The notes under the pieces: model-generated
Told to the model about the DNA's origin: nothing
Seen by the model: only the letters and a program-made list of their open reading frames with translations
The model's database searches: none
Program-made: the position numbers and the translations under genes
Shown: piece by piece, positions 1 to 64,000 of the stretch
How positions within the stretch are numbered: the first letter of the stretch is position 1
Layout: each line of letters begins with the position of its first letter
Assembly (NCBI GenBank): GCA_964620475.1
Contig: CAZUJN010000003.1
Coordinates: 5,647-69,646 of the forward strand
Source of the DNA: an uncultured Candidatus Saccharibacteria bacterium
Lineage (GTDB): Bacteria > Patescibacteriota > Minisyncoccia > Phycocordibacterales > CAIZLB01
Direction of reading: 5' to 3'
Length of the DNA stretch: 64,000 nucleotides

Positions 1-266
1 TTTCTGAAAAAGCACATGAATACATTGATTTTGATAAAATGTATAAAAGGATAGATGATTTAAAAACAAAAGGTTTAGAAGAAATAATATTAGCCTTGAA
101 CGCAACCTCTGATGGAGATTATACTGTGAAAGTTTTAAAGGAAAATATAAGTAAGAAATTTCCTGAGATAAAAGTAACATTACTTGCACGTGGTATATCA
201 AATGGTGCTGAGATAGAATACGCCGATCAAGATACATTGAGAGAGGCGTTGAGGTTTAGACGATAA
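1..266 (+). CDS. recR: Recombination protein RecR, C-terminal part (5' end outside window)
   Basis: Frame continues from the window edge. Translation ends ...LLARGISNGAEIEYADQDTLREALRFRR, matching the RecR Toprim C-terminus (GIPxGGELEYADExTLxxALxGR). Confidence 0.7.
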   Translation, partial: SEKAHEYIDFDKMYKRIDDLKTKGLEEIILALNATSDGDYTVKVLKENISKKFPEIKVTLLARGISNGAEIEYADQDTLREALRFRR

Positions 267-273
267 CAAAAAA

Positions 274-296
274 CACCCTCTCGGGTGATTTTTTAT
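274..296 (+). terminator. Rho-independent terminator after recR
   Basis: Hairpin CACCCtctcGGGTG followed by a T-run. Confidence 0.5.
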
Positions 297-300
297 TATG

Positions 301-633
301 TTAGTTTATTGAATCTATCTTAACTTCGAAGTATGGTTGTCTGTGACCATTCTTTACGAAATATTTTGATTTTTGTTTGAACTTTCCTACTACAACTTTT
401 TTATGACGAGCTATGTCTGTTATAGTTGCTGTTACTTTAGAACCATTTATAGTTGGTGTACCTAGAGTTATAGCTGAACCATCATCTTTAAGTAATACCA
501 TATCAAATGTAACAGTATCACCGATATTAAAATCAGCACCTAGTTTTTCTATCTTTAGAGTTTCACCTGAAGATACTCTGTATTGTTTACCTCCTGTCTT
601 TATAACAGCTTGTGTTCCTTGTGTTTTAGCCAT
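301..633 (-). CDS. rplU: 50S ribosomal protein L21
   Basis: 110 aa; AVIKTGGKQYRV... is the typical L21 N-terminus. Confidence 0.85.
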   Translation of the reverse strand: MAKTQGTQAVIKTGGKQYRVSSGETLKIEKLGADFNIGDTVTFDMVLLKDDGSAITLGTPTINGSKVTATITDIARHKKVVVGKFKQKSKYFVKNGHRQPYFEVKIDSIN

Positions 634-681
634 GATTTACAAATAATAGCCTATTTTAAAGGAAATTGCAAGAGCCCAATA

Positions 682-1161
682 CTAAAGCTCAACCCCCTTC
701 TTACTCATCAAAAATACAGATATCATTGGTACCACCATACAAGTTAGATAGCCTAGATTACCTTGAAAAAACAACTCAAAAGGCTTATCTAAGTTGAAAA
801 CGTCTTTATCTGGTAATATATGAAAACATATACCTATAGTTAATAGAACTATACCTATAGACAATAATACTGATTCCATTACACCTTTAATATTATGATG
901 TATTCTATAGCTTTCTATAATACGATGCATAGCAATATAAACTGGAATCAGTATTATCAAAAATACAATTAGATTATTTAAAAACACACTTAGACCAAAC
1001 AAATCATCTATATTTTTCGGTTTAAAATATTCTAAAACAGCTTTATATATAACCATAGTTGGATAAGCCATGATTATTATTTTAAAAAGAAAATCCTTTC
1101 CGCGAACAAATGAAAATAGAATCAGAAACAATAATACTATGTATAGTGTTAAATATTGCAT
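682..1161 (-). CDS. Hypothetical polytopic membrane protein
   Basis: 159 aa with about 5 hydrophobic helices; no recognisable motif. Confidence 0.55.
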   Translation of the reverse strand: MQYLTLYIVLLFLILFSFVRGKDFLFKIIIMAYPTMVIYKAVLEYFKPKNIDDLFGLSVFLNNLIVFLIILIPVYIAMHRIIESYRIHHNIKGVMESVLLSIGIVLLTIGICFHILPDKDVFNLDKPFELFFQGNLGYLTCMVVPMISVFLMSKKGVEL

Positions 1162-1176
1162 AAAAATATTATATCA

Positions 1177-2256
1177 TTAATAACCCAACTTCTTCAATTT
1201 TTCTATAACATCTTTCACTTCCCCTCCAACTTTTTTTGGCATGTCAACTTTCAAAGTTATAAACATATCATCTCTTTTTTTATTAGACATGATTCCTCCT
1301 TTCTCTTTAGCTCTTAAAATATCACCATTAACTGATCCATGTGGAATCGTCAATATAAAATCATGATCAAATGAATGTATCTTCACATCTCCTCCACCTA
1401 TAGCAGTAGATAAAGGTATATGTTGAGTCATATAAACCTTTGTTCTGTCTTTTTTAAAATTAAGATCAGGCTTTATACTTATCTGTATATATAGATTACC
1501 ATCTACTCCACCCGCGATTGATTCACCTCTTCCTTGTACTCTAAGTTGTTCACCATTCTCTATACCACCAGGTATATGTATAGTTAATGATTCTTTTTCT
1601 TTCACGACACCCGCACCATGACATGTATGACATTTTTTAGATGGTATTTTTCCAGAGCCTTCACAATATTCACAAACATATTGTTGTTCCATAGCACCTA
1701 ATATAGTTCTTTGTATCTTCGTAACAAACCCTTGTCCGTCACAATGACTACATGTTTTCAAATCGGTACCTTTAGTTCCATGACATGTATTACATGTTTT
1801 ATGTCTGTTATACTCTATAGTCTTATCTACACCCAAAAGAGACTCTTTAAAAGATATTTGAACATTAACAGCTATATCTTGACCCCTCTTTTGTCTTGAT
1901 GAAGAACGTCTGCCCCTGCCCCCACCTCCAAACATAGAACCGAAAATATCTCCAAGATCAAATTCCATACCGGCCCCTTGATTGAATCCTGAAAAATCAA
2001 AACCATCGAAACCACCAAAACCACCTTGTTGACTGCCACCCATGTTTGGTCCAGCTGATCCAAAAGTGTCATATTGTTGTCTTTTTTTAGAATCAGACAA
2101 TACAGAATAAGCTTCATTTATCTCTTTGAACTTTTCATCCTTGCCACCATTTTTATCAGGATGATGTTCTAAAGCAAGCTTACGAAAAGCTTTTTTAATC
2201 TCATCCTGTGTAGCGTTTTTATCAACTCCGAGTGTTTTATAATAGTCTTTATTCAT
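1177..2256 (-). CDS. dnaJ: Chaperone DnaJ
   Basis: J-domain (YYKTLGV...HPDKN), G/F-rich linker, four CxxCxGxG zinc-finger repeats. Confidence 0.9.
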
Positions 2257-2344
2257 AATGATTTTTATATAATAACATATATGTCAATATTTTTGGAGGA
2301 TATTTTATAAGTATTTACTTTTATGTAAAATAGTTGTAAAGTTA

Positions 2345-2763
2345 CGAATGTTAAACCCTTTCCAAAATGAGAAAATTTCCTATTACCAGCATTATCCTGG
2401 AGACAGTCCGAAAGGTCCCATCTAGTAGACGAAACAGTCTACCTAAGACAGTACACGACTTTCAAACTTGGATACCGGGCATTCATTACAGTGAATCCTT
2501 CCTAACGGTTGGACATGAATGGATACGCATCGGGAGACAAAGATTGGAGTTTGATTCGGTTGAGGAATGCCTTTTACCGAGTCTAGAGAAGATTATTACG
2601 GTTAATGTGAGTGACTCCCTGAGACCTAACACAACAGCAACCCTCTATGTCCAAGCCTCTCTCAAGGATTTCATATCAGAATTCCATAACATTCAACTCG
2701 AACTGCGTCTCGACTTCGTATAGCGTGAAAACCACCAACCGGTTGGCTAGTAGCGCTTTTTTT
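2345..2763 (+). ncRNA. Unclassified GC-rich structured RNA candidate (~420 nt); size range of RNase P RNA or tmRNA
   Basis: A roughly 45% GC island in a ~30% GC context, between divergent dnaJ and a convergent M23 gene. It ends in a plus-strand hairpin (CCAACCGGTTGG...GCGC) plus T7 terminator. Internal perfect hairpins such as GTAGACgaaacaGTCTAC. The 118-aa ORF inside has no recognisable features. Confidence 0.3.
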
Positions 2764-2764
2764 A

Positions 2765-4054
2765 TTATCTCTTAGGCATATATGCAAGTGGATCTAGGTA
2801 CGCCGACACAGCAGCTATAGGCATATATAAATCACGTCCTGGACAAGATGCACTTGGACGAGAAGTTGCATTTACAGCGTCAGCTGGGTACATACTTACA
2901 TGAAGATGTGGGCCGGTTGAATAACCTGTATTACCACTAAAACCAACTACTTGCCCTGTGGTAACTCTAGTTCCAGCAGTCAATGAATGTTGAGAAAGAT
3001 GACCATAAGTTGAAGCTAATCCATTATCATATTTTATAAGTATCCATTTACCAAAAGAAACACCTCTACAGGTTGTATCTGTGTCACCCTGAGCAACCAA
3101 AATACCGTTGGCCATAGCTTTGACAGGAGTACCAACCTTAACACCAAAATCTACACCATTATGTGAACCTGATTTATATAATCTTTTTGATGCATTTGTA
3201 ACTCCGAATTGTTGAGTTATTCTTACATCATCAACAGGCCAATCAAGTGGAGATGATCCCGCTTTAGGTATTGATTTTGGATCAAGTATATACTTAAGTT
3301 TATTTTCATAATCAAACATTTCTTTCTCAAAAGCCTCTTTTTGTTTCTTTCTATCGGCTAAAAGCTTTTTATAAGTACTTTCTTGATTTTTAGTTATATC
3401 AAGCTCTTTTTTCTGTTCAGCCTTAACTATATTTAAAGATGTCTGTTTAGTTTTAAGCAAGGCTTTTTCTTTTTCTAAAGATTCTTTTTTTATTTGTTCT
3501 TCTGTTTTATCTTTTTCTAGGGCTTTCTTAATTTGTATTATATCTTTTACACTATCTTGTATTTTTTCTTGAACTATTTGCAAAAACCCTATTTCTTTAA
3601 CAGAAGATAAAACATTTCCATCTCTCAAAAAATTTTCAACTATACTGGTACCATCAAGCATATATTGACTATACAGACTTTCTCTCATACCTTGACGAAG
3701 CCTAAACATCTTTTCTTCATTGCCTGTTATTTGTGTAGAAATCTTATTTATCTCTAGATTTGTCTTATCTATAGATACCTGACTTTTTCTAATATCAGCA
3801 TCTATTGATTTAACCTGATTATCGAGCGTTTTTATATAATTACTCAAAGTTTGGGCTGACTTTGATGTCTTATCAGCTAACTCCGAATAAGTCTTAATCT
3901 CCTCCTCAAGTTTTTTTATAAGTTGAGCTCTCTCATTTATCTTGGTCTGTAATTCAGCTGAGCTATCTTCTGCTCTTGTATAATTTTTTAGACCAAATAC
4001 AGTCAATAAAATCAATACTGATAATAAAAAAAATCTGTGACTCCTAATAATCAT
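2765..4054 (-). CDS. M23 family metallopeptidase with N-terminal coiled coil (EnvC/NlpD-like murein endopeptidase)
   Basis: Signal/TM segment, long coiled coil, C-terminal LytM motifs (GVDFG...G.PV.A...G, HLHVSMY). Confidence 0.85.
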   Translation of the reverse strand: MIIRSHRFFLLSVLILLTVFGLKNYTRAEDSSAELQTKINERAQLIKKLEEEIKTYSELADKTSKSAQTLSNYIKTLDNQVKSIDADIRKSQVSIDKTNLEINKISTQITGNEEKMFRLRQGMRESLYSQYMLDGTSIVENFLRDGNVLSSVKEIGFLQIVQEKIQDSVKDIIQIKKALEKDKTEEQIKKESLEKEKALLKTKQTSLNIVKAEQKKELDITKNQESTYKKLLADRKKQKEAFEKEMFDYENKLKYILDPKSIPKAGSSPLDWPVDDVRITQQFGVTNASKRLYKSGSHNGVDFGVKVGTPVKAMANGILVAQGDTDTTCRGVSFGKWILIKYDNGLASTYGHLSQHSLTAGTRVTTGQVVGFSGNTGYSTGPHLHVSMYPADAVNATSRPSASCPGRDLYMPIAAVSAYLDPLAYMPKR

Positions 4055-4156
4055 ATACTGAATATTATATCACAGATCTCTTTATTAACGACGTAGGGTG
4101 AGAGAAATAAAAGTGTTTTCACTTTTATTTCCGAACCGAGGAGTTAAAGATGACAT

Positions 4157-4369
4157 CTATTTTCTTCTAATTATTTTTGGTTTACCACCGTAAGCATCTA
4201 ACTCAATCTCAACCTTATCACCAACATAAATACGTATACGATTATACTTCATTTTACCACTCATATAAGCTATTAACACATTCTCATCTTCTAGTTGTAC
4301 TCTAAAATGAGTATCGGGTAAGGCCTCGATAACTGTACCTATTAGAACTATTTTATCTTGATTTGACAT
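4157..4369 (-). CDS. infA: Translation initiation factor IF-1
   Basis: MSNQDKIVLIGTVIEALPDTHFRVQLEDENVLIAYMSGKMKYNRIRIYVGDKVEIEL aligns with IF-1; start taken at the internal Met. Confidence 0.9.
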   Translation of the reverse strand: MSNQDKIVLIGTVIEALPDTHFRVQLEDENVLIAYMSGKMKYNRIRIYVGDKVEIELDAYGGKPKIIRRK

Positions 4370-4472
4370 ATAGGAGGTATGATAGCACACTTGTTTATAA
4401 TTTTACAGTATATATTAAAACACCCCACCTCTCGGTTTGAGAAGCGGGATGGAGAAAATATCAACGAAGCGA

Positions 4473-5009
4473 TCACTTGACCAGTGTATTCAAAAGCCAA
4501 TCAGCGAACGGCCAGACCACATTCAAGTTGGTCTTTGGATCTTTGTGATGCAAGCGATGATGGTTGTTGATGAAAATGAACCAGCGACGGTTTTCAAACC
4601 ATCTACCTTTTGGATCATGCATACACCAGTGAAAATATTCATAGGTGCAGTAGTAAAGGAAGAAAACAATAGCTGTGACAATCAAAGGCCACCAAATCAT
4701 CAAAACAGCCGCACACACGAGAGCAACCGGCGATGTAGCGATGATCAGAAGAACTATCCAATTCCACCAAGCCATAGGTATAGTCTTCCTGTCGGCATCT
4801 TGTTTTTCTGGTTTATGATTTCTCAACTCATATGTCTTACCGGGGCCGAAGATGGAATGATGAATCTTATGGTGGGCATTATAAGCATAGCGAAAACCAA
4901 AAGGTATGTTGTGCATGACGTATTTATGTAGCAACCACTCAAAGAGTGAAGCGTACACAACAGAAAAAAGAACAACCACAATAACCGGCAGTATATTTAA
5001 AAGGTGCAT
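4473..5009 (-). CDS. Fatty acid hydroxylase / sterol desaturase family membrane protein
   Basis: Histidine boxes HHKIHH and HHRLHH in a polytopic membrane protein. Confidence 0.7.
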   Translation of the reverse strand: MHLLNILPVIVVVLFSVVYASLFEWLLHKYVMHNIPFGFRYAYNAHHKIHHSIFGPGKTYELRNHKPEKQDADRKTIPMAWWNWIVLLIIATSPVALVCAAVLMIWWPLIVTAIVFFLYYCTYEYFHWCMHDPKGRWFENRRWFIFINNHHRLHHKDPKTNLNVVWPFADWLLNTLVK

Positions 5010-5032
5010 GATATTATTATATCAGAATAAGA

Positions 5033-6292
5033 CTAAAATAGATCCACAAATATATTATCAACCTTACTTTCAACATCATTTAAAGAAACCTCATAAACCT
5101 CTCCTGTCTGTCTATTTTTTATTTCAAACACATTCTTAGATAAACCCTTATCGCCAACTATTATTTGTATTGGCATACCATATAGATCTGCATCAAAGAG
5201 TTTTGCCCCTGGACCAATATTATTTCTATCATCGAATAAAACCTCATATTTAGATTTTAATAAATTATAAACACTCTCGGCAACTTTATACGTATTATCA
5301 TTATCATCTTTATGTAAGGACACAACTTCTATATGATATGGTGCAATATTTTTTGGCCATATAAGACCTTTATCGTCAGCATATTTTTCGACAATAACAC
5401 CCATAACTCTAGTTATACCAACACCATAAGAACCAAGTATGACAGGCTTTTTATTACCCTCCTTATCCATAAAGTTTAAACCCATTTGTTCACATTTATC
5501 AGGCCCAAAAGAAAAAATGTTTCCAACCTCAGCAGTTACATGTTTTTCTAATTTACTTTTATCAATAGATTCATCTATGGCCTCTTCATTATAAACAACA
5601 TTATTTTCTTTATCTATATATATAACATCCTCCCCTGCATCACATATAGTTTGAAATTCATGAGATACATTTTTAGTAAATACACCACCAGTCGCTACTG
5701 TAACATAAGTGTCTTTTCCAAGACCGCATCTATTATAAATATTTTTATAAGCCTCTATCATACTGTTATAAAAGTCTTCATGTTGTTTCTCATCTTCAGA
5801 AAAAGAATATAAATCCTTCATCAAAAATTCTCTTCCACGCATAATACCACTTTTGGCACGAAGTTCATTACGAAGTTTTGTTTGAAATTGATAAACATAT
5901 ATAGGAAGCTCTTTATATGAGTTTATAAAATTCTTCATCATTTCTGCTATAGGTTCCTCATGAGACCAACCGAAGCCAACTTCTGTACCATTTTTTAATT
6001 GACTTTTAAACCATATATCTACAGTTTCATCATCCCAACGGCCTGTTTGTTCCCAAGTTTCTTTTTTCTGAAGAGAAGACATTATCATCTCCTGTCCATT
6101 AACTTTATTCATTTCGTCTCTAACTATAGACTTTATATTTTCCAGAACCTTTAAACCAAAAGGTAGATATGCATAAACACCGGCCATTTCTTTATGAACA
6201 TAACCAGCTTTTATAAGTATTTGGGCGTTTTTTGCTAACTCATCTTTTGGATATTCTTTACGAGTTTTGGTGAAAATATTTGTATGTCTCAT
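5033..6292 (-). CDS. proS: Prolyl-tRNA synthetase (short form without editing insertion)
   Basis: N-terminus FTKTRKEYPKDELAKNAQILIKAGYVHKEMAGVYAYLPFGLKVLENI is the ProRS signature; class II motifs present. Confidence 0.9.
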   Translation of the reverse strand: MRHTNIFTKTRKEYPKDELAKNAQILIKAGYVHKEMAGVYAYLPFGLKVLENIKSIVRDEMNKVNGQEMIMSSLQKKETWEQTGRWDDETVDIWFKSQLKNGTEVGFGWSHEEPIAEMMKNFINSYKELPIYVYQFQTKLRNELRAKSGIMRGREFLMKDLYSFSEDEKQHEDFYNSMIEAYKNIYNRCGLGKDTYVTVATGGVFTKNVSHEFQTICDAGEDVIYIDKENNVVYNEEAIDESIDKSKLEKHVTAEVGNIFSFGPDKCEQMGLNFMDKEGNKKPVILGSYGVGITRVMGVIVEKYADDKGLIWPKNIAPYHIEVVSLHKDDNDNTYKVAESVYNLLKSKYEVLFDDRNNIGPGAKLFDADLYGMPIQIIVGDKGLSKNVFEIKNRQTGEVYEVSLNDVESKVDNIFVDLF

Positions 6293-6314
6293 AAAGATGA
6301 TAATATCACAAAAA

Positions 6315-7490
6315 CTATTTAACCTCTACACTTATATGATCTTCATCTGAGACCTTACTCATCCAAAATGGAGAGTATTTAACAGTCATTTCCATGTTTT
6401 TAGCTATCTCATTCTTGATTTTCTTCATAGTCTCTTTTGAAAAACCTTTGAATACTGAGGCGACTTTATCTTTTTTAACCCGTGGAGTTATTTCAAGAGT
6501 TAAGTTTTTAAATGATATAGGTTGACCATTTATATCTTGAGCTAATTCATAATCATTTATATTTATCTCATATTCTATTAAGTCAGGAATTGTTGAAAAC
6601 ACTTTCACATATTCTTGTATAAGTTTACTATTATTATATAAAGCTTTTTCAAAATCTTTTTTATCTACAACAACTAAAGCATTTTGATTGGTATTGGTAT
6701 CATAGATGAGACTTTTCTTTAGTGGTATAAAATTATCTGGTATTAGAGATAAAACCTCGTCATTTGGAATATTGCTATTATTAGTCACAGTGGTAGAAGC
6801 CTCATCTTGAGATGTCTTGCTAATATAATCTATGGCATAAAATTTATCATACGCAGTTGTACCTTTCAAACCTATAACTTTATATCCAGACGTAGTAGTT
6901 GATAAATCTTTATCTGTTGTAGGTTTTACACTTGTTTTACCTTGTAAGTAATAAGTCTCTCCCCCAACATCAAATCTAGTGTTCTCACGAAGCGGCATTT
7001 CTGATCCAGTGTTATTTATGAATACAACTTTCTTAGCCGGTGATTTACTTGTTGTTGTTGCATTTAATATAAAATACTCAGCATTATTATTTACAACAAC
7101 TGAAGTACTAGCTACATCCTGTACAGGAGCAAATATATTTCTCTTTGTATCATTAACATATATTAAATTATATGAAAGTGTCGTACTCGCGTTTGAATTT
7201 TTCTCCGATAATATCATCGGTATATTATCCTTTACCTCTAGTATTACGGTCTTAGATTGAAATGATATAAATGTCTTGTTGTTAAATACGGAATAATAAA
7301 CAACAGACATAATAATCACAGTAATCAAAAACAATATGAGCGGGGTTTTACTACTTTTATCTTTACCATCTATGGTGTGATAAACTCTATTATTAAATGA
7401 AGGTTCACTCTTCAAAATACGTACCTCGTTTTCAGCTTTACGTGTTTTTATGAAGCTATTTTTTTTAGGTGGTACTATATCTCCGTACAT
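6315..7490 (-). CDS. Hypothetical membrane-anchored S/T-rich extracytoplasmic protein
   Basis: Single TM around residue 50; Ser/Thr/Asn-rich ectodomain. Confidence 0.55.
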   Translation of the reverse strand: MYGDIVPPKKNSFIKTRKAENEVRILKSEPSFNNRVYHTIDGKDKSSKTPLILFLITVIIMSVVYYSVFNNKTFISFQSKTVILEVKDNIPMILSEKNSNASTTLSYNLIYVNDTKRNIFAPVQDVASTSVVVNNNAEYFILNATTTSKSPAKKVVFINNTGSEMPLRENTRFDVGGETYYLQGKTSVKPTTDKDLSTTTSGYKVIGLKGTTAYDKFYAIDYISKTSQDEASTTVTNNSNIPNDEVLSLIPDNFIPLKKSLIYDTNTNQNALVVVDKKDFEKALYNNSKLIQEYVKVFSTIPDLIEYEININDYELAQDINGQPISFKNLTLEITPRVKKDKVASVFKGFSKETMKKIKNEIAKNMEMTVKYSPFWMSKVSDEDHISVEVK

Positions 7491-7504
7491 AGTTATATTT
7501 TAGT

Positions 7505-8566
7505 TTAAAATATTTTTTTAGTAAATATATTTAATTCATTTGTTAATAATTTACTCATCATATATACATCATTTTTGAAATTATCAGCCAATATTAAACC
7601 CAGAGTATAATAGGCATCTTCATCCAAGGTGTATATATTTATCTTTACGTCTTTAACTATGTTTTCCATATCTATAGAGTCTACAAAATTTCTTATTTGT
7701 ATTTTCATGAATTCAAGATTTAGATTTATTTGAATATTTATCTTTTCCTGAACCTCTGAATTTAAATCTGGCCATATATTATCTAGACTTTTCTCCAATT
7801 TATTAACATTCAAGGACTTTGACTTAAGTATTTTATCTAACATAATATCATCTATATGAAGAGCTTCTTTGATCTTTGTTTTTACATTTACACAACCACA
7901 GGGTATAAAAAGGGTTGAAACAATGCGACCACCGTGAACATATATCAAATCAATACTTTGATCTTCTATAATAATTCTAAGTTCATTACTCTCTTTATTA
8001 TCTCTGTTTAACTCATTTACATATGAATATATAGAATCTATTTTTATATTATGTAGATGGAAAATTGTCTCTAAAGTATTTTGTAATTTATTTAAAAAAT
8101 TTGTGGAAGAAAATATACTTAAATATTGTAAATGCAAAAATCTGGCTTTTTGATTATTCAAACTCTTAACACTATAACCGTTTAAGGAAATATTAAATAT
8201 ATCATTTTTAACAAGACTTAAATTATCATGTTGCTTGTGAACTATCATCTTTTCTATCATACGTTGATCAATGGTCTGATCTTTTTCAAAATCTTTTTCA
8301 AGATTAATAATCTCATATATACTCCAAGGATTTGTTAAAATAACCTTAATATCTTTGATATTTTTATGATTATTTTTAAAAATATCTGTCTTTATAAAAT
8401 CCTGACATATATCTTTACAAACAAAAACAACCCTATTTTCATAATCATCGTGGGATTCGTCTAATATATGAGAAAATTTCTGTGTACCTAAAATAGTGTA
8501 TGTATCATTATCAAATGAATACATACTTATTGCATACGGTCTGATTAAGAAAACTATTTGCATCAA
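7505..8566 (-). CDS. Hypothetical protein
   Basis: 353-aa ORF in an operon-like arrangement with the neighbouring gene; no motif recognised. Confidence 0.55.
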   Translation of the reverse strand: MMQIVFLIRPYAISMYSFDNDTYTILGTQKFSHILDESHDDYENRVVFVCKDICQDFIKTDIFKNNHKNIKDIKVILTNPWSIYEIINLEKDFEKDQTIDQRMIEKMIVHKQHDNLSLVKNDIFNISLNGYSVKSLNNQKARFLHLQYLSIFSSTNFLNKLQNTLETIFHLHNIKIDSIYSYVNELNRDNKESNELRIIIEDQSIDLIYVHGGRIVSTLFIPCGCVNVKTKIKEALHIDDIMLDKILKSKSLNVNKLEKSLDNIWPDLNSEVQEKINIQINLNLEFMKIQIRNFVDSIDMENIVKDVKINIYTLDEDAYYTLGLILADNFKNDVYMMSKLLTNELNIFTKKIF

Positions 8567-8612
8567 TTATATTATAGCAAATTTTATTCATTTTACTCAA
8601 TCAGAATTCGTT

Positions 8613-10436
8613 TTATTCCAACATTGCCTTTATTCTCCTCACACCCTGACTCACCGCCTCTTCTTTTACTATCTTGAAATGACCTAACTCTGAAGTATTT
8701 TCAACATGTGGACCACCACAAAATTCTTTTGAAAATGCATCATCCAATGAATCACCGATATAATAAACGTTTACCATATCACCATATTTATCAGCAAAGA
8801 AATGAAGAGCCCCTGATTCTATTGCTTTTTCTTTTGGTAAAATCTCCATCTTTACAGGTAAAGCAGCTTGTATTTTTTCATTTACAATATCTTCTACTTT
8901 TTGTTTTTCATCATCTGTTAGTTTTCTATCATATGAAAAATCAAAGCGCATTCTTTCTGTTGTTATATTTGAGCCTTTTTGACCAACCGTCTCACCTAAC
9001 ACTTGTCTTAAGGCCTGATGAAGTAAATGTGTAGCTGTATGATAACGAGTTTCTATCACACCATCACCCGAAAGCCCTCCTTTAAACTTCTTTTCTGCTC
9101 CAGCACGAGAGTTTTCTTGATGTATAGCGAACAGTTGATCAAATTCTGTTCTATTTATAGATAATTTATTTTCTTTGGCTAATTCTTCAATCATCTCAAT
9201 AGGAAAACCATATGATTCAAACAATGTAAAAACTTTTTGTGAATCTATCATTTCTATATTACCTTCTTTGTTTGATTCTATTATTTTATTAAATTCTTTT
9301 ATACCTTGTATAAGAGCTTTTCTGAACTTTTTTTCTTCTGCGTTTATCGCTACTTTTATAGTCTCTTTTTGACGAGCGATATTTTCATAGATATCTTTAT
9401 AATAATCTGTAAAAGTGTCAGCTATCATATATAGAGAATTTTCAGGAAGTTTTAATACATCAGCATGACGAAGGGCACGACGTATTAGACGACGAAGTAT
9501 GTAACCTTGATCTGTATTAGAAAATTCTACACCATCAGCCAACATAATAACCGCGGTTCTAACATGATCAACTATAATACGAGTTGATTTTACTTGTTCA
9601 AATTCTGCTATATTAATATCTTCTGATTTCAAAGATTGAACTTTATCTATAGCGGGTTTAAATATATCAGTTTCAAAAACAGAATTTACACCTTGTACCA
9701 TCATGACTATTCTTTCAAAACCTGAACCTGTATCTACGTTTTTATTTTTAAGTTTATCAACAATCTTCCCATCTTTTTTCAAATATTCCATAAACACATC
9801 ATTCCAAACCTCGACAACTTCTCCTCTGTCATCTTTCTCTATATATTCATCGAATGACAAACCTTCTGTATATTTACCTGTTGTATCATAAAACATCTCA
9901 GTATCTGGTCCACAAGGTCCATTATCTCCCGCACTCCACCAATTATTTTTCTTTGGCAAGAAATATATACGATTTGTTGACATACCATTTTTCTCAAATA
10001 TATTTTTCCATATCTCTGCTGATTCTTCATCTTTTGGAGCATCTTCATCACCCTCAAAACAAGTTACATATAGACGATTTGCGTCTAAACCAAAACCATA
10101 TTCTTTATTTGTTAATAAATCAAAACTCCATTCTATAGCCTCTTTTTTAAAATAATCACCCAAAGACCAATTTCCCATCATTTCAAAGAAAGTAAGATGT
10201 CTATTATCGCCAACATCTTCTATGTCGATTGTCCTGATACATTTTTGTATAGAACAAAGTCTGCGACCATGTGGATGCTCTTGACCCAATAGATACGGCA
10301 CAAGTGGTTGCATACCGGCTATATTAAAAAGCACTGATGAATCGTTTTCGGGGATGATCGGTGCTGAATTTAATATATGATGATTTTGATTTTTGAAAAA
10401 ATCTAGGAATTTTTGTCTTATTTCATGAGACGACAT
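8613..10436 (-). CDS. alaS: Alanyl-tRNA synthetase (C-terminally short form)
   Basis: MSSHEIRQKFLDFFK... class II AlaRS catalytic and editing cores. The ORF extends to 10601 but the conserved N-terminus begins at the internal Met, so the start is taken near 10436. Confidence 0.85.
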   Translation of the reverse strand: MSSHEIRQKFLDFFKNQNHHILNSAPIIPENDSSVLFNIAGMQPLVPYLLGQEHPHGRRLCSIQKCIRTIDIEDVGDNRHLTFFEMMGNWSLGDYFKKEAIEWSFDLLTNKEYGFGLDANRLYVTCFEGDEDAPKDEESAEIWKNIFEKNGMSTNRIYFLPKKNNWWSAGDNGPCGPDTEMFYDTTGKYTEGLSFDEYIEKDDRGEVVEVWNDVFMEYLKKDGKIVDKLKNKNVDTGSGFERIVMMVQGVNSVFETDIFKPAIDKVQSLKSEDINIAEFEQVKSTRIIVDHVRTAVIMLADGVEFSNTDQGYILRRLIRRALRHADVLKLPENSLYMIADTFTDYYKDIYENIARQKETIKVAINAEEKKFRKALIQGIKEFNKIIESNKEGNIEMIDSQKVFTLFESYGFPIEMIEELAKENKLSINRTEFDQLFAIHQENSRAGAEKKFKGGLSGDGVIETRYHTATHLLHQALRQVLGETVGQKGSNITTERMRFDFSYDRKLTDDEKQKVEDIVNEKIQAALPVKMEILPKEKAIESGALHFFADKYGDMVNVYYIGDSLDDAFSKEFCGGPHVENTSELGHFKIVKEEAVSQGVRRIKAMLE

Positions 10437-10568
10437 AGTTTCTTTCATAGATTTATGATTATACATGATTTTATGGGTTGTGTCGACAGGTTTTAAGGTT
10501 TGTGTTGATGTTTCGTAACAGTTCTTGGTTACACTTGACTTTATCTGTAGTTGTGATATATTACAAAA

Positions 10569-10680
10569 GTCATGAGTCAGAGATCTCTGCTGCGGACGCA
10601 TCCTTCTGGGAGGTGGGATGATAGCTACAGAAAGATCTCAAAAAGCCGGTCCCGTGTAAACGCGGGTCCGGCGATTTTTT
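10569..10680 (+). ncRNA. Candidate small RNA (~110 nt, GC-rich) with its own promoter and terminator
   Basis: TTGACT (10535-10540), 16-nt spacer, TGaTATATT (-10 at 10557-10562). A 110-nt GC-rich segment with the palindrome CAGAGATCTCTG, ending in a hairpin plus T7 (10646-10680). Confidence 0.25.
10646..10680. terminator. Bidirectional rho-independent terminator (pepF on the minus strand; sRNA candidate on the plus strand)
   Basis: GCCGGTCCCGtgtaaaCGCGGGTCCGGC hairpin flanked by A-runs and T-runs on both sides. Confidence 0.5.
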
Positions 10681-10683
10681 TAT

Positions 10684-12462
10684 TTAAAACAACTTCTCCA
10701 CTTCACTCAAATCCTTCTCTATTTTCTTTAAACCTTTTAAGAAGAAATCTGGTTTCGTTGTGTCTATACCAATACTTTTAAATATATCTTCAGGTGACAT
10801 AGATCCGCCAGCACTTAAAAACTTTTTAATTTTCTCTACAAACTTTTTATCTTTTTTATATTCTTCATATAAAGCATTAGATATAAGTTGACCATAAGCA
10901 TATGTATATACATAGAAAAATACACGAAAATGAGATATATAAACATAGGCATATCCATCCAAGTTATTTACATCCACAGCATCACCAACATAAGAACGAC
11001 GACAGTCAGCAAACATCTCAGCTAATTCTTCATGTGATACATAACCTTTTTTATTTATTGCTTCATGTATTTTTTCTTCATATTTAAAATATGCTATTTG
11101 AGCAAATATTGAAAACACATTGTCTTGTATCTTTGTAATCATCAAATCTCTTTTTTCTTCAGGCTTAGCTATTTCTAATAGATTATCAAATAATACATTT
11201 TCAAAAAAAGTCGATGCCACTTCAGCTACTGATATAGGATATTCTTGATAAACAGGATCTTGTTTTTTTGATAAATCAGAATGTATAGCATGACCCATCT
11301 CATGAGCAAGTGTAGCCACATCGTTCAATTTATTTGTATGATTCAACATCACATATGTAGGCACACCTGTCATAGGTGAACAAAACGCACCACTACTCTT
11401 ACCCACCCTTGGATAAACATCTATTTGTCCATTTTCTAGATAGGAATCCAATATCTTGGCAAATTCAGGATCTATTTGATTAAATGAATTTCTAACCAGT
11501 TCAACAGCTTTATTAAAATCAATCTTGGTCTTAGCGCCTTTAGCTGTAGATAATCCTGTGGCTAATTCGGCTATAGTTATTTTCTTATCTTCACTTTTTT
11601 CTAAAGTATTTAATATTTTAGCTTTAAGTTTAAAAAATCTATGAGATATGTGATTGTTTTTAGTCACTACATTTACCAAGTTTTCTATAGATTTTTTATC
11701 ATTTCTAAAATCCATAATAGTGCCCTCATATGGCTTAGTAAAACCACGAAGATTATCATCTATCTTTTTATTTTGTATAACAGCATTTAACTCTGCTTCA
11801 GCCACAAAAGAGATTTCTTTATATTTTTCCATCACCAATTTATGTAACGCTCTTCTATCTTTTCGAGGAAGATCTGCTTTTATACCCATAGCCTCAGACA
11901 ATGATAAAGTCTTACCTTTGAATGCTACAGTTTGAGCGTTTCGATTCTTGTTAGCAAAATCTTCCCAAGAACTATGAGCCACCCTAGCTTTATCTGTTAA
12001 AATCTTTTCTTCATTCTCAGATAGCATGTGTTTACCTTGTTCAAAACGAGTTTTCAAAAGATAATGATACTTACTTAAAGTTTTATCCCTTAAATATTTA
12101 TCTTGTAAATTTTTATCCATCTTTGATAAAGCTAAGTCGAAGAACAAAACTTTTTTATAACTTTTCAAATATTGATCTGAAAATTTATTCATCTTAGCTT
12201 GAATATCATTGTTGGCTGTATTGATAGCCTGTTCAAGGTGTAAATACCATAGAGGTATGGTAGAACAACTCAAGGCTGTGTCATTATAATCATTTAAAGC
12301 CTTAAGTAATGTTTTTGAAGATTTGATAAATTTTTTATCTTGATATTTTTTGGCAAAATCAGAAAGTATTTTATCTATCTTTTTTATATCCCTTTCTATT
12401 TTAGGATCATTTATACCTTTATATATTTTTGAGAAGTCCCACTCTGTTTTGATATTTGTCAT
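10684..12462 (-). CDS. pepF: Oligoendopeptidase F (M3B family)
   Basis: HEMGHAIH zinc motif; size and overall sequence typical of PepF. Confidence 0.85.
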   Translation of the reverse strand: MTNIKTEWDFSKIYKGINDPKIERDIKKIDKILSDFAKKYQDKKFIKSSKTLLKALNDYNDTALSCSTIPLWYLHLEQAINTANNDIQAKMNKFSDQYLKSYKKVLFFDLALSKMDKNLQDKYLRDKTLSKYHYLLKTRFEQGKHMLSENEEKILTDKARVAHSSWEDFANKNRNAQTVAFKGKTLSLSEAMGIKADLPRKDRRALHKLVMEKYKEISFVAEAELNAVIQNKKIDDNLRGFTKPYEGTIMDFRNDKKSIENLVNVVTKNNHISHRFFKLKAKILNTLEKSEDKKITIAELATGLSTAKGAKTKIDFNKAVELVRNSFNQIDPEFAKILDSYLENGQIDVYPRVGKSSGAFCSPMTGVPTYVMLNHTNKLNDVATLAHEMGHAIHSDLSKKQDPVYQEYPISVAEVASTFFENVLFDNLLEIAKPEEKRDLMITKIQDNVFSIFAQIAYFKYEEKIHEAINKKGYVSHEELAEMFADCRRSYVGDAVDVNNLDGYAYVYISHFRVFFYVYTYAYGQLISNALYEEYKKDKKFVEKIKKFLSAGGSMSPEDIFKSIGIDTTKPDFFLKGLKKIEKDLSEVEKLF

Positions 12463-12503
12463 AAGGCTGATTTTAGCATGTTTTTAAGGGTTTTTTAAAC
12501 CAC

Positions 12504-12532
12504 TTGCATGATTTAATATATGGTGGTATATT
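12504..12532 (+). promoter_or_regulatory. Sigma70-like promoter (TTGCAT, 17 nt, TGgTATATT)
   Basis: -35 TTGCAT at 12504-12509; extended -10 at 12524-12532. Confidence 0.35.
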
Positions 12533-12539
12533 ATTGAAG

Positions 12540-12851
12540 TCACTGTAGACAAACTGAACTTAACCCCAATTGCAACATGAACCAGAAATTCCGTATCCTC
12601 AATACCTCACCTTACCTCGCCGCCGGCACCGCCGCCTTGAACACCAAGAAATCATCGACCTCGTTCTGCGGCACCGGTACGGCCCCGTCCGAACACTCTG
12701 GCTGCTCCTGCGGCGGTTCCGGGTGCTCCCGGTGCCAATGCAACGGCTAACGGTCATCAAGGCCGACAAGCCGAAAGGCATTGGAGAAATCCACAACGAC
12801 CTCACGGTCAAACCCCACGTGTGGGATCCTCGGATCCCCACGCTTTTTTTA
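12540..12851 (+). ncRNA. Unclassified ~300-nt GC-rich (about 60% GC) structured RNA candidate upstream of xth
   Basis: Compositional island with long-range complementary segments (GGCACCGG...CCGGTGCC). Ends in a GTGGGATCCtcGGATCCCCAC hairpin plus T7 terminator at 12821-12851. The ORF finder fuses it in frame to xth only because the GC-rich sequence lacks stop codons. Confidence 0.3.
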
Positions 12852-12878
12852 TTTCCTAAATATAGTAAACTTAAATCC

Positions 12879-13646
12879 ATGAAAATAATCACATGGAATG
12901 TTAATGGTCTACGTGCTGTATGGCGTAAAGGAGAATTTCAAAACCTTATCAAAAAACAAAAACCTGATATACTCGCCATACAAGAAACTAAATCTCACAT
13001 AGAACAACTTGAAGATGACACAAAAGATCATGCTGGATATTATTCATACTTTGAATCAGCAACTATGAGAAAAGGATATTCTGGTGTGGCTATATATTCC
13101 AAAGAACATGCCAAGAAAGTAACAGGCACATTGGGTGACAAAAATTTTATAGACGATGAAGGCAGAACAATTATAGCTGAATATGAAAAATTTTATTTAA
13201 TGAATTGTTATTGGCCAAATGGCGGAAAATCTCCTGAACACTTTCAATACAAACTTGATTATTATGATAAATTTTTAGCCTTGGCTAAAAAACTTGAAAA
13301 GAAAAAACCTGTAATATTTTTAGGTGATATAAATGCAACTGTTGCCGACATAGATCTAGCTCGTCCAAAAGAAAATAAAGGACAGCTTGGATGTACCGAC
13401 GATGAGAGAAATAGACTCGCAAAATATTGCAAAGATTTTATAGATGTATATAGAGATAAATATCCCGAAAAGCAGGAATACACTTGGTGGGATATGAAGA
13501 CTAGAAGTCGTGAGAAAAATGTAGGTTGGCGTATTGATTATATTTTCATAAGTAAAAGTTTAAAAAATAAAGTTAAAAGTATAAAAATACTTGGAGATAT
13601 GATGGGATCTGATCACTGTCCGGTGATGTTAGATATAGAGTTATAA
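12879..13646 (+). CDS. xth: Exodeoxyribonuclease III (AP endonuclease)
   Basis: MKIITWNVNGLRA...ILAIQETK... and C-terminal SDHCPV are ExoIII motifs; start placed at the conserved Met. Confidence 0.9.
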   Translation: MKIITWNVNGLRAVWRKGEFQNLIKKQKPDILAIQETKSHIEQLEDDTKDHAGYYSYFESATMRKGYSGVAIYSKEHAKKVTGTLGDKNFIDDEGRTIIAEYEKFYLMNCYWPNGGKSPEHFQYKLDYYDKFLALAKKLEKKKPVIFLGDINATVADIDLARPKENKGQLGCTDDERNRLAKYCKDFIDVYRDKYPEKQEYTWWDMKTRSREKNVGWRIDYIFISKSLKNKVKSIKILGDMMGSDHCPVMLDIEL

Positions 13647-13666
13647 TGTAAGGGTTTTTATATTAC

Positions 13667-13696
13667 TTGACAATAGTATATATTATGTGCTATAAT
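13667..13696 (+). promoter_or_regulatory. Near-consensus sigma70 promoter (TTGACA, 18 nt, TGcTATAAT)
   Basis: -35 at 13667-13672; extended -10 at 13688-13696; predicted TSS about 13703. Confidence 0.6.
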
Positions 13697-13702
13697 ATAT
13701 AC

Positions 13703-13903
13703 ATGTTCAGAACCCTTACATTGATTGTGGTCTTAGCAGCAACTGCCCAGGCCATCGCCATCATCGGAGAGTCTAACCGCTCTCCACAAAACCAAACCGG
13801 GTCCGTGGACCCAATCAATGCCCACTTCAACATGGGCAAACTCTGGGACCAACAATAGTCCCAAAAACCAACCTCGACACCCCCCGGTCGACGGTTTTTT
13901 TTA
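13703..13903 (+). ncRNA. ~200-nt GC-rich transcript: either a structured sRNA (6S-sized) or a leaderless mRNA for a 51-aa signal-peptide protein (MFRTLTLIVVLAATAQA...)
   Basis: Strong promoter directly upstream; the ATG sits at the predicted TSS. Four or more local hairpins (GGAGAG..CTCTCC, GGGTCC..GGACCC, GCCCA..TGGGC, GGGA..TCCC). Terminator hairpin plus T8 at 13873-13903. Confidence 0.3.
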
Positions 13904-13904
13904 T

Positions 13905-14420
13905 TTATGCCTTCCTCGTATCATAAGCCCAGTGAAGTAATGCCTGCCTTTGTCTTCTTCTACAATTCACATCCCCTACTCTACAATTATGAACTATCTG
14001 TGCTAAATGCCTTCGCATCATTTTCCATCTTTTTATTTGTCTTTGATCTTCATCAGGAATTCTTCTACCCATATAATATCGACAATACCACTGAAACCAA
14101 CCTCGAGGATCTTCTTCATATATCCAACCTTTTTCTCTCCATACTTTTAAAGGTTGACTAGCATTAACTTTGAAATAATTAATATCTTTATCACGTTTAT
14201 TACTTTTATCATCAACAAACTTAGCCTTTTCAAACCAATCTTTAGGAAATTCTTTTTTACAATCACGCATATATATACCACCAAATACACCTAAACTTAA
14301 CATCTCTTTCGGCGTTAATTGGGGTCGAAAATCTTTATCAAAATTTTTACCAATTTCTTCTGTTAAAAAATATTGATAATTTTTCTGCATTTTATCATTT
14401 ACAATGACTTTCTTTTTCAT
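13905..14420 (-). CDS. Hypothetical protein (W/Y/R-rich conserved core)
   Basis: 171-aa ORF; the 3' end overlaps the GC-rich terminator region. Confidence 0.55.
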   Translation of the reverse strand: MKKKVIVNDKMQKNYQYFLTEEIGKNFDKDFRPQLTPKEMLSLGVFGGIYMRDCKKEFPKDWFEKAKFVDDKSNKRDKDINYFKVNASQPLKVWREKGWIYEEDPRGWFQWYCRYYMGRRIPDEDQRQIKRWKMMRRHLAQIVHNCRVGDVNCRRRQRQALLHWAYDTRKA

Positions 14421-14668
14421 ATATTTATATTAAATATTTTATCACGATTTGTTGATCCCGAAATTAATTCTATATTAGATTTTGATGTATTAAAATATTT
14501 AGCCAATGCTTTTATAACAGCCTCATTGGCTTTACCATCTTCTGGAACCTCTTTTATCCAAACTTTATATGTATCCATTTTATTTTCTAAAAAATCAAAT
14601 CCTTCTTGTGGGATTTTTTCAACTTTTTCTTCTTTTGAAAATGGTTTTGCTTTAACTAGGATTTTCAT
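14417..14668 (-). CDS. DUF167/YggU-family small protein
   Basis: KVWIKEVPEDGKANEAVIKALAKYF...ISGSTNRDK resembles the UPF0235 pattern. Confidence 0.6.
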   Translation of the reverse strand: MKILVKAKPFSKEEKVEKIPQEGFDFLENKMDTYKVWIKEVPEDGKANEAVIKALAKYFNTSKSNIELISGSTNRDKIFNINI

Positions 14669-15221
14669 GTTTCTGATGTATCTTACCCCACACTATTAGC
14701 GGAATAATTATTATCACAGTTGATAATAATATAAACGGCATATTAATAACCAACTCTCCAAAATAATAAATCATGAACCCTAATGGTGCAGTCACAATCA
14801 AAGTCGCGAAGAAATAAGTTGAGTATTTTATCTTAGTTAATCCCGCTACATAATTTATAATGTCAAAAAATGGACTCGAAACGAATCTCAAAGTAATCAA
14901 GCCGAGAAACTTTTCTTTCTCAGAAAGTTTATCTTCGAATGAGTGTATTTGTTGTATGGGTATAAACTTCTTTAGAAATGGCTCTCTAAATCTTCTACCA
15001 ATATAAAATGAAATCATCGAGGCTATCATAATAGCAATCTCAGCCAATATAAATCCATAAAACCAGCCAAATATAGCTATACCTATGGTATCAAGTAAAA
15101 GTCCTGGTATAGGCGGAATAATAACTGGTATAGTTCTAACTATAATAAATATAACTGGTGCAGCTATAGGATAATCTATTAATATTTGTTTAAAAAATTC
15201 AAGCATAATTTTATTTATCAA
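14652..15221 (-). CDS. DedA/TVP38 (SNARE-associated) family membrane protein
   Basis: Polytopic; the RFVSSPFFDIINYVAGLTKI motif region. Confidence 0.65.
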   Translation of the reverse strand: MINKIMLEFFKQILIDYPIAAPVIFIIVRTIPVIIPPIPGLLLDTIGIAIFGWFYGFILAEIAIMIASMISFYIGRRFREPFLKKFIPIQQIHSFEDKLSEKEKFLGLITLRFVSSPFFDIINYVAGLTKIKYSTYFFATLIVTAPLGFMIYYFGELVINMPFILLSTVIIIIPLIVWGKIHQKHENPS

Positions 15222-16062
15222 ACATTGTTAATAAATATTGATCTATAAATTTTTGATCAAGATTATAAAAATATATTCCATCTTGATGAAGTTGTGTAGC
15301 TAAAGGTACACCAACGAAACGCCAATGCCACGGTTCATAAGCATAATAAGTATTGCCTTTTGGATATGACAATACAAATCCATATTTATATGCATTATTT
15401 TTCAACCATTCAAATTCTCTGGTTGTATCAAATTTATAATTAAGATTTGGCATAGATTTTGTAGCCAAATCAACAGTAGTACCAAGTTGATGCTCTGAAT
15501 AACCCTGCTCTGCTACAAAACGATTTGCAGTATTTGCTCCATAAGTCATCTTATTTTGAGTCTTAAGGGTTGCCTGTGTGCCAAAAGATCTATAAGCAGA
15601 AACAACAAGAGGTTCGACGCCTTCTTTTCTAGCATCATCTATCATTGAAGTTAAAAATGGTAATACATTTGTATGTAATTTATACTCAACATTTGTATTT
15701 AAAATATAATCGGAAGGTATTTTTTCGACACTAACAGGAGAATAATTTTCATTTAAAAAATAAACTTTGGAATATTTTTTTAGAAGTTGAGGATCTGATT
15801 TTGCAAGTTTGTCTAGATTTATAACTTTATCTTGTAAATCTTTATTCTTTTTACTTTCTTCAGCTATCACTCTTGATAATGTTGAATATAAATCATTAAA
15901 AGATTCTCTCGATGTGTTTGTTATATCATTTAATGATTTTATACTTTCCTCATATAAAGAAAGTTTTCTGGATAAAATTCCAGCACGATATTCATTAATG
16001 AAGATGTATGAGATAAGAAGCAACAAGATGATTATAGAAATAATTATTCTAGATTTTTTCAT
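15211..16062 (-). CDS. D-alanyl-D-alanine carboxypeptidase, VanY/M15B family
   Basis: SEHQLGTTVDLA (SxHxxGxAxD) and EPWHWRF motifs; N-terminal TM. Confidence 0.75.
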   Translation of the reverse strand: MKKSRIIISIIILLLLISYIFINEYRAGILSRKLSLYEESIKSLNDITNTSRESFNDLYSTLSRVIAEESKKNKDLQDKVINLDKLAKSDPQLLKKYSKVYFLNENYSPVSVEKIPSDYILNTNVEYKLHTNVLPFLTSMIDDARKEGVEPLVVSAYRSFGTQATLKTQNKMTYGANTANRFVAEQGYSEHQLGTTVDLATKSMPNLNYKFDTTREFEWLKNNAYKYGFVLSYPKGNTYYAYEPWHWRFVGVPLATQLHQDGIYFYNLDQKFIDQYLLTMFDK

Positions 16063-16085
16063 ATTATTTTATTATAGCAAATAGT

Positions 16086-16135
16086 GTAATAAAAAAGCAC
16101 ATGAACCCTTGTGGGGTGCATGTGCGTTTGACGGA
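16086..16135 (-). terminator. Terminator hairpin module, copy 1 of a duplicated ~45-bp element
   Basis: AAAAAGCACATGAACCCttgTGGGGTGCATGTGC; on the minus strand this reads as a hairpin plus T-run after gene 16153..16893. Confidence 0.6.
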
Positions 16136-16152
16136 CCAACCGTCATGACGAT

Positions 16153-16893
16153 TCACATCTTGGCATCTTCAATGGCGAGGCCGATAACCTCGATGTATTT
16201 CTTGAGGAGGTCTTCTCCTCCTTCCTTTAGGCGCCGCCCAGCGAACTTGGCGACGTCTTTATCCGGAAAAGCTTCGAAGACCTTATCCTCAAGATCCCAT
16301 TGATTTGGGGTCTTGGTGAGTTCACCGGCGCGGATGCGCTTGGCAATCTCATCAGCGGGCAAGTTATTCTCAAGCCAAATCTCGGCGAGACTAAAGTCTG
16401 AAACGATATCTCCCTCAAGCCACTTCTTGTATTTCTCCTGATTCTCCTTCTGGAGCATCAACTGGAAAGACACATTAATAGTGGAGAGAGTTCGACGAAG
16501 GTTATGCTGTTGTTCTTCGGGAAGTTTTTTGAATTCTTCCTTGAAACGAGGCTGGATTGCGAGGTAGGTATCCTTCAACTTAGAACCGTCGAAGAAGTAA
16601 CCCTTGATACGAGCGACAACAATGGTTCGACCTTGGAGATAGGATTCCCAGCCGTCTTTGTCCGTGACCCCGAGATTCTCATATGTCACATCACGGGCCG
16701 AATAATAGAGACCGTGCCCAGTCTCCTTCATTCCATACTCCTTTGCAGACTTCCAGAGTTCGTCGAACACCCGTTCGACTAGCAACTCTTTGACCGAGAA
16801 GGCCAAGAGTTTGCTAATGAGACCTTCGGCGATTTGCGCGCCGGTGACGGTGAGAACAAGAGCGGCAGTGATAGCGACAATCAGTTTTTTCAT
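16153..16893 (-). CDS. Secreted hypothetical protein encoded by a GC-rich (about 50% GC) gene
   Basis: Signal peptide MKKLIVAITAALVLTVTGA; its composition is clearly atypical for this genome. Confidence 0.65.
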   Translation of the reverse strand: MKKLIVAITAALVLTVTGAQIAEGLISKLLAFSVKELLVERVFDELWKSAKEYGMKETGHGLYYSARDVTYENLGVTDKDGWESYLQGRTIVVARIKGYFFDGSKLKDTYLAIQPRFKEEFKKLPEEQQHNLRRTLSTINVSFQLMLQKENQEKYKKWLEGDIVSDFSLAEIWLENNLPADEIAKRIRAGELTKTPNQWDLEDKVFEAFPDKDVAKFAGRRLKEGGEDLLKKYIEVIGLAIEDAKM

Positions 16894-16975
16894 GATAGTG
16901 GTTGGTTTTGGTTGTTGATGTTTCTGACTCTAATATTATACTATATTTAGAACCTAAAGTCAATAGTATAAACCC

Positions 16976-17218
16976 TTATAAAATAAAGAAAAAAGCACAT
17001 GAACCCTTATGGGGTGTATGTGCGTTTGAAGCGAGGACTGGCCATGAACACTTTGAGAAATGTTCCCAATCACTGTTATCTGTTCTGAGCTCCATTCTTT
17101 TGTTGACCTTGAAGAAGCGATAGCCTTGATACCAAATGACAGCGTGGGATTGCATGGTCGACGACAAAATCCAGATGAGGGCTAAGATGAGAGTTTTCAT
17201 ACCCTGTTTATATTGCAT
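16976..17218 (-). CDS. Small secreted hypothetical protein (start likely at the internal MKTLIL)
   Basis: Signal peptide MKTLILALIWILSSTMQSHA. The C-terminus runs into the terminator hairpin, so the true stop is uncertain. Confidence 0.35.
   Translation of the reverse strand: MQYKQGMKTLILALIWILSSTMQSHAVIWYQGYRFFKVNKRMELRTDNSDWEHFSKCSWPVLASNAHTPHKGSCAFFFIL
16985..17033 (-). repeat. Terminator hairpin module, copy 2 (near-identical to 16086-16135)
   Basis: AAAAAAGCACATGAACCCttaTGGGGTGTATGTGC; it overlaps the 3' end of ORF 16976..17218. Confidence 0.6.
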
Positions 17219-17488
17219 GAAAAGAGAAATAAAATCAATATTATAATAATATGACCAAATTTAGTAAATCCTTCTCGAGCACTTTCACCACCTCTCTCTA
17301 ATTGGTGAGCCTTCTCGTGATAGAACCAAGTGGTTCATTACCCAGTAAGGCTATTTTTAGTAATTTTTAGATATTGGATTGACCCTTCTCGGGAGGTATA
17401 AAAAGTGACAAAAGTGACACGGGATAGACTATAAAGTTACAGTTTGATGTCACAAAATAATAATTAAAAATATCTAATGTTTTAATTA

Positions 17489-18448
17489 TTACTGCATATT
17501 CTGAACACAGCTTATCATCCAACCACTATCATTTTTCCTTAAAGTTATCATCATTTTATCAGATACTTTTTCTTGATTTCCTAAAATCATTTGACCTGTA
17601 AGATGAACATAAGCCCAATCTTCATTTATACTTATATGTGTTATATTATTTTCTCCTTCAAATTTTATTTTATCAAAATTAATTCCAAACATCTCTTTGT
17701 CAAAATTATGATCTTCAGAATAGATATAATTTACAGTATCAGAACATACAGATTGTAATTTTTCAACATCTTTTTTGTTAAAAGCATCAAAATATAAATC
17801 AATGACCTTCTTAACTTGTTTTTTGTCATCAATATCTTTTTTGGACAAAATAATATATTCATATACATCAAGATTTGATATAGTGTCAATTTCTTTAACG
17901 TCTTCTTTATAATAAAGTTTTAATGTGTCTATATTAGATTTTGCCATATTAAAATATATACCTTTTTCACAGTGATTAAAAACTAAAAATTGAGTATCGT
18001 CGTTTAATTGTTCAATATATTGATGTATCAATACTACATTTACAGAACTATTTATAATTTTATTAAATATATCATCTTCATATTTCTGACAATCATCTAG
18101 TATCAGATATGTTTTTTCAGATAATTTGCCCGACTCTATCTTTGAAAGCATGAATTTATTTGCAAGTTTAATCGCCTCATCTTCACCTATTTTTCTTCTG
18201 TCAAAAACAATGTGCAGATTTTTATTTTCAATATAGGTATTTTTTATATCATCTTCGTTTTCTATATATACTTTTTCTAATAGATTTGAATCCACGACAA
18301 TGTCATCAAAAGCTGAAAGGTATATAACATTTTTATTATTTTTAATAATTTCTTCAATTTGATTTTTTACAAAATAAGTTTTACCGGTACCAGCCCTTCC
18401 CATTATGTGTGTAAGTTTACTATTTAATAGTGATTGATTTGTTTGCAT
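17489..18448 (-). CDS. P-loop NTPase fused to a C-terminal NTF2-like (SnoaL/DUF4440-like) domain
   Basis: Walker A GRAGTGKT, Walker B YLILDD. The C-terminal ~110 aa has a hydrophobic alpha+beta cone pattern (DLYFDAFNKKDVEKL...DWAYVHLTG...DSGWMI). Confidence 0.65.
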   Translation of the reverse strand: MQTNQSLLNSKLTHIMGRAGTGKTYFVKNQIEEIIKNNKNVIYLSAFDDIVVDSNLLEKVYIENEDDIKNTYIENKNLHIVFDRRKIGEDEAIKLANKFMLSKIESGKLSEKTYLILDDCQKYEDDIFNKIINSSVNVVLIHQYIEQLNDDTQFLVFNHCEKGIYFNMAKSNIDTLKLYYKEDVKEIDTISNLDVYEYIILSKKDIDDKKQVKKVIDLYFDAFNKKDVEKLQSVCSDTVNYIYSEDHNFDKEMFGINFDKIKFEGENNITHISINEDWAYVHLTGQMILGNQEKVSDKMMITLRKNDSGWMISCVQNMQ

Positions 18449-18469
18449 GTGTTTATTATAACATTTTTA

Positions 18470-18479
18470 CCCCCCCCCC
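18470..18479. repeat. Homopolymeric C10 (G10 on the coding strand), 22-31 nt upstream of the ATPase-NTF2 start codon
   Basis: ACCCCCCCCCCA read directly from the sequence. Confidence 0.9.
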
Positions 18480-18602
18480 ACAAGTAAAAATTATATATAA
18501 TCAAATTAACTATTAAAAAATACCTTTTTCAAAAATTCTGTAAACGCATTCATTTCTTCTTGAAACTTATGTAGTCTTTCAGCAAATCTTTAGGTAATAA
18601 AG

Positions 18603-19244
18603 CTAAACTTTAATTTCTTGTATCGGTCCATAGAAACATTCTTGTCTATTTGTATACACTGCCCACATTCTATCTCCATAACAATAATGCCACCATTCAC
18701 CTGGATACCATACAAAACCAGCTCTTTCCATAGCTTCTCTCAATATTTTTCTATTTTGTTTTTGATCTTCATTTATATCTTCAGAAAACATTTTTGCAAG
18801 TTTGTAATTAGAAGATAATTGAATAACTGTACCCATATCAACAAATTCACCAGAATCTTTATATATCAAAGTTAAATCTATCGCCCCACCGCAATTATGA
18901 TTAGCCAGAGGTGATGGTTTAGCAACCAATAAACCTGTTTGTTTTTCCCAATAATCAATATCGCTATCTGGAAATTCTTTTTTCATATTTTCATAGCACA
19001 TATCCCATTGTTGTTTTTGTTTTTCAAGAGGTCTAACACCTTCAACTATATATAAGCAAAATTCATCAGGAAGATTATTTGATGCTTTTTCTAACATTTC
19101 TATTAGAGCTTTACGTATTTTTATATCAGAATTTGCAAGACATACCTTTGAAGTAGGTATAATATTTACAATATATTCATTGTTTTCATTAATGATTATA
19201 TTTTGCCATTTTTCTTTTGAAAGTGTATTAGAAACTTGATACAT
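18603..19244 (-). CDS. D-Ala-D-Ala dipeptidase, VanX/DdpX (M15D) family
   Basis: PSPLANHNCGGAIDLTL (SxHxxGxAxD) and PGEWWHY motifs. Confidence 0.8.
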   Translation of the reverse strand: MYQVSNTLSKEKWQNIIINENNEYIVNIIPTSKVCLANSDIKIRKALIEMLEKASNNLPDEFCLYIVEGVRPLEKQKQQWDMCYENMKKEFPDSDIDYWEKQTGLLVAKPSPLANHNCGGAIDLTLIYKDSGEFVDMGTVIQLSSNYKLAKMFSEDINEDQKQNRKILREAMERAGFVWYPGEWWHYCYGDRMWAVYTNRQECFYGPIQEIKV

Positions 19245-19300
19245 AGTAAAATTATATCACAACCATTACTGACTATACTCAAAAAGTTACAGTGGTGTAA

Positions 19301-19564
19301 TTATTTACCAAACACCTCTTTTCTTCTTCCGTTTGCAAATTCTATATAATCTCCCAAAGTATCCAATCCTATTTTTAAACGTCTTTCATTAACTGATTCA
19401 GGGTTTTCCAAATCAATAACCTCATAGGTTTGTTTTTCTTCATTGAAGGTTATTTGTGTACCATATAACTGTTGATCACCCTCTGCTATTCTTATCTTAT
19501 CTTCAAGATATGCCATATCTTTTTTATCAACTTCTTGATCTGAAAAATCTTTCATGTCTTCCAA
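19301..19564 (-). CDS. Hypothetical acidic small protein
   Basis: 87-aa ORF, operon-like with its neighbours. Confidence 0.45.
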   Translation of the reverse strand: MEDMKDFSDQEVDKKDMAYLEDKIRIAEGDQQLYGTQITFNEEKQTYEVIDLENPESVNERRLKIGLDTLGDYIEFANGRRKEVFGK

Positions 19565-19687
19565 AACTTTTTTCTTAAATTCAATATCTTGTGAATGTAA
19601 TAATACTGTAACAAAATGATGTGATGCTGATTTTCCAACTTTACTTATAGTCGGAAACCCTATTTGTTAATATATTGATTTTATCTT

Positions 19688-19813
19688 TTAAGAATTTTGA
19701 CTATCAATTTCTAAATCAAATTTGCCACCAGCTCGAGTTTCCTGATCTAACTTGTGTATTAATTCTATTTCGTCAGCAATGTCTTTATATGAGGGTATGA
19801 TTTCTTGATTCAT
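19688..19813 (-). CDS. Hypothetical 41-aa ORF (not in the ORF track)
   Basis: MNQEIIPSYKDIADEIELIHKLDQETRAGGKFDLEIDSQNS; it starts 10 nt after the upstream gene's stop. Confidence 0.2.
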   Translation of the reverse strand: MNQEIIPSYKDIADEIELIHKLDQETRAGGKFDLEIDSQNS

Positions 19814-19823
19814 AATGTTTTAA

Positions 19824-20204
19824 TTACCTATATTTTTTATAACCTTTTTTACTCATACAATTCATAACCTCTGTATTAAAACTTTGAGAATTTGTTTCTA
19901 TCAAACATTCTTCATTAGCAGTCATTCTTTTTTGCTCGGAATAATTTCCAGAAATCCATAGAATTAGTAACAAAAGAGCAAAAGCAATTAAACCTATAAA
20001 AAAATGCTTTGTACTTTTAAAAGAAAACCAAAGGATGTTTAAGATTAAATAAATTATGAGTAGTATAATTATTTGTATAGATAAAGTAAGGTTTCCAAGT
20101 ACCATATTTTGCAGACCTAATAGGTAAAGTATTGTTAGTGACAATACAATATAAGTAATTAGTTTTGATTTTGTAAAATAAAAAAATTGTTTTATTAAAT
20201 TCAT
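19824..20204 (-). CDS. Hypothetical membrane protein (3 TM)
   Basis: Hydrophobic helices; C-terminal basic tail. Confidence 0.5.
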   Translation of the reverse strand: MNLIKQFFYFTKSKLITYIVLSLTILYLLGLQNMVLGNLTLSIQIIILLIIYLILNILWFSFKSTKHFFIGLIAFALLLLILWISGNYSEQKRMTANEECLIETNSQSFNTEVMNCMSKKGYKKYR

Positions 20205-20514
20205 GGTGATAATTATACCACAACTATTAAGCCTTGATGTTAGCCGTGTTAGGGATTTTTCACATTTCTCATTTTAAATATTTTTTATACATATCAATAT
20301 AGCCATATAAACAAAGGTTCATATACACTTTACTCATAAAACATCAAAATCATTAATCGGAGCATTTGTATGTTGCTGATAAAATTTAATCGTACCCTTG
20401 AAAAGGGGTATAAAAAAATTGTCTAAACAATAATAAATTAACAATAAGCAAAAAAACAAAAACATGGAAAACAAAAATAAAACATAAATAAAAAAAATAT
20501 AAACAAACAAAATT

Positions 20515-21801
20515 ATGAGTAAAAAATTAAGCTGGACAACAACCCAAAAAACAATAAACGAATTAATCCCTCAAAAGATTAATCCCAGAACAATTACAGA
20601 AAAACAAATTTCCGATCTTACTAGAAGCTTGAAGAAGTATAACCTAGTAGAGATACCTGCTATAGACTTAGACGGGACAATACTGGCTGGTCACCAAAGG
20701 ATCAAAGTGATGAAGATACTCGGACGAGGTGATGAACTTATAGATGTCCGCATGCCAAATCGTAAATTAACAGAGCAGGAGTCAAATGAATACCTAATAG
20801 CTTCGAACAAACTCGGCGGAGACTGGGATTATGATCTGTTAAAGACATTTGAATTCGACACTCTTGAGTTTGCAGGATTCGACAAGATAGAACTTACTAA
20901 TATGTGGGATGGAGATAAGAAAGCTGAAGATGATGAATTTATCATAGAGAAAGAATTGAAAGAAATAAAGGTTCCAAAAACAAAGATTGGGGATATTATT
21001 AAACTTGGCAAGCATAAGATTATTTGTGGCGATTCCACTAAACAAGAAACACTCACAAGGCTTTTGGGTAATGAGAAGGTGTCAATGATTTATTCGGATC
21101 CAGTGTATAACATAAACGTGAACTATGGTGGTGGTATTGGAGGTCAACAAAATTATGGTGGTGATGTAAACGACTCAAGAACATTTGATGAGTACAGGAA
21201 GTTTTTAAAAAACAGTATCGAGTGTGCGTTGGCGGTATCCAAACAGCATACTCATATATTTTACTGGTGCGACCAGATATATATCGGAGTGGTGCAAGAT
21301 ATTTATAGATCATTAGGTATAGAGAATAAAAGAGTATGTCTATGGATAAAGAATAATCAAAACCCTGTCCCTACTGTAGCGTTTAATAAAGTGTATGAAC
21401 CAGTGGTTTATGGAGTTCGGGGAAAACCACATCTTACAAAAACCATCCAGAATCTAAATGAGGTGATGAACAAAGAACTAACCACAGGTAACAACCTACT
21501 GGAAGAAATAAATGACATATGGATAGCAAAAAGGCTTTCCTCAAAAGATTATGAACATGCAACATCTAAACCAATAGAACTTCATGAAAAAGCTATAAGA
21601 AGATGTAGTAAGATGGGTGATATTATCCTAGATAGTTTTCTTGGCTCTGGAAGCACATTGATTGCAGGAGAAGCTCTGGGTCGAAGAGTTTATGGGTGTG
21701 AACTTGAGCCAGTATTTTGTGATCTTATAATCCGTCGATACGAAAAACTTACTGGCACTAAAGCAGTGATAGAACACCATGAAGAAAAACAAGGTCTATA
21801 A
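20515..21801 (+). CDS. ParB-like nuclease domain fused to an N4/N6 DNA methyltransferase (phage-type orphan methylase)
   Basis: N-terminal ParB/Srx fold (LAGHQRIKVMK). DPVYNI lies at the position of the catalytic DPPY; C-terminal SAM motif DSFLGSGST (beta-class order). Confidence 0.8.
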   Translation: MSKKLSWTTTQKTINELIPQKINPRTITEKQISDLTRSLKKYNLVEIPAIDLDGTILAGHQRIKVMKILGRGDELIDVRMPNRKLTEQESNEYLIASNKLGGDWDYDLLKTFEFDTLEFAGFDKIELTNMWDGDKKAEDDEFIIEKELKEIKVPKTKIGDIIKLGKHKIICGDSTKQETLTRLLGNEKVSMIYSDPVYNINVNYGGGIGGQQNYGGDVNDSRTFDEYRKFLKNSIECALAVSKQHTHIFYWCDQIYIGVVQDIYRSLGIENKRVCLWIKNNQNPVPTVAFNKVYEPVVYGVRGKPHLTKTIQNLNEVMNKELTTGNNLLEEINDIWIAKRLSSKDYEHATSKPIELHEKAIRRCSKMGDIILDSFLGSGSTLIAGEALGRRVYGCELEPVFCDLIIRRYEKLTGTKAVIEHHEEKQGL

Positions 21802-22177
21802 AAATTTCTTAGAGGAATTAGAGAGAACACCTATAATTTCTATTGCCTGTGAAAAATCTAACATATCCAGAAATACCTTTTATCGTTGGATGAAGGAAGA
21901 TAAAAATTTTTCACTACTAGCAAATGAATCACTGAAAAGAGGTATTGATCTAGTTAACGACGTGGCTGAAAGTAATATCCTTAACGGTATCAAAAATCAG
22001 GATAGAAAATCAACCGAGTATTGGCTTAGTCATAGACACCCTGTATACAAAAAACAGAATTATTATCATAAGGAAGATACAAGAGCGTTGGATAAAAAAA
22101 ACCATGAACAAAAAATAGAAGAAGCAAGGCGAAGAATGACTGAGTTTCAAGATAAATGGTTTAAGAAAGGTAAATGA
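21779..22177 (+). CDS. Terminase small subunit-like / homeodomain-like HTH protein
   Basis: ISRNTFYRWMKEDKNF HTH region; overlaps the methylase gene by 23 nt. Confidence 0.5.
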   Translation: MKKNKVYKNFLEELERTPIISIACEKSNISRNTFYRWMKEDKNFSLLANESLKRGIDLVNDVAESNILNGIKNQDRKSTEYWLSHRHPVYKKQNYYHKEDTRALDKKNHEQKIEEARRRMTEFQDKWFKKGK

Positions 22178-22178
22178 T

Positions 22179-22637
22179 TTACGACCTAACCTTATCTTTC
22201 AATTCATCAATTCTCTTCTTTACATTATATGGAGATTCGATATTTTTGAGTACAATCTCTAAACTACCAGATCCTGCTGTGTTTATAGCAATAGCACCTG
22301 AATGGCTTATCACTCTATCAAAAAAAGGTTCTCTAACATGAACATCGGTTATTTTCTGATAATCAATACTTGTTGTATTTGTAGATAGCCAACCTTTGTG
22401 TATTAAAATTCTTTTGTTAGTAAGTGCATAAACATTTGCAACTTTTTGGTAAAAACGAAAATTAAATAGAGCAATAAGAAATACAATTATTCCCATACCG
22501 AATGCTGGTAATAAAAATACACTCACTATACCCCAGATTATTAATTGTACTTTTAAGTATCTTCTACCTAGAGAAAACTCCAATTCTACTTTTTCGTCTG
22601 CATTTAGGGTTTTATCCCAGATTTTTTCATTTGTCAT
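22179..22637 (-). CDS. Bacterial PH-domain (bPH_2, YdbS/YdbT-like) membrane protein
   Basis: Two TMs followed by ALTNKRILIHKGWLSTNTTSIDYQKITDVHVREPFFDR. Confidence 0.6.
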   Translation of the reverse strand: MTNEKIWDKTLNADEKVELEFSLGRRYLKVQLIIWGIVSVFLLPAFGMGIIVFLIALFNFRFYQKVANVYALTNKRILIHKGWLSTNTTSIDYQKITDVHVREPFFDRVISHSGAIAINTAGSGSLEIVLKNIESPYNVKKRIDELKDKVRS

Positions 22638-22989
22638 AATTTTGCTTGATCGGCTTTAAAATTATTTGATAATAATGATGTGTTTTCTGTTGTATACAAA
22701 AAGCCCATCACGGGTAAGAGCCGAAGCTCTTCGTACCAGTTTCCCGATACGGCGATCAAGCAAAACCCCATGACGGGTTCTTTACACTTGATCGACTTTA
22801 GACCATATCCTTTAAAGTTAATTAAAGGGGTTAGGTCACAATTTGGTTGTAATTCCATAATACTTTATTTCAAAGTATTAGTCTATATTATATCGCTGAT
22901 TATAGCTTTTGCTAAGCTATTACGACCATGTAATAAAACCGCTGTTTTGCATAGCTATGCACCTGTAATGGTTGCGACACAATTGATAT

Positions 22990-24261
22990 ATGCAAGACAC
23001 AGAACTTAAATATTGCTTATACGCACGTAAATCAACCGAGGGGGATGAAAAACAAGCTTTATCAATAGACTCTCAGATAAAAGAAATGTTACAGATTGCA
23101 GAACGTGAAAACCTAAAAATTATCGAGATCAGAAAAGAATCACACTCAGCGAAGGAATCTAGTCAAAGACCAGTATTTGAAGAAATTGTTAAAGATATAG
23201 ATGGTGGTATTTTTAACTCAATAATAACTTGGGCACCTGATAGACTTTCTCGTAATGCAGGGGACCTTGGAAAATTAGTAGATAGAATGGATCAAAAAAA
23301 ATTAATTCAGATTAAAACTTTTGGACAAAATTTCACAAACTCTCCAAGTGATAAATTCCTATTAATGATTTTATGTTCTCAAGCAAAGCTTGAAAATGAT
23401 AATAAGAGTATCAATGTGAAGCGAGGTATGAGAACTCGTTGTGAGATGGGTTTATGGCCAGCACAACCACCCACAGGCTATAGAAAAGTAAATGATAGAA
23501 CTGCTAAGTGTGAAGTAGAGATTGATCCAGATAGATACAACACCATAAGACAAATATTTGAAAAAATTGCATATGAAAAGTGGAGCGTGTCTAAAGTTCA
23601 CGCATGGTTAAGATATGATATTAATTTCAAAACACAACGTGGATATAACTTAAGTATTGGAAATGTTTTTAAAATAATTAATAACACTTTTTACTATGGT
23701 AGATTTGAATTTCCTCAAGGAAGTGGTATTTGGTATGAAGGTATACATAAACCAATAATAACAAAAGAATTATTTGACGAGACACGAAGTGCTGTGAAAT
23801 CTCAAGTTATAAAATCACAAGGTAAAGAATTTGCTTTTACTAGAATTATGAAGTGTGGGGTGTGCGGATCTGGAATTACCGCTGATGAGAAGTTTAAGAA
23901 GATAAAGCATGGTGGAGTTAACAGATATGTATATTACAGATGCACAAAAGCAAAAGATAGGAATTGTAAAAATCCTGCTTTAAACGAAACTGAATTAATA
24001 GAATCTTTTATTAGTATGATTAATAAACTTAATATCAACAAAGTTAAACTTACAACAAAACTTGATATCGAGATACAAAAGTTCAAGAAGTTGCAAGCAA
24101 TGTTTTTAGGTAGAAAGAAAACAGAGAAAATAGAATCTATAGATCTTAAGGATTATATGAAATTTGTACTCAAGGAAGGCTCTATTTTAGAGCAAAGGGC
24201 TGTGTTGGAGTGTATCGAAAGTGAATTATTTATGAATAATAAAAAGATAAGAACTGATTAA
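22990..24261 (+). CDS. Large serine recombinase (resolvase/integrase family with zinc ribbon)
   Basis: YARKSTEGDEKQALSIDSQ catalytic region, DRLSRN, CGVCGSG...YYRC zinc ribbon, C-terminal coiled coil. Confidence 0.85.
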   Translation: MQDTELKYCLYARKSTEGDEKQALSIDSQIKEMLQIAERENLKIIEIRKESHSAKESSQRPVFEEIVKDIDGGIFNSIITWAPDRLSRNAGDLGKLVDRMDQKKLIQIKTFGQNFTNSPSDKFLLMILCSQAKLENDNKSINVKRGMRTRCEMGLWPAQPPTGYRKVNDRTAKCEVEIDPDRYNTIRQIFEKIAYEKWSVSKVHAWLRYDINFKTQRGYNLSIGNVFKIINNTFYYGRFEFPQGSGIWYEGIHKPIITKELFDETRSAVKSQVIKSQGKEFAFTRIMKCGVCGSGITADEKFKKIKHGGVNRYVYYRCTKAKDRNCKNPALNETELIESFISMINKLNINKVKLTTKLDIEIQKFKKLQAMFLGRKKTEKIESIDLKDYMKFVLKEGSILEQRAVLECIESELFMNNKKIRTD

Positions 24262-24262
24262 C

Positions 24263-26482
24263 TTAATTAATACCAAAGGTATTATAATGATCTATATCGA
24301 CACTCTTAATTACATCAAAATAATTTTTAATTCTCTGTTTACAGCCCTGTAAGACTGCAATATCATACTTTTCAAGACCTAAAAATTCATGTGATCCATG
24401 ATTAATGAAACGATTCATAACCTTCTCTTCTTGACCTACTTCCTGTACTATAATATCTTTTTGTGCAGGGTCTGTTTTTTTTAGTCTAATATCTTTATAG
24501 TTTGTATACAGTTGTTTTAGTTTGCTTTTTAAATCTCCATGACCATACTTAAAATGTAGAAAAGTTTCAATTGATCGACGAAGTAAATTGGCTGCCAAAA
24601 TTGCATCATCTAAACTCGTACTATCTTTTATATCATTAAGTTTAGTAATCGCATACAAATAGTCCGATCTATAGTTTTTAAGACTTTCATCAAGTATTTT
24701 TATTGATGACCCGGCATTATTCATACTTATTTGATAAAAGTTGACTAAATCATATTTAATTGTTCCGTCAGGCTTTTTATAATCCTGAAGTAGGTGTCCA
24801 AAAAAATCTAAATTGTGTGTAAAAATAAAATATTGCCGATTATCATCCTGCTCAATCTCACCAGACAGAATAGCATATACTTGGAAAAGTGAATCAGAAT
24901 CTAGACTGGATACAGGATCATCAATAACAATAATTGCATCATTATCTAATTTATCATCTTCATCATTAATTGAAAGTAAAAAATAAGCAAGCGCTAAGAA
25001 ATTTCTTTCACCTTCACTCAAATTGTCTAAACTACACTTTACGCTGTCTCTTTTTAAAACGTATCCAACTTCTTCAGTGGAATCATCAAGCTCTATTTTT
25101 TTATATGGAAAAGTTGAAGCCAACAATCTATTTATTCGATCAGCTGGAATTTGAACATTTTTTGCTTCTTTTTTAAGATCTTTTAATTCTTGTTCAAGTT
25201 TTTTTATTTCATTGCTCTTATCTAATCTACTTTTTAAGCAATCTGTGTAGACTTTCTTTTTATCAAGATATTTTAAATATTCAATGGCAACATAATGAGT
25301 TTCAACGGACCATGCTGTTTTATTGACATCAAAGACCTCTTCATCAATAAAGAGATTATTAAACTCACAAGAATCTATCCCTTTAATTTTATTTTCTTTT
25401 TTGATTTTTATTTTTTCTTGTAAAGTGATAAAAAAAGTTTTCAAACTCTTTTTCTCTGAAGTGTAAAAAAATTCGCAGGAAATAATCTCATTTAAAGCAT
25501 CTTCAGTGCTTTTACTTAAAATGTCTAATATATTATTTAATTCAATAACATCATTAGAAAAATTTTTTAATAATTCATCTCTGTTTTGAATTTTCGAACC
25601 ACAAAAAAGACAGGTATCGAGCTTCTCGTCCTCATTATAAAGTTTATGTATATCTACACCCTTTCTAACCCAATCTTCTTCTTTACCTCCGTCAGGATAA
25701 CTACTCATTCTCATGGATTTTTCATAAACTGGAGTAAATTTTAAATATTTATTTATTTTTTCTAGATTTTCAATTACCCAATAATTCCATTTCTTGAGAA
25801 TTTTATATTCTCTTTCTTTTTCAGATAAATTTGAAAGTGTCGCTAATAGTTTTTTTAATTTATCGTCGTCTTTTATAAAGTTTTCTAATTGATTACCTCT
25901 ATTAATCTGTTTTGACAGCCAGTCCACCCTTACCTCAAAAGAACTTTTATCATATCCTGTGAAATTTCCAACTCCTCCAGTAGCAGGATCTTTTTTAATA
26001 TGACCAATACCAGGTAGCAATTTAATGAATTTAGAAGCATTTTGAGATATATCTTCATACTCATTCTTGCACTGAGGAAGTTTAAGAAGCTCGTCTCTAG
26101 CAATATCTAATTCTTTTTGTTTGTTAGAGAAATCAACCTCTGTGGCACCTATTGCAACGACATATTTTAAATGAGTTTGATCTATAATCTTTTTTATATA
26201 ATCTTCATTAAAAACACGAATTTTACTTTCATAACCAGAAAGTTCGTCTTGTTTTTTTGCACCCGTATCAAATCCTACAGTAAAATTTGCTCCACTTATT
26301 TTACTTCCACTCTCAATTATCCCTTTCTCATAAGATTGTAGAATTCTAGATATAATCGTTTTTCCACACCCGTTCCAACCTAATAAAATATTTACTTTAC
26401 TATGAAATTCTGGAATAGTTGTGTCCCATTGAAAGTTTTTAAATGTACCGAAATTAATTGATTGTATCTTTTTAATTTTCAT
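24263..26482 (-). CDS. RloC-like ABC-type ATPase with zinc-hook coiled-coil insertion and putative C-terminal HEPN-like anticodon-nuclease domain
   Basis: Walker A GWNGCGKT; ABC signature LSEGERNFLALAYFL; Walker B IVIDDPVSSLD. The coiled-coil insert has CLFCG (CxxC); the C-terminus has RRSIETFLH (Rx6H). It overlaps the upstream methyltransferase gene by 11 nt. Confidence 0.55.
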   Translation of the reverse strand: MKIKKIQSINFGTFKNFQWDTTIPEFHSKVNILLGWNGCGKTIISRILQSYEKGIIESGSKISGANFTVGFDTGAKKQDELSGYESKIRVFNEDYIKKIIDQTHLKYVVAIGATEVDFSNKQKELDIARDELLKLPQCKNEYEDISQNASKFIKLLPGIGHIKKDPATGGVGNFTGYDKSSFEVRVDWLSKQINRGNQLENFIKDDDKLKKLLATLSNLSEKEREYKILKKWNYWVIENLEKINKYLKFTPVYEKSMRMSSYPDGGKEEDWVRKGVDIHKLYNEDEKLDTCLFCGSKIQNRDELLKNFSNDVIELNNILDILSKSTEDALNEIISCEFFYTSEKKSLKTFFITLQEKIKIKKENKIKGIDSCEFNNLFIDEEVFDVNKTAWSVETHYVAIEYLKYLDKKKVYTDCLKSRLDKSNEIKKLEQELKDLKKEAKNVQIPADRINRLLASTFPYKKIELDDSTEEVGYVLKRDSVKCSLDNLSEGERNFLALAYFLLSINDEDDKLDNDAIIVIDDPVSSLDSDSLFQVYAILSGEIEQDDNRQYFIFTHNLDFFGHLLQDYKKPDGTIKYDLVNFYQISMNNAGSSIKILDESLKNYRSDYLYAITKLNDIKDSTSLDDAILAANLLRRSIETFLHFKYGHGDLKSKLKQLYTNYKDIRLKKTDPAQKDIIVQEVGQEEKVMNRFINHGSHEFLGLEKYDIAVLQGCKQRIKNYFDVIKSVDIDHYNTFGIN

Positions 26483-27461
26483 GACTCTTCAAATCTTTCA
26501 TTATTTTTTTTGCTAAAAAGTGTGCAAGGTTAACAGGTACAGCATTACCGATCATCTTATAGCCATTTGCCACATCATTATATTTAAAAATAAATGTATC
26601 AGGAAATGTCTGAACTCTTGCACATTCACGGACAGATAAACGACGATATAAATGTTCTTTTCCAGGAACAAATATTCTTTTATTTTGTTCAATAAATTTC
26701 ATTTTTGGAGCTTGTGGGTGGAGTGGAGCATGACGACCACCAGCCTGAATGGTAAAGGAAGGTTCATCCCAAGATCTAACACGATTTCTTGACATATATA
26801 TAGTCGAAAAACCACCAATCATGTACTCATGATTTGGAATTTTCAATTTATCACCATTAGTTTTATTTTTATCTTTTGCAGGTTTTGCTAATCGTAAATC
26901 GTAAATAGCATCCTTTAGAACAGGTTTATGCTTTTGAGGCTCAGGAAATTCAAATTTCTTTTTTAATTTTTTATGATATCCGACAATAATTACACGAAGT
27001 CTATCTTCAGGAACACCGTAATCATTTGCGTTTAATAATTTCCAAGAAATCACATACCCCGCACTCTCAAATGATTTAATTATGTTATTAAATGCATCTG
27101 CATGTTTTGGATGAAGTATACCTGAAACATTTTCTGCTAAAAAGAATTTTGGTTGTTTTTCTTTTAATAATCTAACATAATCAAAAAACAACTGACCTCT
27201 CTTATCATCTATACCACGACCAGCCCCGGCTTCACTCCAACTCTGACATGGTGGACCTCCAATAATTCCATCTACATCGGGTATATCTGAGTGGGATACG
27301 TTAACAATACTTCGTCGATCAAGTTTTGTTTTAGGAAAATTATGTTCAAAAGTCTCCCAAATAGTTGAATCATATTCATTAGCCCATACAACATGAAAAC
27401 CAGCCTTTTCAAAACCTAGATCGAGTCCTCCTGCACCAGTGAATAATGAAGCTATTTTCAT
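26472..27461 (-). CDS. C5-cytosine DNA methyltransferase
   Basis: Motif I FTGAGGLDLGF, motif IV GGPPCQSWS, motif VI ENV. Confidence 0.9.
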   Translation of the reverse strand: MKIASLFTGAGGLDLGFEKAGFHVVWANEYDSTIWETFEHNFPKTKLDRRSIVNVSHSDIPDVDGIIGGPPCQSWSEAGAGRGIDDKRGQLFFDYVRLLKEKQPKFFLAENVSGILHPKHADAFNNIIKSFESAGYVISWKLLNANDYGVPEDRLRVIIVGYHKKLKKKFEFPEPQKHKPVLKDAIYDLRLAKPAKDKNKTNGDKLKIPNHEYMIGGFSTIYMSRNRVRSWDEPSFTIQAGGRHAPLHPQAPKMKFIEQNKRIFVPGKEHLYRRLSVRECARVQTFPDTFIFKYNDVANGYKMIGNAVPVNLAHFLAKKIMKDLKSHEN

Positions 27462-27465
27462 AAAT

Positions 27466-28446
27466 TTAATCTTTACTTATATTTAGTGTATTTTTAAATA
27501 ATGTTTTTGGAGCTTTTATAAGGTTTATATCAAACTTTAAAGAAGACTCCACCCTAGAACTTGCATTGTGTATCCTAAATGAAAGTACCCAGTCATTGTT
27601 CATTGTAACAATAGCAGTTGTAATACTATCATTTTTAAAATCAACATCTAAAATTTCTGTTGGGAGCGGAACTTTAGGTGTTTTGTATTTTGGTTGAATA
27701 TCTTTAAAAGGAAGATTTAGTGTTCCATTAATATTATAAGCATGTATCTCAATTGAGTTTTTACCTTTTATAACTTTATAAAAATCTTTATTTCCAACTA
27801 AATACGCGACTAGATTAGATGCAACTTTTACAGGATCTTTTTCATATAGATCTTTTAATTCTTTTATAAATGCTTTCAAAATTGGAGTATATACAGAAGT
27901 GTGGTAGTCACCTAGTTCACTCCATTTTTTCTTAGCACCACTTTCTTTTCTAATATTTTCAAGATTTTGAAAAATAGGTGTTATTGTATTAAAATATTCT
28001 TTAGAATTTTTTATTCCTAACCACTTATCTCCAAAATCTATATTTGAAGAGAGCCTAGAGTGTTTAACTGCTTTATGATTATTTTTTGCAGATACCCCAA
28101 TTTCCCATTTTTGGAGGAGACGAATAGCTATGACATCACGGACATCTCCAGATTTACCATGATTATCTGATAAGATTTCAAGTTGTAAAATATCATCCTT
28201 ACCGATATCATTTGAAAGTCTAGGCTCTATATCAATTAAGAAATTTACAGCAAAACTTGCCGACAATAAATATTCACTTTTTTCACTATTTGTAACACTG
28301 TCAAAACAACTTTTAGCAACACTAAAAGCAGAATTTGTAATAATCTCTATATTTGTCTTATCCTTAAGCTTCTCTTCAAAGGAAATAAGAAGAGCGTATT
28401 CGAAGGATTTTCCTGTTGTCATCTGTTTTGAATTTGTACTTGCCAT
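27466..28446 (-). CDS. Type II restriction endonuclease, apparently HaeIII/NgoPII-like family (GGCC-type); partner of the m5C methylase
   Basis: Stops 4 nt before the methyltransferase start. Pattern GDVRDVIAIR...WEIGVSAKNNHKAVKHSRLS...KWSEL...FYKVI...LSFRIHNAS...SLKFDI recalled as HaeIII-family; this needs a database check. Confidence 0.5.
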   Translation of the reverse strand: MASTNSKQMTTGKSFEYALLISFEEKLKDKTNIEIITNSAFSVAKSCFDSVTNSEKSEYLLSASFAVNFLIDIEPRLSNDIGKDDILQLEILSDNHGKSGDVRDVIAIRLLQKWEIGVSAKNNHKAVKHSRLSSNIDFGDKWLGIKNSKEYFNTITPIFQNLENIRKESGAKKKWSELGDYHTSVYTPILKAFIKELKDLYEKDPVKVASNLVAYLVGNKDFYKVIKGKNSIEIHAYNINGTLNLPFKDIQPKYKTPKVPLPTEILDVDFKNDSITTAIVTMNNDWVLSFRIHNASSRVESSLKFDINLIKAPKTLFKNTLNISKD

Positions 28447-28546
28447 AATTATAACAGTGATTATATCACATTAATTTATGCATAACACTGACATGAAAAA
28501 CCTTATCATTTCGACCCTTCTCGAGTGCTCGAACTAGTGCTCGACA

Positions 28547-28621
28547 TGGTGACCCCACGGAGAGTCGAACTCCGGTTAACAGATTGAGAACCTGCTGTCC
28601 TAACCACTAGACGATGGGGCC
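28547..28621 (-). tRNA. tRNA-Glu (anticodon CUC), CCA encoded
   Basis: GGCCCCAUCGUCUAGUGGUUAGGAC...; anticodon loop UUCUCAA; T-arm CGGAGUUCGACUCUCCG; acceptor pairs; 3' CCA. Confidence 0.75.
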
Positions 28622-28665
28622 TATACACAAGAATATATCACATTATTTTATAAATAAAAACCCCT

Positions 28666-29349
28666 TTATTTCCCCCAACTCTCTGCCACCTCATCCAAAT
28701 CATCAGCTCTAAAAGTATCATTATAAACTTTATGCAGCGGTGGTCGCATCAAATAAACCCTTCTATTTTTAGTATCAAATAAAACATTGTCATATAGATA
28801 ACCAACTGATTTTGGACCGACCACAACAGGCTTAAAACCAGAAACTTCTTCTATTTGCTGTGATAATTTTGATACTGTGTCTGTATATAAATAGCTAACC
28901 CCATCATCAGTATTACCACCAACTAAGATTATATCTATACTCCCATCTACACTTCTAGATTTTAGTTCCTCTAAACGTCTTTTTATATCATTATCAAAAT
29001 TTTTATTTTTATTTATAGTGAAACCGTCCTGATGAGTTAAAAACGATATATTGTTACCGGTATCTTTATCAGCACCAACAGCTATCACACTAGTACAACT
29101 ATATAATTCTGTTGTATATTTATTATCTTGACTTATATTTGATATAACATAACCTCTTTCATCATCTTGAAGAGAACTTCCTCCCTCAGACTCATTTTTA
29201 TAATAATCCACACGTTCTGCCATACCCATCAAAGAATCATCATAATGATCTACATCATCAACACATATCATAATAGATTCAAAACCTGAAGCTAAATGCT
29301 CAGGTTTTAAATTATTGATTCTTTTTTCTATAGGGTTTGGATTTTCCAT
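28666..29349 (-). CDS. Hypothetical protein
   Basis: 227-aa ORF; no motif recognised. Confidence 0.55.
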   Translation of the reverse strand: MENPNPIEKRINNLKPEHLASGFESIMICVDDVDHYDDSLMGMAERVDYYKNESEGGSSLQDDERGYVISNISQDNKYTTELYSCTSVIAVGADKDTGNNISFLTHQDGFTINKNKNFDNDIKRRLEELKSRSVDGSIDIILVGGNTDDGVSYLYTDTVSKLSQQIEEVSGFKPVVVGPKSVGYLYDNVLFDTKNRRVYLMRPPLHKVYNDTFRADDLDEVAESWGK

Positions 29350-29350
29350 T

Positions 29351-30040
29351 TTACTTCAACAAAAACCTTAAAGTCGACACAACTCTAATCTTCTTATATT
29401 CAGGTGATCCTGGATCTTTATCTGTTATATCAAATACACCTTGATTTCCTCTTGTTACCGGACCAAGACTGGCACGAGATTCTTTAGCGAAACTTTTGGC
29501 TGTATCTTTAGCATTTTTTATACTCTCAGCCAACATCTCTGGTTTAACACTGTTTATATCTGAAAATTCAAAATTAATATTATTTTGATTTAAAGTAACA
29601 CCTCTCTTAACCAAAGTTAAAGTTTCTTTAGATGTTGATTTTACAAGATCAACTTTATTTGTATAAACAGACAATTGATTTGTCGCATTATATCTAAATG
29701 ATGCATCTTTATATGTATCTTGATAAATATTTATCGGAGCAACATTGATTTCACTATCTTCAAATCCTTTTTCCTTTAGAAAAGCTTTTATGGTGTTAAT
29801 ACTTCTTTCTGTATCAGCATATAACCCATCTATATCATTGGACTTTATATCAAAGTTGAGTGTCCATATAGCTGTATCAGCTTTAACGATCTTTTCTGAT
29901 AAACCTTTTACTTCTACATAAGCACCTTGATCAGAAAAAGATTTTGCTGAAACTAAAAATATTAAAGAGAAAAATACTATCACCGCACCTATAATGGTCG
30001 CTAATAATAATGTATTGTTGTTTTTGATTTTATCTAACAT
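29351..30040 (-). CDS. SIMPL/DUF541 family periplasmic protein
   Basis: TM/signal followed by a SIMPL-like pattern. Start moved to MLDKIKNN because the longer ORF would overlap tRNA-Thr. Confidence 0.65.
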   Translation of the reverse strand: MLDKIKNNNTLLLATIIGAVIVFFSLIFLVSAKSFSDQGAYVEVKGLSEKIVKADTAIWTLNFDIKSNDIDGLYADTERSINTIKAFLKEKGFEDSEINVAPINIYQDTYKDASFRYNATNQLSVYTNKVDLVKSTSKETLTLVKRGVTLNQNNINFEFSDINSVKPEMLAESIKNAKDTAKSFAKESRASLGPVTRGNQGVFDITDKDPGSPEYKKIRVVSTLRFLLK

Positions 30041-30064
30041 AGATATATTATACACCTCTATATG

Positions 30065-30137
30065 AGCCCCGCACAAGAATCGAACTTGCGACCTGCTCGT
30101 TACGAGTGAGCTGCTCTACCAACTGAGCTAACGGGGC
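30065..30137 (-). tRNA. tRNA-Thr (anticodon CGU)
   Basis: GCCCCGUUAGCUCAGUUGGUAGAGC...; loop CUCGUAA; T-loop UUCGAUU; one A-C mismatch at 31-39. Confidence 0.7.
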
Positions 30138-30151
30138 ATTTTCTTACAAGA

Positions 30152-30901
30152 TTATCTCATCTTATAGAAAATCTTGTCCATAAATCTAATATCAACATAA
30201 TCCAGAGCATTTAGATTTTCTTCATATTTATTCAAGAAAAAATTCATGTTTCTCATAGTCGTCGTGGCGTTATTAAGTGCCTTAATATCAAAACCATATT
30301 CTGTATTCATGGCCAACTCTTCACCATCTATCAAAACTTTCTTAATCTTATTCTTACTTAAGAATGATACAAAGTCATCTTCTATACACATATTTAAACA
30401 AGGAACTTTATCATAAAAATTCAAACTTTGAGTATTATCTTTTATACCCCAAACCGTAAACACGGCCCCAGTAAATTCAAAACTTTTTTTAAAAAGTATC
30501 CCCTCATCATCAAAGAAGAAACAATTTTGATCGCACCAAACACCGGTTGCTTTTCTGTCTTTAATCTTTATAACTATTTCTTTTTCAAAATTTTTATCTA
30601 TATAAACTTCTTCAACAGATGGATAAGTATTCAATATAAAATTTTTCAATTTCTTCTTTGATAAGAATAATATATGATCATTGGGTATGATAAACAACTG
30701 CTTCTTACTTAAAAAACTATCTATATCAGCCTTTAATTGATTAACATCCGTATGTTTAGCATTTAACACATCGACTTTTTTTATTTTCCAGACATTTGCA
30801 TATATAACCCAAAGAGTGAGAGATAAAACAACTATCGTAAATATTACAGATAGTATTTTATATAAAGTTTTTCCTTTTTTACTTGATGATTTTAACGCCA
30901 T
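30152..30901 (-). CDS. FtsQ/DivIB-like cell division protein (POTRA domain); tentative
   Basis: N-terminal TM, then an alternating hydrophobic POTRA-like pattern (IKKVDVLNAKH...VEEVYIDKNF...IKIKDRKATGVW). Confidence 0.4.
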   Translation of the reverse strand: MALKSSSKKGKTLYKILSVIFTIVVLSLTLWVIYANVWKIKKVDVLNAKHTDVNQLKADIDSFLSKKQLFIIPNDHILFLSKKKLKNFILNTYPSVEEVYIDKNFEKEIVIKIKDRKATGVWCDQNCFFFDDEGILFKKSFEFTGAVFTVWGIKDNTQSLNFYDKVPCLNMCIEDDFVSFLSKNKIKKVLIDGEELAMNTEYGFDIKALNNATTTMRNMNFFLNKYEENLNALDYVDIRFMDKIFYKMR

Positions 30902-32153
30902 TCATGTATGGAACAAGAACTTCTGGCACTATTATAGAACCATCCTCTTGTTGATTATTTTCTAATATACTAACAAGAACTCTGGGTGTAGCAATAGCTG
31001 TATTATTCAATGAGTGAGCAAATTTTAATTTACCGTCCTCATCTTTATATCGGATATTCAATCTTCTGGTTTGAAAATCATGGAAATATGAAGCTGAATG
31101 TGTCTCTCTATAAGTATTTTGACTTGGAACCCATGCTTCTATATCGTATTTCTTAACATGACCTAAACCTATATCTGCAGTACACATAAGTATAACACGA
31201 TATGGTAGATTTAGTGATTGCATTAAATCTTCTGTATTTTTCAAAAGCTCTTCATGAAAATCAACAGACAAATTATGACTAGCTTCACATAATATAACTT
31301 GTTCAAGTTTGAAAAATTCATGAACACGTATCAAGCCCTTTGTATCCTTACTATGACTTCCGGCCTCTCTACGAAAACATGGAGAAAATGCGATGATCTT
31401 TTTTGGTAATTCTGACTTATCTAGAACCTCACCAGCATAATAACTCATAGTAGCGACTTCACCTGTACCAGCAAGATAATCACCGTCCTGTGTTTTATAT
31501 AAATCATCTTCACCTTGTGGTATATATCCTGTACCTAATAAAGTCTCACGGCGAACTAGAGATGGAACTATCATCGGATTATAACCACGGTTTATAAGAA
31601 AATTCATAGTATATTGCCATAATGCAAATTCAAGTTGAGCTAAAGCACCTTTTAATATATAGCCACGGAAACCTGATATCTTCGCACCTCTTTCAAAATC
31701 AGCAATGTCTAATTTTTCACAAAGTTCTATGTGATTTTTTGGAGTAAATGAAAATTGTGGAATCTCTCCCCATGTACGAAGCTCTTGATTATCATCCTCA
31801 CTCTCACCTTCTGGAACAGACATGTCTGGAATGTTTGGAACCTGCAACATAAGTTCTTGCCAAGTTTTCATCACTTCACCTAACTCCTCCTCTTCTTTTT
31901 TTATCTCACCTTTCAAAACAGTCATCTGTTGTATCAATTCTTCTTTTTGATAATTTGATCCAAGATGTTGTGGATTTGCAATAAAAAGACTCATTTTGTT
32001 TTGCTCAGCCTTTTTGTTTTCAATACTTGTCAATAAAGTTTTTCTTTTATCATCAGCCTCTATCAAGGACTCAACTTCAAAAGAGAATCTCTTTTTTCTA
32101 GCAGCTTCCTTTATAAGATCTTTATGCTCTCTGATGAATTTGATATCTAACAT
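30879..32153 (-). CDS. serS: Seryl-tRNA synthetase
   Basis: N-terminal coiled-coil arm; class II motifs (FRREAGS, GLGHVKKYDIEAWVP). Confidence 0.9.
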   Translation of the reverse strand: MLDIKFIREHKDLIKEAARKKRFSFEVESLIEADDKRKTLLTSIENKKAEQNKMSLFIANPQHLGSNYQKEELIQQMTVLKGEIKKEEEELGEVMKTWQELMLQVPNIPDMSVPEGESEDDNQELRTWGEIPQFSFTPKNHIELCEKLDIADFERGAKISGFRGYILKGALAQLEFALWQYTMNFLINRGYNPMIVPSLVRRETLLGTGYIPQGEDDLYKTQDGDYLAGTGEVATMSYYAGEVLDKSELPKKIIAFSPCFRREAGSHSKDTKGLIRVHEFFKLEQVILCEASHNLSVDFHEELLKNTEDLMQSLNLPYRVILMCTADIGLGHVKKYDIEAWVPSQNTYRETHSASYFHDFQTRRLNIRYKDEDGKLKFAHSLNNTAIATPRVLVSILENNQQEDGSIIVPEVLVPYMNGVKIIK

Positions 32154-32237
32154 GATTTTATTCTTTATATTTTCTTTATGGTTTTTTTATATAGTCTTTA
32201 TGAGAATATGATAACAGAAAAGCTATGATATTTCTAT

Positions 32238-32939
32238 ATGAATACAATAGAAAATATAGAACAATTAAATGATTTAATCAACAACATACCCGATAAGCCC
32301 TCTAGATTATTTTATGAAGGCAATATCGATTTACTAAAAGATAAACACATATTCGTATGTATAGTTGGTCCCAGAAAGGCCTCCCCTTATGGCATACAAG
32401 TCACAGAGTATATTATAGAGTTCTTAAAAGATTTTAACGTTGTTACAGTTTCAGGAGCTGCATATGGTATAGATGGATTAGTTCACACCTTATCTATTAA
32501 AAACAATATTCCAACCATTGCTATACCTGGCAGTGGTATAAGTGATGATTATTTTTATCCTAGAGCACATCTTGATCTCAAACATGAGATTTTAGATCAT
32601 GGCGGACTTATCATAAATGAATTCGAGCCTGACACCCGTTCAAGTATATGGACTTTTCCTGTTAGAAATAGATTGATGGCCGGCATGTCACATATCACTA
32701 TAGTCATAGAAGCTGAAGAAAAATCAGGCACGCTTATAACAGCTAACTTAGCGACGGATTATAATCGCGAAGTTTTAGCTATACCTGGAAATATATTCTC
32801 TAGAAACTCTCAGGGTACAAATAGTTTGATAGATAAAGGCGCAAAAGTTTTTGTAAATATAGAAACATTGAGAGAAATGATTATGCAGCTTGGGGTTGTG
32901 TACGGGGTTGACGTGGGTAAAAAAGATGTTAATATTTAA
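32238..32939 (+). CDS. dprA: DNA processing protein DprA (Rossmann domain only)
   Basis: GAAYGIDG, RNRLMAGMS, EKSGTLITANLATDYNREVLAIPG, GTNSLIDKGA. Confidence 0.8.
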   Translation: MNTIENIEQLNDLINNIPDKPSRLFYEGNIDLLKDKHIFVCIVGPRKASPYGIQVTEYIIEFLKDFNVVTVSGAAYGIDGLVHTLSIKNNIPTIAIPGSGISDDYFYPRAHLDLKHEILDHGGLIINEFEPDTRSSIWTFPVRNRLMAGMSHITIVIEAEEKSGTLITANLATDYNREVLAIPGNIFSRNSQGTNSLIDKGAKVFVNIETLREMIMQLGVVYGVDVGKKDVNI

Positions 32940-32940
32940 C

Positions 32941-33060
32941 ATGCAGGCCATGATAGGTCCTGTGGTTCACTGCTGAAAGTCCTCGGTCGTGGCTGGTAAC
33001 CACGACCGAGGCATGCAGACCAGATTCCGTTTTTATACGGGTCTTTTTTATTTATATATT
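32941..33060 (+). repeat. GC-rich hairpin element A (12-bp perfect stem), doubling as the dprA terminator
   Basis: AAAGUCCUCGGUCGUGG-cugguaa-CCACGACCGAGGC, then a weaker hairpin plus T6. Shares the AAAGTCCTCGG..CCGAGGC frame with element B. Confidence 0.45.
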
Positions 33061-33093
33061 TATGATATTGTGAAGTTGTTAAACATTTTCAAC

Positions 33094-33450
33094 ATGAAAC
33101 CACACCTGAATATTGGAGTTATTGGTGGATTATCAACTCTAAGCCGACCACTTTTATCAGAATTAATTCTAGCTGCGGCCGCGAGAGAATTTCCGGATAA
33201 AGAGGTAAAAATCAACTGGATAGAACCCGAAGACCACGAAAAACTTCTTGAGAAAATTTTTCCCGAAGAGAAAGTCCGTCTCGAATACGAAATCACCGGG
33301 GGTATACCAGTGTTCGAAGGACTAGTACCTATCACATCGAAAAACCCACCAGTCCGGTCCAACTTCTATTTTCAAAAACCCAGAAAAAGTCAAAGATTTC
33401 AACAAGACCCAAAGTCCATTAAACTCAAGGCCAAACACCGTAAGCCTTGA
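33094..33450 (+). CDS. Hypothetical protein (about 118 aa from MKPHLNIGVIGG)
   Basis: The ORF has moderately higher GC; the stop codon overlaps the downstream -35 box. Confidence 0.4.
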   Translation: MKPHLNIGVIGGLSTLSRPLLSELILAAAAREFPDKEVKINWIEPEDHEKLLEKIFPEEKVRLEYEITGGIPVFEGLVPITSKNPPVRSNFYFQKPRKSQRFQQDPKSIKLKAKHRKP

Positions 33451-33479
33451 CTTTATGGGTCTGGTGTGATACCATCCTA

Positions 33480-33605
33480 TACGTAAGCGACCCGAGTCAA
33501 CGGCACGGGCGCTTCATGTAAGGGTTAAAAGTCCTCGGACCGGCAAGGGTGTGCACGGTCCGAGGCGACCCCTCACAAAACCTCCATTGGAGGTCTTTTT
33601 TTATT
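33480..33605 (+). ncRNA. GC-rich hairpin element B: candidate small RNA or topA leader element
   Basis: TTGACT-17-TACCAT at 33447-33475; AAAGUCCUCGGACCG-gcaagggugugca-CGGUCCGAGGC; terminator CCUCCAuuGGAGG plus T7 at 33583-33603. Confidence 0.3.
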
Positions 33606-33661
33606 ACCCAAACTTATCCCCAATTTGCAACACTCTATATATATATGTTATGACTATATGC

Positions 33662-35851
33662 ATGAGTAAACATTTAGTCATAGTGGAGTCACCATCAAAG
33701 ATCAAAAAACTAGAAGGGTTCTTGGATAAGGACTATATAGTTATGTCTTCAGTTGGTCATATCAGGGACCTACCTAAGTCAAACAAAAAAGCTATAGATA
33801 TAGAAGGTGGCTTTATTCCCCATTATGAGACCTCAAAAGGCAAAGAGAAGGTTATAAAAGATTTACAAAATGCTTTACATAAAGTTGATGACGTTTACCT
33901 TGCTTCCGATCCGGACCGTGAAGGTGAAGCTATAGCATGGCATCTAAAAGAAGCTTTGGGTCTAAAGAAACCAAAACGTATAACTTACAACGAGATCACC
34001 AAAGAGGCAGTATTAGATGCCATTAAAAACCCTAGAGATATAGATATGAATCTTTTCCGTGCTCAAGAAGCACGTCGTGTCTTGGACCGTTTGGTAGGAT
34101 ATGATTTATCAGGTTTGATTTGGAAAAAGGTTCGTTATGGTTTATCGGCAGGACGTGTTCAATCACCTGCACTTCGTATCATCATGGAACGTGAAAGAGA
34201 GATCAGAGCTTTTATACCAGAAGCATATTATGTTATATATGCAAATCTTTCTACACAAGATAATAAAAAAGAAGTTTTAAAATTTACATGTAATGAAGAA
34301 ATAAAAGATAAAGACAGAGCCGAAGAAATAATCAAGAAATCTGAAAATAAAAAAGATGATTGGTATGTTGTTGATATACAAAGTTCTGAAGTTAAAAGGT
34401 CTGCTCGTCCCCCATTTATTACTTCAACACTTCAACAAACAGCATCAACACGTTTAGGTTTTTCACCTTCTAGAACTATGCGTGCTGCACAAAAACTATA
34501 TGAGCACGGTGCTATAACATATATGAGAACAGATAGTACAAACTTGAGTAAACAAGCTATGGCCCAGATTGCTCAATTTGTGACAAAAAATTATGATGCA
34601 AAATATTTAGAAGTCAAAAACTTTGCTTCAAAAGTTAAAAATGCTCAAGAGGCCCATGAAGCTATTAGACCTTCTGATATTTTCAAAATAACCGCTGGAT
34701 CTACAGATGATGAGAAAAAACTTTATAGATTGATACACAATAGAACTGTTGCCTCTCAGATGTCTGATGCGTTAACTCTACGTACAAAAATAATTACATC
34801 TATCAAAAATTATGAGAAAGAAAATTTTCCAGAGTTCAATCTTAATGGTTCTAGAATAATATTTGACGGTTGGCTAAAAGCCGATCCTGATTCTCAAGGT
34901 GAAGAAGTTGCTGTTCCTAAAATAGACAAAGGTGCGGATCTGAACTTTATAGATATAGAAAATATTGAAAAATTCACTGAGCCGCCAAGTCGTTATACTG
35001 AGGCCGGACTTATTAAAGAACTTGATAAGAGAGGTATAGGACGTCCTTCCACTTTTGCATCCATCATGAGAACCCTCGAAGAAAGAGCTTATGTTGAAAA
35101 GGTTGGTCGTACACTTAAACCAACAGATACAGGAGATGTTGTATCTAGTTTCTTGGAGGAAAATTTTGCTGATTATATTAGTGACTCATTCACATCAGAG
35201 ATGGAAGATAAGCTTGATCTTATATCAAACGGTGAAGCAAAATATCTTGATACATTAAAAGATTTTTATGGACCATTTTCAAAAGATGTAAAATCAAAAT
35301 CAAATACTGCTAAGATTACAAATCTAGGTGATTCTCATTTTAAATGTCCAAAATGTGGAGGAGATATGACTGTTAAATTATCTAAAAATGGTAAATTCTT
35401 ATCTTGTTCCCGTTTTCCAGAATGTGATGGCGCATTAACAATAGACGGTGTTGAAATAAAAGCTGATGAACCTATAGGTGTTGATCCTGAAAGTAAACTT
35501 CCCATATTTGTTAAAACAGGTCGATTCGGTCCTTATGTGCAACTTGGTGAAAAAACTAAGGAAAATAAAAAACCTCGTATGGCTTCAATACCAAAAGAAG
35601 TAGATATATCAAATGTGACAGTTGAGCAAGCATTAACTTACCTTTCATTACCAAGAACACTTGGTATCAATCCCACAAACAATAAAGAGGTTATCGCCAA
35701 TAAAGGACGTTTTGGTCCATACGTTGGATGTGATGGAGACTTTAGATCATTGAAGACTGACGATGTTTATACAGTTACATTAGAACGTGCACTTGAGATC
35801 TTAAATACACCGAAAAAACCGAGAGGGTTTCAGAAGAAAGCGACTGCATAA
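33662..35851 (+). CDS. topA: DNA topoisomerase I
   Basis: Toprim IVESPSKIKK..., catalytic Tyr region, C-terminal zinc ribbon CPKCGG...CSRFPEC; start at MSKHLVIVESP. Confidence 0.9.
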   Translation: MSKHLVIVESPSKIKKLEGFLDKDYIVMSSVGHIRDLPKSNKKAIDIEGGFIPHYETSKGKEKVIKDLQNALHKVDDVYLASDPDREGEAIAWHLKEALGLKKPKRITYNEITKEAVLDAIKNPRDIDMNLFRAQEARRVLDRLVGYDLSGLIWKKVRYGLSAGRVQSPALRIIMEREREIRAFIPEAYYVIYANLSTQDNKKEVLKFTCNEEIKDKDRAEEIIKKSENKKDDWYVVDIQSSEVKRSARPPFITSTLQQTASTRLGFSPSRTMRAAQKLYEHGAITYMRTDSTNLSKQAMAQIAQFVTKNYDAKYLEVKNFASKVKNAQEAHEAIRPSDIFKITAGSTDDEKKLYRLIHNRTVASQMSDALTLRTKIITSIKNYEKENFPEFNLNGSRIIFDGWLKADPDSQGEEVAVPKIDKGADLNFIDIENIEKFTEPPSRYTEAGLIKELDKRGIGRPSTFASIMRTLEERAYVEKVGRTLKPTDTGDVVSSFLEENFADYISDSFTSEMEDKLDLISNGEAKYLDTLKDFYGPFSKDVKSKSNTAKITNLGDSHFKCPKCGGDMTVKLSKNGKFLSCSRFPECDGALTIDGVEIKADEPIGVDPESKLPIFVKTGRFGPYVQLGEKTKENKKPRMASIPKEVDISNVTVEQALTYLSLPRTLGINPTNNKEVIANKGRFGPYVGCDGDFRSLKTDDVYTVTLERALEILNTPKKPRGFQKKATA

Positions 35852-35899
35852 TAAAAAATAAGTCATTCTTTTTTGAATGACCTTATTTTTTATAAGATC

Positions 35900-36889
35900 T
35901 TACACAGAGAAATTCATCACACTATATATTTCCTGATCTTCTTCTTTATCCTGTTCAGTGGTTTCAATAGTTATAACATCACCATTTTCATTTACCAAGA
36001 CTTCCGCCCTACTTGTATCGTGTTCTGCATCCAGCTGTTCACTTTGCTCATTTTGAAGTTTATCAAGTATTTTTTTAAGATCCACTAGATCATAATAATC
36101 TATAGTAATCTTTCCACCATGTTCTTTTGTCTCTATATGAACTTTTGTACCTAGAACTTCATTAAATTTATGTTCAAATTCTATTATTTCAGGATTTAAT
36201 TCTTTTTCTTTCTTTCTTGCTCTATCTTTAGCAATACGGCGCGCGATCATTTCTGATTCACGAACATTAAGCTTACGAAGAAGTATGTCTTGAAATAAAG
36301 CCTCTTGTTCTTCTGGTCTATCGCTCAACATCAAGAGTGGACGTGTATGGCCTTCTGTTATCCTCTTTTCACCCAAAGCTTGCAGCATATGATCTGGAAG
36401 ATTTAAAAGTCTCATACTGTTTGTTACATATTCACGACTTTTACCCATCTTCTCAGCCACTTCAGCATGTTTAAAGCCAAACTCTTTTACAAGTTGCTCA
36501 AAAGCCTTAGCTCTATCTATAACATTAAGATCTTCTCTTTGTATATTTTCTATAATAGCGAGCTCAAGTTTTGTCCTTGCATCTTCCTCTTTGGCACGAA
36601 TAATAGCTGGAATTTGAGTCAAATTAGCAAGCTTGGCTGCACGTGTACGACGTTCGCCAGATATGAGTTCATAATGAACAGCCAACCCACCATCTTCCTT
36701 CAAAGTCTCAACACGAGTAACAGTTATAGGCTGAAGTAAACCATACATACGTATAGATTCTGATAAATCTTGAAGTGCAACAGGATCAAAATCCCTTCTG
36801 GGTTGATATGGGTTTGGTTTTATTTTATCTACATCTATCCAAAAGATAGCATCGCTATAGTATTGTGACATATGTTTGTATATTAACAT
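35900..36889 (-). CDS. parB: Chromosome partitioning protein ParB/Spo0J
   Basis: GERRTRAAKLA ParB box; HTH region; C-terminal dimerisation domain. Confidence 0.85.
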   Translation of the reverse strand: MLIYKHMSQYYSDAIFWIDVDKIKPNPYQPRRDFDPVALQDLSESIRMYGLLQPITVTRVETLKEDGGLAVHYELISGERRTRAAKLANLTQIPAIIRAKEEDARTKLELAIIENIQREDLNVIDRAKAFEQLVKEFGFKHAEVAEKMGKSREYVTNSMRLLNLPDHMLQALGEKRITEGHTRPLLMLSDRPEEQEALFQDILLRKLNVRESEMIARRIAKDRARKKEKELNPEIIEFEHKFNEVLGTKVHIETKEHGGKITIDYYDLVDLKKILDKLQNEQSEQLDAEHDTSRAEVLVNENGDVITIETTEQDKEEDQEIYSVMNFSV

Positions 36890-36968
36890 ATTCTTTTATA
36901 AAATTTTATATTTTCTTTATAAAAAATTTATGTTCGATTATACTTGACAACTTTGATATACTAAAAAC

Positions 36969-37667
36969 ATGACATCATTATTATATATATCTATATTGGC
37001 TTTTTCATCGACATTATTGGGTGGTTATGTGGCATTTAAATACAAAAAATTAATACATATATTCTCTGGATTAACCGCCGGTACATTACTTGGATTAATA
37101 TTCTTAGAAATAATTCCAGAAGTCACAGAATTAAATAATTCTCCATTTATATTATTATCTGTTATATCTGGATTTATTATTTTTCATATATTAGAAAAAA
37201 TATTTTCATTGCACAATCATCATGAGGATGATCATACAGGACATCATCATTTAAATTCTAAGAAAATAGGAGCTTGGGCTTTGATACTGCATTCTATGTT
37301 TGACGGTATAGCCATAGGTTTAGCATATATAATATCGCCTATATTTGGATTAATGATTGCTATTGGAGTTATCGCACATGATTTCTCTGATGGATTTAAT
37401 ACTGTTAGCTTAAGTCATTCTAAGAGATTATTATTTTTAGACGCTGTCGCACCGGTTGTTGGAATATTAATCGGTTTAATATTTGAATTTCCAGATAAAA
37501 TATTGGGTATCGTATTTGGTATATTTGCTGGGGTATTATTATATGTTTCTACGTCAGACATATTACCGGAAGCACATTGTGATAATAAAAAACACATGGC
37601 GCAAAACTTAATAGCCATGATACTTGGGGTACTATACATATCACTAATAGTTTATCTAAGTAAATAA
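36969..37667 (+). CDS. ZIP family metal (zinc) transporter
   Basis: 8 TM; His-rich loop HHEDDHTGHHH; HDFSDGF motif. Confidence 0.8.
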   Translation: MTSLLYISILAFSSTLLGGYVAFKYKKLIHIFSGLTAGTLLGLIFLEIIPEVTELNNSPFILLSVISGFIIFHILEKIFSLHNHHEDDHTGHHHLNSKKIGAWALILHSMFDGIAIGLAYIISPIFGLMIAIGVIAHDFSDGFNTVSLSHSKRLLFLDAVAPVVGILIGLIFEFPDKILGIVFGIFAGVLLYVSTSDILPEAHCDNKKHMAQNLIAMILGVLYISLIVYLSK

Positions 37668-37823
37668 AAAAAATGGGTCGCCACGCTGTCATCACGCGCG
37701 GCAACCCTGTAGGACACCCTTCTTTCCCCCCGGATTTCCCAGATGTCCACGTTTTTTATACTACAACCACCGACCCCCAATGTCAACTTCTCTATACCCT
37801 TTACAAATACTACAATTATATTC

Positions 37824-38249
37824 ATGATTAAATTCATACAAAAAAACATAATAAATATTATATTAATTCAAGTTACTGTGGCTATAATAGGTAGTCTATA
37901 TTTTAGTGATATAAAAGGATATGAACCATGTGTTCTCTGTTGGTATCAAAGAATATGCATGTATGCTTTGTTCCCTATTATAATTATCGCCGGGATAAGA
38001 AAAGAGAAAAAAATATACCAATATATATTACCTATTTCTATATTAGGTTGGATTATAGCCTTGTATCACAATTTACTTTATACAGGTTTTATAAAAATAG
38101 AATTTTGTACTACTGGAATATCATGTACTACAAAATACGTAGAATATCTAGGATTTATAACAATACCTTTTATGTCTTTTTTGGGTTTTACTTTTATAAT
38201 CATACTCGCATTATTAGACAGATATTATTCAATTAAATTAAATAAATAA
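37824..38249 (+). CDS. Disulfide bond formation protein B (BdbC/DsbB family)
   Basis: GYEPCVLCWYQRICMY closely matches the B. subtilis BdbC CxxC region; 4 TM. Confidence 0.7.
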   Translation: MIKFIQKNIINIILIQVTVAIIGSLYFSDIKGYEPCVLCWYQRICMYALFPIIIIAGIRKEKKIYQYILPISILGWIIALYHNLLYTGFIKIEFCTTGISCTTKYVEYLGFITIPFMSFLGFTFIIILALLDRYYSIKLNK

Positions 38250-38951
38250 ATGAGAACAGAAACAAAAATAATCACAGCCATATTAGCATTTACAGCCATA
38301 GTCATATTTGGTGGTATATTAGTAGTTAAAAATAACTTTGCTAATCAAAATCAACCTAAAGATTATTCAAAATACATAGAAACAGGGCTAAATTTAGATA
38401 AAACTAAAATAGCTAGAGAATATAACCCTAAAATAACAGGATCTGGAAAAACTACAGCAACTACAACAATACATATAACCGAATTTTTAGATTATGAATG
38501 TCCAGCATGTGCTACAAATGGAGAAATAATCACAAAGGCTTTACTCGCAACATATGGTCCTAATATAACAATCACAAGAAAGATATTCCCTGTTCACGGT
38601 CAAGCATCTATAGATGTAGCTTCTCTAGTACTAGCATCTCAAGTTCTTGGAGGTGAAGCGTATCAAAAAATCCATACAAAAGTATATGAAGAATTCAATA
38701 ATTGGTCTATACTTGGCAAAAAAGATAAAGATGAATATTTGAAAAAACTAATCACAGGCCTAGGATATGATTATGAAAAAATATTGACTGAAAGTAAAAA
38801 TGAAAAGTATATAAAACAAATAGAACAAGATAAACAAGATGCAGTAGATCTGGGTATAAAAGCCACACCGTCATTTGTTATAGAAAATCACACACGTATC
38901 ACAGGAGGCCTACCTCTAGAAGAAATATCAAAATACATTGACGCTAAATAG
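38250..38951 (+). CDS. Thiol:disulfide oxidoreductase DsbA/BdbD family
   Basis: N-terminal TM anchor; thioredoxin fold with CPAC active site. Confidence 0.75.
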   Translation: MRTETKIITAILAFTAIVIFGGILVVKNNFANQNQPKDYSKYIETGLNLDKTKIAREYNPKITGSGKTTATTTIHITEFLDYECPACATNGEIITKALLATYGPNITITRKIFPVHGQASIDVASLVLASQVLGGEAYQKIHTKVYEEFNNWSILGKKDKDEYLKKLITGLGYDYEKILTESKNEKYIKQIEQDKQDAVDLGIKATPSFVIENHTRITGGLPLEEISKYIDAK

Positions 38952-38973
38952 TATTATCGGTTATTATTGATTC

Positions 38974-39216
38974 ATGGACATTGATAAAAACCAGACGCTC
39001 ATTAGGAGAGGTCGGTTGTTTATCTTTACAACCAAACCTCACGGATGGGAGGATTACAGATTCTGGACAGATACAGGCCAAGAGCCTTCCTATCTTCCGG
39101 TTAGACTACCAAAGATCCCACCACCGAAACCAAAAATCAAAATCTATCCTCCTGATGACCCAATGGAAAGCATTGGTTATCAGCCCAGGAGACGATCACA
39201 TGGGTCAGAAGATTAA
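38974..39216 (+). CDS. Ambiguous GC-richer unit: Pro-rich 80-aa ORF (or the overlapping 88-aa frame), possibly noncoding
   Basis: Two overlapping frames are both open and no SD is visible. The unit ends with the terminator GGCCCGuaaaaCGGGCC plus T-run at 39239-39266. Confidence 0.2.
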   Translation: MDIDKNQTLIRRGRLFIFTTKPHGWEDYRFWTDTGQEPSYLPVRLPKIPPPKPKIKIYPPDDPMESIGYQPRRRSHGSED

Positions 39217-39291
39217 GTTCGATGACTACATCAATTTGGCCCCGTAAAACGGGCCATTTTCTTTTGGATAAATTAATTGTAAAATTAACAT

Positions 39292-39654
39292 ATGAATGAA
39301 AAATTTTTTGAAAGTTCAGGTGATGAACCAGATTATTATCCACCAGACCATAGAGGTCGAAAACATTTTATTAGTGGTGACAAACTACCCCAGATAGATC
39401 CAGAATCCATAAAATCATCTCCAGAACAAAAAGAAGTGTATGAATCATGGCTCAAAGATACCAAAGAAAAACTTGGTCAAATAGGAGATGAAAAATCTTT
39501 AGAACAAAAACAAAGAGAGTCCAGAGAAAGGAGTCAGCGTTTGGCTTTGATTAGAGGTATCGTTGATTTAAGTAAAAAATACGATACCAAACCACCTTCC
39601 CAAGAATCAAAACCATTAAGCCCTAGAGAAAGAGGCGAGTTACCTGATTGGTAA
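39292..39654 (+). CDS. Hypothetical acidic/charged protein
   Basis: 120-aa ORF followed by the terminator AAAATCCCCttatGGGGAATTTTTT. Confidence 0.5.
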   Translation: MNEKFFESSGDEPDYYPPDHRGRKHFISGDKLPQIDPESIKSSPEQKEVYESWLKDTKEKLGQIGDEKSLEQKQRESRERSQRLALIRGIVDLSKKYDTKPPSQESKPLSPRERGELPDW

Positions 39655-39680
39655 AACAAAATCCCCTTATGGGGAATTTT

Positions 39681-39902
39681 TTATTTACTATTTTTAATGG
39701 CATTAAATATTGCCACTAAATCTTGCCAAACCAATATCAGCATTTCTTTTACATAAGATATAAATTCCTGAACCCATTGTTTAGCTAAAATAGCATTTAT
39801 ATCTATATCCAAAAACTTTAATAATATAAGAGCGACCAAAATAATCACAATCAACTCAAGAAATCCTTTTTGTTTATTTTGTTGTAATCTATTTCTCATC
39901 AT
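39681..39902 (-). CDS. Small membrane protein
   Basis: 73 aa, one TM; overlaps the asnB start. Confidence 0.35.
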   Translation of the reverse strand: MMRNRLQQNKQKGFLELIVIILVALILLKFLDIDINAILAKQWVQEFISYVKEMLILVWQDLVAIFNAIKNSK

Positions 39903-41784
39903 TTATAAAAGTATTATACCATAGAGACAACATTAATAAAGTAAATATTCTTCTGCCTATAAATTTATCTTTTAAATTATTCTTGTTAAATAATTTTTCA
40001 ACATATTTTATATTACAAATATCATTTATGAGCTTATTTTCCAACACTATTTTACGAACATGATCAGAATCTTTTTGTAACCATATATGCCATGGGGTTG
40101 GAAAACCAAGTTTTGGTCTATCTTTTGTTTTCTTAGGAATATCTTGCGAAAATGCATCACGTAATATTTTTTTAGTTATACCATTTTCATATTTCCATTC
40201 ATCTTTTAATCCAATAGCAACCTTAGAAACCTCTATATCAAGAAAAGGCACACGAAGCTCTAGTGAATTGGCCATTGTCATCTTATCTGCTTTTTGTAAT
40301 ATATCTCCCCTCATCCAATTATGTATATCTACGAATTGCATATACTCAGATTCTGTCAATTTTGATAAATCCTGATCTTGTAAGTCTAATTTCTTTGTCA
40401 AGTCTTGACTTTGATAGTCTTTAAATAAAAGCTTCTTCTCCTTCTCTTTAAAAAGATTAGCATTACCTATATATCTATCTTGTACGGGGGTTAGAGCACG
40501 ATTCAAAAATGACACACCAGGAAAATTTTCTAAAAATGGAAATAATTTTACCTTAAAGTTCACTATAGCAAGCATAGGTCTTAAAAAATATTTTTTAAAC
40601 CACTCTGGCTGTGTAGATATAAGTTGTATATAACGATTATGAGGTTCTTCATAAATACCGTATCCACCAAACAATTCATCAGCTCCTTCTCCTGACATAA
40701 CAACTTTAACCTCTTTAGCAACTTCACGAGATAAAAGATATAAAGATATAGCTGAAGGATCTGCCACAGGTTCATCTAGATGCCAAACACATTTTTTTAA
40801 CGATTCAAAATAATCATCAAAAGTAACAATAATCTCTTTATGATCTGTTTTTAGAAAATCAGCATATTCTTTTACATCTTCTATCTCTGATTTTATATCT
40901 TTAAAACCTATAGTAAAAGTTTTCAAGTTCAGAGATTGATTTTTCATCTCTTGTTGTGCCAATAAGGCTATAATAGATGAATCAACTCCTGATGATAAAA
41001 AAGAAGCTACAGGCACATCTGCTATCATATGATGTTTTACAGAATCAATCAAAACATCTTTGATATCTAATCTGGTTTTTTCATAATCAGTATTCCTATC
41101 CGGTAAAAAATTCCATTGCCAATATTTAACTATATTGTATTTAGATGTATTTAAATCTATTTCTAAATAATGCCCGGGAGATAATTTGAAAATATTTTTA
41201 AAAAATGTTTCTTGGTTTGGATTATATTGAAAAGAAACATAATCATATATATATGATTTATTAATTTCTCTTTTTATATTCTGGTCTTCAAGTATGGATT
41301 TTATTTCTGAAGCAAAAGAAGTTATCTTTCCATTATCTAAATGATAATAAAGTGGTTTGATACCAAAGTTATCACGAACTATAAAAAGTCTGTCTGATTT
41401 TTTATCATATATAGAAAATGCAAACATACCGCGAAGTCTTTGTGGTAAAGATACCCCCCACTCTTCATATCCATGAACTAAAACCTCTGTATCACTATGG
41501 GTTTTAAAAATATGACCCTTATGCTCTAATTCAGCACGAAGCTCGAGATGATTATATATTTCACCATTAAAAACAACTGTAACAATGTCGTCTTCATTTG
41601 ATATAGGCTGCTTGCCTGCAGCTATATCAATGATGGATAAACGCCTCATACCCATAGAGAAAGTCTCAGCATAGAATGTGCCATCATCATCTGGTCCTCG
41701 ATGAGTGATGATGTCTAAAGATCTCTTTAAAAGCCCTTTATCTTGAGAGTTTTGATAATTTATAAAGCCAGATATTCCACACAT
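39889..41784 (-). CDS. asnB: Asparagine synthetase (glutamine-hydrolysing)
   Basis: N-terminal MCGISG nucleophile; SGGVDSS PP-loop. Confidence 0.9.
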   Translation of the reverse strand: MCGISGFINYQNSQDKGLLKRSLDIITHRGPDDDGTFYAETFSMGMRRLSIIDIAAGKQPISNEDDIVTVVFNGEIYNHLELRAELEHKGHIFKTHSDTEVLVHGYEEWGVSLPQRLRGMFAFSIYDKKSDRLFIVRDNFGIKPLYYHLDNGKITSFASEIKSILEDQNIKREINKSYIYDYVSFQYNPNQETFFKNIFKLSPGHYLEIDLNTSKYNIVKYWQWNFLPDRNTDYEKTRLDIKDVLIDSVKHHMIADVPVASFLSSGVDSSIIALLAQQEMKNQSLNLKTFTIGFKDIKSEIEDVKEYADFLKTDHKEIIVTFDDYFESLKKCVWHLDEPVADPSAISLYLLSREVAKEVKVVMSGEGADELFGGYGIYEEPHNRYIQLISTQPEWFKKYFLRPMLAIVNFKVKLFPFLENFPGVSFLNRALTPVQDRYIGNANLFKEKEKKLLFKDYQSQDLTKKLDLQDQDLSKLTESEYMQFVDIHNWMRGDILQKADKMTMANSLELRVPFLDIEVSKVAIGLKDEWKYENGITKKILRDAFSQDIPKKTKDRPKLGFPTPWHIWLQKDSDHVRKIVLENKLINDICNIKYVEKLFNKNNLKDKFIGRRIFTLLMLSLWYNTFINDEK

Positions 41785-41850
41785 ATGAGGTATATAATAA
41801 CAAAAAAACCGAGATTTATCATCTCGATTTTTTGTATGTGATATTTAAAT

Positions 41851-43743
41851 TTATTCTTTCACTTCCGCATCCTTTATATCACCCTCAGGTGCTTGACCTC
41901 CCTCTTGACTTGGACCAGCTTCCGGACCGGGTTGTGCAGCCCCTGATTTTGCTATCTCATCATGAACTTTTCCAAGTTCTGTAGACAAAGCATCTGTATC
42001 TGTTTTTATAGCCTCCAAATCATCTTTATCTTTTGTAAGTCGGAGTGCACCTATCTTAGTTTCAACCGAAGCAACAAGTTCAGCTGATAATTTATCTTTA
42101 TTTTCTCTTATAGTTTTTTCTGCTGTATATATAGCTTGATCAGCAGTATTTCTAGCATCTATAATCTCTTTTTTCTTTTTATCGTCAGCATCATGCATCT
42201 CGGCATCCTTTTTCATACGCTCTATATCATCTTGTGAAAGACCTGTATTTGCCTCTATACGTATAGTTTGTTCTTTACCTGAAGCTTTATCTTTGGCCTT
42301 AACGTTTAAGATACCGTTGGCATCTATATCGAAAGTAACTTCTACTTGTGGTATACCACGTGGCGCAGGTGGAATACCATCTAATATAAATCTTCCCAGA
42401 GACTTGTTATCCGCAGCCATAGCTCTTTCACCTTGAACTATATGTATCTCTACAGAAGTTTGATTGTCAGCTGCTGTTGAGAATACTTGCGAACGTGATG
42501 TTGGTATAGTTGTATTTTTCTCTACTAGATGTGTAGCAACACCTCCCATAGTTTCTATACCAAGTGAAAGTGGTATAACATCAAGAAGAAGTATATCTTT
42601 AACATCACCTGCCAATATACCACCTTGTACTGCAGCACCTAGGGCCACAACTTCATCTGGGTTTATTGATTGATTTGGTTCACGACCAAAAAGTTCTTTT
42701 ACAACTTCTTTGATCTTTGGCATACGAGTTTGACCACCTACTAGTATAACCTCTTGTATATCAGCTATCTTAAACGGTGACGCTTCTATAGCTCTTTTTG
42801 TTATCTGTATAGCTCTTGTGATAAACTCATCTGCAAGTTCTTCAAGTTTTGCACGAGTCATTTTCAAAACAAGATGTTTTGGACCTGTTGCATCTGAAGT
42901 TATGAAAGGAATATTTATCTCTGTTTCAACAGCTGATGAAAGCTCTATCTTTGCTTTTTCTGCTGCCTCATCAAGCCTTTGTAATGCTAGAGGGTCATTT
43001 CTAACATCTATACCTGATTCTTTTTTGAATTCATCGGCAATCCAGTGAATAATCTTTTGATCTATATCTTTTCCTCCAAGGTGAGCATCTCCATCTGTTG
43101 ATTTTACTTCAACTATATCTGCACCGACTTCAAGTATAGAGATATCAAAGGTACCACCACCAAAATCGAATACCGCTATCTTCTCATCTGCTTTTTTGTT
43201 GAATCCATATGCAAGAGCAGCAGCTGTTGGTTCATTGATAATACGTTTTACATCAAGACCCGCTATACGACCTGCATCTTTTGTAGCCTGTCTTTGTGCA
43301 TCATTGAAATATGCAGGAACTGTAATAACAGCCTCTGTTATCTTCTCACCTATACGAGCTTCGGCATCATTTTTCAGTTTTGTAAGTATCATAGCCGATA
43401 TTTCTTCAGGTGTATAAACCTTATCAGCCATAGTTATACCAACTCCACCATTTTCAGTTTTTGAAATAGCAAAAGGCACAGAATCTTTATCTTTTTGTAC
43501 TGCATTTTCGTCAAATGAGTGACCGATAAATCTTTTTATACCGAAAACAGTGTTCTTTGGATTTGTAACACCTTGTCTTTTTGCAAGCAAACCAACCAAT
43601 CTTTCATTTGTCTTAGATATAGCAACTATAGAAGGGGTTGTACGTGCGCCTTCTGCATTTTCTAAAATCTTTGGCTCACCTACTTCCATAATAGCTATAG
43701 CTGAGTTTGTTGTTCCTAAATCGATTCCTAATATTTTTGCCAT
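41851..43743 (-). CDS. dnaK: Chaperone DnaK (Hsp70)
   Basis: [18 protein letters not shown], and other Hsp70 signatures. Confidence 0.95.
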
Positions 43744-43822
43744 ATTGTTATTATTTTATATTATTTTTTAAATAAATTATTTATATATTTTTATTATACA
43801 GGGGTTGTCAAGTCCTATAAAA

Positions 43823-44425
43823 TTATTCAAAATGATATACCTTTACCAAGGCCGCCCTTATAACCTTATCATGCATCTTATAACCTTTTTGCATCACAAT
43901 AGCCACCTTGTGATCTTTATCTTTTTCGGTAGTTATCTCTTGTCCCAAGGCTTCATATATATTTGGGTCAAAATCATCTCCTTGAGCCCCATAAGCCTCT
44001 ACACCGGCTTTTTGTAACGCTCCGTATACTTTGTCTATAATAGCCTCTATACCCTTTCTCCAGGCCTCATCTACCCCCAACCATGATGGTTGTTGTTTGG
44101 CTTGTTCATAACCATCTATTATTGGTAATAAATCATTTATAAGAACTTGATTAGCAAACTTTATTACATCAGCCTTTGTTTCCTCGTCACGACGTCTAGC
44201 GTTTATAAATTCAGCTTTATCTTTTTGCCAATTTGTAAGCAAATCAGTCTTATCTTTTTTAAGTTGTTTGATCTCATCTTTAAGCTTTTTTATGTATGCT
44301 TTTGGGTTTTCTGTTTCTTCTTCGGAAACTATATCATCATCTAAAATCACCTCTTCATTTTCTATATCTTTATTCAAATCCTCTTCTAAATCTATTGTTA
44401 CATCATCATTATTATCGTTGTTCAT
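43823..44425 (-). CDS. grpE: Nucleotide exchange factor GrpE
   Basis: Acidic N-terminus, coiled coil, C-terminal GYKMHDKVIRAALV. Confidence 0.85.
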   Translation of the reverse strand: MNNDNNDDVTIDLEEDLNKDIENEEVILDDDIVSEEETENPKAYIKKLKDEIKQLKKDKTDLLTNWQKDKAEFINARRRDEETKADVIKFANQVLINDLLPIIDGYEQAKQQPSWLGVDEAWRKGIEAIIDKVYGALQKAGVEAYGAQGDDFDPNIYEALGQEITTEKDKDHKVAIVMQKGYKMHDKVIRAALVKVYHFE

Positions 44426-44497
44426 AGGCCTTATTATATACGTAAAAAAGAAAAAATACATTGTCGAATGTATTTTTTTCTTGTGTAATTGTATGAA

Positions 44498-44905
44498 TTA
44501 ACGCTTTGACCATTGTTTACTCTTACGAGCTTTCTTAAGACCGAATTTACGTCTTTCTTTAGCACGACCATCACGAGTTAGAAATCCTTCTTTTTTCAAA
44601 GCTGTGTGAAGTTCTTGATCAAAAACTTCTAGGGCACGAGCAAGACCTAATCTTATAGCTTCTGCTTGACCATTTATACCACCACCTGATACTTTAACTG
44701 TTATTTCAAAAGATTTATCTGGTGCTGTTTTTACAAGAGATTCTATAGATGTATCTTGTAATTCTTTTGTTTTAAAATAATCTGTATGTGGTTTTTCATT
44801 TACTACAACAGAGTTTTTTGAAGCTGGTGTTATACGTACACGAGCTGAAGATGTTTTTCTTCTTCCTACTGCTTCATAATATTTTGATGTTGATTTTGTT
44901 GCCAT
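44498..44905 (-). CDS. rpsI: 30S ribosomal protein S9
   Basis: C-terminal ...RRKFGLKKARKSKQWSKR. Confidence 0.9.
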   Translation of the reverse strand: MATKSTSKYYEAVGRRKTSSARVRITPASKNSVVVNEKPHTDYFKTKELQDTSIESLVKTAPDKSFEITVKVSGGGINGQAEAIRLGLARALEVFDQELHTALKKEGFLTRDGRAKERRKFGLKKARKSKQWSKR

Positions 44906-44919
44906 ATAATATTTTTATC

Positions 44920-45264
44920 TTATTTCTTTATTTCTATATTTAAAAGCATTCTATCTCTAAGTTTGTTCTTTGGTAACATTCTTGAAACGGCTCTTTTGAT
45001 TATTTCTTCAGGACCTTTTCTCATCAATAGACGACCTAAAAATTCTTTCTTTTGACCACCTGGAAAACCTGAATAATTTAGATAATATTTTTGATCTTTC
45101 TTTTTATCTTCTATATCCATTTGATCTGCATTTTCAACCACAACTGTAACATCAGCTACTGTATTTTTTGCAAAATTAACTGAATTTTTACCCATAAGAA
45201 CAATAGCTATTTCTGAAGCTAATTTTCCTAATCTTTTATTTTTTGCGTCTATTGTATGTTTCAT
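44920..45264 (-). CDS. rplM: 50S ribosomal protein L13
   Basis: Position upstream of rpsI and an L13-like N-terminus. Confidence 0.8.
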   Translation of the reverse strand: MKHTIDAKNKRLGKLASEIAIVLMGKNSVNFAKNTVADVTVVVENADQMDIEDKKKDQKYYLNYSGFPGGQKKEFLGRLLMRKGPEEIIKRAVSRMLPKNKLRDRMLLNIEIKK

Positions 45265-45286
45265 CTGTTTATTATTATTTTGTAAA

Positions 45287-45637
45287 TTATACTAATTCTA
45301 TTATTGCCATTTCAGCACCATCTGTTTGTCTTGGTCCTACTTTAACTATTCTTGTGTATCCACCGTTTCTATCCATGTATTTTGGAGCTATTTCAGCAAA
45401 TAATTTACCAACTATTTCATTGTTACCCATTCTTCTTGATACATCACGTCTTGAGGCCACAGAATCAACTCTAGCTTTAGTTATAAAATCTTCTGCATAT
45501 GGTCTAGCTTCTTTAGCTTTTGCTAAAGTTGTTTGTATTTTACCATGTAAAAATAACTCTCTTACCAAAGATCTTAGTAATGCTCTTCTCTGATTTCTAC
45601 TTCTACTAAATTTTCTGTTTGCGTTGTGATGTCTCAT
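45287..45637 (-). CDS. rplQ: 50S ribosomal protein L17
   Basis: MRHHNANRKFSRSRNQRRALLRSL... Confidence 0.9.
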   Translation of the reverse strand: MRHHNANRKFSRSRNQRRALLRSLVRELFLHGKIQTTLAKAKEARPYAEDFITKARVDSVASRRDVSRRMGNNEIVGKLFAEIAPKYMDRNGGYTRIVKVGPRQTDGAEMAIIELV

Positions 45638-45678
45638 AGTTTTGTAAATATAACTTAAAAATTGTTAAAAATCAAGGC

Positions 45679-46653
45679 TTATTCTTTTATTGATAAATCA
45701 AATTTTGCTAATATCTCTTTTAATTCATCAAGGCCTTTTTTGCCCATACCGTCTATATCGAGTAAATCTTTTTCTTTCTTTCTTATAAGACCCCCAATAG
45801 TTCTGATATTTGCTTCAATCAAAGCATTAATAGTTCTTTGACTAATATCCAATGATTCTATACGAGTCTTTAGAACATCATCCATAACATCTTTATCAAG
45901 TTTATTATCTGATGAATCCTTAACCTCTTCTTTAACTAATTCTACCTCTTTAACTTCTTCCACATCTTGAAAATCGATGATAGCTTTAAGTTGATGTATC
46001 ATTATCTCTATTGATTTCTCTAATGCTTCTTTTGGAGTTATAGAACCATCTGTTTCTATATTTAGAACAAGTCTATTAAAATCTGTTCTGTCGCCAACAC
46101 GCATTTGTTCAACATCATAAGATACATTAACTATTGGTGAGAATGAAGCATCTAAAGCTATAGTCTCAACAGGCACTCTCTCTTTTTGTAATACCTCACG
46201 AGATACATATCCTATACCGTTTGATACTGTTATTTCCATCTGTAGAACAGCATCTGATTCTGTGATGGTCGCTATATGTTGATCAGGAGTAAGTATTTCA
46301 ACTTGACCAGCAACATCTATATCAGACGCTACAACATCACCAACACCCTTTTTCTTCAAAGTTAATACAACTTCATCACCAGAAAGTATATTAAACTTAA
46401 TTTTTTTCAAGTTTAATATCATAGATATAACATCTTCTTTTACACCTTTGATAGTTGAGAATTCGTGTGGTATACCAGCTATTTTAATAGATGTTATAGC
46501 AGCACCAGGAAGTGAAGATAATATTATACGTCTAAGTGAGTTACCAAGTGTATGTCCATAACCTGGATACAAACCACCTATTTCATAACTACCTTTATTA
46601 CCAGATTCTTTAATAATTTTTGGTTTTGACGGTGAGACTATTGATGTGTTCAT
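45679..46653 (-). CDS. rpoA: DNA-directed RNA polymerase alpha subunit
   Basis: NTD and CTD patterns; conserved position in the cluster. Confidence 0.9.
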   Translation of the reverse strand: MNTSIVSPSKPKIIKESGNKGSYEIGGLYPGYGHTLGNSLRRIILSSLPGAAITSIKIAGIPHEFSTIKGVKEDVISMILNLKKIKFNILSGDEVVLTLKKKGVGDVVASDIDVAGQVEILTPDQHIATITESDAVLQMEITVSNGIGYVSREVLQKERVPVETIALDASFSPIVNVSYDVEQMRVGDRTDFNRLVLNIETDGSITPKEALEKSIEIMIHQLKAIIDFQDVEEVKEVELVKEEVKDSSDNKLDKDVMDDVLKTRIESLDISQRTINALIEANIRTIGGLIRKKEKDLLDIDGMGKKGLDELKEILAKFDLSIKE

Positions 46654-46689
46654 ATTTTTTATTTTATATTTGTTAATAATTAATAATGA

Positions 46690-47298
46690 CTATCTCTTAG
46701 CGAACTCTATCACTTGACCCAAATCAAATAATACTTCTTGACCTTCTAATGTAGGGAATTTCACCATTTTTCCACTCATTTTATCTAAATCAAATGATAG
46801 CCAATTTGGCGCTGTGTAGTTTTTGTGTATATCAGCCAAATCTTTAAAAGCTTTTGTATTTTTACTTCCTTCACGAACAGATATAACATCTCCCTCTTTA
46901 ACAATAGTTGATGGTATTGTGTTTTTAACTCCATTTAAAGTTATATGACCATGAGAAACTAATTGTCTAGCAAATCTTCTAGTATTAGCTAAACCTAGTC
47001 TGTACACAACATTATCTAATCTTGTTTCTAGTTTTTTATATAATTCTTCTGAACCATGAACTGTTTTAGAATCAATAACTTCTTTAATATATTTACCAAA
47101 TTGCTTTGCGGTTATACCATATGTAAATCTAGCTTTTTGTTTTTCTATAAGCTGAAGACCGTATGAACTTCTATTTTTTGAACCTTTTTTGTTTTTAGAA
47201 CTAGCCTCCATTTTTACTCTAAACTTTTGTGTTTGAGTTTTTTCAAACACAGGAGCTCCTAGTCTTTTAGCTATTTTAAATTTTGGACCGATTTTCAT
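46690..47298 (-). CDS. rpsD: 30S ribosomal protein S4
   Basis: MKIGPKFKIAKRLGAPVFEK... Confidence 0.9.
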   Translation of the reverse strand: MKIGPKFKIAKRLGAPVFEKTQTQKFRVKMEASSKNKKGSKNRSSYGLQLIEKQKARFTYGITAKQFGKYIKEVIDSKTVHGSEELYKKLETRLDNVVYRLGLANTRRFARQLVSHGHITLNGVKNTIPSTIVKEGDVISVREGSKNTKAFKDLADIHKNYTAPNWLSFDLDKMSGKMVKFPTLEGQEVLFDLGQVIEFAKR

Positions 47299-47342
47299 AT
47301 TTTTAAAATTATTTCTATTATTGAATTATTGATTATTAAATA

Positions 47343-47756
47343 TTATATTCTTCTTGGCTTCTTAGGCTTTGGACCATTATGAGGTACTGGGGTTCTATCC
47401 TTAATACTATCTATAGATATACCTTTTGAAATAAAAGATCTTACAACTGACTCACGACCTGATCCAGTTCCTTTTATTACAACACCTATCTCTTTCACAC
47501 CCATAAGTATAGCTTTATCGGCTAATACTTCACCGATCTTTGCGGCTGCGAAAGGTGTACCTTTCTTAGCACCATTAAAACCTAATGATCCTGATGATGA
47601 AGATGCTACAGGATTACCTTTTTCATCTGTTAGAACAGCTTTTGTGTTGTTGTATGTTGATTGAATATTTAAAATAGCAAATGCCATTTTTTTCTTACTC
47701 AATTTATTTGAAGACTTAGAATCTTTTGCTGATTTTTTGATTGTTTGTTTTGCCAT
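47343..47756 (-). CDS. rpsK: 30S ribosomal protein S11
   Basis: C-terminal PHNGPKPKKPRRI. Confidence 0.9.
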   Translation of the reverse strand: MAKQTIKKSAKDSKSSNKLSKKKMAFAILNIQSTYNNTKAVLTDEKGNPVASSSSGSLGFNGAKKGTPFAAAKIGEVLADKAILMGVKEIGVVIKGTGSGRESVVRSFISKGISIDSIKDRTPVPHNGPKPKKPRRI

Positions 47757-47775
47757 AATATTATAATTTTAAATT

Positions 47776-48153
47776 TTATTTCTTACTATCTTTTTTCTTA
47801 CCAGAACCCATAGTCTTTTTAACACCCTTTAGAGTACGAGCGTTTGTTTTTGTTCTTTGACCACGAACAGGTAATTTTCTAGCATGTCTAACACCACGAT
47901 AAGCTTTAATATCTTTTAATCTTTTAATATTTGTTCCTATCTCTCTTTTAAGATCGGCCTCAAGTTTAAAGGCTTCAACCTCTGTACGAATTTTATTTTC
48001 TTCATCAGCTGTTAAATCTTTTGGCTTTACACCGTAGTCAATACCAGCCTTATCTAGGATAAGATGAGCTCTTGATCTACCTATACCATAAATGGCTGTT
48101 AAGGCCATTTCTATTCTTTGATTATCATTAAGATTGATACCTAATATACGCAT
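47776..48153 (-). CDS. rpsM: 30S ribosomal protein S13
   Basis: MRILGINLNDNQRIEMALTAIYGIG... Confidence 0.9.
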   Translation of the reverse strand: MRILGINLNDNQRIEMALTAIYGIGRSRAHLILDKAGIDYGVKPKDLTADEENKIRTEVEAFKLEADLKREIGTNIKRLKDIKAYRGVRHARKLPVRGQRTKTNARTLKGVKKTMGSGKKKDSKK

Positions 48154-48234
48154 GAAATTTGTTTGAAATGTGTGATTTTTATTAATTAATTATTAGTAAG
48201 AAAAGCATAGCATAAAACCCCTTGATAATCAAGT

Positions 48235-49287
48235 TTATTTTTGCTCTATTACATGATACTTGCCAGAAGAATCCTTTTTAAAGGCATTTGAGTTTTGTAA
48301 ATTAACTAATATAGTATTTTCTTTTACATATCTCTCCTTCATAACTTTATCAAATATCTCTTCTCTGGTCATAGGGCCGTATTTATTTAAAACCTTTATT
48401 ATAACGTCTTTTACTACCCCTGAAACATAGCCCCACTCTGCTAAAGCATATAGACCACGTCCAACCAATACAAAACGATCATCTTTTATAAGCTCATTAT
48501 GTGTTGTAGCTTCATGAGCTCTTTTACCAAATACGTTTTGTATAAGTTTGGCTATTTCTTTAAAGTGTACAGGTGATCCATGCTTTCTCATGGCTAGATA
48601 TGCATAATCTCTAATACCCTTAACCTTAACATTGGTTGATGCTGCTTTACCCCACTCTCCTAATGGGTTTTTATCTATATGTTTAGATATACGCAACCAT
48701 CTCTTTGATATCTCCTCATTTTTAAGCTCTTCTGACACATCCTTTATATTATCCATAAAAGCTTTTATCATCTCATTCTCAGGTATCAATGAATTATCAT
48801 CAAGATTTGAATAAAGCTTTCTTAAGGCTTCATGTATCTTTTTTGATAAATCATTATCCACATGCCATCTATGATGAAATTCATCAGTTTCTTTCTCTTT
48901 TTTAAATTGATCGCCTATAATCAATAAAAAGTGAAAATGATTTTGTGTAGATTTATCGCGTGACAAATGACTTAATAGGTCATGTTCGGCCACAATACCT
49001 CCAAGTTTTTTTACATATAGAGCAAGCTCTTCAAAAACATGAGCCTCCTCTTTAAAAGCTTGTGACTTTCTAATAGTTATAACTGAGTTAGCCTCTATCT
49101 GTCTAACTCTTTCTCTTGTTATATCATAGGTCTCACCAATAGCTTCAAGTGTCATCTTTTCTGTATTTCTATCCAATCCGAAACGATGAGCTAAGATAAC
49201 TCTTGAGCGCTCAGGTATAGCACCTAATAATTTTTTTGTAACATTCTTCACCTTAAATGAGAATGTTGGGGTTGAAGTATTAGCCAT
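48235..49287 (-). CDS. Sigma-70 region 4-like HTH domain protein (350 aa) inserted in the ribosomal cluster
   Basis: N-terminal ILAHRFGLDRNTEKMTLEAIGETYDITRERVRQIEANSV equals the sigma region 4.2 HTH; the remainder is unknown. Confidence 0.5.
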   Translation of the reverse strand: MANTSTPTFSFKVKNVTKKLLGAIPERSRVILAHRFGLDRNTEKMTLEAIGETYDITRERVRQIEANSVITIRKSQAFKEEAHVFEELALYVKKLGGIVAEHDLLSHLSRDKSTQNHFHFLLIIGDQFKKEKETDEFHHRWHVDNDLSKKIHEALRKLYSNLDDNSLIPENEMIKAFMDNIKDVSEELKNEEISKRWLRISKHIDKNPLGEWGKAASTNVKVKGIRDYAYLAMRKHGSPVHFKEIAKLIQNVFGKRAHEATTHNELIKDDRFVLVGRGLYALAEWGYVSGVVKDVIIKVLNKYGPMTREEIFDKVMKERYVKENTILVNLQNSNAFKKDSSGKYHVIEQK

Positions 49288-49470
49288 ATGTGTTTTATAT
49301 TTTTATCATGTTTGTTGATATAAGTCAAATATTAGTCAAGTATATTGTCAAGGACACAAGGGGTTTAATATTATAGGACATTATTCACTGATATAAATAT
49401 AAAAGACATTGTTTTAGCCTTATTTAACAATGTCTTTTATAAATATGTCTTATAAACAAAAACAAGGTTT

Positions 49471-49593
49471 TTACCCTTGTTTTGCATTTCTCTTACGGTT
49501 AGCTTTATTAATACGATATAGATGCTTTCCACGACGTACGATAAATTCACCTTGACGAAGATCTTGTTTTTTAAGTGATGATACTAATTTCAT
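49471..49593 (-). CDS. rpmJ: Ribosomal protein L36-like, cysteine-less (zinc-independent) form; absent from the ORF track
   Basis: MKLVSSLKKQDLRQGEFIVRRGKHLYRINKANRKRNAKQG aligns with L36 (MKVRASVKKICRNCK..RQG), with all Cys residues replaced. Confidence 0.45.
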   Translation of the reverse strand: MKLVSSLKKQDLRQGEFIVRRGKHLYRINKANRKRNAKQG

Positions 49594-49632
49594 AATACAT
49601 AGAATATAACATTAATCATCACTTATTACAAG

Positions 49633-50085
49633 TTATCTGGTAACAGATATGTTGCCCTGTATTTCACCTATAGCAGACACTGTTAAGCGACCGTTATTAA
49701 TGACTAGGTTATACCCAGTATTATAATCGTCTTCACTATTATAATAAGTATTATTACCTTTTGGATCATATGGTAACTTAGATATATAATCCGGCACTAA
49801 ACATGAAGATATATCTTGACCCGTAGAGCTGATAACCTCTAAGACCCCTTCAGTTAAAGTCTTAACTGATCCATCACAAAATAGGTTACCCTCATGATCT
49901 GCTATATTCTGACCCAATGCATTTAATATGGTGTTAACATTAGCAACACGCTGTGAATCCCTAGCTTGTTTAAACTGCCTATTAGGATTGACGGCCACCA
50001 AAACAACAGTGGCCAATATCCCTATAATACCTATAACCACTAATATCTCTATAAGGGTAAACCCTTTATTTTTTTGTATTTTCAT
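49633..50085 (-). CDS. Type IV pilin (prepilin-type N-terminal cleavage/methylation domain)
   Basis: KGFTLIEILVVIGIIGILA class III signal peptide. Confidence 0.75.
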   Translation of the reverse strand: MKIQKNKGFTLIEILVVIGIIGILATVVLVAVNPNRQFKQARDSQRVANVNTILNALGQNIADHEGNLFCDGSVKTLTEGVLEVISSTGQDISSCLVPDYISKLPYDPKGNNTYYNSEDDYNTGYNLVINNGRLTVSAIGEIQGNISVTR

Positions 50086-50138
50086 ATGTTTATTTTTGTT
50101 TAAATTATTGATAATACATGTATCTTATAAAAAACACA

Positions 50139-50549
50139 TTAAATTAATTCCCAAGGTTTTTTAAAGTCCAAAAAACCGTTTTTAAACTGATATTTAAATA
50201 ATCTATGATCAATCTTAAAATCAACTTCGTGAATATTTATACCTTCATAAAAATATTTGATATCTGAAATATGACAAATATAATCGTCTTGAAAATCAAA
50301 ATTCCTATTAAAACTATAGCTATTATTAATAAAATCTATATTAAAATCAGATTTTATTAGATTATTCATAAAAACATCAGCACATATAGAAAGATTTTGT
50401 ACATATGATCTATTTTTATAAAAATCCTTTTTTACATCTATATAATTAAATACCCTCTCAGAGCTAAGATATGTATAAAATATTAAAGTTATAGATATAC
50501 TCAATATTAAAAATAAAGCTATAAAACCATCCTGTTTAACTTTCTTCAT
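50139..50549 (-). CDS. Hypothetical protein with N-terminal TM
   Basis: 136 aa, adjacent to the pilin gene; could be a minor pilin-associated protein. Confidence 0.45.
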   Translation of the reverse strand: MKKVKQDGFIALFLILSISITLIFYTYLSSERVFNYIDVKKDFYKNRSYVQNLSICADVFMNNLIKSDFNIDFINNSYSFNRNFDFQDDYICHISDIKYFYEGINIHEVDFKIDHRLFKYQFKNGFLDFKKPWELI

Positions 50550-50671
50550 ACAATTTAAGTTAACATATTGATTTTAAATTCTTTATTAAGAAAGAATAAA
50601 ATTTTCATAAAGTTAATAATGCTATTGATTTATTAATCAAAAAATAGTATATTATATCTCATACAAACATT

Positions 50672-50744
50672 GGGCCCGTAGCTTAGTTGGTAGAGCGCCT
50701 CATTTGCACTGAGGAGGTCAGGAGTTCGAATCCCCTCGGGTCCA
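50672..50744 (+). tRNA. tRNA-Ala (UGC)
   Basis: GGGCCCGUAGCUUAGUUGGUAGAGC...; loop UUUGCAC; GUUCGAAUC T-loop. Confidence 0.8.
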
Positions 50745-50770
50745 CTAGCCTTATTGAGATTTGGTATTAA

Positions 50771-50843
50771 CCGCCTATAGCTCAGTCGGTAGAGCAGTCG
50801 CCTCTTAAGCGAACGGTCATAGGTTCGAATCCTATTAGGCGGA
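50771..50843 (+). tRNA. tRNA-Lys (CUU)
   Basis: Loop CUCUUAA; T-arm AUAGGUUCGAAUCCUAU; acceptor CCGCCUA/UAGGCGG (C1-G72). Confidence 0.65.
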
Positions 50844-50858
50844 CAAGATTGAAAAAAT

Positions 50859-50943
50859 GGGCAAGTGGCGGAATTGGTATACGCGCTAGTCTTAGGAACT
50901 AGTTCTTCACGGATTGAGGGTTCGAGTCCCTCCTTGCCCACCA
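50859..50943 (+). tRNA. tRNA-Leu (UAG), long variable arm, CCA encoded
   Basis: GGGCAAGUGGCGGAAUUGGUA...; loop CUUAGGA; GGGUUCGAGUCCC; CCA present. Confidence 0.8.
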
Positions 50944-50947
50944 GAAC

Positions 50948-50980
50948 ATAAAACACCAGATACATAGTATTTGGTGTTTT
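50948..50980 (+). terminator. Terminator after the tRNA cluster
   Basis: AAACACCAgatacatagtatTTGGTGTTTT. Confidence 0.45.
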
Positions 50981-50990
50981 ATGCTTCTTG

Positions 50991-51076
50991 GCGAGGTGGG
51001 ACGAGAAAGACGGAGCCGGTTTACAGTCTGGAGACTGTCGACGAAAATAAAAGACCTTTTAAAAGGTCTTTTATTT
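50991..51076 (+). ncRNA. Small GC-rich unit (~80 nt) with its own terminator; unclassified
   Basis: GCGAGGUGGGACGAGAAAGACGGAGCCGGUUUACAGUCUGGAGACUGUCGACG, then AAAAGACCUUUUAAAAGGUCUUUU. Confidence 0.2.
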
Positions 51077-51080
51077 TTAA

Positions 51081-51575
51081 TTATAGTCCGAAATGCGGCA
51101 CATCTACACCTTTCGTATCTATTTGTGTACCCCGCTCAATTAATATAAGATATTTTTCTCTACTTTTATTTTCGTTGGGAAAAAACCACATTGGATGACT
51201 GGAGTGAGCATAAAACTGACATAAACTATCCTTGCCCGCAGCTTCATGTTCATTCACCCAGTAACTTTTATGATCCTTAAATAAATTTCTGTTTTTAAAA
51301 TATATAGAATAAATCTCTGGCAAAGTTAATAATCTATATCCAGGAAACATATGTAATTTATCCAAAATATGACTTGATTCTATTGGTTCGTCAAAAACCT
51401 TTAGATAGTCCAAGCTTTCTAAACCTATTTCATCTTCTCTTTCATTTGTTATATCAAAAGGCATCATACCTTCTTCCATGTTTTCCATATTCATATATAT
51501 ATTATATACGTTTTTTGAGAAAAATGTAGATATTATACTTGACTTTATCTTATATATATGATATACTATATACAT
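51081..51575 (-). CDS. Hypothetical protein
   Basis: 164-aa ORF. Confidence 0.5.
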   Translation of the reverse strand: MYIVYHIYKIKSSIISTFFSKNVYNIYMNMENMEEGMMPFDITNEREDEIGLESLDYLKVFDEPIESSHILDKLHMFPGYRLLTLPEIYSIYFKNRNLFKDHKSYWVNEHEAAGKDSLCQFYAHSSHPMWFFPNENKSREKYLILIERGTQIDTKGVDVPHFGL

Positions 51576-51627
51576 AAAATCTGGCTATAAAGAAAAGCCG
51601 GAAGAAACTTTAACCAAACAAAACATA

Positions 51628-52395
51628 ATGAGACGCTTCATTATACCTACTATCTATCACCTTGTCCTTTTCGGAACCCTGCTGTTGCTGTGTCTGTGGC
51701 TGGACCAATTCACCCTGATGCTCAAAGGAGGACCATTCAATGTCCTCGGACGCATCGGATGGATCATCAGGTTCATCCTGTGGACATCACTTGTCGTCAC
51801 ACTGATCTTCTCGGTGGCACAAGAGTTCCCTGTACACAGACTCCGTACTGTGTGTGCCTGGTGTTTCTCCATCTTGGCCACGCTCTGCATTGGCTGGGAA
51901 TTAAAGCTGACCCCCTCATCGGGATCAGGAAGTTCCGGTACAGGTGATGGTTCGAACATCACTACCGGATACAGCTTCCCCGGCTGGCAGCCTGCAGGCA
52001 TGTCAACTGAAGGATGGCAATGGTTTAAACCCAACGCTGTCGATCAGGCGACGTCCGAAGTGGACATCACCCGTAAAGTGGTAACATATCGTATCTGGAA
52101 CGATGCGGTGTGGGAACTCAGGTTGAAAGACGGGTCAACTATATCCCTCTTCAACAAGGCTGATGAACGTACAAAGTTCAAGGCCGGTCCCGAGGGGTTT
52201 TCCAAAACCCCTATGACAGATCAAGAGTTCAAGGACTTGATAAATAACCAAGCGGTGGCAATCAAGTTCAAACCCTTGCCGGGTAAAACCCTCGACATGA
52301 AGATCGGGGTCAGGGATACAAAATGCCCTGATAGACGGAATAGGAGTGCCGTCAACGTCAAGACTCCTAAAAAGCCGCGACCTTATCACAGGTAG
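51628..52395 (+). CDS. Membrane-anchored hypothetical protein encoded by a strongly GC-rich (about 58% GC) gene
   Basis: 3 N-terminal TMs, a G/S linker, and a ~150-aa ectodomain. Its composition is foreign relative to the ~30% GC flanks. Confidence 0.6.
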   Translation: MRRFIIPTIYHLVLFGTLLLLCLWLDQFTLMLKGGPFNVLGRIGWIIRFILWTSLVVTLIFSVAQEFPVHRLRTVCAWCFSILATLCIGWELKLTPSSGSGSSGTGDGSNITTGYSFPGWQPAGMSTEGWQWFKPNAVDQATSEVDITRKVVTYRIWNDAVWELRLKDGSTISLFNKADERTKFKAGPEGFSKTPMTDQEFKDLINNQAVAIKFKPLPGKTLDMKIGVRDTKCPDRRNRSAVNVKTPKKPRPYHR

Positions 52396-52409
52396 CGGCA
52401 TTTTTTTAT

Positions 52410-52706
52410 TTAATTATTTATATCGATAACCCTCTCAACATTTGTTTTAGTTCTCTCACCTGCTGGAACTGTGTTTAACAAAAACCTAAATATCCCGAAA
52501 ACCGAAATCATAATAAACATACCAACTATACCCCAAAGCATATGATTAGTACCTGTTTTTATTTGCTGAGGATTTGATCTAGATTTCCATATATATTCAA
52601 AGACACCATAAAGAAATACAACTAACGCAACACCGAAAGCTAATAATATCAGCGGATTTATTATTATAGTATTTATGTTTGATAATATTTGATAGACTTT
52701 TTGCAT
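52410..52706 (-). CDS. VirB2/TrbC-like small two-helix membrane protein, paralog 1
   Basis: LVVFLYGVFEYIWKSRS...MLWGIVGMFIMISVFGIF hairpin topology. Confidence 0.6.
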   Translation of the reverse strand: MQKVYQILSNINTIIINPLILLAFGVALVVFLYGVFEYIWKSRSNPQQIKTGTNHMLWGIVGMFIMISVFGIFRFLLNTVPAGERTKTNVERVIDINN

Positions 52707-52770
52707 AAATATAATTATATAATAAAAAAAACCCTGAAGCCATAAGATCTCAGGATTTTTTTAAATTTAT

Positions 52771-53154
52771 CTAGCCTTGTCTAGGTAGAGATGGAGAAGA
52801 TGGGATGTTTGAATTATCTAAGTTAAAAGTATTTCTCAATAAATTAACCAAGCCCCAAACTGATACCATAACGAATAGTGCTACTATACCCCATAGTATG
52901 AATTTACCAGCTTCACCTCTATCACCTCCGCCCCAGAAGAATCTTTTAACGATACCATATAGGAATAATACCAATGCTAATATTATCAATATAGGTATAA
53001 CAGTTGAAGATAATGTCACTATCCAACCTAAGAAGTTACCCACTGATCTACCAGCAGCATTTGTTTGATCATCTAGACCACCTGGCATAGGAGCCCCAGC
53101 AGCTAAAACTAAACCTGGTGCAAATGTTACTAATAATGATAGAATTTTTTTCAT
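52771..53154 (-). CDS. VirB2/TrbC-like pilin-like protein, paralog 2
   Basis: Signal peptide; LVLFLYGIVKRFFWGGGDRGEAGKFILWGIVALFVMVSVWGLV. Confidence 0.6.
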   Translation of the reverse strand: MKKILSLLVTFAPGLVLAAGAPMPGGLDDQTNAAGRSVGNFLGWIVTLSSTVIPILIILALVLFLYGIVKRFFWGGGDRGEAGKFILWGIVALFVMVSVWGLVNLLRNTFNLDNSNIPSSPSLPRQG

Positions 53155-53203
53155 ATTTGTAATTTTATGATTTTTATTAATTTATAATTATATTTATATT
53201 ATA

Positions 53204-53740
53204 CTATTTTAATTGTGGAATAGTCAAAGGACTTCCATTAAAAAATGTATTTTGTAAAAATTGAACCAGACCCCAAACTGATACCATAACGAATAGTGCT
53301 ACTATACCCCAAAACATAAACTTTCTGGCTTGCTCTCTAGCTTCTGGCTTTTGACCATCCACAAAAGCTAATTTGAAAACCCCAAACAAAAATACAACGA
53401 GGGAGGCACTAATGATCAAATATATGACATTTGTCATTAAACCAGTTGTCCAATCTACAAAACCCGCTAAAGATAATTTAGGTACACCTATATCACTTTT
53501 CCAATTATTTGAGTTATTATTACCAGAACCAGGAAAACCCGATCCTGAACCAGAACCTGATTGATTTGATGTACCCTGATTACCACTTTGATTCGAAGTA
53601 CCTTGATTGCCTGATTGATCGGAAGTGCCTTGATCTTGTGTACTTGAATTAAGACCTGAACCTGTTGCTGTTGTAGCAGCATTAACATTAAAACCAACCA
53701 TGGCTGTTAATATTAATGTTGATATTATAATTTTTTTCAT
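53204..53740 (-). CDS. VirB2/TrbC-like pilin-like protein, paralog 3, with a low-complexity (SGNQGTSNQ)x3 region
   Basis: Signal peptide, a Q/G/S/N repeat region, then LVVFLFGVFKLAFVDGQKPEAREQARKFMFWGIVALFVMVSVWGLV. The C-terminal helix is near-identical to paralog 2. Confidence 0.6.
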   Translation of the reverse strand: MKKIIISTLILTAMVGFNVNAATTATGSGLNSSTQDQGTSDQSGNQGTSNQSGNQGTSNQSGSGSGSGFPGSGNNNSNNWKSDIGVPKLSLAGFVDWTTGLMTNVIYLIISASLVVFLFGVFKLAFVDGQKPEAREQARKFMFWGIVALFVMVSVWGLVQFLQNTFFNGSPLTIPQLK

Positions 53741-53756
53741 ATTTTATATTTTTATT

Positions 53757-54113
53757 TTAATTACCTTTAAATACTTCTTTAACGGTATCACCTATACCAT
53801 AAGCTATAACTTCAGCACATAACACAAGTGCAGCACCTATCATACCCCAAAATAGTGCATTTCTAGCTTTCTTAATCTTTTCAGGATCACCTCTAGCTAT
53901 CACAAACATAAGACCAGCATACATAAGATATAGAACAGTGATCATTATAACTATAGTCTGTGCTATATCCACAACATTCATAAATATAGTCTTAAGATCT
54001 GAACCTTCAGCACCTTGACCAAGCGGTGATGTTAAACCAGTAGATGTATTAGTTGCAGCTAAAACAAGTGTTGGTATTATTGATAATATTATTGCTGTAA
54101 TTTTTTTCTTCAT
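53757..54113 (-). CDS. VirB2/TrbC-like pilin-like protein, paralog 4
   Basis: Signal peptide; ITVLYLMYAGLMFVIARGDPEKIKKARNALFWGMIGAALVL. Confidence 0.6.
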   Translation of the reverse strand: MKKKITAIILSIIPTLVLAATNTSTGLTSPLGQGAEGSDLKTIFMNVVDIAQTIVIMITVLYLMYAGLMFVIARGDPEKIKKARNALFWGMIGAALVLCAEVIAYGIGDTVKEVFKGN

Positions 54114-54122
54114 ATATTTATT

Positions 54123-54482
54123 TTATCTTTTTGGTAATGCACCTTGTCTAAATTCATCAGTTACATTTAACACATTTAATGCAAAATCTACTATATAATA
54201 TGAACCTACTAATAATATCAATCCGATTATTATACCGAAAAATATTCTTTTGGCTTTACTACGAGAATCAGCAGAGCCCTGACCTGTAACTAAAACATAT
54301 CCTGCATAAAATATCATGATAATAGCTATGAAAACACCTAACAACAAAAGGTTTTGTAATATTTCATTTATAATAGGACCCACCTCTTTCCAACCACAAC
54401 CTCCTTTTAATAATATCTCTTTTCTTTGAGCATCGTTGGTTGCGTTACCAAAACATAAACTTAAGCTTTCGAATAATTGCAT
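54123..54482 (-). CDS. VirB2/TrbC-like pilin-like protein, paralog 5
   Basis: IIMIFYAGYVLVTGQGSADSRSKAKRIFFGIIIGLILLV. Confidence 0.55.
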   Translation of the reverse strand: MQLFESLSLCFGNATNDAQRKEILLKGGCGWKEVGPIINEILQNLLLLGVFIAIIMIFYAGYVLVTGQGSADSRSKAKRIFFGIIIGLILLVGSYYIVDFALNVLNVTDEFRQGALPKR

Positions 54483-54491
54483 ATACTTATT

Positions 54492-55823
54492 TTATCTGAT
54501 ATTAAATGCTCTGTCTAATCTATCTGATGCATCTATAATTGAATCTGTTATATTTTGAGTTCCTGATACTATAGAAAATATCATTTTTGATAATATATCA
54601 TCTGTAGTTTTATAATCTGGGTCTAACCATGTCTTAGCAAATATAGCTGAATTATTTATAACAGCTATATCAGCATTTGATTTAGCATCTTTTGATGTTG
54701 ATAACACATCACGTCTAGTAGAAGCTAACCCTAAAGCACTAGATAGATATTGATTGAATTGGTAATTACCGAAGAAAGTCATCACATTTTGATATGTTGC
54801 ATTTGGATTTTTGGATGTTATCAAAAAACCCATAGCATACACCTTACCTTTGGTTACTTTCTTATTATCATAAGCCTGAGGAATAGGTGCTATAGCAAAA
54901 TTTAGATTTGGATTACGTGTTCTAATATATTCAATCTCAGAACCTGGACCAAAATAAGTTGCAAGATCGCCTGACAAGAAAGATTCTCTCGATGATTTAA
55001 AAGATTTATTCCATGTGTATGATGATTTAGTTGGATTAGCAAATTCAGTATAATACAACAAAACATCTCTACTTAACTTACTTGCTGATTCTGAATTTGA
55101 TGTATTTTGAGATCTATTCAAACCAGATTGATATGTGGCAACATTTGCATCATATTGACTAAGATTAACACCCACCTGAGATAACATTGCAAAAATTATA
55201 TCTTTGGCATGATTTATATTGTCATATTCACCTAAAGCGGCGTAGGCCTTATCTATTATTCCATTATCTCTTCTTCTTACAACTTTTTCTGTTAAATTTG
55301 CAAATTCTGTCCAATCTTTTGGGGGTGTTAGAACATTTTCTGATGTAAACATATCTATGTTGTAATACATCACGAGTGGATCTATTATTAGAGGAAAGGC
55401 CTTTACACCATCTTGTACGGTAAATATATTGCCTATATCTAAATATGTTGACCTAAAAGATTCTGCTGAAACAGTGTCATTTGGTATAGTTAACAATCTT
55501 TTCATTTGACTATAATACATATAATCAGGAAATATTATTGCATCAGGTCCTTTACCTTCTGCTATGGCCTTAAGTAATACATTTTCGAATCCTTCTTCAG
55601 GGTATTCTACATATGTAAATGAAGGATCTTTACCTTGTATTCTAAAAGGTTGTAATGCTTCATCTATACTAGACTGAGGTAAGACACCCCAGATAACAGC
55701 CTGATATGAAGCTGATCCTTGTTTAACTTTACCTGTAGCAAAGAAAGCTATACCAATAATACCCATGACTAAGAACACAGCGATCAATACTATCTGAAAT
55801 ATATTTAGATCTTTACTAGTCAT
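54492..55823 (-). CDS. Extracellular solute-binding protein (ABC transporter SBP, family 1-like)
   Basis: N-terminal TM/lipo-anchor; 440-aa periplasmic-binding-fold-sized protein. Confidence 0.55.
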   Translation of the reverse strand: MTSKDLNIFQIVLIAVFLVMGIIGIAFFATGKVKQGSASYQAVIWGVLPQSSIDEALQPFRIQGKDPSFTYVEYPEEGFENVLLKAIAEGKGPDAIIFPDYMYYSQMKRLLTIPNDTVSAESFRSTYLDIGNIFTVQDGVKAFPLIIDPLVMYYNIDMFTSENVLTPPKDWTEFANLTEKVVRRRDNGIIDKAYAALGEYDNINHAKDIIFAMLSQVGVNLSQYDANVATYQSGLNRSQNTSNSESASKLSRDVLLYYTEFANPTKSSYTWNKSFKSSRESFLSGDLATYFGPGSEIEYIRTRNPNLNFAIAPIPQAYDNKKVTKGKVYAMGFLITSKNPNATYQNVMTFFGNYQFNQYLSSALGLASTRRDVLSTSKDAKSNADIAVINNSAIFAKTWLDPDYKTTDDILSKMIFSIVSGTQNITDSIIDASDRLDRAFNIR

Positions 55824-55866
55824 TTTATTTTTAAATTATATTTTTTATTTATTTTTATAATAGATA

Positions 55867-58353
55867 TTATACTCCTATTACTGACGCTAGACTATCTCCT
55901 TCACGTAATTTCATAACACGTACACCTTGTGTATCACGGCCAAGATTTGGAATCTCCTTCAATTCACATCTTATAACTTGACTCTTCTTACTTATAGCAA
56001 CTATCTCATCTATCTCCGGTGTCACAACTTGAGCTGCCATCAACTCACCTGTTTTATCTGTCACTTTAAATGTTTTTATTCCCGATCCTCCTCTTCCTTG
56101 TATTTTATATTCTGATAGAGAAGTTTTTTTACCATAACCATTTGCAGAAACAGTTAGAAGCTCTGCATCATCTTTTGAATCTGATCTAACTGGTATAGCA
56201 GCTACTATATTTACACCTTTATCAAGCTTCATAGCTCTTACGCCACCCGCTGCTCTACCCATCTCTCTAATCTCATCTATAGAGAATCTAATTGATTGTG
56301 CATCTGTTGCAACAAGTATCATAGAGTCTTTTCCACTTACAAATGAAGCTGATATTAAACCATCTCCATCATCAAGTGATATAGCTATAATTCCGCTTCT
56401 TCTAACATCTTTGAAACTATCTATAGCAACCCTTTTACCTGTACCCTGTCTTGTTATTAACATCAAAGATATATCATCACCTTTCTTAATCTCTTTTGGC
56501 ATAGGTAATATAGATGTAACTTTTTCATCTTGTGCCAATGATAAGAAGTTCATGATTGACTTACCGCGTGTAGCTCTCTTTCCTTCTGGAATATCATACA
56601 TCTTGATTTGATAGGCCTTACCTTTATCAGTAAAGAATAATAAATCGTTATGCATAGTTGCATATATAAGATGTGTTATAAAATCTTCCTCTTTTACATC
56701 AACATCAACAACACCCACTCCGCCTCTCTTTTGTTTTTTATATTCATCAGGATTTGTACGTTTTATATAACCACCAGCTGTTAACACAAGAACTGATTCA
56801 TTATCAGGAATAATATCTTCTACGCCGACGTTAGCAACACCACCTTTCACTATACGTGTACGTCTTTCATCACCAAACTTAGCTTTTATATCATTTAATT
56901 CATCTTTTATAATAGTTAATATTCTACCTGGGTTTTTCAATATATCTTTAAGGTCTTTTATAAGAGCTTGTATAGCTTTTAGTTCATCCTCAATCTTCTT
57001 TCTCTCAAGACCAGCAAGTCTTTGTAGTTTCATCTCCAATATAGCCGTTGCTTGTCTGTCTGAAAATTTGAATTCTTTCATTAAGTTTGCATGAGCTGTT
57101 GATGTGTCTTTACTCTTCTTTATAAGAGCAATAATCTCATCTATATGATCAAGAGCTTTTTTCAGACCAAGCAATATATGCTCTCTATCTTCAGCCTTTC
57201 TCAAGTCGAATTCTGTACGACGTCTAACAACAACTTTTCTATGGTCTATAAAGTTTTCAAGAGCTGATTTAAGAGAAAGTGTTTGCGGTACACCATCAAC
57301 AAGTGCAACTAAGTTGTAGTGGAAAGTTGATTCAAGTTGTGTGTGTTTATATAAATAATTCAAAATATTTTGTGGATATGTGCCACTTTTCAACTCTATA
57401 ACTATACGAACATCTGCAGTTGATTCATCCCTGATATCCTTTATACCTTCAACTTTTTTATCACGAACAAGATCAGCCATTGATTCTATCAATGATGATT
57501 TATTTACTCTATAAGGTATAGATGTGACAATAATCTTTGATTGACCAGCTTTTTCTTCCACTATCTCGGCTTCACCACGAACAACAACACCTCCACGACC
57601 ATGCATATAAGCATGTTCTATATCTTTCTGATTAAATGCTATAGCACCTGTAGGAAAATCTGGGCCTTTAACATATTGTAATAAATCCTGAATAGTAGCA
57701 TCCGGATTATCTATCATATGCACAGTTGCATCGACTATCTCACCCAAGTTATGCGGTGGAATATTTGTCGCCATACCCACAGCGATACCTAAAGTACCGT
57801 TCAATAAAAAGTTTGGTATTTGAGCAGGCAAAACGGTTGGTTCCTTTCTTTCACCGTTATATGTAGATTTGAAATCAACTGTATCTTTTTCTATATCAGC
57901 CAACATGGTCAAAGTCAGCTTATTCATCTTACACTCTGTATAACGATATGCCGCAGCTGAATAACCATCTATGTTACCAAAGTTACCTTGTGGCCAAACA
58001 AGAGGATATCTCATGTTAAAATCTTGTGCCATATTCACCATAGTTTGATAAATAGCCTGATCGCCATGAGGGTGATAATTACCCATAGTTTCTCCAACAA
58101 CAGTACCGGATTTTTTAAACTTACCTGTAGGCATCAAACCCATACGATTCATAACAAAAAGTATTCTTCTTTGTACAGGCTTCAAACCATCTCTCACATC
58201 AGGCAATGCACGGTCTGTAATAACACTCATAGCATAATCTATATATGCTTCCTGCATCTCTTCGACTATGTCTCTATCTATGATATTTTTATGTTCTAAA
58301 ACAACTTGATTCTCTTGATTATTTGAGTTTTCCTCTTTTTTTGACTTTGGCAT
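55867..58353 (-). CDS. gyrA: DNA gyrase subunit A
   Basis: AMSVITDRALPDVRDGLKPVQRRIL; catalytic Tyr region; C-terminal beta-pinwheel repeats. Confidence 0.95.
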   Translation of the reverse strand: MPKSKKEENSNNQENQVVLEHKNIIDRDIVEEMQEAYIDYAMSVITDRALPDVRDGLKPVQRRILFVMNRMGLMPTGKFKKSGTVVGETMGNYHPHGDQAIYQTMVNMAQDFNMRYPLVWPQGNFGNIDGYSAAAYRYTECKMNKLTLTMLADIEKDTVDFKSTYNGERKEPTVLPAQIPNFLLNGTLGIAVGMATNIPPHNLGEIVDATVHMIDNPDATIQDLLQYVKGPDFPTGAIAFNQKDIEHAYMHGRGGVVVRGEAEIVEEKAGQSKIIVTSIPYRVNKSSLIESMADLVRDKKVEGIKDIRDESTADVRIVIELKSGTYPQNILNYLYKHTQLESTFHYNLVALVDGVPQTLSLKSALENFIDHRKVVVRRRTEFDLRKAEDREHILLGLKKALDHIDEIIALIKKSKDTSTAHANLMKEFKFSDRQATAILEMKLQRLAGLERKKIEDELKAIQALIKDLKDILKNPGRILTIIKDELNDIKAKFGDERRTRIVKGGVANVGVEDIIPDNESVLVLTAGGYIKRTNPDEYKKQKRGGVGVVDVDVKEEDFITHLIYATMHNDLLFFTDKGKAYQIKMYDIPEGKRATRGKSIMNFLSLAQDEKVTSILPMPKEIKKGDDISLMLITRQGTGKRVAIDSFKDVRRSGIIAISLDDGDGLISASFVSGKDSMILVATDAQSIRFSIDEIREMGRAAGGVRAMKLDKGVNIVAAIPVRSDSKDDAELLTVSANGYGKKTSLSEYKIQGRGGSGIKTFKVTDKTGELMAAQVVTPEIDEIVAISKKSQVIRCELKEIPNLGRDTQGVRVMKLREGDSLASVIGV

Positions 58354-58419
58354 ATACCCGATATTATAGCATATTTTACATAGCTTTTAAAATAAAAATA
58401 TGCGATTATATTAGACAAC

Positions 58420-59637
58420 ATGAATGATAAAATTAAAATATTAAGCATAGAAACAAGTTGTGATGAGACAGCTGTTTCAGTTCTAGAATATGACCATAAT
58501 AATGGAAAATATTTGATTCTTGCTGATTCTTTGAATAGCCAAATAGATATACATAAAGAATATGGTGGAGTATTTCCTACTGTTGCCAAAAGAGAGCATG
58601 GCAACAATTTGTTAAGTTTATTGAAAAATTGTCTTGAGAAAATTGATACGTCTGGTATTGAGATTAATATCGAAAATATGGAAATAGAAATATTATCAAG
58701 AGAGGAGGACCTAAAGAAGCAAATAGAAAACATATTTAAAGATAATTCTACAAATATACTTAAAACCGTACCGCAAATAGACTATATAGCCGTAACAAGA
58801 GGACCGGGACTTGAACCTGCTTTATGGGTAGGTCTTAGTTTTGCTAAATTCTTAGCAAAATTGTGGCAAAAACCATTATTACCTATAAATCACATGGAAG
58901 GTCATATTTCATCTGTTTTATTAGAGAATAATGTTGAAGAATTCCCTACCTTAGCCTTACTCATATCTGGTGGCCATACAGAATTAGTTGATATGGAGAA
59001 TTGGGGTAAATATAGAATTATCGGCAAAACAAGAGATGATGCTATTGGTGAAGCATACGATAAAGTTGCAAGGATATTAGGATTACCCTATCCCGGTGGA
59101 CCAGAAATAGCCAAAAAGGCTCAATATATAAGAGATAATTTCTCTGTCGATCAAATAGATATCTTAAAAAATAAATATTCTATAAAATTACCTAGACCAA
59201 TGATTAATAGTCGAGATCTTGACTTATCATTCTCTGGTTTAAAGACAGCTGTTTTATACCTAGTTAGAGATATAGGTGAATTAAATGAAGAAATGATAAA
59301 CCTTATCAGTCATGAATTTGAAAATGCTGTTTTAGAAGTATTAATAAAAAAATTAAATTTTGCTCATAGAGAAAATGATCATAAATACAAAAATTTAATA
59401 GTAGCCGGTGGTGTTATAGCCAATGATTTTCTAAAAGAACATATAAATAAATGGTGTAATGAAAATGAATTGAATTTTCTAAAACCAGATAAAAAACTAG
59501 CAACCGATAATGCTGTCATGATAGGATTAGCGGCAATAATAGGTCTTTCACATAATTATGTAAAAATCTTAGACCCCAAATCAGAAGAATTTATTAATTT
59601 AAAACCTGATGGAGATTGGTCTATTGATAATATATAA
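58420..59637 (+). CDS. tsaD: tRNA N6-adenosine threonylcarbamoyltransferase TsaD (Kae1/Gcp) with an insertion
   Basis: ILSIETSCDETAVSVL, HMEGH, SGGHTEL, GGV.AN motifs. Confidence 0.85.
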   Translation: MNDKIKILSIETSCDETAVSVLEYDHNNGKYLILADSLNSQIDIHKEYGGVFPTVAKREHGNNLLSLLKNCLEKIDTSGIEINIENMEIEILSREEDLKKQIENIFKDNSTNILKTVPQIDYIAVTRGPGLEPALWVGLSFAKFLAKLWQKPLLPINHMEGHISSVLLENNVEEFPTLALLISGGHTELVDMENWGKYRIIGKTRDDAIGEAYDKVARILGLPYPGGPEIAKKAQYIRDNFSVDQIDILKNKYSIKLPRPMINSRDLDLSFSGLKTAVLYLVRDIGELNEEMINLISHEFENAVLEVLIKKLNFAHRENDHKYKNLIVAGGVIANDFLKEHINKWCNENELNFLKPDKKLATDNAVMIGLAAIIGLSHNYVKILDPKSEEFINLKPDGDWSIDNI

Positions 59638-59646
59638 TTATGTTAT

Positions 59647-60411
59647 ATGCATCCTCAATTCTCAGATATATTAAATATATTGAATAATAGCTTTATAATA
59701 TTTTTTTATGCATTATTTGCAGGGCTCATTCCTGCATTATTATGGTTATGGTTTTGGCTTCATGAAAAAGACAAACATAAAGAACCGGTTAAGGTTATAT
59801 TTATGGTCTTTTTATTAGGTATGCTTGGCGTCTTTGTATCATTTATATTACAAAAAGCTTTGGCTATTTATTTTGATTTTAAGATAAATGATATAGGTAA
59901 CTTCGTTCGTTCATCACAAAATCATCAAATTACCAACCTGATTTTTGTTATAATTGAAGAATTTATAAAATTCTTATGTGCATACACGGTTTTCTTCAGA
60001 ACTAAAGTTTTTGATGAGCCTATAGATGCATTTATATATTTGATGACCGCAGCTTTAGGCTTTGCCGCTATGGAAAATAGTTTGTATTTAGTTAACCCTC
60101 TAATAAACGGAGACACTATAAACGTTATAATAAATTCAAACCTACGATTTATAGGTGCAAATGTGTTACATGTTGCCTCAAGTGGATTATTGGCATTATT
60201 TATAGGCTACGCTTTCTATAAAGGAAAAATAATTAAAGAGTTGTATACATGGATTGGATTAATATTTGCTGTACTATTACATTGGATGTTCAATATATTA
60301 TTAATAAATCACTCAAACTCTACTTTATTTATATTTCTATCAGTTTGGGTTGTGATAATTTTTTTAATACTAAGTCTAGAAAAAATAAAAAACTTGCGTA
60401 TAAAGGCTTAA
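59647..60411 (+). CDS. PrsW-family intramembrane protease-like protein
   Basis: GLIPALLWLWF, EEFIKF, and AALGFAAMENSLY motif regions. Confidence 0.65.
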   Translation: MHPQFSDILNILNNSFIIFFYALFAGLIPALLWLWFWLHEKDKHKEPVKVIFMVFLLGMLGVFVSFILQKALAIYFDFKINDIGNFVRSSQNHQITNLIFVIIEEFIKFLCAYTVFFRTKVFDEPIDAFIYLMTAALGFAAMENSLYLVNPLINGDTINVIINSNLRFIGANVLHVASSGLLALFIGYAFYKGKIIKELYTWIGLIFAVLLHWMFNILLINHSNSTLFIFLSVWVVIIFLILSLEKIKNLRIKA

Positions 60412-60428
60412 ACATTTAAAATATACAC

Positions 60429-60959
60429 ATGACTAACACACGTAAATCATTTTTGCAAAGATTAACCGGTAGCTTTAAAGATGACGATCAAGAAGCTATA
60501 GAAAAAATGAAACAAGTAAATCGTAAATCACTTAGAAATCTAAAGGATTTCGATGATGAAGAATATGAAGATATGGATGATGAACCTTCAGAAATAGAAG
60601 ATGAAGAAGATATGGATGACACACCTGCAACCGTAGAAGGTCAACTTGGTATCGATCTGTTTGAAACACCGGTAGAGGTTATAGTTAAAACTATGATACC
60701 AGGTGTAAGAAAAGATGATATAGATATATCTCTATCACGTGATATGCTCACAATCAGAGGTGAAAGAAAGGACGAGAAAACCATAGCTGACGATGATTAT
60801 CATTATAGAGAATTATATTGGGGTGCATTTTCTAGAACAGTTAAACTTCCCCATGAAGTTGATATAGATAAAGCCGAGGCCACAGAATCACAAGGCATGC
60901 TTACACTTAGACTTCCAAGAGTCGATAAAGAAAGACAAACAAAAGTTAAATTAAAATAA
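60429..60959 (+). CDS. Hsp20/alpha-crystallin small heat shock protein with acidic N-terminal extension
   Basis: ACD pattern: IDLFETPVEVIVKTMIPGVRKDDIDISL...GMLTLRLPR. Confidence 0.8.
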   Translation: MTNTRKSFLQRLTGSFKDDDQEAIEKMKQVNRKSLRNLKDFDDEEYEDMDDEPSEIEDEEDMDDTPATVEGQLGIDLFETPVEVIVKTMIPGVRKDDIDISLSRDMLTIRGERKDEKTIADDDYHYRELYWGAFSRTVKLPHEVDIDKAEATESQGMLTLRLPRVDKERQTKVKLK

Positions 60960-60972
60960 ATAGATCTTAAAA

Positions 60973-61002
60973 TAAAAATAGTCACAACATTGTGACTATT
61001 TT
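60973..61002 (+). terminator. Terminator after the Hsp20 gene
   Basis: ATAGTCACAAcatTGTGACTAT plus T-run. Confidence 0.5.
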
Positions 61003-61012
61003 TATTTACCTA

Positions 61013-61030
61013 CTTTTGTGCCAAGGGCCG
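61013..61030. repeat. 18-bp direct repeat duplicating the 3' end of tRNA-Phe (candidate att scar)
   Basis: CTTTTGTGCCAAGGGCCG occurs at 61013-61030 and again at 61132-61149, where it overlaps the tRNA-Phe acceptor/T-arm. Confidence 0.7.
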
Positions 61031-61136
61031 AGATCTCGTTCCTTACTGGAACAGTACACCTTTACGGTTTTATTCGGATCAGAGATCCTCAAAAACATCG
61101 TCAAGCTTTTCTCGCCCTACAAAAGCTCCGCTTTTG

Positions 61137-61209
61137 TGCCAAGGGCCGGGCTCGAACCGGCGACCCCTTCCTCTTCAGGGAAATGCTCTACCAACTGAGC
61201 TACCTTGGC
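61137..61209 (-). tRNA. tRNA-Phe (GAA)
   Basis: GCCAAGGUAGCUCAGUUGGUAGAGC...; loop CUGAAGA; GGUUCGAGCCC T-arm. Confidence 0.8.
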
Positions 61210-61216
61210 GTCTGTG

Positions 61217-61513
61217 TTATTGTATCAACCCTTTTAGAGAGTTTAACAATGAACCAGCCTGTTGTTGTTGACCTGTAATAGTACCAGTTAAATCATTTAC
61301 CTGATTATACAAATCTATGGTTTTTTCTAAATAAGGCTTTGTGTAATAGAAGACACCAAATGTTAAACCTATAACTATGAACCATTTCAAAGCTCCAAAA
61401 ATCATAGCGATATACGCACGTCTCTGTATACTCTCGAGTATATCGCTGTTTTCTGCAACTTTTTCTTCTATAACTTTGAGTCGATTTAAAATCTCTTCAA
61501 ATTCTTGGTTCAT
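61217..61513 (-). CDS. Hypothetical membrane/coiled-coil protein
   Basis: 98 aa with an N-terminal coiled coil and one TM. Confidence 0.45.
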   Translation of the reverse strand: MNQEFEEILNRLKVIEEKVAENSDILESIQRRAYIAMIFGALKWFIVIGLTFGVFYYTKPYLEKTIDLYNQVNDLTGTITGQQQQAGSLLNSLKGLIQ

Positions 61514-61534
61514 AGGAGTTATATTAGCAGAATT

Positions 61535-63811
61535 TTATTGTTTTATCAATCTAGACACAGCGGCAACAAAATCACTTTGAACCTTAGTATTTAACTCACG
61601 AAAAGCCATAAGACCTTCCCTCTTATACTCAACTATAGGATCATGTTGACCGATAGCCCTAAAGCCAACTGAGGTTTGTAAATGAGCCATATTATCCAAA
61701 TGGGTCATCCAATAATAGTCATTTATTTGCAGCCATACCTGCTTAGATATCTTATAAAAATCTTCTGTTTTTTTAGATTCAGGTATATCCTGACCTATTA
61801 ACATATCATCGATAATATTTTTCAACTCATCACCTTCTGCAACTAAAATTTTTCTTCTCTTAGAATATATACTTTGTCTTTGTTGATTCATAACATCATC
61901 AAATTCCAAAATTCTTTTTCGGGAATCAAAATTGAAACCTTCTATTTTCTTTTGAGCTGATTCAAGAGATCTTGAAACAAGTTTATGTTCTATAGCCTCA
62001 TCTTCAGGAAAATTCATCTTACTCATTAAACCTCTAAGTGGAGTGTTTGCAAATATGCGCATCAAATCATCTTCCATAGATACATAAAACTGAGTCTCCC
62101 CTGGATCACCCTGACGACCAGATCTTCCTCTAAGCTGATTATCAACACGTCTTGAATCATGTCTTTCTGTACCTATAACATATAAACCTCCCAGATTTCT
62201 AATCTCATCCATTTCTTCTTTAGTTGAAGGATTACCTCCGAGTTTTATATCAACACCACGACCAGCCATGTTAGTTGCTATAGTTACAGCACCTTTTTTT
62301 CCGGCTTGAGCTATTATTTCACCTTCTTTTTCAGCTAATTCAGGTTTAGCATTCAAAAGATTATGCTTAACACCAGACACTTTAAGATACTGTGATAATA
62401 ATTCACTTTTTTCAACTGAAATAGTACCAACCAAAACAGGTTGCCCTTTTTGATTTAATTCTTTTATTTTTTTGGCAATTGATTTAAATTTACCAATCTC
62501 TGTCATGTATATAAGATCATTTTTATCTACACGAGCAATAGGTCTATGAGTAGGAACCTCTATAACATCCAATCCATAAACCTTAAGAAACTCCTCTCTA
62601 GAAGTTAATCCTGTACCTGTCATACCTGCGAGTCTATCATATAATCTAAACAGATTTTGATATGTTATAGAAGCTGCTGTCTTACTTTCTTTTTGTATAT
62701 TCAAACCTTCTTTAGCTTCAATGGCTTGATGTATACCATCTGACCAACGACGACCTGGTTGCAATCTACCTGTTGATGTATCAACTATAATAACTTCACC
62801 ATCCTTTATTAGATAATCCACATCTTTATGATATATAGCTTTAGCTTTTATAGCAGTTTCAAGATGATGAACAAGTTTTATATTTTGACTATTATATAGA
62901 TCTTGAATACCCAACTTTTTCTCTGCTAAATCTATACCTGCATCTGTGATCATTATAGATTTAAATTTTTCATCATATATGAAATGTTCATCTCTATTCA
63001 TGCCGCGAGCAATTCCAGCAAAAGTCTTATATATATCATCTGACTCGTCAGAGGGTTGTGACACTATCAGAGGACTACGTGATTCATCTATTAATATAGA
63101 ATCCGCTTCATCTATAATTGCATAATAATGATCTCTTTGTCTTAATTCTTCTTTTGAATGAGCGATGTTATCAAACAAATAATCGAAACCGAAAACTGAA
63201 TTTGTTCCATATGTTATATCAGCATCATAAGCTTCTTTTCTAGTACAAGGGCGTAAAAATTCATATTCAACCTTAAATGAGCCTGTTTCATCTTCTGCAA
63301 CATCTTGTTCTTTGGTTGTATGTGATGGATCATATATAAAAGATTTATCTTGCATTATCACAGAAGTTGATAAACCAAGCGCATAATATATTTGTCCCAT
63401 CCAAACAGCATCACGTGCTGACAAATAATCATTTACAGTTACAACATGCACACCACGACCAACAAGCGCATTTAAATATGTTGGTAATGTTGCCATTTGT
63501 GTTTTACCTTCACCTGTTTTCATTTCTGCAATATTTCCATCATGCAATATCATTCCACCCACAAGCTGTACATCATAATGACGTTGATTTAAAGTTCTCT
63601 TTGCAGCTTCGCGTACCAATGCAAAAGCCTCAGGAATTTTTTCATCCAATTTCTTCTTATCGGAATCTTTCAATAAAACTTTTAACTCCAATGATTTATT
63701 TTTCAATTCTTCATCAGAAAGCTTTACAATACTATCCTCTAAAGCATTGATTAATTTAACTTTATTTTGATATTTCTTTATAGGCGAACCTAGGAAATTT
63801 AAAAATGACAT
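61535..63811 (-). CDS. secA: Preprotein translocase ATPase SecA (short form)
   Basis: MSFLNFLGSPIKK... N-terminus aligns with SecA; DEAD motor motifs. The ORF extends 15 codons further upstream. Confidence 0.9.
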   Translation of the reverse strand: MSFLNFLGSPIKKYQNKVKLINALEDSIVKLSDEELKNKSLELKVLLKDSDKKKLDEKIPEAFALVREAAKRTLNQRHYDVQLVGGMILHDGNIAEMKTGEGKTQMATLPTYLNALVGRGVHVVTVNDYLSARDAVWMGQIYYALGLSTSVIMQDKSFIYDPSHTTKEQDVAEDETGSFKVEYEFLRPCTRKEAYDADITYGTNSVFGFDYLFDNIAHSKEELRQRDHYYAIIDEADSILIDESRSPLIVSQPSDESDDIYKTFAGIARGMNRDEHFIYDEKFKSIMITDAGIDLAEKKLGIQDLYNSQNIKLVHHLETAIKAKAIYHKDVDYLIKDGEVIIVDTSTGRLQPGRRWSDGIHQAIEAKEGLNIQKESKTAASITYQNLFRLYDRLAGMTGTGLTSREEFLKVYGLDVIEVPTHRPIARVDKNDLIYMTEIGKFKSIAKKIKELNQKGQPVLVGTISVEKSELLSQYLKVSGVKHNLLNAKPELAEKEGEIIAQAGKKGAVTIATNMAGRGVDIKLGGNPSTKEEMDEIRNLGGLYVIGTERHDSRRVDNQLRGRSGRQGDPGETQFYVSMEDDLMRIFANTPLRGLMSKMNFPEDEAIEHKLVSRSLESAQKKIEGFNFDSRKRILEFDDVMNQQRQSIYSKRRKILVAEGDELKNIIDDMLIGQDIPESKKTEDFYKISKQVWLQINDYYWMTHLDNMAHLQTSVGFRAIGQHDPIVEYKREGLMAFRELNTKVQSDFVAAVSRLIKQ

Positions 63812-63908
63812 GATTATATTTATAGCATAAATAAAGGTAAAATTGAACCTAAACACAAAAACGCATAGATTTCTCTACGCGTTTTCGTTTTGTGGAACAA
63901 AGTAGTAA

Positions 63909-64000
63909 TTATTTCTTTTTAGCTACTTTTTTTACAGCTTTCTTTACAGTTTTTTTAACTGCTTTTTTAGCTGGTTTTTTTGCAACTTTTTTAACTGCTT
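63909..64000 (-). CDS. 3' end of a gene encoding a Lys/Ala-rich tail (AKKAVKK repeats); 5' end outside the window
   Basis: The reverse strand reads ...KAVKKVAKKPAKKAVKKTVKKAVKKVAKKK, then a stop. Confidence 0.35.
   Translation of the reverse strand, partial: AVKKVAKKPAKKAVKKTVKKAVKKVAKKK

What the first reader, a model, noticed from the sequence alone, without database searches (positions are those of the whole stretch)
17290..28546. Accessory island abutting the tRNA-Glu 3' end: serine recombinase, phage-type ParB-methylase, terS-like gene, defence genes
Between the housekeeping blocks the gene content switches to mobile and defence functions. These are a large serine recombinase with a zinc ribbon, a ParB-fused N4/N6 methylase overlapping a terminase-small-like HTH gene (a phage hallmark pair), the R-M plus RloC-like operon, a bPH membrane protein, and an ATPase-NTF2 fusion with a VanX dipeptidase. 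The block ends exactly at the 3' end of tRNA-Glu (28547), and tRNA 3' ends are classic integration targets. The short motifs GACCCTTCTCG (17384, 28514) and ACCCTT-N7-GGTATAAAAA (17386, 20394) recur near the candidate borders.
Basis: partly seen in the sequence, partly recalled or inferred. Interest (0 to 1): 0.6.

Follow-up and report, generated by a model that had tools for sequence, protein, structure and literature searches.

The report
Serine-recombinase defence island at tRNA-Glu
This is an 11-kb mobile island, carrying anti-phage genes, inserted at the very end of a tRNA-Glu gene in a tiny "candidate phyla radiation" bacterium. It belongs to a large, apparently undescribed family whose serine recombinase targets tRNA gene ends and which often carries the orphan LOOT RNA.

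Summary
Window 17303-28552 is one integrative element of about 11.2 kb in a Patescibacteria (Paceibacteria-like) genome.

- **Ends:** it is bounded by a TGGTGA repeat. One copy is the 3' end of tRNA-Glu(CTC). Both ends match conserved terminal sequences found in dozens of related loci.
- **Genes:** Here the slots hold a HaeIII-type R-M plus an AAA_13/PDC-S06 ATPase, and VanX plus a P-loop protein.
- **Family pattern:** in all 27 metagenomic loci with a tRNA downstream of the LSR gene, the tRNA's 3' end faces the element. Most are tRNA-Glu; others are Arg, Ile, Gly, Gln, Asp and Ser.
- **Site occupancy:** a related genome has the same tRNA-Glu site empty, and another has different cargo there.
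- **Relatives:** some add TerL, an S24 repressor, CBASS or Thoeris, which makes them look like phage satellites.

The second motif is probably chance.

This is a new variant of a known kind (tRNA-targeting island, tycheposon- or PICI-like), unusual because a serine integrase targets tDNA. Mobility is inferred, not shown.

The parts
28547..28621 (-). tRNA-Glu(CTC), the attachment target. Its last bases (TCACCA, read as TGGTGA on the + strand at 28547-28552) form the junction.
   Evidence: ARAGORN; Rfam tRNA. The same tRNA sits next to SerRS/FtsQ in relatives L002 (occupied) and L003 (empty).
28511..28546 (+). Conserved right end of the element (TCGACCCTTCTCGAGTGCTCGAACTAGTGCTCGACA), i.e. the P arm of attR.
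   Evidence: The same ~35 nt abut tRNA-Glu(ctc/ttc), Arg, Ile and Gly genes in related loci (alignment A6). A 23-mer pattern has 0 hits in 1.30 Mb of control CPR loci and 18 in 0.61 Mb of LSR loci. It is absent from the empty site in L003.
17303..17308 (+). Left copy of TGGTGA, the repeat shared with the tRNA end. Homology to other elements starts at the invariant GTG at 17305-17307.
   Evidence: Alignment A5 of 14 left ends: the flanks are unrelated up to GTG and the sequence is conserved after it.
17309..17455 (+). Conserved left end: motif A (GCCTTCTCGTGATAGAACC..., 17309-17355) and motif B (TTGACCCTTCTCGGGAGGTATAAAAAGTGACAAAAGTGACAC, 17379-17421).
   Evidence: In minimal relatives (L099-L106) this block lies only ~180 nt upstream of the LSR gene.
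17489..20204 (-). Cargo slot 1: P-loop/NTF2-like protein (17489-18448), VanX D-Ala-D-Ala dipeptidase (18603-19244), DUF6624 fragment (19301-19564), small membrane protein (19824-20204).
   Evidence: Pfam. The equivalent slot holds CBASS in L085 and Thoeris in L148.
20515..21801 (+). ParB-like nuclease domain fused to an N6/N4 DNA methyltransferase. This is a conserved core gene of the larger elements.
   Evidence: Pfam N6_N4_Mtase 1.3e-32; phrog_498 6e-85 and phrog_620 6e-22. Homologues at 43-72% identity lie upstream of the LSR in ~25 loci.
21779..22177 (+). TerS-like HTH protein. It may be a small terminase subunit, a regulator or a directionality factor.
   Evidence: phrog_4102 6.4e-7. 8 of 11 family members hit Pfam Sf6_terminase and 9 of 11 hit HTH_Tnp_1_2. 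It is followed by TerL in L084-86, L090-92, L126, L148 and L174.
22179..22637 (-). bPH_2 membrane protein, the variable gene downstream of LOOT.
   Evidence: Pfam bPH_2 3.8e-13. In other loci this position holds unrelated genes.
22716..22837 (-). LOOT RNA (Rfam RF03000), transcribed divergently from the LSR gene. A promoter-like site lies at 22915->22887 (TTAGCA-17-TATAAT).
   Evidence: cmscan 77 bits against a gathering score of 46.4. Covariation in 24 copies: 95% of cells paired, 33 of 40 pairs with compensatory changes. Promoter scan; the promoter hexamers are conserved in relatives.
22990..24261 (+). Large serine recombinase (423 aa; YARKS catalytic motif near the N-terminus), the inferred integrase.
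   Evidence: Pfam Resolvase + Recombinase + Zn_ribbon_recom; phrog_95 integrase 4.8e-62; PDB SPbeta YokA 1.5e-11 and TP901-1 integrase. At least 8000 homologues, the top 120 at 79% identity or more.
24263..28446 (-). Cargo slot 2 (defence operon): HaeIII-type REase (27466-28446), C5 cytosine MTase (26472-27461), AAA_13/PDC-S06 ATPase (24263-26482).
   Evidence: Pfam; PADLOC. The same slot in 10 relatives holds type I, IIG or III R-M systems and helicase-nucleases.
17270..17302 (+). Degenerate right-end-like sequence (CCTTCTCGAGCACTTTCACCACCTCTCTCTAAT) just outside the left junction. It is probably the scar of an older element pushed away from the tRNA.
   Evidence: Alignment A6. Intact right-end/left-end junctions of this kind occur in L081:7867-7990 and L097:4567-4700.

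Best explanation
Window 17303-28552 is one integrated copy (~11.24 kb) of a mobile element family of Patescibacteria/CPR bacteria.

**Proposed mechanism.**
- The element's large serine recombinase (22990-24261) is inferred to have recombined an attP with an attB.
- attP is formed by joining the conserved right end (28511-28546) to the conserved left end (17309-17455) across a GTGA-containing core.
- attB consists of the last bases of tRNA-Glu(CTC) (...TCACCA) and its trailer.
- Because the crossover lies at the discriminator/CCA end, the tRNA stays whole and no tRNA fragment has to be carried.

**Layout.**
- Core: ParB-like methylase, TerS-like HTH protein, LOOT RNA with a variable downstream gene, LSR.
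- Two cargo slots: left end to methylase, and LSR to tRNA. These exchange genes, mostly anti-phage.
- In this copy the tRNA-proximal slot holds a GGCC-type (HaeIII-like) R-M operon with an AAA_13/PDC-S06 ATPase.

**Relatives.** Some carry TerL, an S24 repressor, CBASS or Thoeris but no capsid genes. The family therefore most likely spreads as a phage-satellite-like or otherwise hitch-hiking island.

**Shown:** gene content, conserved ends, tRNA association and orientation, an empty and a differently filled site in relatives, tandem junctions.

**Inferred:** that the LSR catalyses the event, the exact crossover dinucleotide, present-day activity, the transfer route, and the role of LOOT. LOOT is probably a promoter-proximal leader or regulator of the divergent transcription unit.
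For: 1. LSR domain architecture and integrase-type matches.
2. In 27 of 27 metagenomic loci that have a tRNA downstream of the LSR gene, the tRNA is on the opposite strand with its 3' end facing the element. The same arrangement holds in the window, L002, L149, L014, L034 and L051.
3. A ~35-nt right end is conserved next to Glu, Arg, Ile and Gly tRNAs. It is absent from 1.3 Mb of control CPR DNA.
4. Left-end homology starts abruptly at GTG, and the flanks beyond it are unrelated.
5. The tRNA-Glu(CTC) next to SerRS/FtsQ is empty in L003. In L002 it is filled with other cargo plus a 58%-identical LSR and a LOOT RNA.
6. Right-end/left-end junctions without a tRNA (attP-like or tandem) occur in L081 and L097, and a degenerate one lies at window 17270-17302.
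7. The LSR is 79-87% identical across lineages named Paceibacterota, Nomurabacteria and Moranbacteria. By comparison, SerRS of all but three (L001-L003, 81-88%) of the 80 loci returned is at most 69% identical.
8. Cargo varies between loci while the core is kept.
9. The element has 1 GGCC site against 11-18 in equal host stretches, and shows the window's highest tetranucleotide deviation.
Against: - No excised circle or empty site from the same species was found. Exact-protein look-ups returned only the occupied arrangement, in two samples.
- The duplicated core is only 4-6 nt, so on its own it proves nothing.
- GC content is close to the host's.
- No recombination directionality factor, replication gene or transfer gene is identified in this copy. 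It also lacks the TerL and S24 repressor seen in relatives, so it may be immobile or dependent on helpers.
- The dyad symmetry expected of LSR att sites is not evident by eye in the reconstructed attP.
Confidence: 0.85

Rival explanations
1. The region is a static defence hot-spot built by accretion next to the tRNA. The LSR and the end motifs are relics of past events, and the 11-kb block no longer moves as a unit.
For: This copy lacks the TerL, S24 repressor and any replication or transfer gene found in relatives. A decayed neighbour scar at 17270-17302 and a GC-rich block at 16088-17269 show that decay does happen at this site. Only the occupied form was retrieved.
Against: The LSR ORF is full length with its catalytic motif. 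Both ends match the family consensus closely. Close LSR relatives (79-87% identical) are spread over many lineages, which implies recent transfer of such units.
Confidence: 0.1
2. Two independent elements lie side by side. One is a minimal LSR + R-M element (about 22.7-28.5 kb). The other is an unrelated phage-derived remnant (17.3-22.6 kb) carrying the methylase and TerS-like genes.
For: Minimal relatives (L099-L106) consist only of left end, LSR, cargo and right end. The methylase/HTH pair is phage-like.
Against: There is no left-end motif between 20.2 and 22.99 kb; the only one is at 17303-17455. The order left end, cargo, methylase, HTH, (gene, LOOT), LSR, cargo, right end, tRNA recurs in L082, L092, L095 and L085 within single pairs of ends.
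Confidence: 0.04
3. The conserved sequences next to the tRNA are host features, such as a tRNA trailer, terminator or processing signal, and the LSR serves another role such as inversion or resolution.
For: The shared core is short. The right end sits where a tRNA trailer would be.
Against: The right end is absent at the empty tRNA-Glu of L003 and in 1.3 Mb of control loci. It occurs next to five different tRNA species only when an LSR is nearby. It also occurs fused to left ends with no tRNA present (L081, L097). No inverted repeats flank an invertible segment.
Confidence: 0.01

Closest known systems
Tycheposons of Prochlorococcus (Hackl et al.; bioRxiv 10.1101/2020.12.28.424599)
   Same: Both are small cargo-carrying integrative elements at the 3' side of tRNA genes in streamlined genomes. 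Both form tandem arrays and decayed remnants that build islands. Both have PICI-like variants with terS and cargo-only variants.
   Different: Tycheposons use tyrosine recombinases (474 of 501 carry a tRNA-associated tyrosine recombinase), duplicate a partial tRNA, and carry primase/helicase replication modules. This element uses a large serine recombinase, shares only ~6 nt with the tRNA, has no replication gene, and carries mostly defence cargo.
Phage satellites: PICI/SaPI, and PLE of Vibrio cholerae (which uses an LSR integrase; PMC9638900)
   Same: Both combine an integrase with a terS-like gene. Relatives add TerL and an S24/CI-like repressor without capsid genes. Both carry anti-phage cargo. 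PLE shows that satellites can use large serine recombinases.
   Different: No helper phage, replication module or capsid-remodelling genes are identified. This copy lacks the repressor and TerL. PLE integrates in Vibrio cholerae repeats (my recollection, not checked), not in tRNA genes.
Classical tRNA-gene genomic islands (Islander signature; PMC4383910)
   Same: An island with its own integrase, bounded by a tRNA gene 3' end.
   Different: Those islands use tyrosine integrases and regenerate the tRNA from a carried fragment. [quoted passage not shown] Here the crossover is at the extreme 3' end and no tRNA fragment is carried.
LOOT RNA motif (Rfam RF03000; Weinberg et al. 2017, PMC5737381)
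   Same: The window RNA matches the whole model (77 bits) and the helices covary.
   Different: No function or genomic association is given in the texts I could read; the supplement is not held. Here LOOT is tied to one mobile-element family, at a fixed place and orientation.

Membership tests
Large serine recombinase (phage-type serine integrase) | N-terminal resolvase catalytic domain with the catalytic Ser, followed by a Recombinase domain and a zinc ribbon domain | tested here: met
   Pfam PF00239 4.3e-20, PF07508 4.6e-11, PF13408 6.9e-10. YARKS motif at residues 11-15. PDB SPbeta YokA 1.5e-11.
Large serine recombinase (phage-type serine integrase) | Catalyses attP x attB recombination with a 2-bp crossover | not testable with these tools
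   Only the junction sequences are available. The shared core GTGA/TGGTGA is compatible with this.
tRNA-targeting genomic island (Islander signature) | Intact tDNA at one end of the island | tested here: met
   tRNA-Glu(CTC) 28547-28621 abuts the right end.
tRNA-targeting genomic island (Islander signature) | Displaced tDNA fragment (tens of nt) at the other end | tested here: not met
   Only TGGTGA (6 nt) is shared. No longer tRNA match was found at 14-23 kb.
tRNA-targeting genomic island (Islander signature) | Tyrosine-family integrase | tested here: not met
   The only recombinase is a serine recombinase.
Tycheposon | Tyrosine recombinase specific for the island tRNA, plus a replication module (primase/helicase) | tested here: not met
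   No tyrosine recombinase, primase or replicative helicase among the element's ORFs.
Tycheposon | Integration next to a tRNA with tandem arrays and remnants | tested here: met
   Tandem junctions in L081 and L097; remnant at window 17270-17302.
PICI-like phage satellite | Integrase + master repressor + replication module + packaging gene(s), no full virion gene set | tested here: inconclusive
   The window has an integrase and a weak TerS-like gene only. Relatives add an S24 repressor and TerL. No replication module was found anywhere.
PICI-like phage satellite | Induction and packaging by a helper phage | not testable with these tools
   No helper is known. Three family members are in IMG/VR viral contigs (L142, L143, L174), but these are short fragments.
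LOOT RNA (RF03000) | Score above the Rfam gathering threshold over the full model, with helices supported by covariation | tested here: met
   77 bits against 46.4, model positions 1-121. 33 of 40 pairs have compensatory changes.
Type II R-M, HaeIII type | Adjacent REase of the HaeIII family and a C5 cytosine methylase | tested here: met
   PF09556 2.7e-96 and PF00145 3.8e-101, with adjacent genes. GGCC specificity is inferred from the family; the element has 1 GGCC.
RloC/PrrC anticodon nuclease | ABC/AAA_13 ATPase head plus a C-terminal anticodon-nuclease domain | tested here: inconclusive
   AAA_13 2e-72. The best PADLOC match is PDC-S06 at 2.7e-74; PrrC is only 4.8e-8. Nuclease motifs were not examined.

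The most novel reading that the evidence does not exclude
The LSR clade found here may be a CPR-wide family of serine integrases that have specialised on the extreme 3' end of tRNA genes. That target class was thought to be reserved for tyrosine integrases. In this reading the orphan LOOT RNA is a functional part of the element's life cycle, for example controlling the switch between integration/excision and expression of the divergent gene slot, rather than a passenger.
Probability: 0.2. Interest if true: 0.75.

Novelty: new variant of a known kind. Interest (0 to 1): 0.6.

Why it matters
- **Gene exchange in CPR bacteria.** These bacteria have tiny genomes, mostly lack CRISPR (my own recollection, not checked here), and their means of gene exchange are poorly known. 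A very common island family (at least 8000 LSR homologues) that shuttles R-M, CBASS, Thoeris and other systems between lineages would be a main route by which they gain and swap phage defence.
- **A new target class for serine integrases.** A serine integrase clade that reads tRNA gene ends widens the known target range of these enzymes. It also offers many natural enzyme/att pairs with predictable sites: Glu, Gln, Arg, Ile, Gly, Asp and Ser tRNAs.
- **A context for LOOT.** The finding gives the orphan LOOT RNA a defined genetic setting in which its function can be tested.

Tried and rejected
- **Same-species empty site or circle.** Exact-protein look-ups for the two flanking genes and the LSR returned only the occupied arrangement, from Logan SRR12487046 and ENA ERZ4216102. 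No direct proof of mobility.
- **LOOT as a guide or 'bridge' RNA.** The longest matches between LOOT and the att junction in 8 loci are 5-7 nt, no better than random 80-nt windows. Rejected.
- **Left end as a tRNA-like gene or known RNA.** Rfam at E<=1 found nothing in 17200-17500. By eye the T-arm and anticodon-arm pairings do not hold. Left as protein-binding sites.
- **Circular-contig test.** Contigs L082, L092, L095 and L099 start ~120 nt before the left end, but they have no terminal overlaps. These are host flanks, not circles.
- **My first LOOT alignment by MAFFT** gave a poor structure. I replaced it with a hand-specified structure on three close copies, then iterated the model.
- **ACCCTT-N7-GGTATAAAAA at 20394 as an inner border.** It is not conserved upstream of the methylase in 12 loci.
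- **LOOT in IMG/VR.** A pattern scan gave 55 candidate loci, of which only one (L174) is a real LOOT, and it is again in an LSR element.
- **PDB search with the HTH family profile.** Nothing significant.
- **Literature.** Searches found no description of this CPR element family.


Full report
**Setting.** The window has about 31-33% GC. Its seryl-tRNA synthetase is closest (81-88% identity) to metagenome-assembled genomes of Patescibacteria/CPR labelled Paceibacteria, Saccharibacteria or Parcubacteria. The finding covers 17290-28546, just downstream of tRNA-Glu(CTC) at 28547-28621 on the minus strand.

**Check of the observation.**
  - Large serine recombinase (LSR) with zinc ribbon, 22990-24261.
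  - N6/N4 methylase with a ParB-like N-terminal domain, 20515-21801. It overlaps a 132-aa HTH gene, 21779-22177, that weakly resembles small terminase subunits.
  - bPH_2 membrane protein, 22179-22637.
  - Minus-strand operon of HaeIII-type endonuclease, C5 methylase and an AAA_13 ATPase. The ATPase's best defence-library match is PDC-S06; PrrC is only a weak match.
  - VanX dipeptidase.
  - The 'ATPase-NTF2' label rests on sub-threshold hits.
- The short motif GACCCTTCTCG is at 17381 and 28513.
- The octamer CCTTCTCG is over-represented and clusters at the borders: 5 copies against 0.43 expected.

**Related loci.** The LSR protein retrieved 61 metagenome loci and 2 viral-contig loci. Most are 74-87% identical, with a tail at 51-61%.
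The best 120 are all at least 79% identical, with source names from Paceibacterota, Nomurabacteria, Moranbacteria and 'Patescibacteria group'.
- With each locus oriented so that the LSR is on the plus strand, every one of the 27 loci that has a tRNA downstream has it on the minus strand, 1.5-10 kb away, with its 3' end facing the LSR.
- The tRNA is Glu (CTC or TTC) for most close relatives. It is Arg-CCT, Ile-GAT or Gly-TCC for some. For the distant ones it is Gln, Asp or Ser.
- The same layout appears in a Moranbacteria genome (L149).
- Three SerRS-anchored control loci hold 30-52% identical LSRs next to tRNA-Gln (L014, L034, L051).

**Ends of the element.**
- *Right end.* Directly after the tRNA 3' end, the close relatives share a ~35-nt sequence, read on the plus strand as TCGACCCTTCTCGAGTGCTCGAACTAGCTCTCTAAT followed by TGGTGA and the tRNA body. 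The tRNA species and the host do not matter (alignment A6). In the window it is 28511-28546.
  - A 23-mer pattern from it has no match in 1.30 Mb of unrelated CPR loci and 18 matches in 0.61 Mb of LSR loci.
- *Left end.* Fourteen loci align from an invariant GTG onwards (window 17305-17307), and their flanks before it are unrelated (alignment A5).
  - The conserved left end holds motif A (GCCTTCTCGAGATGCGAC...).
  - About 74 nt later comes motif B (TCGACCCTTCTCGAGAGATATAAAAAGTGACAAAAGTGAC).
- *Shared core.* Both junctions share T(G)GTGA, or GTGC at tRNA-Arg and tRNA-Ile. This corresponds to the last acceptor-stem bases, the discriminator and the start of CCA. In the window TGGTGA is at 17303-17308 and 28547-28552, giving an element of about 11.24 kb.
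- *Tandem junctions.* In L081 and L097 a right end is fused directly to a left end across TGGTGA with no tRNA. That is what an attP, or a junction between tandem copies, would look like.
- *Scar in the window.* Just outside the window's left junction, 17270-17302 is a degenerate right end. It is preceded by a 1.2-kb block of 44-48% GC. This suggests an older element was pushed away from the tRNA.

**Site occupancy in relatives.** The same tRNA-Glu(CTC) lies downstream of SerRS and the FtsQ-like gene in the two closest long contigs.
- In L003 it is followed directly by housekeeping-type genes, with no right-end sequence: an empty site.
- In L002 it is followed by a different cargo (a 511-aa protein and a 1654-aa helicase-nuclease), then a 58%-identical LSR and a LOOT RNA.
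- I found no empty site or excised circle from the window's own species. Exact-protein look-ups returned only the occupied form, in two samples.

**Architecture of the family.**
- Minimal members are left end, LSR, cargo, right end, tRNA (L099-L106).
- Larger members insert, between left end and LSR, a first cargo slot, the ParB-like methylase and the HTH gene. Homologues of these two occur in about 25 loci.
- After that comes either a TerL gene directly before the LSR (L084-86, L090-92, L126, L148) or a minus-strand gene headed by LOOT. L174 has both TerL and LOOT.
- L085, and a complete Nomurabacteria genome (L148), carry an S24/LexA-like repressor and either CBASS (SMODS + S_4TM) or Thoeris (ThsA/ThsB) in slot 1. 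In slot 2 they carry T5orf172 and a helicase; L085 also has an MmeI-type R-M there, but L148 ends before that position. Neither has capsid genes.
- Slot 2 in ten other loci holds type I, IIG or III R-M systems or helicase-nucleases. One locus carries metabolic genes instead.
- Eight of eleven HTH family members hit the Sf6 small-terminase Pfam model.
- The family thus looks like a defence-carrying, satellite-like island. The window copy has neither TerL nor repressor.

**LOOT RNA.**
- Two covariance models built here found 24 copies in 65 sources.
- In 23 of the 24 copies LOOT is on the strand opposite the LSR; L124 is the exception, on the same strand.
- In most loci with a copy it lies 153-174 nt from the LSR start codon. 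In two it is 260-300 nt away, and in several 1-4 kb away.
- The helices are strongly supported: 95% of cells paired and 33 of 40 pairs with compensatory changes.
- A sigma-70-like promoter (TTAGCA-17-TATAAT, 22915->22887) lies about 50 nt upstream, and its hexamers are conserved in relatives.
- In each of the 15 loci with sequence downstream of LOOT, a co-oriented ORF starts within about 10-120 nt, and its identity varies: bPH protein here; T5orf172, OB-fold 'tRNA_anti-like' proteins, small membrane proteins or unknowns elsewhere.
- No terminator follows LOOT in the window.
- LOOT shows no complementarity to the att junctions beyond chance, so a guide-RNA role is not supported.
- In IMG/VR, an exact-pattern scan plus the model found LOOT only in three contigs, all members of this element family.
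- I read LOOT as a leader or regulator of the transcription unit divergent from the LSR. That is inference.

**Composition.**
- GC of the element (30.2%) is near the host's (32.6%).
- The largest tetranucleotide deviation in the whole window is at 23-28 kb.
- GGCC, the expected HaeIII-type target, occurs once in the element. Equal-length host stretches have 11-18, and the element's own composition predicts 4.5-5.8.

**Comparison with known systems.** The element works like a tRNA-targeting integrative island.
- The nearest described analogues are tycheposons (tRNA-adjacent, tandem arrays, cargo and PICI-like types) and phage satellites, of which PLE also uses an LSR.
- It fails the defining features of the Islander-type island and of tycheposons. 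It has no tyrosine integrase, no displaced tRNA fragment beyond 6 nt, and no replication module.
[quoted passage not shown] I found no later text that changes this, but my search was limited to the held library.
- No paper describing this CPR family, or a genomic context for LOOT, was found.

**Verdict.**
- The borders are at 17303-17309 and 28546-28552.
- The island is a member of a large, apparently undescribed LSR-driven family in CPR bacteria.
- The family is notable for tRNA-end targeting by a serine integrase and for a recurrent association of part of the family (24 of 65 sources) with LOOT RNA.
- Mobility of this particular copy, the crossover position and the transfer route remain inferred.

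Noticed in passing
window 16088-17269: A 1.2-kb block of 44-48% GC in a ~31% GC genome. It holds a 246-aa ORF (16153-16893, no Pfam/PHROG hit) and an 80-aa ORF. Each ORF is followed by a 44-nt terminator-like direct repeat (16088-16131 and 16986-17029, 93% identical). The block sits between VanY and the element's left junction and may be cargo of an older, decayed element.
   Followed up: partly
window 17303-28546: GGCC, the expected target of the HaeIII-type R-M carried by the element, occurs once (23456). Equal-length host stretches have 11-18, and the element's own composition predicts 4.5-5.8. The host DNA in the window is not depleted (70 observed, 65 expected).
   Followed up: partly
L085:6560-6750, L086:1050-1245, L091:735-930, L092:2650-2845: A conserved, hairpin-rich non-coding stretch upstream of the ParB-like methylase gene in LOOT-less relatives (GCGTAGTAAAAAGTAGAATAGTGTATCGCC...GCCTATTCCGCGCAAGAAATAAGT...ACTTATTTCGTGTGTGGAATAGGC...TTTTCTAT). 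It could be another structured RNA or a terminator/antiterminator. It is absent from the window.
   Followed up: no
L085:9915-10005 and most LSR loci; window 22935-22992: A conserved ~85-nt region just upstream of the LSR start: GCGAGTATGCGACGT, then a CTGCATAG..TATGCAG hairpin, then the palindrome CTGTCATTAATTAATATATGACAG, which includes the ATG. The first part resembles left-end motif A (CTCGAGATGCGAC). It may be an operator or autoregulatory site. The window copy keeps the hairpin (GCATAGCTATGC) but not the palindrome.
   Followed up: no
L116:10871-11157: The right end is followed by a 24-nt partial tRNA-Glu 3' fragment. The complete tRNA-Glu lies ~180 nt further on, with an inverted copy of the tRNA end in between. 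In L113:16536-16575 the right end abuts only ~9 nt of tRNA-like sequence. These look like rearranged or pseudo-attachment sites.
   Followed up: no
window 49000-54500: The second-highest tetranucleotide deviation (0.19) and 38% GC lie just after the tRNA-Ala/Lys/Leu cluster (50672-50943). The region contains hypothetical genes and several small membrane proteins with a shared C-terminal motif (...FWGIVALFVMVSVWGLV...). No recombinase was seen and there are no family end motifs.
   Followed up: no
L082, L092, L095, L099 (contig starts): Four independent metagenome contigs begin 117-129 nt before the element's left end. This is consistent with assemblies breaking where the population is heterogeneous at this junction. 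No terminal overlaps were found.
   Followed up: partly

What the first reader, a model, noticed from the sequence alone, without database searches (positions are those of the whole stretch)
17489..18479. P-loop NTPase fused to an NTF2-like domain, with a G10 homopolymer in its 5' leader
A Walker A/B NTPase core (GRAGTGKT, YLILDD) is fused to a ~110-aa SnoaL/NTF2-like C-terminal domain. This is an unusual fusion with no housekeeping analogue, sitting at the edge of the defence island next to a VanX peptidase. A poly-G(10) tract lies 22-31 nt upstream of the ATG, exactly where an RBS or leader would sit. Tracts of this length are slippage-prone and typical of phase-variable genes. It is the only homopolymer of 10 or more in the window.
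Basis: partly seen in the sequence, partly recalled or inferred. Interest (0 to 1): 0.55.

Follow-up and report, generated by a model that had tools for sequence, protein, structure and literature searches.

The report
Poly-G promoter tract before rare ATPase
In an uncultivated Paceibacteria (CPR) genome, a very rare gene that fuses a small DNA-motor-type ATPase to an NTF2-like domain has a run of ten G's inside its promoter (not in an mRNA leader); the run is G8 in relatives, so it is a plausible but unproven slippage-driven expression dial.

Summary
The minus-strand CDS 17489-18448 (319 aa) has Walker A GRAGTGKT and Walker B YLILDD. G10 lies at 18470-18479, 22-31 nt upstream of the ATG. It is the only G/C run of 7 or more in the window (0.005 runs of 10 or more expected).

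A high-confidence AlphaFold model (pLDDT 92) and fold searches show two domains:
- Residues 1-205 are a minimal FtsK/HerA-type ATPase. The closest structures are the STIV B204 packaging ATPase, HerA and VirB4.
- Residues 207-319 are an NTF2-like (DUF4440/SnoaL) domain.

The fusion occupies one 50%-identity cluster among 1.84 billion representatives.

The "leader/RBS" reading is wrong. None of 63 ORFs in the window has a Shine-Dalgarno-like motif, and first genes carry TGnTATAAT 6-9 nt before the ATG, which indicates leaderless mRNAs. The tract therefore sits at about -22 to -31 of the promoter. With G10, TTGTGG lies 17 bp from TATAAT. Relatives with conserved flanks carry G8, giving 15 bp.

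A second promoter-proximal poly-G, upstream of a DGR reverse transcriptase in related genomes, reads G10, G11 and G10 in near-identical strains.

Phase variation of the porA type is plausible but untested, because no read data were available. The protein's function is unknown; it sits in a tRNA-Glu-linked defence island.

The parts
17489..18448 (-). CDS, 319 aa plus stop: ATPase-NTF2 fusion protein
   Evidence: ORF list and translation. The N-terminus is conserved in 4 homologues. An identical protein, P0001, is in the NCBI-derived collection.
17834..18448 (-). N-terminal domain (residues 1-205): minimal FtsK/HerA-superfamily P-loop ATPase
   Evidence: Stand-alone 191-213 aa homologues end exactly at this boundary. 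Remote profile hits are to TrwB/TraG/VirD4/HerA-type proteins. The best PDB profile hit is the DptH ATPase domain. Foldseek top hits are STIV/STIV2 B204, HerA and VirB4/TrwK. In the viral library the top hits are the PH1 ATPase, a Corticoviridae NTPase and A32-like ATPases.
18377..18400 (-). Walker A, GRAGTGKT (residues 17-24)
   Evidence: G22, K23 and T24 are invariant in 9 family members.
18092..18109 (-). Walker B, YLILDD (residues 114-119)
   Evidence: D118 is invariant.
18017..18025 (-). HQY motif at the end of the strand after Walker B. Q143 and Y144 are invariant. This is a candidate for the conserved sensor-strand glutamine of FtsK/HerA ATPases.
   Evidence: Invariant columns Q143, Y144 and Q147. 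Strand E137-142 in the model. It aligns to the 'iLstQ' stretch of DptH.
17492..17830 (-). C-terminal domain (residues 207-319): NTF2-like (DUF4440/SnoaL_3/SgcJ-like) alpha+beta cone
   Evidence: Sub-threshold Pfam and NCBIfam hits. Profile hits to about 35 stand-alone DUF4440/SnoaL proteins. The model has three helices plus a curved sheet at pLDDT of about 90. Foldseek hits 3rob, 3cu3, 4ovm (SgcJ), 2r4i and 3gwr have probability 1.00.
18470..18479 (-). G10 homopolymer (C10 on the plus strand), at about -22 to -31 relative to the ATG / inferred transcription start
   Evidence: Chance expectation is 0.005 per window. The tract is G8 in L005/L001, L002 and L006, with conserved flanks.
18455..18463 (-). 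Extended -10 element TGtTATAAT, ending 6 nt before the ATG (inferred promoter of a leaderless mRNA)
   Evidence: The same element and spacing occur in L005, L006, L003 (TGgTATAAT) and L004 (TGtTATCAT). The same arrangement is seen at about 10 other first genes in the window.
18478..18483 (-). -35-like hexamer TTGTGG. Its last two bases are the first two G's of the tract. The spacer to TATAAT is 17 bp with G10 and 15 bp with G8.
   Evidence: TTGnnn at 17-18 bp is seen at 3 other extended -10 promoters in the window and is absent at the others. It matches only 3 of 6 consensus positions and was not picked up by the consensus scan.
18449..18591 (-). Upstream segment shared with relatives: the remnant 3' end of an upstream ORF of L005/L006 plus the promoter. 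It is 94-97% identical to L005, while the coding region is about 80% identical.
   Evidence: blastn and sliding identity. Homology to L005/L006 stops at about 18591, 12 nt from the VanX-like stop codon.
17269..17391 (+). Three copies of (N)CCTTCTCG (17269, 17309, 17383) in the non-coding stretch just downstream of the gene. The same motif lies next to tRNA-Glu at 28515-28523. These are possible att-like boundary repeats of an island of about 11 kb.
   Evidence: The motif count alone is weak evidence (8 matches against 4.2 expected). The position beside the tRNA is what is suggestive.

Best explanation
**What is shown**
- The gene encodes a two-domain cytoplasmic protein: a minimal FtsK/HerA-superfamily ATPase (residues 1-205) fused to an NTF2-like DUF4440/SnoaL domain (residues 207-319).
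- It is a sporadic accessory gene of Paceibacteria (CPR). Here it is the last gene of an island of about 11 kb linked to tRNA-Glu. That island also carries a HaeIII-type R-M pair, a PDC-S06/AAA_13 gene, a second DNA methyltransferase and a large serine recombinase.

**What is inferred about expression**
- The gene is transcribed as a leaderless mRNA from an extended -10 promoter (TGtTATAAT) that ends 6 nt before the ATG.
- The G tract is promoter DNA. It supplies the last 2 bp of a -35-like TTGTGG and 8 bp of the spacer.
- With G10 the -35/-10 spacing is the optimal 17 bp. With G8, as in relatives, it is 15 bp.
- Replication slippage in the tract would therefore change promoter geometry and raise or lower transcription heritably and reversibly, as in the Neisseria porA poly-G promoter.
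- Because the extended -10 can work without a -35, the effect is more likely graded than strictly on/off.

**What is inferred about the protein (low confidence)**
- It is an ATP-driven oligomeric motor or switch of the DNA-translocase type.
- Its NTF2-like domain serves as an oligomerisation or ligand/partner-binding module.
- It acts in conflict with phages or mobile DNA.
For: **Anatomy**
- Searches give the motifs and the domain boundary.
- The AlphaFold model from a 39-sequence alignment has pLDDT 92.4 and pTM 0.75.
- Foldseek against PDB: B204 E 3e-8 over about 205 columns, plus HerA and VirB4. NTF2-like proteins score E 1e-6 over about 125 columns.
- Foldseek against BFVD: viral A32/PH1/Corticoviridae-type ATPases.
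- Profile hits go to TrwB/TraG/HerA proteins and to DptH.

**Rarity**
- Only 4 full-length proteins were found among 5.8 billion clusters, and one cluster among 1.84 billion representatives.

**Promoter reading**
- None of 63 ORFs has an SD-like motif.
- 10 of 16 TGnTA(T/C)AAT sites in the window sit 1-9 nt before an ORF start.
- The -10 box is kept 6 nt before the ATG in four further loci (4-7 nt in L004), including those lacking the tract.
- A Pribnow box 6-8 nt from the start codon is the recognised mark of leaderless genes (PMC6028130).
- The TTGTGG-17 bp-TATAAT geometry was verified.

**Instability**
- The tract is G10 here and G8 in L005/L002 and L006, with identical immediate flanks.
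- The genome otherwise avoids long homopolymers.
- A second promoter-proximal poly-G, in the bAvd/RT intergenic region of related genomes, reads G10, G11 and G10 in three near-identical strains.

**Analogue**
- The porA 11G tract lies between -35 and -10, and expression is graded in the order 11G > 10G > 9G (PMC3639595).

**Island context**
-.
Against: - No reads, transcription start mapping or expression data are available, so length heterogeneity within a population and any effect on transcription are untested.
- Only two length states (G10, G8) are seen in three lineages, and L005 and L006 are close relatives.
- The -35-like hexamer matches only TTG, and many promoters in this genome have no recognisable -35. 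Spacing may therefore matter little.
- Homologues in L003, L031, L032 and L004 have no tract, so it is not essential to the gene.
- A scan of metagenome contigs and one of viral contigs found no further copies of the tract-bearing promoter.
- For the protein: there is no conserved gene partner and no meaningful PADLOC hit (only a weak Walker-A-region match to mad8). No arginine finger is conserved across the family. In L003 and L004 the gene sits among housekeeping genes.
Confidence: 0.55

Rival explanations
1. **Static promoter element or neutral relic.** The G tract is a fixed, lineage-specific piece of promoter DNA, for example a stiff GC-rich spacer, a regulator binding site, or a leftover of a recombination junction. 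The G10/G8 difference is an ordinary fixed indel between lineages with little effect, because the extended -10 alone drives transcription.
For: - Many promoters in the window have TGnTATAAT without any recognisable -35.
- Homologues without the tract keep the same -10/ATG arrangement.
- Only two length states are observed.
- The upstream segment is a recombination mosaic with a breakpoint at about 18591.
Against: - A G10 run has a chance expectation of 0.005 per window in a genome that otherwise avoids homopolymers longer than 8. It would need selection to persist against slippage.
- The tract differs by 2 nt while 40 or more flanking bases are identical.
- A comparable tract at the DGR locus differs by 1 nt between near-identical strains.
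Confidence: 0.3
2. **First reader's version.** The tract is transcribed as part of a 5' leader from a promoter further upstream. It then acts after transcription, as an SD-like G-rich ribosome-binding stretch. One route would be through the 2-codon mini-ORF ATG-TTA-TAA (18464-18456), followed by re-initiation at the main ATG 7 nt later.
For: - A TATAAT hexamer lies about 20 nt upstream of the tract in the window and in L005.
- The G run is followed 5 nt later by an ATG.
Against: - No ORF in the window uses an SD-like motif (0 of 63).
- The tract is 22 nt from the real ATG, which is too far for an SD.
- The upstream TATAAT is disrupted by an insertion in L006, while the proximal TGtTATAAT is invariant.
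- The ATG of the mini-ORF is simply part of the extended -10 (A-TG-T-TATAAT).
- Tract length changes occur at the 5' side and would not alter SD-to-ATG spacing.
Confidence: 0.08
3. **Sequencing or assembly artefact.** The tract comes from poly-G produced by two-colour Illumina chemistry, or its length is mis-called.
For: - Poly-G artefacts exist in NovaSeq/NextSeq data (general knowledge).
- Homopolymer lengths are error-prone.
Against: - The tract lies in the middle of a 64-kb window, not at a contig end.
- It recurs at the homologous position with conserved flanks in independent assemblies from NCBI MAGs and a Logan assembly.
Confidence: 0.03
4. **Protein-function rival.** The gene is a domesticated or resident viral or mobile-element DNA-packaging or DNA-transfer ATPase of the B204/P9/A32 or VirB4/VirD4 type, serving an integrated element rather than defence.
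For: - The best structural matches are viral packaging ATPases of the same size, about 205 aa.
- Remote sequence hits are to T4SS coupling proteins.
- A serine recombinase lies in the same island and next to the gene in L005.
Against: - No capsid, portal, T4SS or other virion genes are detectable among the neighbours by Pfam or PHROGs.
- No gene partner is conserved across the loci compared.
- In L003 and L004 the gene is a solitary insertion between housekeeping genes.
- There is no Pox_A32 or PRD1-P9 family match at the sequence level.
Confidence: 0.2

Closest known systems
Neisseria meningitidis porA promoter poly-G tract (also opc and fetA): simple-sequence-repeat phase or 'volume' variation through -35/-10 spacing
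   Same: A G homopolymer of about 10 nt lies between a -35-like and a -10 element. The optimal 17-bp spacing occurs at one tract length. Length differs between relatives. Expression is expected to be graded (PMC3639595; geometry checked).
   Different: The organism is an uncultivated CPR bacterium. The promoter is an extended -10 type driving a leaderless mRNA, so the -35 may be dispensable. The regulated gene is a cytoplasmic ATPase, not a surface antigen. Switching and an expression effect have not been demonstrated here.
STIV/STIV2 B204 and other A32/P9-like genome-packaging ATPases (FtsK/HerA superfamily)
   Same: Same size (about 205 aa) and same fold for residues 1-205 (Foldseek E 3e-8, TM 0.58-0.67 normalised to the target). 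Walker A and Walker B are present.
   Different: Only 14-19% identity, with no family-level sequence match. There is no viral genome context or capsid gene. The protein carries an extra C-terminal NTF2-like domain.
HerA / VirB4 / TrwB-VirD4 / DptH ATPase modules (DNA translocases of repair, conjugation and the Sir2-HerA, HerA-DUF4297 and Dnd defence systems)
   Same: Same ATPase superfamily by profile and by fold. The gene lies in a defence island, as do the HerA-based defence systems.
   Different: It lacks the HAS-barrel, membrane or all-alpha accessory domains. It has no partnered effector gene (Sir2, DUF4297 or a nuclease). It is much smaller.
Stand-alone DUF4440/SnoaL_3/SgcJ-type NTF2-like proteins, including CaMKII-association-domain-like proteins
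   Same: Same fold, and the family motif DWAY is present in residues 207-319.
   Different: Here the domain is fused to an ATPase, an arrangement not seen in any other cluster. Pfam scores are below the gathering thresholds.
Stand-alone 191-213 aa mini-ATPases (P0006-P0009, P0012, P0053)
   Same: 25-35% identical across residues 10-205. They share invariant G22 K23 T24, G88, D118, Q143 Y144 and Q147, and the same C-terminal boundary.
   Different: They have no NTF2 domain. They sit in varied cellular contexts with no island and no poly-G.

Membership tests
FtsK/HerA superfamily of P-loop (ASCE) ATPases | Walker A GxxGxGK[ST] | tested here: met
   GRAGTGKT at residues 17-24. G22, K23 and T24 are invariant in 9 members.
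FtsK/HerA superfamily of P-loop (ASCE) ATPases | Walker B hhhhD[DE] | tested here: met
   YLILDD at residues 114-119. D118 is invariant.
FtsK/HerA superfamily of P-loop (ASCE) ATPases | Conserved glutamine at the end of the sensor-1 strand (a family feature recalled from the Iyer et al. classification, not re-read here) | tested here: met
   Invariant Q143 directly follows strand E137-142. It aligns with the 'stQ' of DptH.
FtsK/HerA superfamily of P-loop (ASCE) ATPases | Arginine finger contributed in trans in a hexameric ring | tested here: inconclusive
   No arginine is invariant across the 9-member alignment. R84 is conserved only in the four fusion proteins. The oligomeric state cannot be tested.
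FtsK/HerA superfamily of P-loop (ASCE) ATPases | Fold similarity to solved members | tested here: met
   Foldseek: B204 E 3e-8, HerA 4d2i E 2e-6, VirB4/TrwK 8rtb and 7o41 E about 1e-5. The PDB profile hit to DptH has E 6e-5.
A32/P9/B204-like viral genome-packaging ATPase | Encoded in a virus or provirus next to capsid genes | tested here: not met
   Neighbours have no capsid or virion hits in Pfam or PHROGs. No neighbour is conserved across loci. In L003 and L004 the gene sits between housekeeping genes.
A32/P9/B204-like viral genome-packaging ATPase | Sequence-level match to the family models | tested here: not met
   No Pox_A32 or related Pfam hit. The only PHROG hit is an unknown-function family at E 1.5e-4 over residues 7-73.
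NTF2-like superfamily (DUF4440 / SnoaL_3 / SgcJ) | Pfam or NCBIfam model match above the curated cut-off | tested here: not met
   DUF4440 scores 19.6 bits against a 25.2 cut-off. SnoaL_3 scores 16.7 against 22. TIGR02246 scores 16.7 against 33.95. The matches are full-length but sub-threshold.
NTF2-like superfamily (DUF4440 / SnoaL_3 / SgcJ) | Profile-level homology to bona fide members | tested here: met
   The family profile hits about 35 stand-alone proteins over positions 205-319 (E down to 2e-8). One example, P0010, is DUF4440 at E 2.8e-15.
NTF2-like superfamily (DUF4440 / SnoaL_3 / SgcJ) | Alpha+beta cone fold: three helices packed on a curved antiparallel sheet | tested here: met
   Model elements are H203-224, H228-233 and H251-260, plus strands 261-275, 278-289, 298-306 and 309-317. 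Foldseek hits to 3rob, 4ovm, 2r4i, 3gwr and others have probability 1.00.
Simple-sequence-repeat phase-variable promoter (porA type) | [quoted passage not shown] | tested here: met
   G10 at 18470-18479. TTGTGG-17 bp-TATAAT with an extended TG. The promoter itself is inferred from sequence and from the genome-wide pattern.
Simple-sequence-repeat phase-variable promoter (porA type) | Tract length differs among close relatives while the flanks are conserved | tested here: met
   G10 in the window against G8 in L005/L002 and L006. This covers only two states and three lineages.
Simple-sequence-repeat phase-variable promoter (porA type) | High-frequency reversible length heterogeneity within a population | not testable with these tools
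   No reads are available. Metagenome and viral pattern scans found no extra copies.
Simple-sequence-repeat phase-variable promoter (porA type) | Expression level depends on tract length | not testable with these tools
   This needs reporter or transcript data.
Leaderless mRNA gene | -10 box 6-8 nt upstream of the start codon, with no SD | tested here: met
   TATAAT ends 6 nt before the ATG. None of 63 ORFs has an SD-like motif. The criterion comes from PMC6028130. The transcription start site was not mapped.
Known anti-phage defence systems (PADLOC-DB v2) | Match to a defence-system protein model | tested here: not met
   The only hit is a weak match to mad8 over residues 12-50, which is the Walker A region (E 3.7e-5).

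The most novel reading that the evidence does not exclude
Poly-G tracts in promoters may be a general contingency-locus device in Paceibacteria/CPR bacteria. These genomes otherwise purge homopolymers longer than 8. Under this reading the tracts stochastically tune accessory conflict genes. Two examples were seen here:
- A unique ATPase-NTF2 single-gene module at the edge of a defence island.
- The reverse transcriptase of a diversity-generating retroelement in related genomes.

The ATPase-NTF2 protein would then be a new single-gene defence or exclusion factor built on a virus-like minimal DNA-motor ATPase.
Probability: 0.3. Interest if true: 0.7.

Novelty: new variant of a known kind. Interest (0 to 1): 0.55.

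Why it matters
- **Possible first case in CPR.** A full-text search found no paper that mentions both Patescibacteria and "phase-variable". If the tract does switch, it would show that ultra-small, host-dependent bacteria use the same stochastic, slippage-based expression control known from pathogens such as Neisseria and Campylobacter. Here it would be combined with leaderless transcription and applied to conflict genes rather than surface antigens.
- **An uncharacterised architecture.** The protein joins a virus-like minimal FtsK/HerA ATPase to an NTF2-like domain. The combination is found in essentially one small clade. It may point to a new single-gene defence or DNA-handling function.
- **A practical lesson for this lineage.** Sequence 20-30 nt upstream of a start codon is promoter, not leader. 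Gene and regulatory annotation should take this into account.

Tried and rejected
- **Extra copies in metagenomes.** I scanned metagenome contigs for TTTACTTGT-N(5-16)-TAAAAATGTTATAAT to collect more tract lengths. All 16 hits were chance AT-rich matches without G runs.
- **Extra copies in viral contigs.** A scan for GGGGGGGTAAAAATGTTATAAT found nothing.
- **First structure prediction.** The 4-sequence alignment gave pLDDT 53 and was unusable. It was replaced by a 39-sequence alignment.
- **Window contig look-up.** The window's own contig is not in the contig look-up, so no extra flank could be fetched.
- **Conserved gene partners.** All-against-all blastp of ORFs in 9 loci found none. Only the recombinase/MTase module is shared, with L005, and it sits on the other side of the gene there.
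- **Invertible promoter.** I looked for inverted repeats flanking the promoter that a serine recombinase could flip. Only weak AT-rich pairs appeared, so this idea was rejected.
- **Structured RNA near the gene.** Rfam found nothing at the gene or its flanks. The downstream 280 nt fold with z = -1.8, which is not significant.
- **SD or mini-ORF role for the tract.** Rejected because the genome shows no SD use.
- **KAP NTPase relationship.** The Fibrobacter 671-aa hits are 27% identical over the P-loop core. This is generic similarity, and the target has no KAP_NTPase Pfam hit.
- **Single-sequence PDB search of the C-domain.** Uninformative.
Full report
**1. Observation**

The gene is on the minus strand at 17489..18448 (319 aa). 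Walker A GRAGTGKT (residues 17-24) and Walker B YLILDD (residues 114-119) are present. On the minus strand the upstream sequence reads ...TTTTTACTTGT-G10-TAAAAATGTTATAATAAACAC-ATG. G10 is at 18470-18479, which is 22-31 nt before the ATG.

The window is 32.5% G+C. The next longest G/C run is 6 and the longest A/T run is 8. A first-order Markov model expects 0.005 G/C runs of 10 or more. It also expects 8.1 A/T runs of 9 or more, and none is observed. The genome avoids long homopolymers, so this tract is a striking exception.

**2. Organism and relatives**

The protein is almost unique.
- A word-indexed search of 5.8 billion clusters found 4 full-length proteins at 56-100% identity.
- An exhaustive HMM search of 1.84 billion 50%-identity representatives found a single full-length cluster.
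- That search also found a truncated fragment, five stand-alone ATPases of 203-213 aa matching positions 10-205, and dozens of stand-alone NTF2-like proteins matching positions 205-319.
- The stand-alone ATPases end exactly at the domain junction. The gene is therefore a true fusion of two otherwise independent modules.

The closest genome record is a "Candidatus Paceibacteria" MAG, GCA_041752275.1. The gene contexts seen fit CPR bacteria:
- small ribosomal-protein, MreB and FtsW neighbourhoods;
- a DGR;
- a 23S rRNA gene spanning about 3.4 kb against a 2.9-kb Rfam model.

**3. The protein**

Pfam, NCBIfam and PADLOC give only sub-threshold hits: AAA_19, KaiC, DUF4440, SnoaL_3, SgcJ/EcaC and mad8.

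A first AlphaFold run with 4 sequences was poor, at pLDDT 53. A second run used 39 sequences, including the stand-alone relatives of both halves. It gave pLDDT 92.4 and pTM 0.75.

Fold and profile results for the N-terminal domain:
- Foldseek against the PDB puts the STIV/STIV2 B204 genome-packaging NTPase first (E 3e-8, about 205 aligned columns, TM 0.58-0.67 on the target). HerA and VirB4/TrwK follow.
- Against viral models the best hits are the Haloarcula virus PH1 ATPase, a Corticoviridae NTPase, Sputnik V3 and NCLDV A32-like packaging ATPases.
- Independent sequence evidence agrees. Remote profile hits are TrwB_AAD_bind/TraG-D_C/DUF87 proteins. The best PDB profile hit is the ATPase domain of DptH.
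- Family invariants are G22, K23, T24, G88, D118, Q143, Y144 and Q147.
- The HQY glutamine follows the strand after Walker B, as expected for FtsK/HerA ATPases. No arginine finger is conserved across the whole family.

For the C-terminal domain, about 125 columns match NTF2-like proteins: 3rob, 3cu3, SgcJ 4ovm, 2r4i and the CaMKII-association-domain-like 3gwr.

**4. The tract is in the promoter, not a leader**

None of the 63 larger ORFs in the window has an SD-like motif within 20 nt of the start. Of 16 TGnTA(T/C)AAT sites in the window, 10 lie immediately (1-9 nt) upstream of an ORF start. These include the neighbouring VanX-like gene and the genes starting at 20204, 16062, 5009, 4054 and 1161. 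A Pribnow box 6-8 nt from the start codon is the recognised signature of leaderless transcription (PMC6028130).

For the target, TGtTATAAT (18463-18455) ends 6 nt before the ATG. The same arrangement is kept in every homologue:

| Locus | -10 region and start | Poly-G tract |
|---|---|---|
| L005 | TGtTATAAT-aaatac-ATG | G8 |
| L006 | TGtTATAAT-aaagaa-ATG | G8 |
| L003 | TGgTATAAT-ttttat-ATG | none |
| L004 | TGtTATCAT-atat-ATGATG | none |

The transcript therefore most likely begins at the ATG, and G10 is untranscribed promoter DNA at about -22 to -31. The hexamer TTGTGG (18483-18478) overlaps the first two G's and is 17 bp from TATAAT. With G8 the spacing would be 15 bp.

Three other extended -10 promoters in the window have TTGnnn at 17-18 bp, and the rest have none. 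The -35 is therefore optional in this genome, and any effect of tract length is probably graded.

**5. Length variation**

The window has G10. L005 (the same locus as L001), L002 (the same protein from a Logan assembly) and L006 (a separate MAG contig) have G8, with identical immediate flanks. L005 and L006 are close relatives across the coding region (93-100% nt identity), so there are effectively two lineages.

The 143 bp upstream of the ATG are 94-97% identical between the window and L005, whereas the coding region is about 80% identical. Between L005 and L006 the pattern is reversed, which indicates a recombination mosaic.

A second poly-G turned up while checking other loci. It lies in the bAvd/reverse-transcriptase intergenic region of a DGR in the genomes that carry the tract-less homologue P0003/P0054. 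It sits 13 nt upstream of the RT start codon. It reads G10 in L003, G11 in L031 and G10 in L032, with otherwise near-identical flanks.

In about 110 kb of related sequence examined, these two promoter-proximal sites are the only G/C runs of 7 or more. This supports real slippage at such tracts in this lineage. Within-population heterogeneity could not be examined.

**6. Context**

The features below are listed in the order they occur along the minus strand from tRNA-Glu. Coordinates are plus-strand coordinates.

| Coordinates | Feature |
|---|---|
| 28547-28621 | tRNA-Glu |
| 27466-28446 | HaeIII-type restriction endonuclease |
| 26472-27461 | C5 DNA methyltransferase |
| 24263-26482 | AAA_13 / PDC-S06 protein |
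| 22990-24261 | large serine recombinase |
| 22716-22837 | LOOT RNA (Rfam RF03000, 77 bits) |
| 22179-22637 | bPH protein |
| 21779-22177 | 132-aa protein |
| 20515-21801 | N4/N6 DNA methyltransferase |
| 19301-20204 | two small ORFs |
| 18603-19244 | VanX-like M15 peptidase |
| 17489-18448 | the target gene |

The motif CCCTTCTCG lies beside the tRNA at 28515. It recurs, exactly or with one mismatch, three times in the 270-nt non-coding stretch just after the target (17269, 17309, 17383). This suggests att-like boundaries of an island of about 11 kb with the target at its distal edge. The statistics of the motif alone are weak.

In L005 the gene is also near tRNA-Glu, but the recombinase-LOOT-MTase module lies on the other side of it. 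In L003, L031, L032 and L004 the gene is a solitary insertion between housekeeping genes, after 5S rRNA or next to a tRNA synthetase. No gene partner is conserved. No virion or T4SS genes are detectable nearby.

**7. Interpretation**

- Anatomy is shown: the fusion, the fold classes and the position of the tract relative to the -10 box.
- The leaderless promoter is strongly inferred from genome-wide and cross-homologue patterns.
- The regulatory role of tract length is inferred by analogy with porA. There an 11G tract between -35 and -10 gives graded expression in the order 11G > 10G > 9G (PMC3639595). The inference is supported by the inter-lineage polymorphism and the second locus.
- The protein's function is the weakest part. 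I favour an oligomeric ATP-driven DNA-motor or switch. Its NTF2-like domain would mediate assembly or ligand/partner recognition, and it would act in phage or mobile-element conflict. I hold this with low confidence.

**8. Novelty**

The regulatory principle is known. What would be new is its occurrence in CPR bacteria, on a leaderless extended -10 promoter, controlling a cytoplasmic accessory ATPase. No paper in the searched library combines Patescibacteria with "phase-variable". The domain architecture itself appears undescribed and is nearly unique in the databases.

Interest is moderate, at 0.55.

Noticed in passing
L003:10487-10496; L031:12505-12515; L032:7264-7273: A second promoter-proximal poly-G tract in related Paceibacteria. 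It lies in the divergent intergenic region between bAvd and the DGR reverse transcriptase, 13 nt before the RT start codon. It reads G10, G11 and G10 in three near-identical strains. This points to possible slippage control of a diversity-generating retroelement.
   Followed up: partly
window 22716-22837 (-); L005:10441-10562 (+): LOOT RNA (Rfam RF03000) at 77 and 76 bits against a gathering score of 46.4. It lies directly upstream of, and divergent from, the large serine recombinase gene in both genomes. The 91/109-aa 'ORFs' called there are probably spurious. No description of LOOT was found in the main text of the Weinberg 2017 paper.
   Followed up: partly
whole window: None of 63 ORFs has a Shine-Dalgarno-like motif. 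About 10 first genes carry TGnTATAAT 6-9 nt before the ATG. Leaderless transcription therefore seems to be the norm for operon-first genes in this Paceibacteria genome.
   Followed up: yes
whole window: There is a sharp cut-off of homopolymer length at 8. No A/T run of 9 or more is seen, against 8.1 expected from a first-order Markov model. This suggests selection against slippage-prone runs, perhaps linked to weak mismatch repair.
   Followed up: partly
window 16088-16131 and 16986-17029: A 44-nt direct repeat (93% identical) forms a GCACATG...CATGTGC hairpin followed by a T-run on the minus strand. These are terminator-like copies flanking the unknown 246-aa gene 16153-16893. The second copy lies inside the probably spurious 80-aa ORF 16976-17218.
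   Followed up: no
window 17269-17391 and 28515-28523: The CCTTCTCG motif occurs next to tRNA-Glu and three times just downstream of the target gene. These may be att-like repeats marking an island of about 11 kb, or several nested insertions.
   Followed up: partly
window 17484-24261 vs L005:7861-14424: The target cassette and the recombinase-LOOT-MTase module are in opposite relative order in the two genomes, as in a circular permutation. The recombinase stop codon abuts the neighbouring gene in both: 1 nt from AAA_13 in the window and 38 nt from the target in L005.
   Followed up: partly
window 18591-18603: Homology to L005/L006 upstream of the promoter stops 12 nt after the VanX-like stop codon. 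In the relatives an unrelated small ORF (71 or 55 aa) occupies that place. The VanX-like gene therefore sits at a recombination breakpoint and has its own leaderless promoter.
   Followed up: partly
window 24263-26482 (-), 26472-28446 (-): A PDC-S06 candidate defence gene (AAA_13, E 3e-74) lies next to a complete HaeIII-type R-M pair beside tRNA-Glu.
   Followed up: yes
L003:2323-5718: The 23S rRNA gene spans about 3.4 kb against a 2925-position Rfam model, implying insertions or introns of the kind reported for CPR rRNA genes. The ATPase-NTF2 homologue sits directly after the 5S rRNA terminator.
   Followed up: no
L008:4711-13907: In Fibrobacter, a 671-aa KAP-family NTPase distantly similar to the target's P-loop core lies inside a type I R-M island. 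That island also carries a Schlafen/AlbA_2 gene and an AAA_21-DUF4435 gene.
   Followed up: partly

Follow-up and report, generated by a model that had tools for sequence, protein, structure and literature searches.

An RloC-family gene at the end of a HaeIII-type restriction-modification operon in a Candidatus Saccharibacteria bacterium

What does an RloC-like ATPase do as the last gene of a type II restriction-modification (R-M) operon? RloC has been studied so far as a mostly stand-alone sensor of DNA breaks and tRNase, in Geobacillus kaustophilus (GkaRloC) and Acinetobacter baylyi (AbaRloC) (Davidov & Kaufmann 2008; Klaiman et al. 2012, 2014). Among published RloC genes, linkage to R-M genes occurs "rarely" (8/72), always with type I or III systems. 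The window analyzed here, 64,000 nucleotides of contig CAZUJN010000003.1 from an uncultured Candidatus Saccharibacteria bacterium, holds such a gene behind a HaeIII-type R-M pair. In our main reading, to which we assign a probability of roughly 0.6, a HaeIII-type R-M system and a terminal RloC travel on a mobile island, and RloC would be a hook-silenced, DNA-end-activated tRNase for which restriction-made ends are a plausible trigger.

The operon and its restriction-modification enzymes

ORF calling places three genes on the minus strand at 24263-28446, in the order restriction endonuclease (REase), methyltransferase (MTase) and ABC ATPase.

27466..28446, minus strand: HaeIII-family type II REase, 326 aa, first gene of the operon (PF09556 RE_HaeIII)
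26472..27461, minus strand: M.HaeIII-like C5-cytosine MTase, 329 aa (PF00145 and 1dct matches)
24263..26482, minus strand: RloC-family protein, 739 aa, whose Rad50/SMC-like ABC ATPase carries a CxxC insert and is fused to a putative HEPN-type domain at the C-terminus
28459..28485, minus strand: promoter-like element with an extended -10 (TGTGATATAAT), ~15 nt 5' of the REase ATG

The REase and MTase genes are 4 nt apart (27462-27465, read in the sequence), and the MTase and ATPase genes share 11 nt (26472-26482), with the ATPase start lying over the MTase stop. The sequence-only reading had described this three-gene arrangement, gap and overlap included, and the ORF coordinates and the sequence agree with it exactly. 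The ATPase start is confirmed by its homologues, which all begin at a common N-terminal MK[IV]KKI.

The REase matches PF09556 RE_HaeIII over the entire profile (2.7e-96, positions 1-298 of 298; Pfam) and PADLOC REase_II at 4.6e-99; a PDB sequence search with it returned no match. The MTase matches PF00145 DNA_methylase (3.8e-101; Pfam), and its residues 1-321 match crystallised M.HaeIII (1dct, 6.8e-126). Because its overall identity to that enzyme is 59%, rising to 63% within the variable region that recognizes the target, the MTase and the R-M operon are probably GGCC-specific. The locus differs from HaeIII R-M in the extra, overlapping RloC-like gene at the operon end, and its specificity is assigned by homology. 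GGCC depletion was sought across the 64,000-nt window, where 70 sites against 57 expected indicate no avoidance, and on the island described below, where 1 site against 3.2-5.0 expected is not significant.

A similar copy of the promoter-like element lies at 28631-28657, 5' of a tRNA-Glu gene, and the pair forms a direct repeat (D4) of 85% identity. A consensus promoter and terminator scan of 22800-28800 found 31 promoter-like sites against 31.5 in shuffles, and its lone terminator-like match sits within the REase gene. Since the promoter scan matches the shuffles, it neither supports nor opposes an internal promoter. On this weak evidence, the element and its copy are candidate promoter elements only.

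Family assignment of the 739-aa protein

The sequence features that define RloC are all present in the 739-aa protein, which confirms it, at the level of sequence, as a member of that family.

26360..26383, minus strand: Walker A / P-loop LGWNGCGK (residues 34-41), from conservation and translation
25601..25612, minus strand: CLFC (C291-x2-C294), putative zinc hook in the insert, from conservation and the structure model
24917..25021, minus strand: ABC signature LSEGE (488-492) to Walker B IIVIDD (517-522)
24815-24817, minus strand: H-loop H556, invariant in homologues
24266..24685, minus strand: putative HEPN-type nuclease domain (residues ~600-739), from triad conservation
24566-24580, minus strand: R635-x3-E639
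24389-24412, minus strand: R691-x6-H698, including S697-H698
24287-24289, minus strand: H732

Conservation was judged over the 63 homologues, which reach down to ~20% identity; an additional profile search brought nine new sequences only. In Walker A, G35, N37 and K41 are invariant and G38 is nearly so, and S489, D521, D522, P523 and H556 are invariant. The ABC-ATPase elements of RloC (GWNGCGKT, LSEGE, IIVIDDPVSSLD and H556) vary little or not at all throughout the set. The Walker A, CLFC, signature, Walker B and RRSIE motifs quoted in the sequence-only reading were all found at their translated positions.

Between Walker A and the signature motif lies an insert of ~300 aa in which C291 and C294 are both invariant, down to the ~20% identical homologues. 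In the full-length structure model (pLDDT 84.7), long helices at 206-248 and 386-441 flank an apex that bears the CxxC. The ATPase domain is predicted to be split, as in RloC, by a coiled-coil insert ending in a putative zinc-binding hook. The first Cys is residue 291 here and in GkaRloC, whose zinc-hook Cys is numbered C291 (PMC3458546).

In the C-terminal domain, each named residue of R635-x3-E639-x58-S697-H698 is at least 90% conserved, invariant or nearly so, among the 63 homologues. This sequence pattern corresponds to the Arg-x3-Glu...(Ser)His triad of RloC, with a spacer of 58 residues that is 6 beyond the published range of 36-52. RRSIETFLH had previously been read as the Rx4-6H HEPN motif of a ~190-aa domain. 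That reading was dropped because H643 is not conserved (Y/F/Q/E/G/A in homologues), and H643 was rejected as the catalytic histidine; the conserved HEPN-type motif is R691-x6-H698, and the domain is nearer 140 aa. Its predicted fold may be HEPN-like. Foldseek of the C-domain model against the PDB gave helical-bundle matches only, none significant, and the best matches of the full-length model are cohesin, condensin/SMC, Rad50, LmuB and RecN heads. Both results would suit a protein that is no nuclease, namely an SMC/Rad50/RecN-like ATPase for DNA repair or handling whose helical tail is non-catalytic, a reading that we consider extremely improbable.

HMM searches with the protein gave a strong match to PF13166 AAA_13 (2e-72, cut-off 36 bits; Pfam). 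Its best stretch spans residues 376-698 and therefore covers the nuclease triad. PADLOC PDC-S06, a candidate label without a described mechanism, is the strongest full-length profile match (2.7e-74, best stretch at profile positions 407-733 of 740) and appears to correspond to the RloC/AAA_13 family. PADLOC LmuB matches at 6.4e-16, and PADLOC PrrC gives a partial match (4.8e-8, profile 94-299 of 372) that is far weaker than those to PDC-S06 and AAA_13. Homologues 58-77% identical carry the JGI label 'wobble nucleotide-excising tRNase'. PDB sequence searches, including that with the ATPase, were empty and so yielded no solved structure of RloC or PrrC for comparison. Against plasmids, tblastn gave only ~26%-identical 'AAA family ATPase' matches on large enterobacterial plasmids.

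The likeness to characterized RloC, which is set by features and profiles and not by percent identity, extends to size class (739 aa here, 658-897 published). The protein differs from characterized RloC in that its gene closes a type II R-M operon, overlapping the gene before it, and in its CPR-like bacterial host. With PrrC of EcoprrI it shares an ABC ATPase, a predicted C-terminal HEPN-type anticodon nuclease with an R-x3-E...H triad, and a gene within an R-M locus, where PrrC is a second-line abortive defence. However, PrrC is ~340-416 aa long and lacks the coiled-coil/zinc-hook insert; its gene always sits in a type Ic hsd locus, and the R-M protein keeps PrrC silent. Here, the protein has 739 aa and the ~300-aa insert, its neighbors encode a HaeIII-type REase and an m5C MTase, and no hsd genes were found among the ORFs called in 20000-33000 (~13 kb around the cassette). 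Thus, of the RloC/PrrC architecture proposed from the letters, the RloC part stands (ABC motifs, CxxC insert, triad), whereas membership in PrrC does not (size, insert, neighbors); judged by these sequence features, the protein is homologous to PrrC, yet not a PrrC member. Lamassu systems also deploy an SMC/Rad50-like coiled-coil ATPase in defence, LmuB is among the best structural matches, and LmuACB complexes of solved structure bind duplex DNA. In the multi-subunit Lamassu the effector, LmuA, is a protein of its own, whereas here a HEPN RNase effector would be fused to the sensor, with tRNA as the expected target. The family is already known, and the novel part is the operon context.

Partners of the relatives and the mobile island

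An RloC-like gene in a 3'-terminal, overlapping position recurs behind several unrelated R-M operons. One locus (L098) has the same cassette with an identical 4-nt gap and 11-nt overlap, and its REase, MTase and RloC are 86%, 83% and 79% identical to those here. The RloC-like proteins encoded after HaeIII (L098), DpnII (L096) and TdeIII (L097) operons are mutually 89-93% identical, and a DpnII-linked one (L082) is 83-84% identical to these. The four genes share a conserved start, ATGAAAATTAAAAAGATACAATC, and the sequence 5' of it differs. Among relatives 76-93% identical, the gene overlaps the one before it and closes type II operons of three unrelated types (HaeIII, DpnII, TdeIII). R-M-linked relatives 43-60% identical follow DpnII-type (L094), type I (L090, L092) and type III (L091) genes and an Eco57I/MmeI-like, type IIG-like methylase (L093). 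The RloC-like gene is on the same strand as, and directly downstream of, R-M genes in the 11 R-M-linked loci whose upstream side is informative, which amount to about 8 distinct cassettes given several near-duplicates. In 6 junctions read or listed, its start abuts (L090, 2-nt gap) or overlaps the preceding gene. It closes the type II and type III operons and also, in L090, a type I operon; in L092 it lies inside the hsd locus, and in L093 a helicase gene follows it. In type II loci a methyltransferase gene is always immediately 5', though the families of upstream methyltransferases vary (m5C, N6_N4, type I HsdM). Stand-alone copies also occur (L084-L087), both among the relatives 43-60% identical and at 63-64% identity.

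The surroundings of the cassette are best explained as an island of ~8 kb next to tRNA-Glu, with a serine recombinase as its mobilising enzyme.

28547..28621, minus strand: tRNA-Glu(CTC), immediately 5' of the cassette (ARAGORN, Rfam)
22990..24261, plus strand: large serine recombinase, 423 aa (Resolvase, Recombinase and Zn_ribbon_recom domains)
22716..22837, minus strand: LOOT RNA (Rfam RF03000), full-length, 77 bits (gathering score 46.4)
22179-22637, minus strand: bacterial PH-domain protein (Pfam)
21779-22177, plus strand: 132-aa ORF
20515-21801, plus strand: N6/N4 DNA methyltransferase, extended at the N-terminus (Pfam)

The recombinase gene is convergent with the RloC gene, with 1 nt between the stop codons, and the LOOT RNA lies 5' of it and divergent. 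Recombinase homologues (43-51% identical) lie ~3-5 kb from RloC-like genes in three loci (L001, L002, L091), each of which also has a LOOT RNA, and are adjacent in L001. The stretch 20515..22637 is the putative remainder of the island; in L001 or L002, homologues of its N6/N4 methyltransferase and 132-aa ORF adjoin the recombinase and the RloC-like gene, and the L002 counterpart of the ORF has HTH/AlpA-like matches. The tRNA-Glu(CTC) is the probable island edge or insertion site; in L098 the cassette, and in L001 the RloC gene, likewise comes directly after a tRNA. A repeat search for att sites gave short AT-rich matches only, besides the promoter-like pair D4. The far boundary is tentatively placed near 20.3-20.5 kb, where no att repeat marks it. 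AbaRloC cuts tRNA-Glu, but a role of the neighboring tRNA-Glu as an RloC substrate was rejected, because an insertion site is simpler and the tRNAs differ at other loci.

Possible coupling between restriction and the nuclease

The sequence-only reading took the ATPase-nuclease for a suicidal backup that senses R-M failure. In a guard of this PrrC style, the R-M proteins silence the nuclease by contact, and a phage anti-restriction factor that disables the REase or MTase fires it. The homologue PrrC operates so with a type Ic enzyme (PMC2610378; PMC12707154). The 11-nt overlap and the methyltransferase gene directly 5' in every type II case would favor stoichiometric co-synthesis. However, near-identical proteins (89-93%) stand behind unrelated R-M systems, 63-64% identical ones stand alone, and the upstream methyltransferases belong to different families. 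This variety argues against a guard tuned to the failure of a single R-M enzyme and fits RloC's documented internal switch, which is activated by DNA ends and has its source in the zinc-hook insert, present here. The PADLOC PrrC match is weak and partial, and in A. baylyi hsd deletions neither triggered RloC nor blocked its activation (PMC3874168). A guard is therefore unlikely.

The preferred reading draws on the characterized proteins. The GkaRloC nuclease requires ATP and linear dsDNA, the assay activator being restriction-digested lambda DNA, and the C291G hook mutant is a constitutive nuclease (PMC3458546). A. baylyi RloC is activated by a double-strand-break inducer independently of the hsd genes (PMC3874168). 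By homology to GkaRloC and AbaRloC, a tRNase activity switched by ATP, linear DNA and the hook is expected here: the zinc-hook/coiled-coil insert would keep the protein silent, linear DNA ends would bind the Rad50-like ATPase head and, with ATP hydrolysis, turn on the HEPN nuclease, and the nuclease would cut tRNA anticodon loops, leading to a translation stop and abortive infection or dormancy. From the context, the R-M linkage may serve co-transcription and co-transfer, and the linked REase, by cutting unmethylated DNA, may supply the double-strand ends. With such ends as the trigger, restriction would feed the second layer and not be guarded by it.

Alternatively, RloC could be a self-sufficient one-gene defence that shares transcription and mobilisation with the R-M operon it landed behind but has no functional interplay with it, and that answers phage-derived triggers such as host DNA degradation. 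Stand-alone copies exist, defence genes often cluster on islands, and we take the PDC-S06 suffix to be a label for single-gene candidates. In characterized hosts RloC works without linked R-M genes (PMC3874168). Yet its position, directly downstream on the same strand in the 11 loci and abutting or overlapping in 6 junctions, is too regular for chance clustering, and we find this independence rather doubtful.

Type II R-M systems are established causes of post-segregational killing. Loss of the island would dilute methylation, and residual REase breaks could fire the nuclease, reinforcing that killing and stabilising the island. The island that carries the cassette is mobile and encodes a serine recombinase, and RloC responds to double-strand breaks (PMC3458546; PMC3874168). 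Chromosome breakage by the REase is lethal already, which leaves the added benefit doubtful, and stand-alone copies would go unexplained; such an addiction role is quite improbable.

A bolder form of the preferred reading, advanced tentatively and held less likely than not, is that R-M enzymes of any DNA-cutting type serve RloC as sensors in this CPR-associated clade, giving a two-tier 'restriction-triggered abortive infection'. Sensing by the R-M enzyme would be the reason why interchangeable R-M operons have repeatedly acquired RloC as a translationally coupled last gene: ends left by restriction of incoming unmethylated DNA would turn on the Rad50-like head and, through it, the tRNase. This would reverse the PrrC logic, in which restriction failure is the signal.

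No direct phage-defence test of RloC was found in the literature, and a 2025 survey of S. thermophilus defences lists RloC as 'not tested'. The locus is not a new kind of system; what is new is RloC ending type II R-M operons on a mobile island. Near-identical RloC genes on swappable type II, I and III R-M operons are a natural experiment on the contribution of the R-M partner, one that could separate a silencing contact from DNA ends as the signal, and the compact three-gene cassette is amenable to testing in E. coli. A layered defence island with a serine recombinase and a LOOT RNA extends the sparse picture of CPR immunity.

A HaeIII-type operon ending in an RloC-family gene

The operon is composed of three minus-strand genes, whose positions agree exactly with those of the sequence-only reading.

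27466-28446, minus strand: restriction endonuclease (REase), 326 aa; Pfam RE_HaeIII, 2.7e-96, covering the whole HaeIII profile
26472-27461, minus strand: m5C methyltransferase (MTase), 329 aa; Pfam DNA_methylase, 3.8e-101
24263-26482, minus strand: ATPase, 739 aa; Pfam AAA_13 (PF13166), 2e-72

The 4-nt gap between the REase and MTase genes and the 11-nt overlap between the MTase and ATPase genes are both seen in the sequence. The ATPase start is confirmed by alignment because all homologues begin at the same MK[IV]KKI. The alignment of the MTase with the crystallised M.HaeIII (1dct; 6.8e-126) is full-length. The two share 59% identity in total and 63% within the variable target-recognition region, which makes GGCC the likely predicted specificity. 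The window as a whole shows no avoidance of GGCC (70 sites versus 57 expected). The island, the ~8-kb putative mobile unit that holds the operon (20300-28546, 8.2 kb), has 1 site versus 3.2-5.0 expected from local composition, which is suggestive of self-site avoidance by an element bearing this pair, though the depletion is not statistically significant. This sole site is at 23456, within a recombinase gene. A promoter-like pair with an extended -10 (TGTGATATAAT/TGTGATATATT) is present on the minus strand at 28459-28485 and 28631-28657 (85% identical). One copy is 5' of a tRNA-Glu gene and the other is 5' of the REase gene, ~15 nt from the ATG, so the REase mRNA may have a very short leader or none.

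The ATPase motifs quoted in the sequence-only reading all translate as given. In an alignment of 63 homologues, with identity down to about 20%, the residues that are invariant or at least 90% conserved are G35, N37, G38 and K41 of Walker A; C291 and C294; S489 and E492 of the signature motif; D521, D522 and P523 of Walker B, plus H556; and N632, R635, E639, S697 and H698 of the tail. The tail does contain an Rx6H motif of the HEPN kind, at R691-FINHGS-H698. H643 of RRSIETFLH, the histidine first chosen, was rejected as an active-site residue, with Y, F, Q, E, G or A at that position in homologues. The earlier description was largely right, with its motif assignment partly wrong.

RloC, as defined by Davidov & Kaufmann, has ABC motifs, a coiled-coil/CxxC insert and an Arg-x3-Glu-x36-52-His triad, often with a Ser directly before the His; the nuclease activity of Geobacillus kaustophilus RloC (GkaRloC) is lost on mutation of R692, E696 or H737 (PMC2610378). 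Judged by sequence, the ATPase has every RloC-defining feature: its triad, R635-x3-E639-x58-S697-H698, keeps to this pattern, though its spacer is slightly longer. Several homologues (58-77% identical) are named 'wobble nucleotide-excising tRNase' by JGI. PADLOC ranks the candidate system PDC-S06 first (2.7e-74), and its PrrC profile is matched only in part (4.8e-8). Unlike PrrC, an anticodon nuclease guarded by a type Ic R-M enzyme, the protein lacks both the PrrC size/architecture and the type Ic context. In the full-length AlphaFold model (pLDDT 84.7), long helices at 206-248 and 386-441 part the two ATPase halves, and the apex between these helices holds the CxxC. Against the PDB, Foldseek ranked the SMC heads of cohesin and condensin, Rad50, Lamassu LmuB and RecN highest (E about 1e-6). 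The sequence-only reading had named, as evidence against its own assignment, a tail with no nuclease fold together with matches to repair ATPases alone; this combination is not what was found. For the C-domain model by itself, Foldseek against the PDB gave insignificant helical-bundle hits.

Restriction-modification partners in relatives

The gene contexts of relatives are the informative part of the analysis. One relative locus, L098, has the identical layout after a tRNA, with equal gap and overlap, and identities of 86% (REase), 83% (MTase) and 79% (RloC).

Gene order in other relative loci
L082, L083, L096: HTH, Dam-like MTase, DpnII REase, N6_N4 MTase, RloC
L097, L099: HTH, TdeIII REase, D12 MTase, N6_N4 MTase, RloC
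L094: N6_N4 MTase, DpnII, small ORF, RloC
L090 (type I): HTH, HsdR, 278-aa ORF (possibly HsdS), HsdM, RloC
L092: HsdM, Fic, HsdS, RloC, RelA_SpoT, Abi_C, HsdR
L091 (type III): Mod, Res, RloC
L093: MmeI- and Eco57I-like methylases, then RloC
L084-L087: stand-alone RloC-like gene

Mutual identity is 89-93% among the RloC proteins of the HaeIII (L098), DpnII (L096) and TdeIII (L097) operons, but 79% between the two HaeIII-linked proteins (window and L098). Conservation begins at the RloC start codon (ATGAAAATTAAAAAGATACAATC) and the upstream sequence is unrelated; therefore, R-M modules have replaced one another ahead of a conserved RloC gene. At the junctions examined, the RloC gene abuts or overlaps the upstream gene. 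It is the last gene of the type II, type III and L090 operons; the exceptions are L092, where it is internal, and L093, where a helicase gene follows.

In type I contexts, Fic accompanies the RloC-like gene (L092 1860-13837; L066, another such locus), an association with Fic/Doc that Anantharaman et al. (2013) had also pointed out. The L092 hsd locus also holds RelA_SpoT and Abi_C.

Of 80 more distant relatives, drawn from species-representative genomes, some 20 are in type I hsd loci, 2 are in type III loci and 2 adjoin Eco57I-like genes. No classical type II REase/MTase pair was detected in this set, in which the Pfam scan covered about three quarters of loci; in one member, L063, the third gene upstream encodes an m5C MTase. 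A literature search found no published description of RloC in a type II operon. In a 2008 survey, 8 of 72 RloC genes were R-M-linked, all to type I or III systems (PMC2610378). Anantharaman et al. describe PrrC/RloC as 'often found in R-M operon' and say no more on linkage.

A putative serine-recombinase island beside tRNA-Glu

The operon begins about 100 nt past tRNA-Glu(CTC). At its end, 1 nt separates the RloC stop from the stop of a convergent large serine recombinase gene (window 24261-24263), a spacing with no space for terminators between the converging transcription units.

Island features and counterparts
Window 20515-22177, plus strand: 428-aa N6/N4 DNA methyltransferase and 132-aa ORF, 23-nt overlap
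Window 22716-22837, minus strand: full-length LOOT RNA (Rfam RF03000), beside the recombinase gene
L001 11728-11849; L002 6631-6761; L091 683-805: LOOT RNA
Window 28547-28621; L098 4625-4711; L001 7767-7859: tRNA genes before the cassette or RloC gene

In L001, L002 and L091, recombinase homologues (43-51% identical) and RloC-like genes are no more than about 3-5 kb apart, and in L001 they are adjacent. LOOT RNA (70-83 bits; gathering score 46.4) was found in exactly these three other loci, those with the closest recombinases, and the ORFs 3' of it are mutually unrelated; LOOT thus tracks the island or recombinase rather than any particular gene. Related islands also share an N6/N4 methyltransferase and a small HTH-like ORF with this one. 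Because these elements are shared near RloC-like genes, the RloC-like gene is cargo of a serine-recombinase island family whose members insert next to tRNAs. The putative far boundary is near 20.3-20.5 kb; a repeat search for att sites gave short AT-rich matches besides the promoter-like pair.

Homologues of the methyltransferase, whose N-terminal region of about 190 aa is without assignment, and of the 132-aa ORF occur close to the RloC-like gene of L001 or L002, and the L002 counterpart of the ORF has HTH, AlpA and terminase-small-like matches. The two genes could encode an orphan methylase and a factor for excision or regulation of the island.

Three independent loci have a tRNA directly 5' of the cassette or of the RloC gene. 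The tRNAs of L098 and L001 are probably different from tRNA-Glu because they span 87 and 93 nt versus 75 nt, and insertion adjoining tRNA genes at several sites is suggested.

L002 contains a group I intron (15658-15990, 67 bits) a few kb downstream of its RloC-like gene. Its record is labeled 'Gammaproteobacteria', yet its RloC and recombinase are most like CPR sequences, so the contig may be mis-binned.

A possible link between restriction and RloC activation

GkaRloC nuclease is off until ATP is hydrolysed with linear dsDNA present; the assay activator was restriction-digested lambda DNA, plasmid DNA worked far better in linear than in circular form, and the C291G change in the hook makes the enzyme constitutively active (PMC3458546). 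By homology, the ATPase here would have the same internal switch operated by DNA ends. Restriction of unmethylated DNA by the linked R-M system would generate double-strand ends, and these would trigger RloC. This is the most economical functional link because all partner R-M systems make double-strand ends in unmethylated DNA, and we place its probability at roughly 25-30%. The sequence-only reading had instead proposed a PrrC-like guard that senses R-M failure, which would need a silencing contact between the RloC-like protein and one R-M protein. Such a contact is less likely, since nearly identical proteins have varied R-M partners and stand-alone copies exist. Co-transcription and co-mobility alone, with no interplay between R-M and RloC, is a serious alternative to restriction as the trigger.

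The operon places a known family, RloC, in a new context: type II R-M, translationally coupled, swappable and in a CPR-like host. Its value is as a compact cassette in which the contribution of R-M linkage to RloC could be tested.
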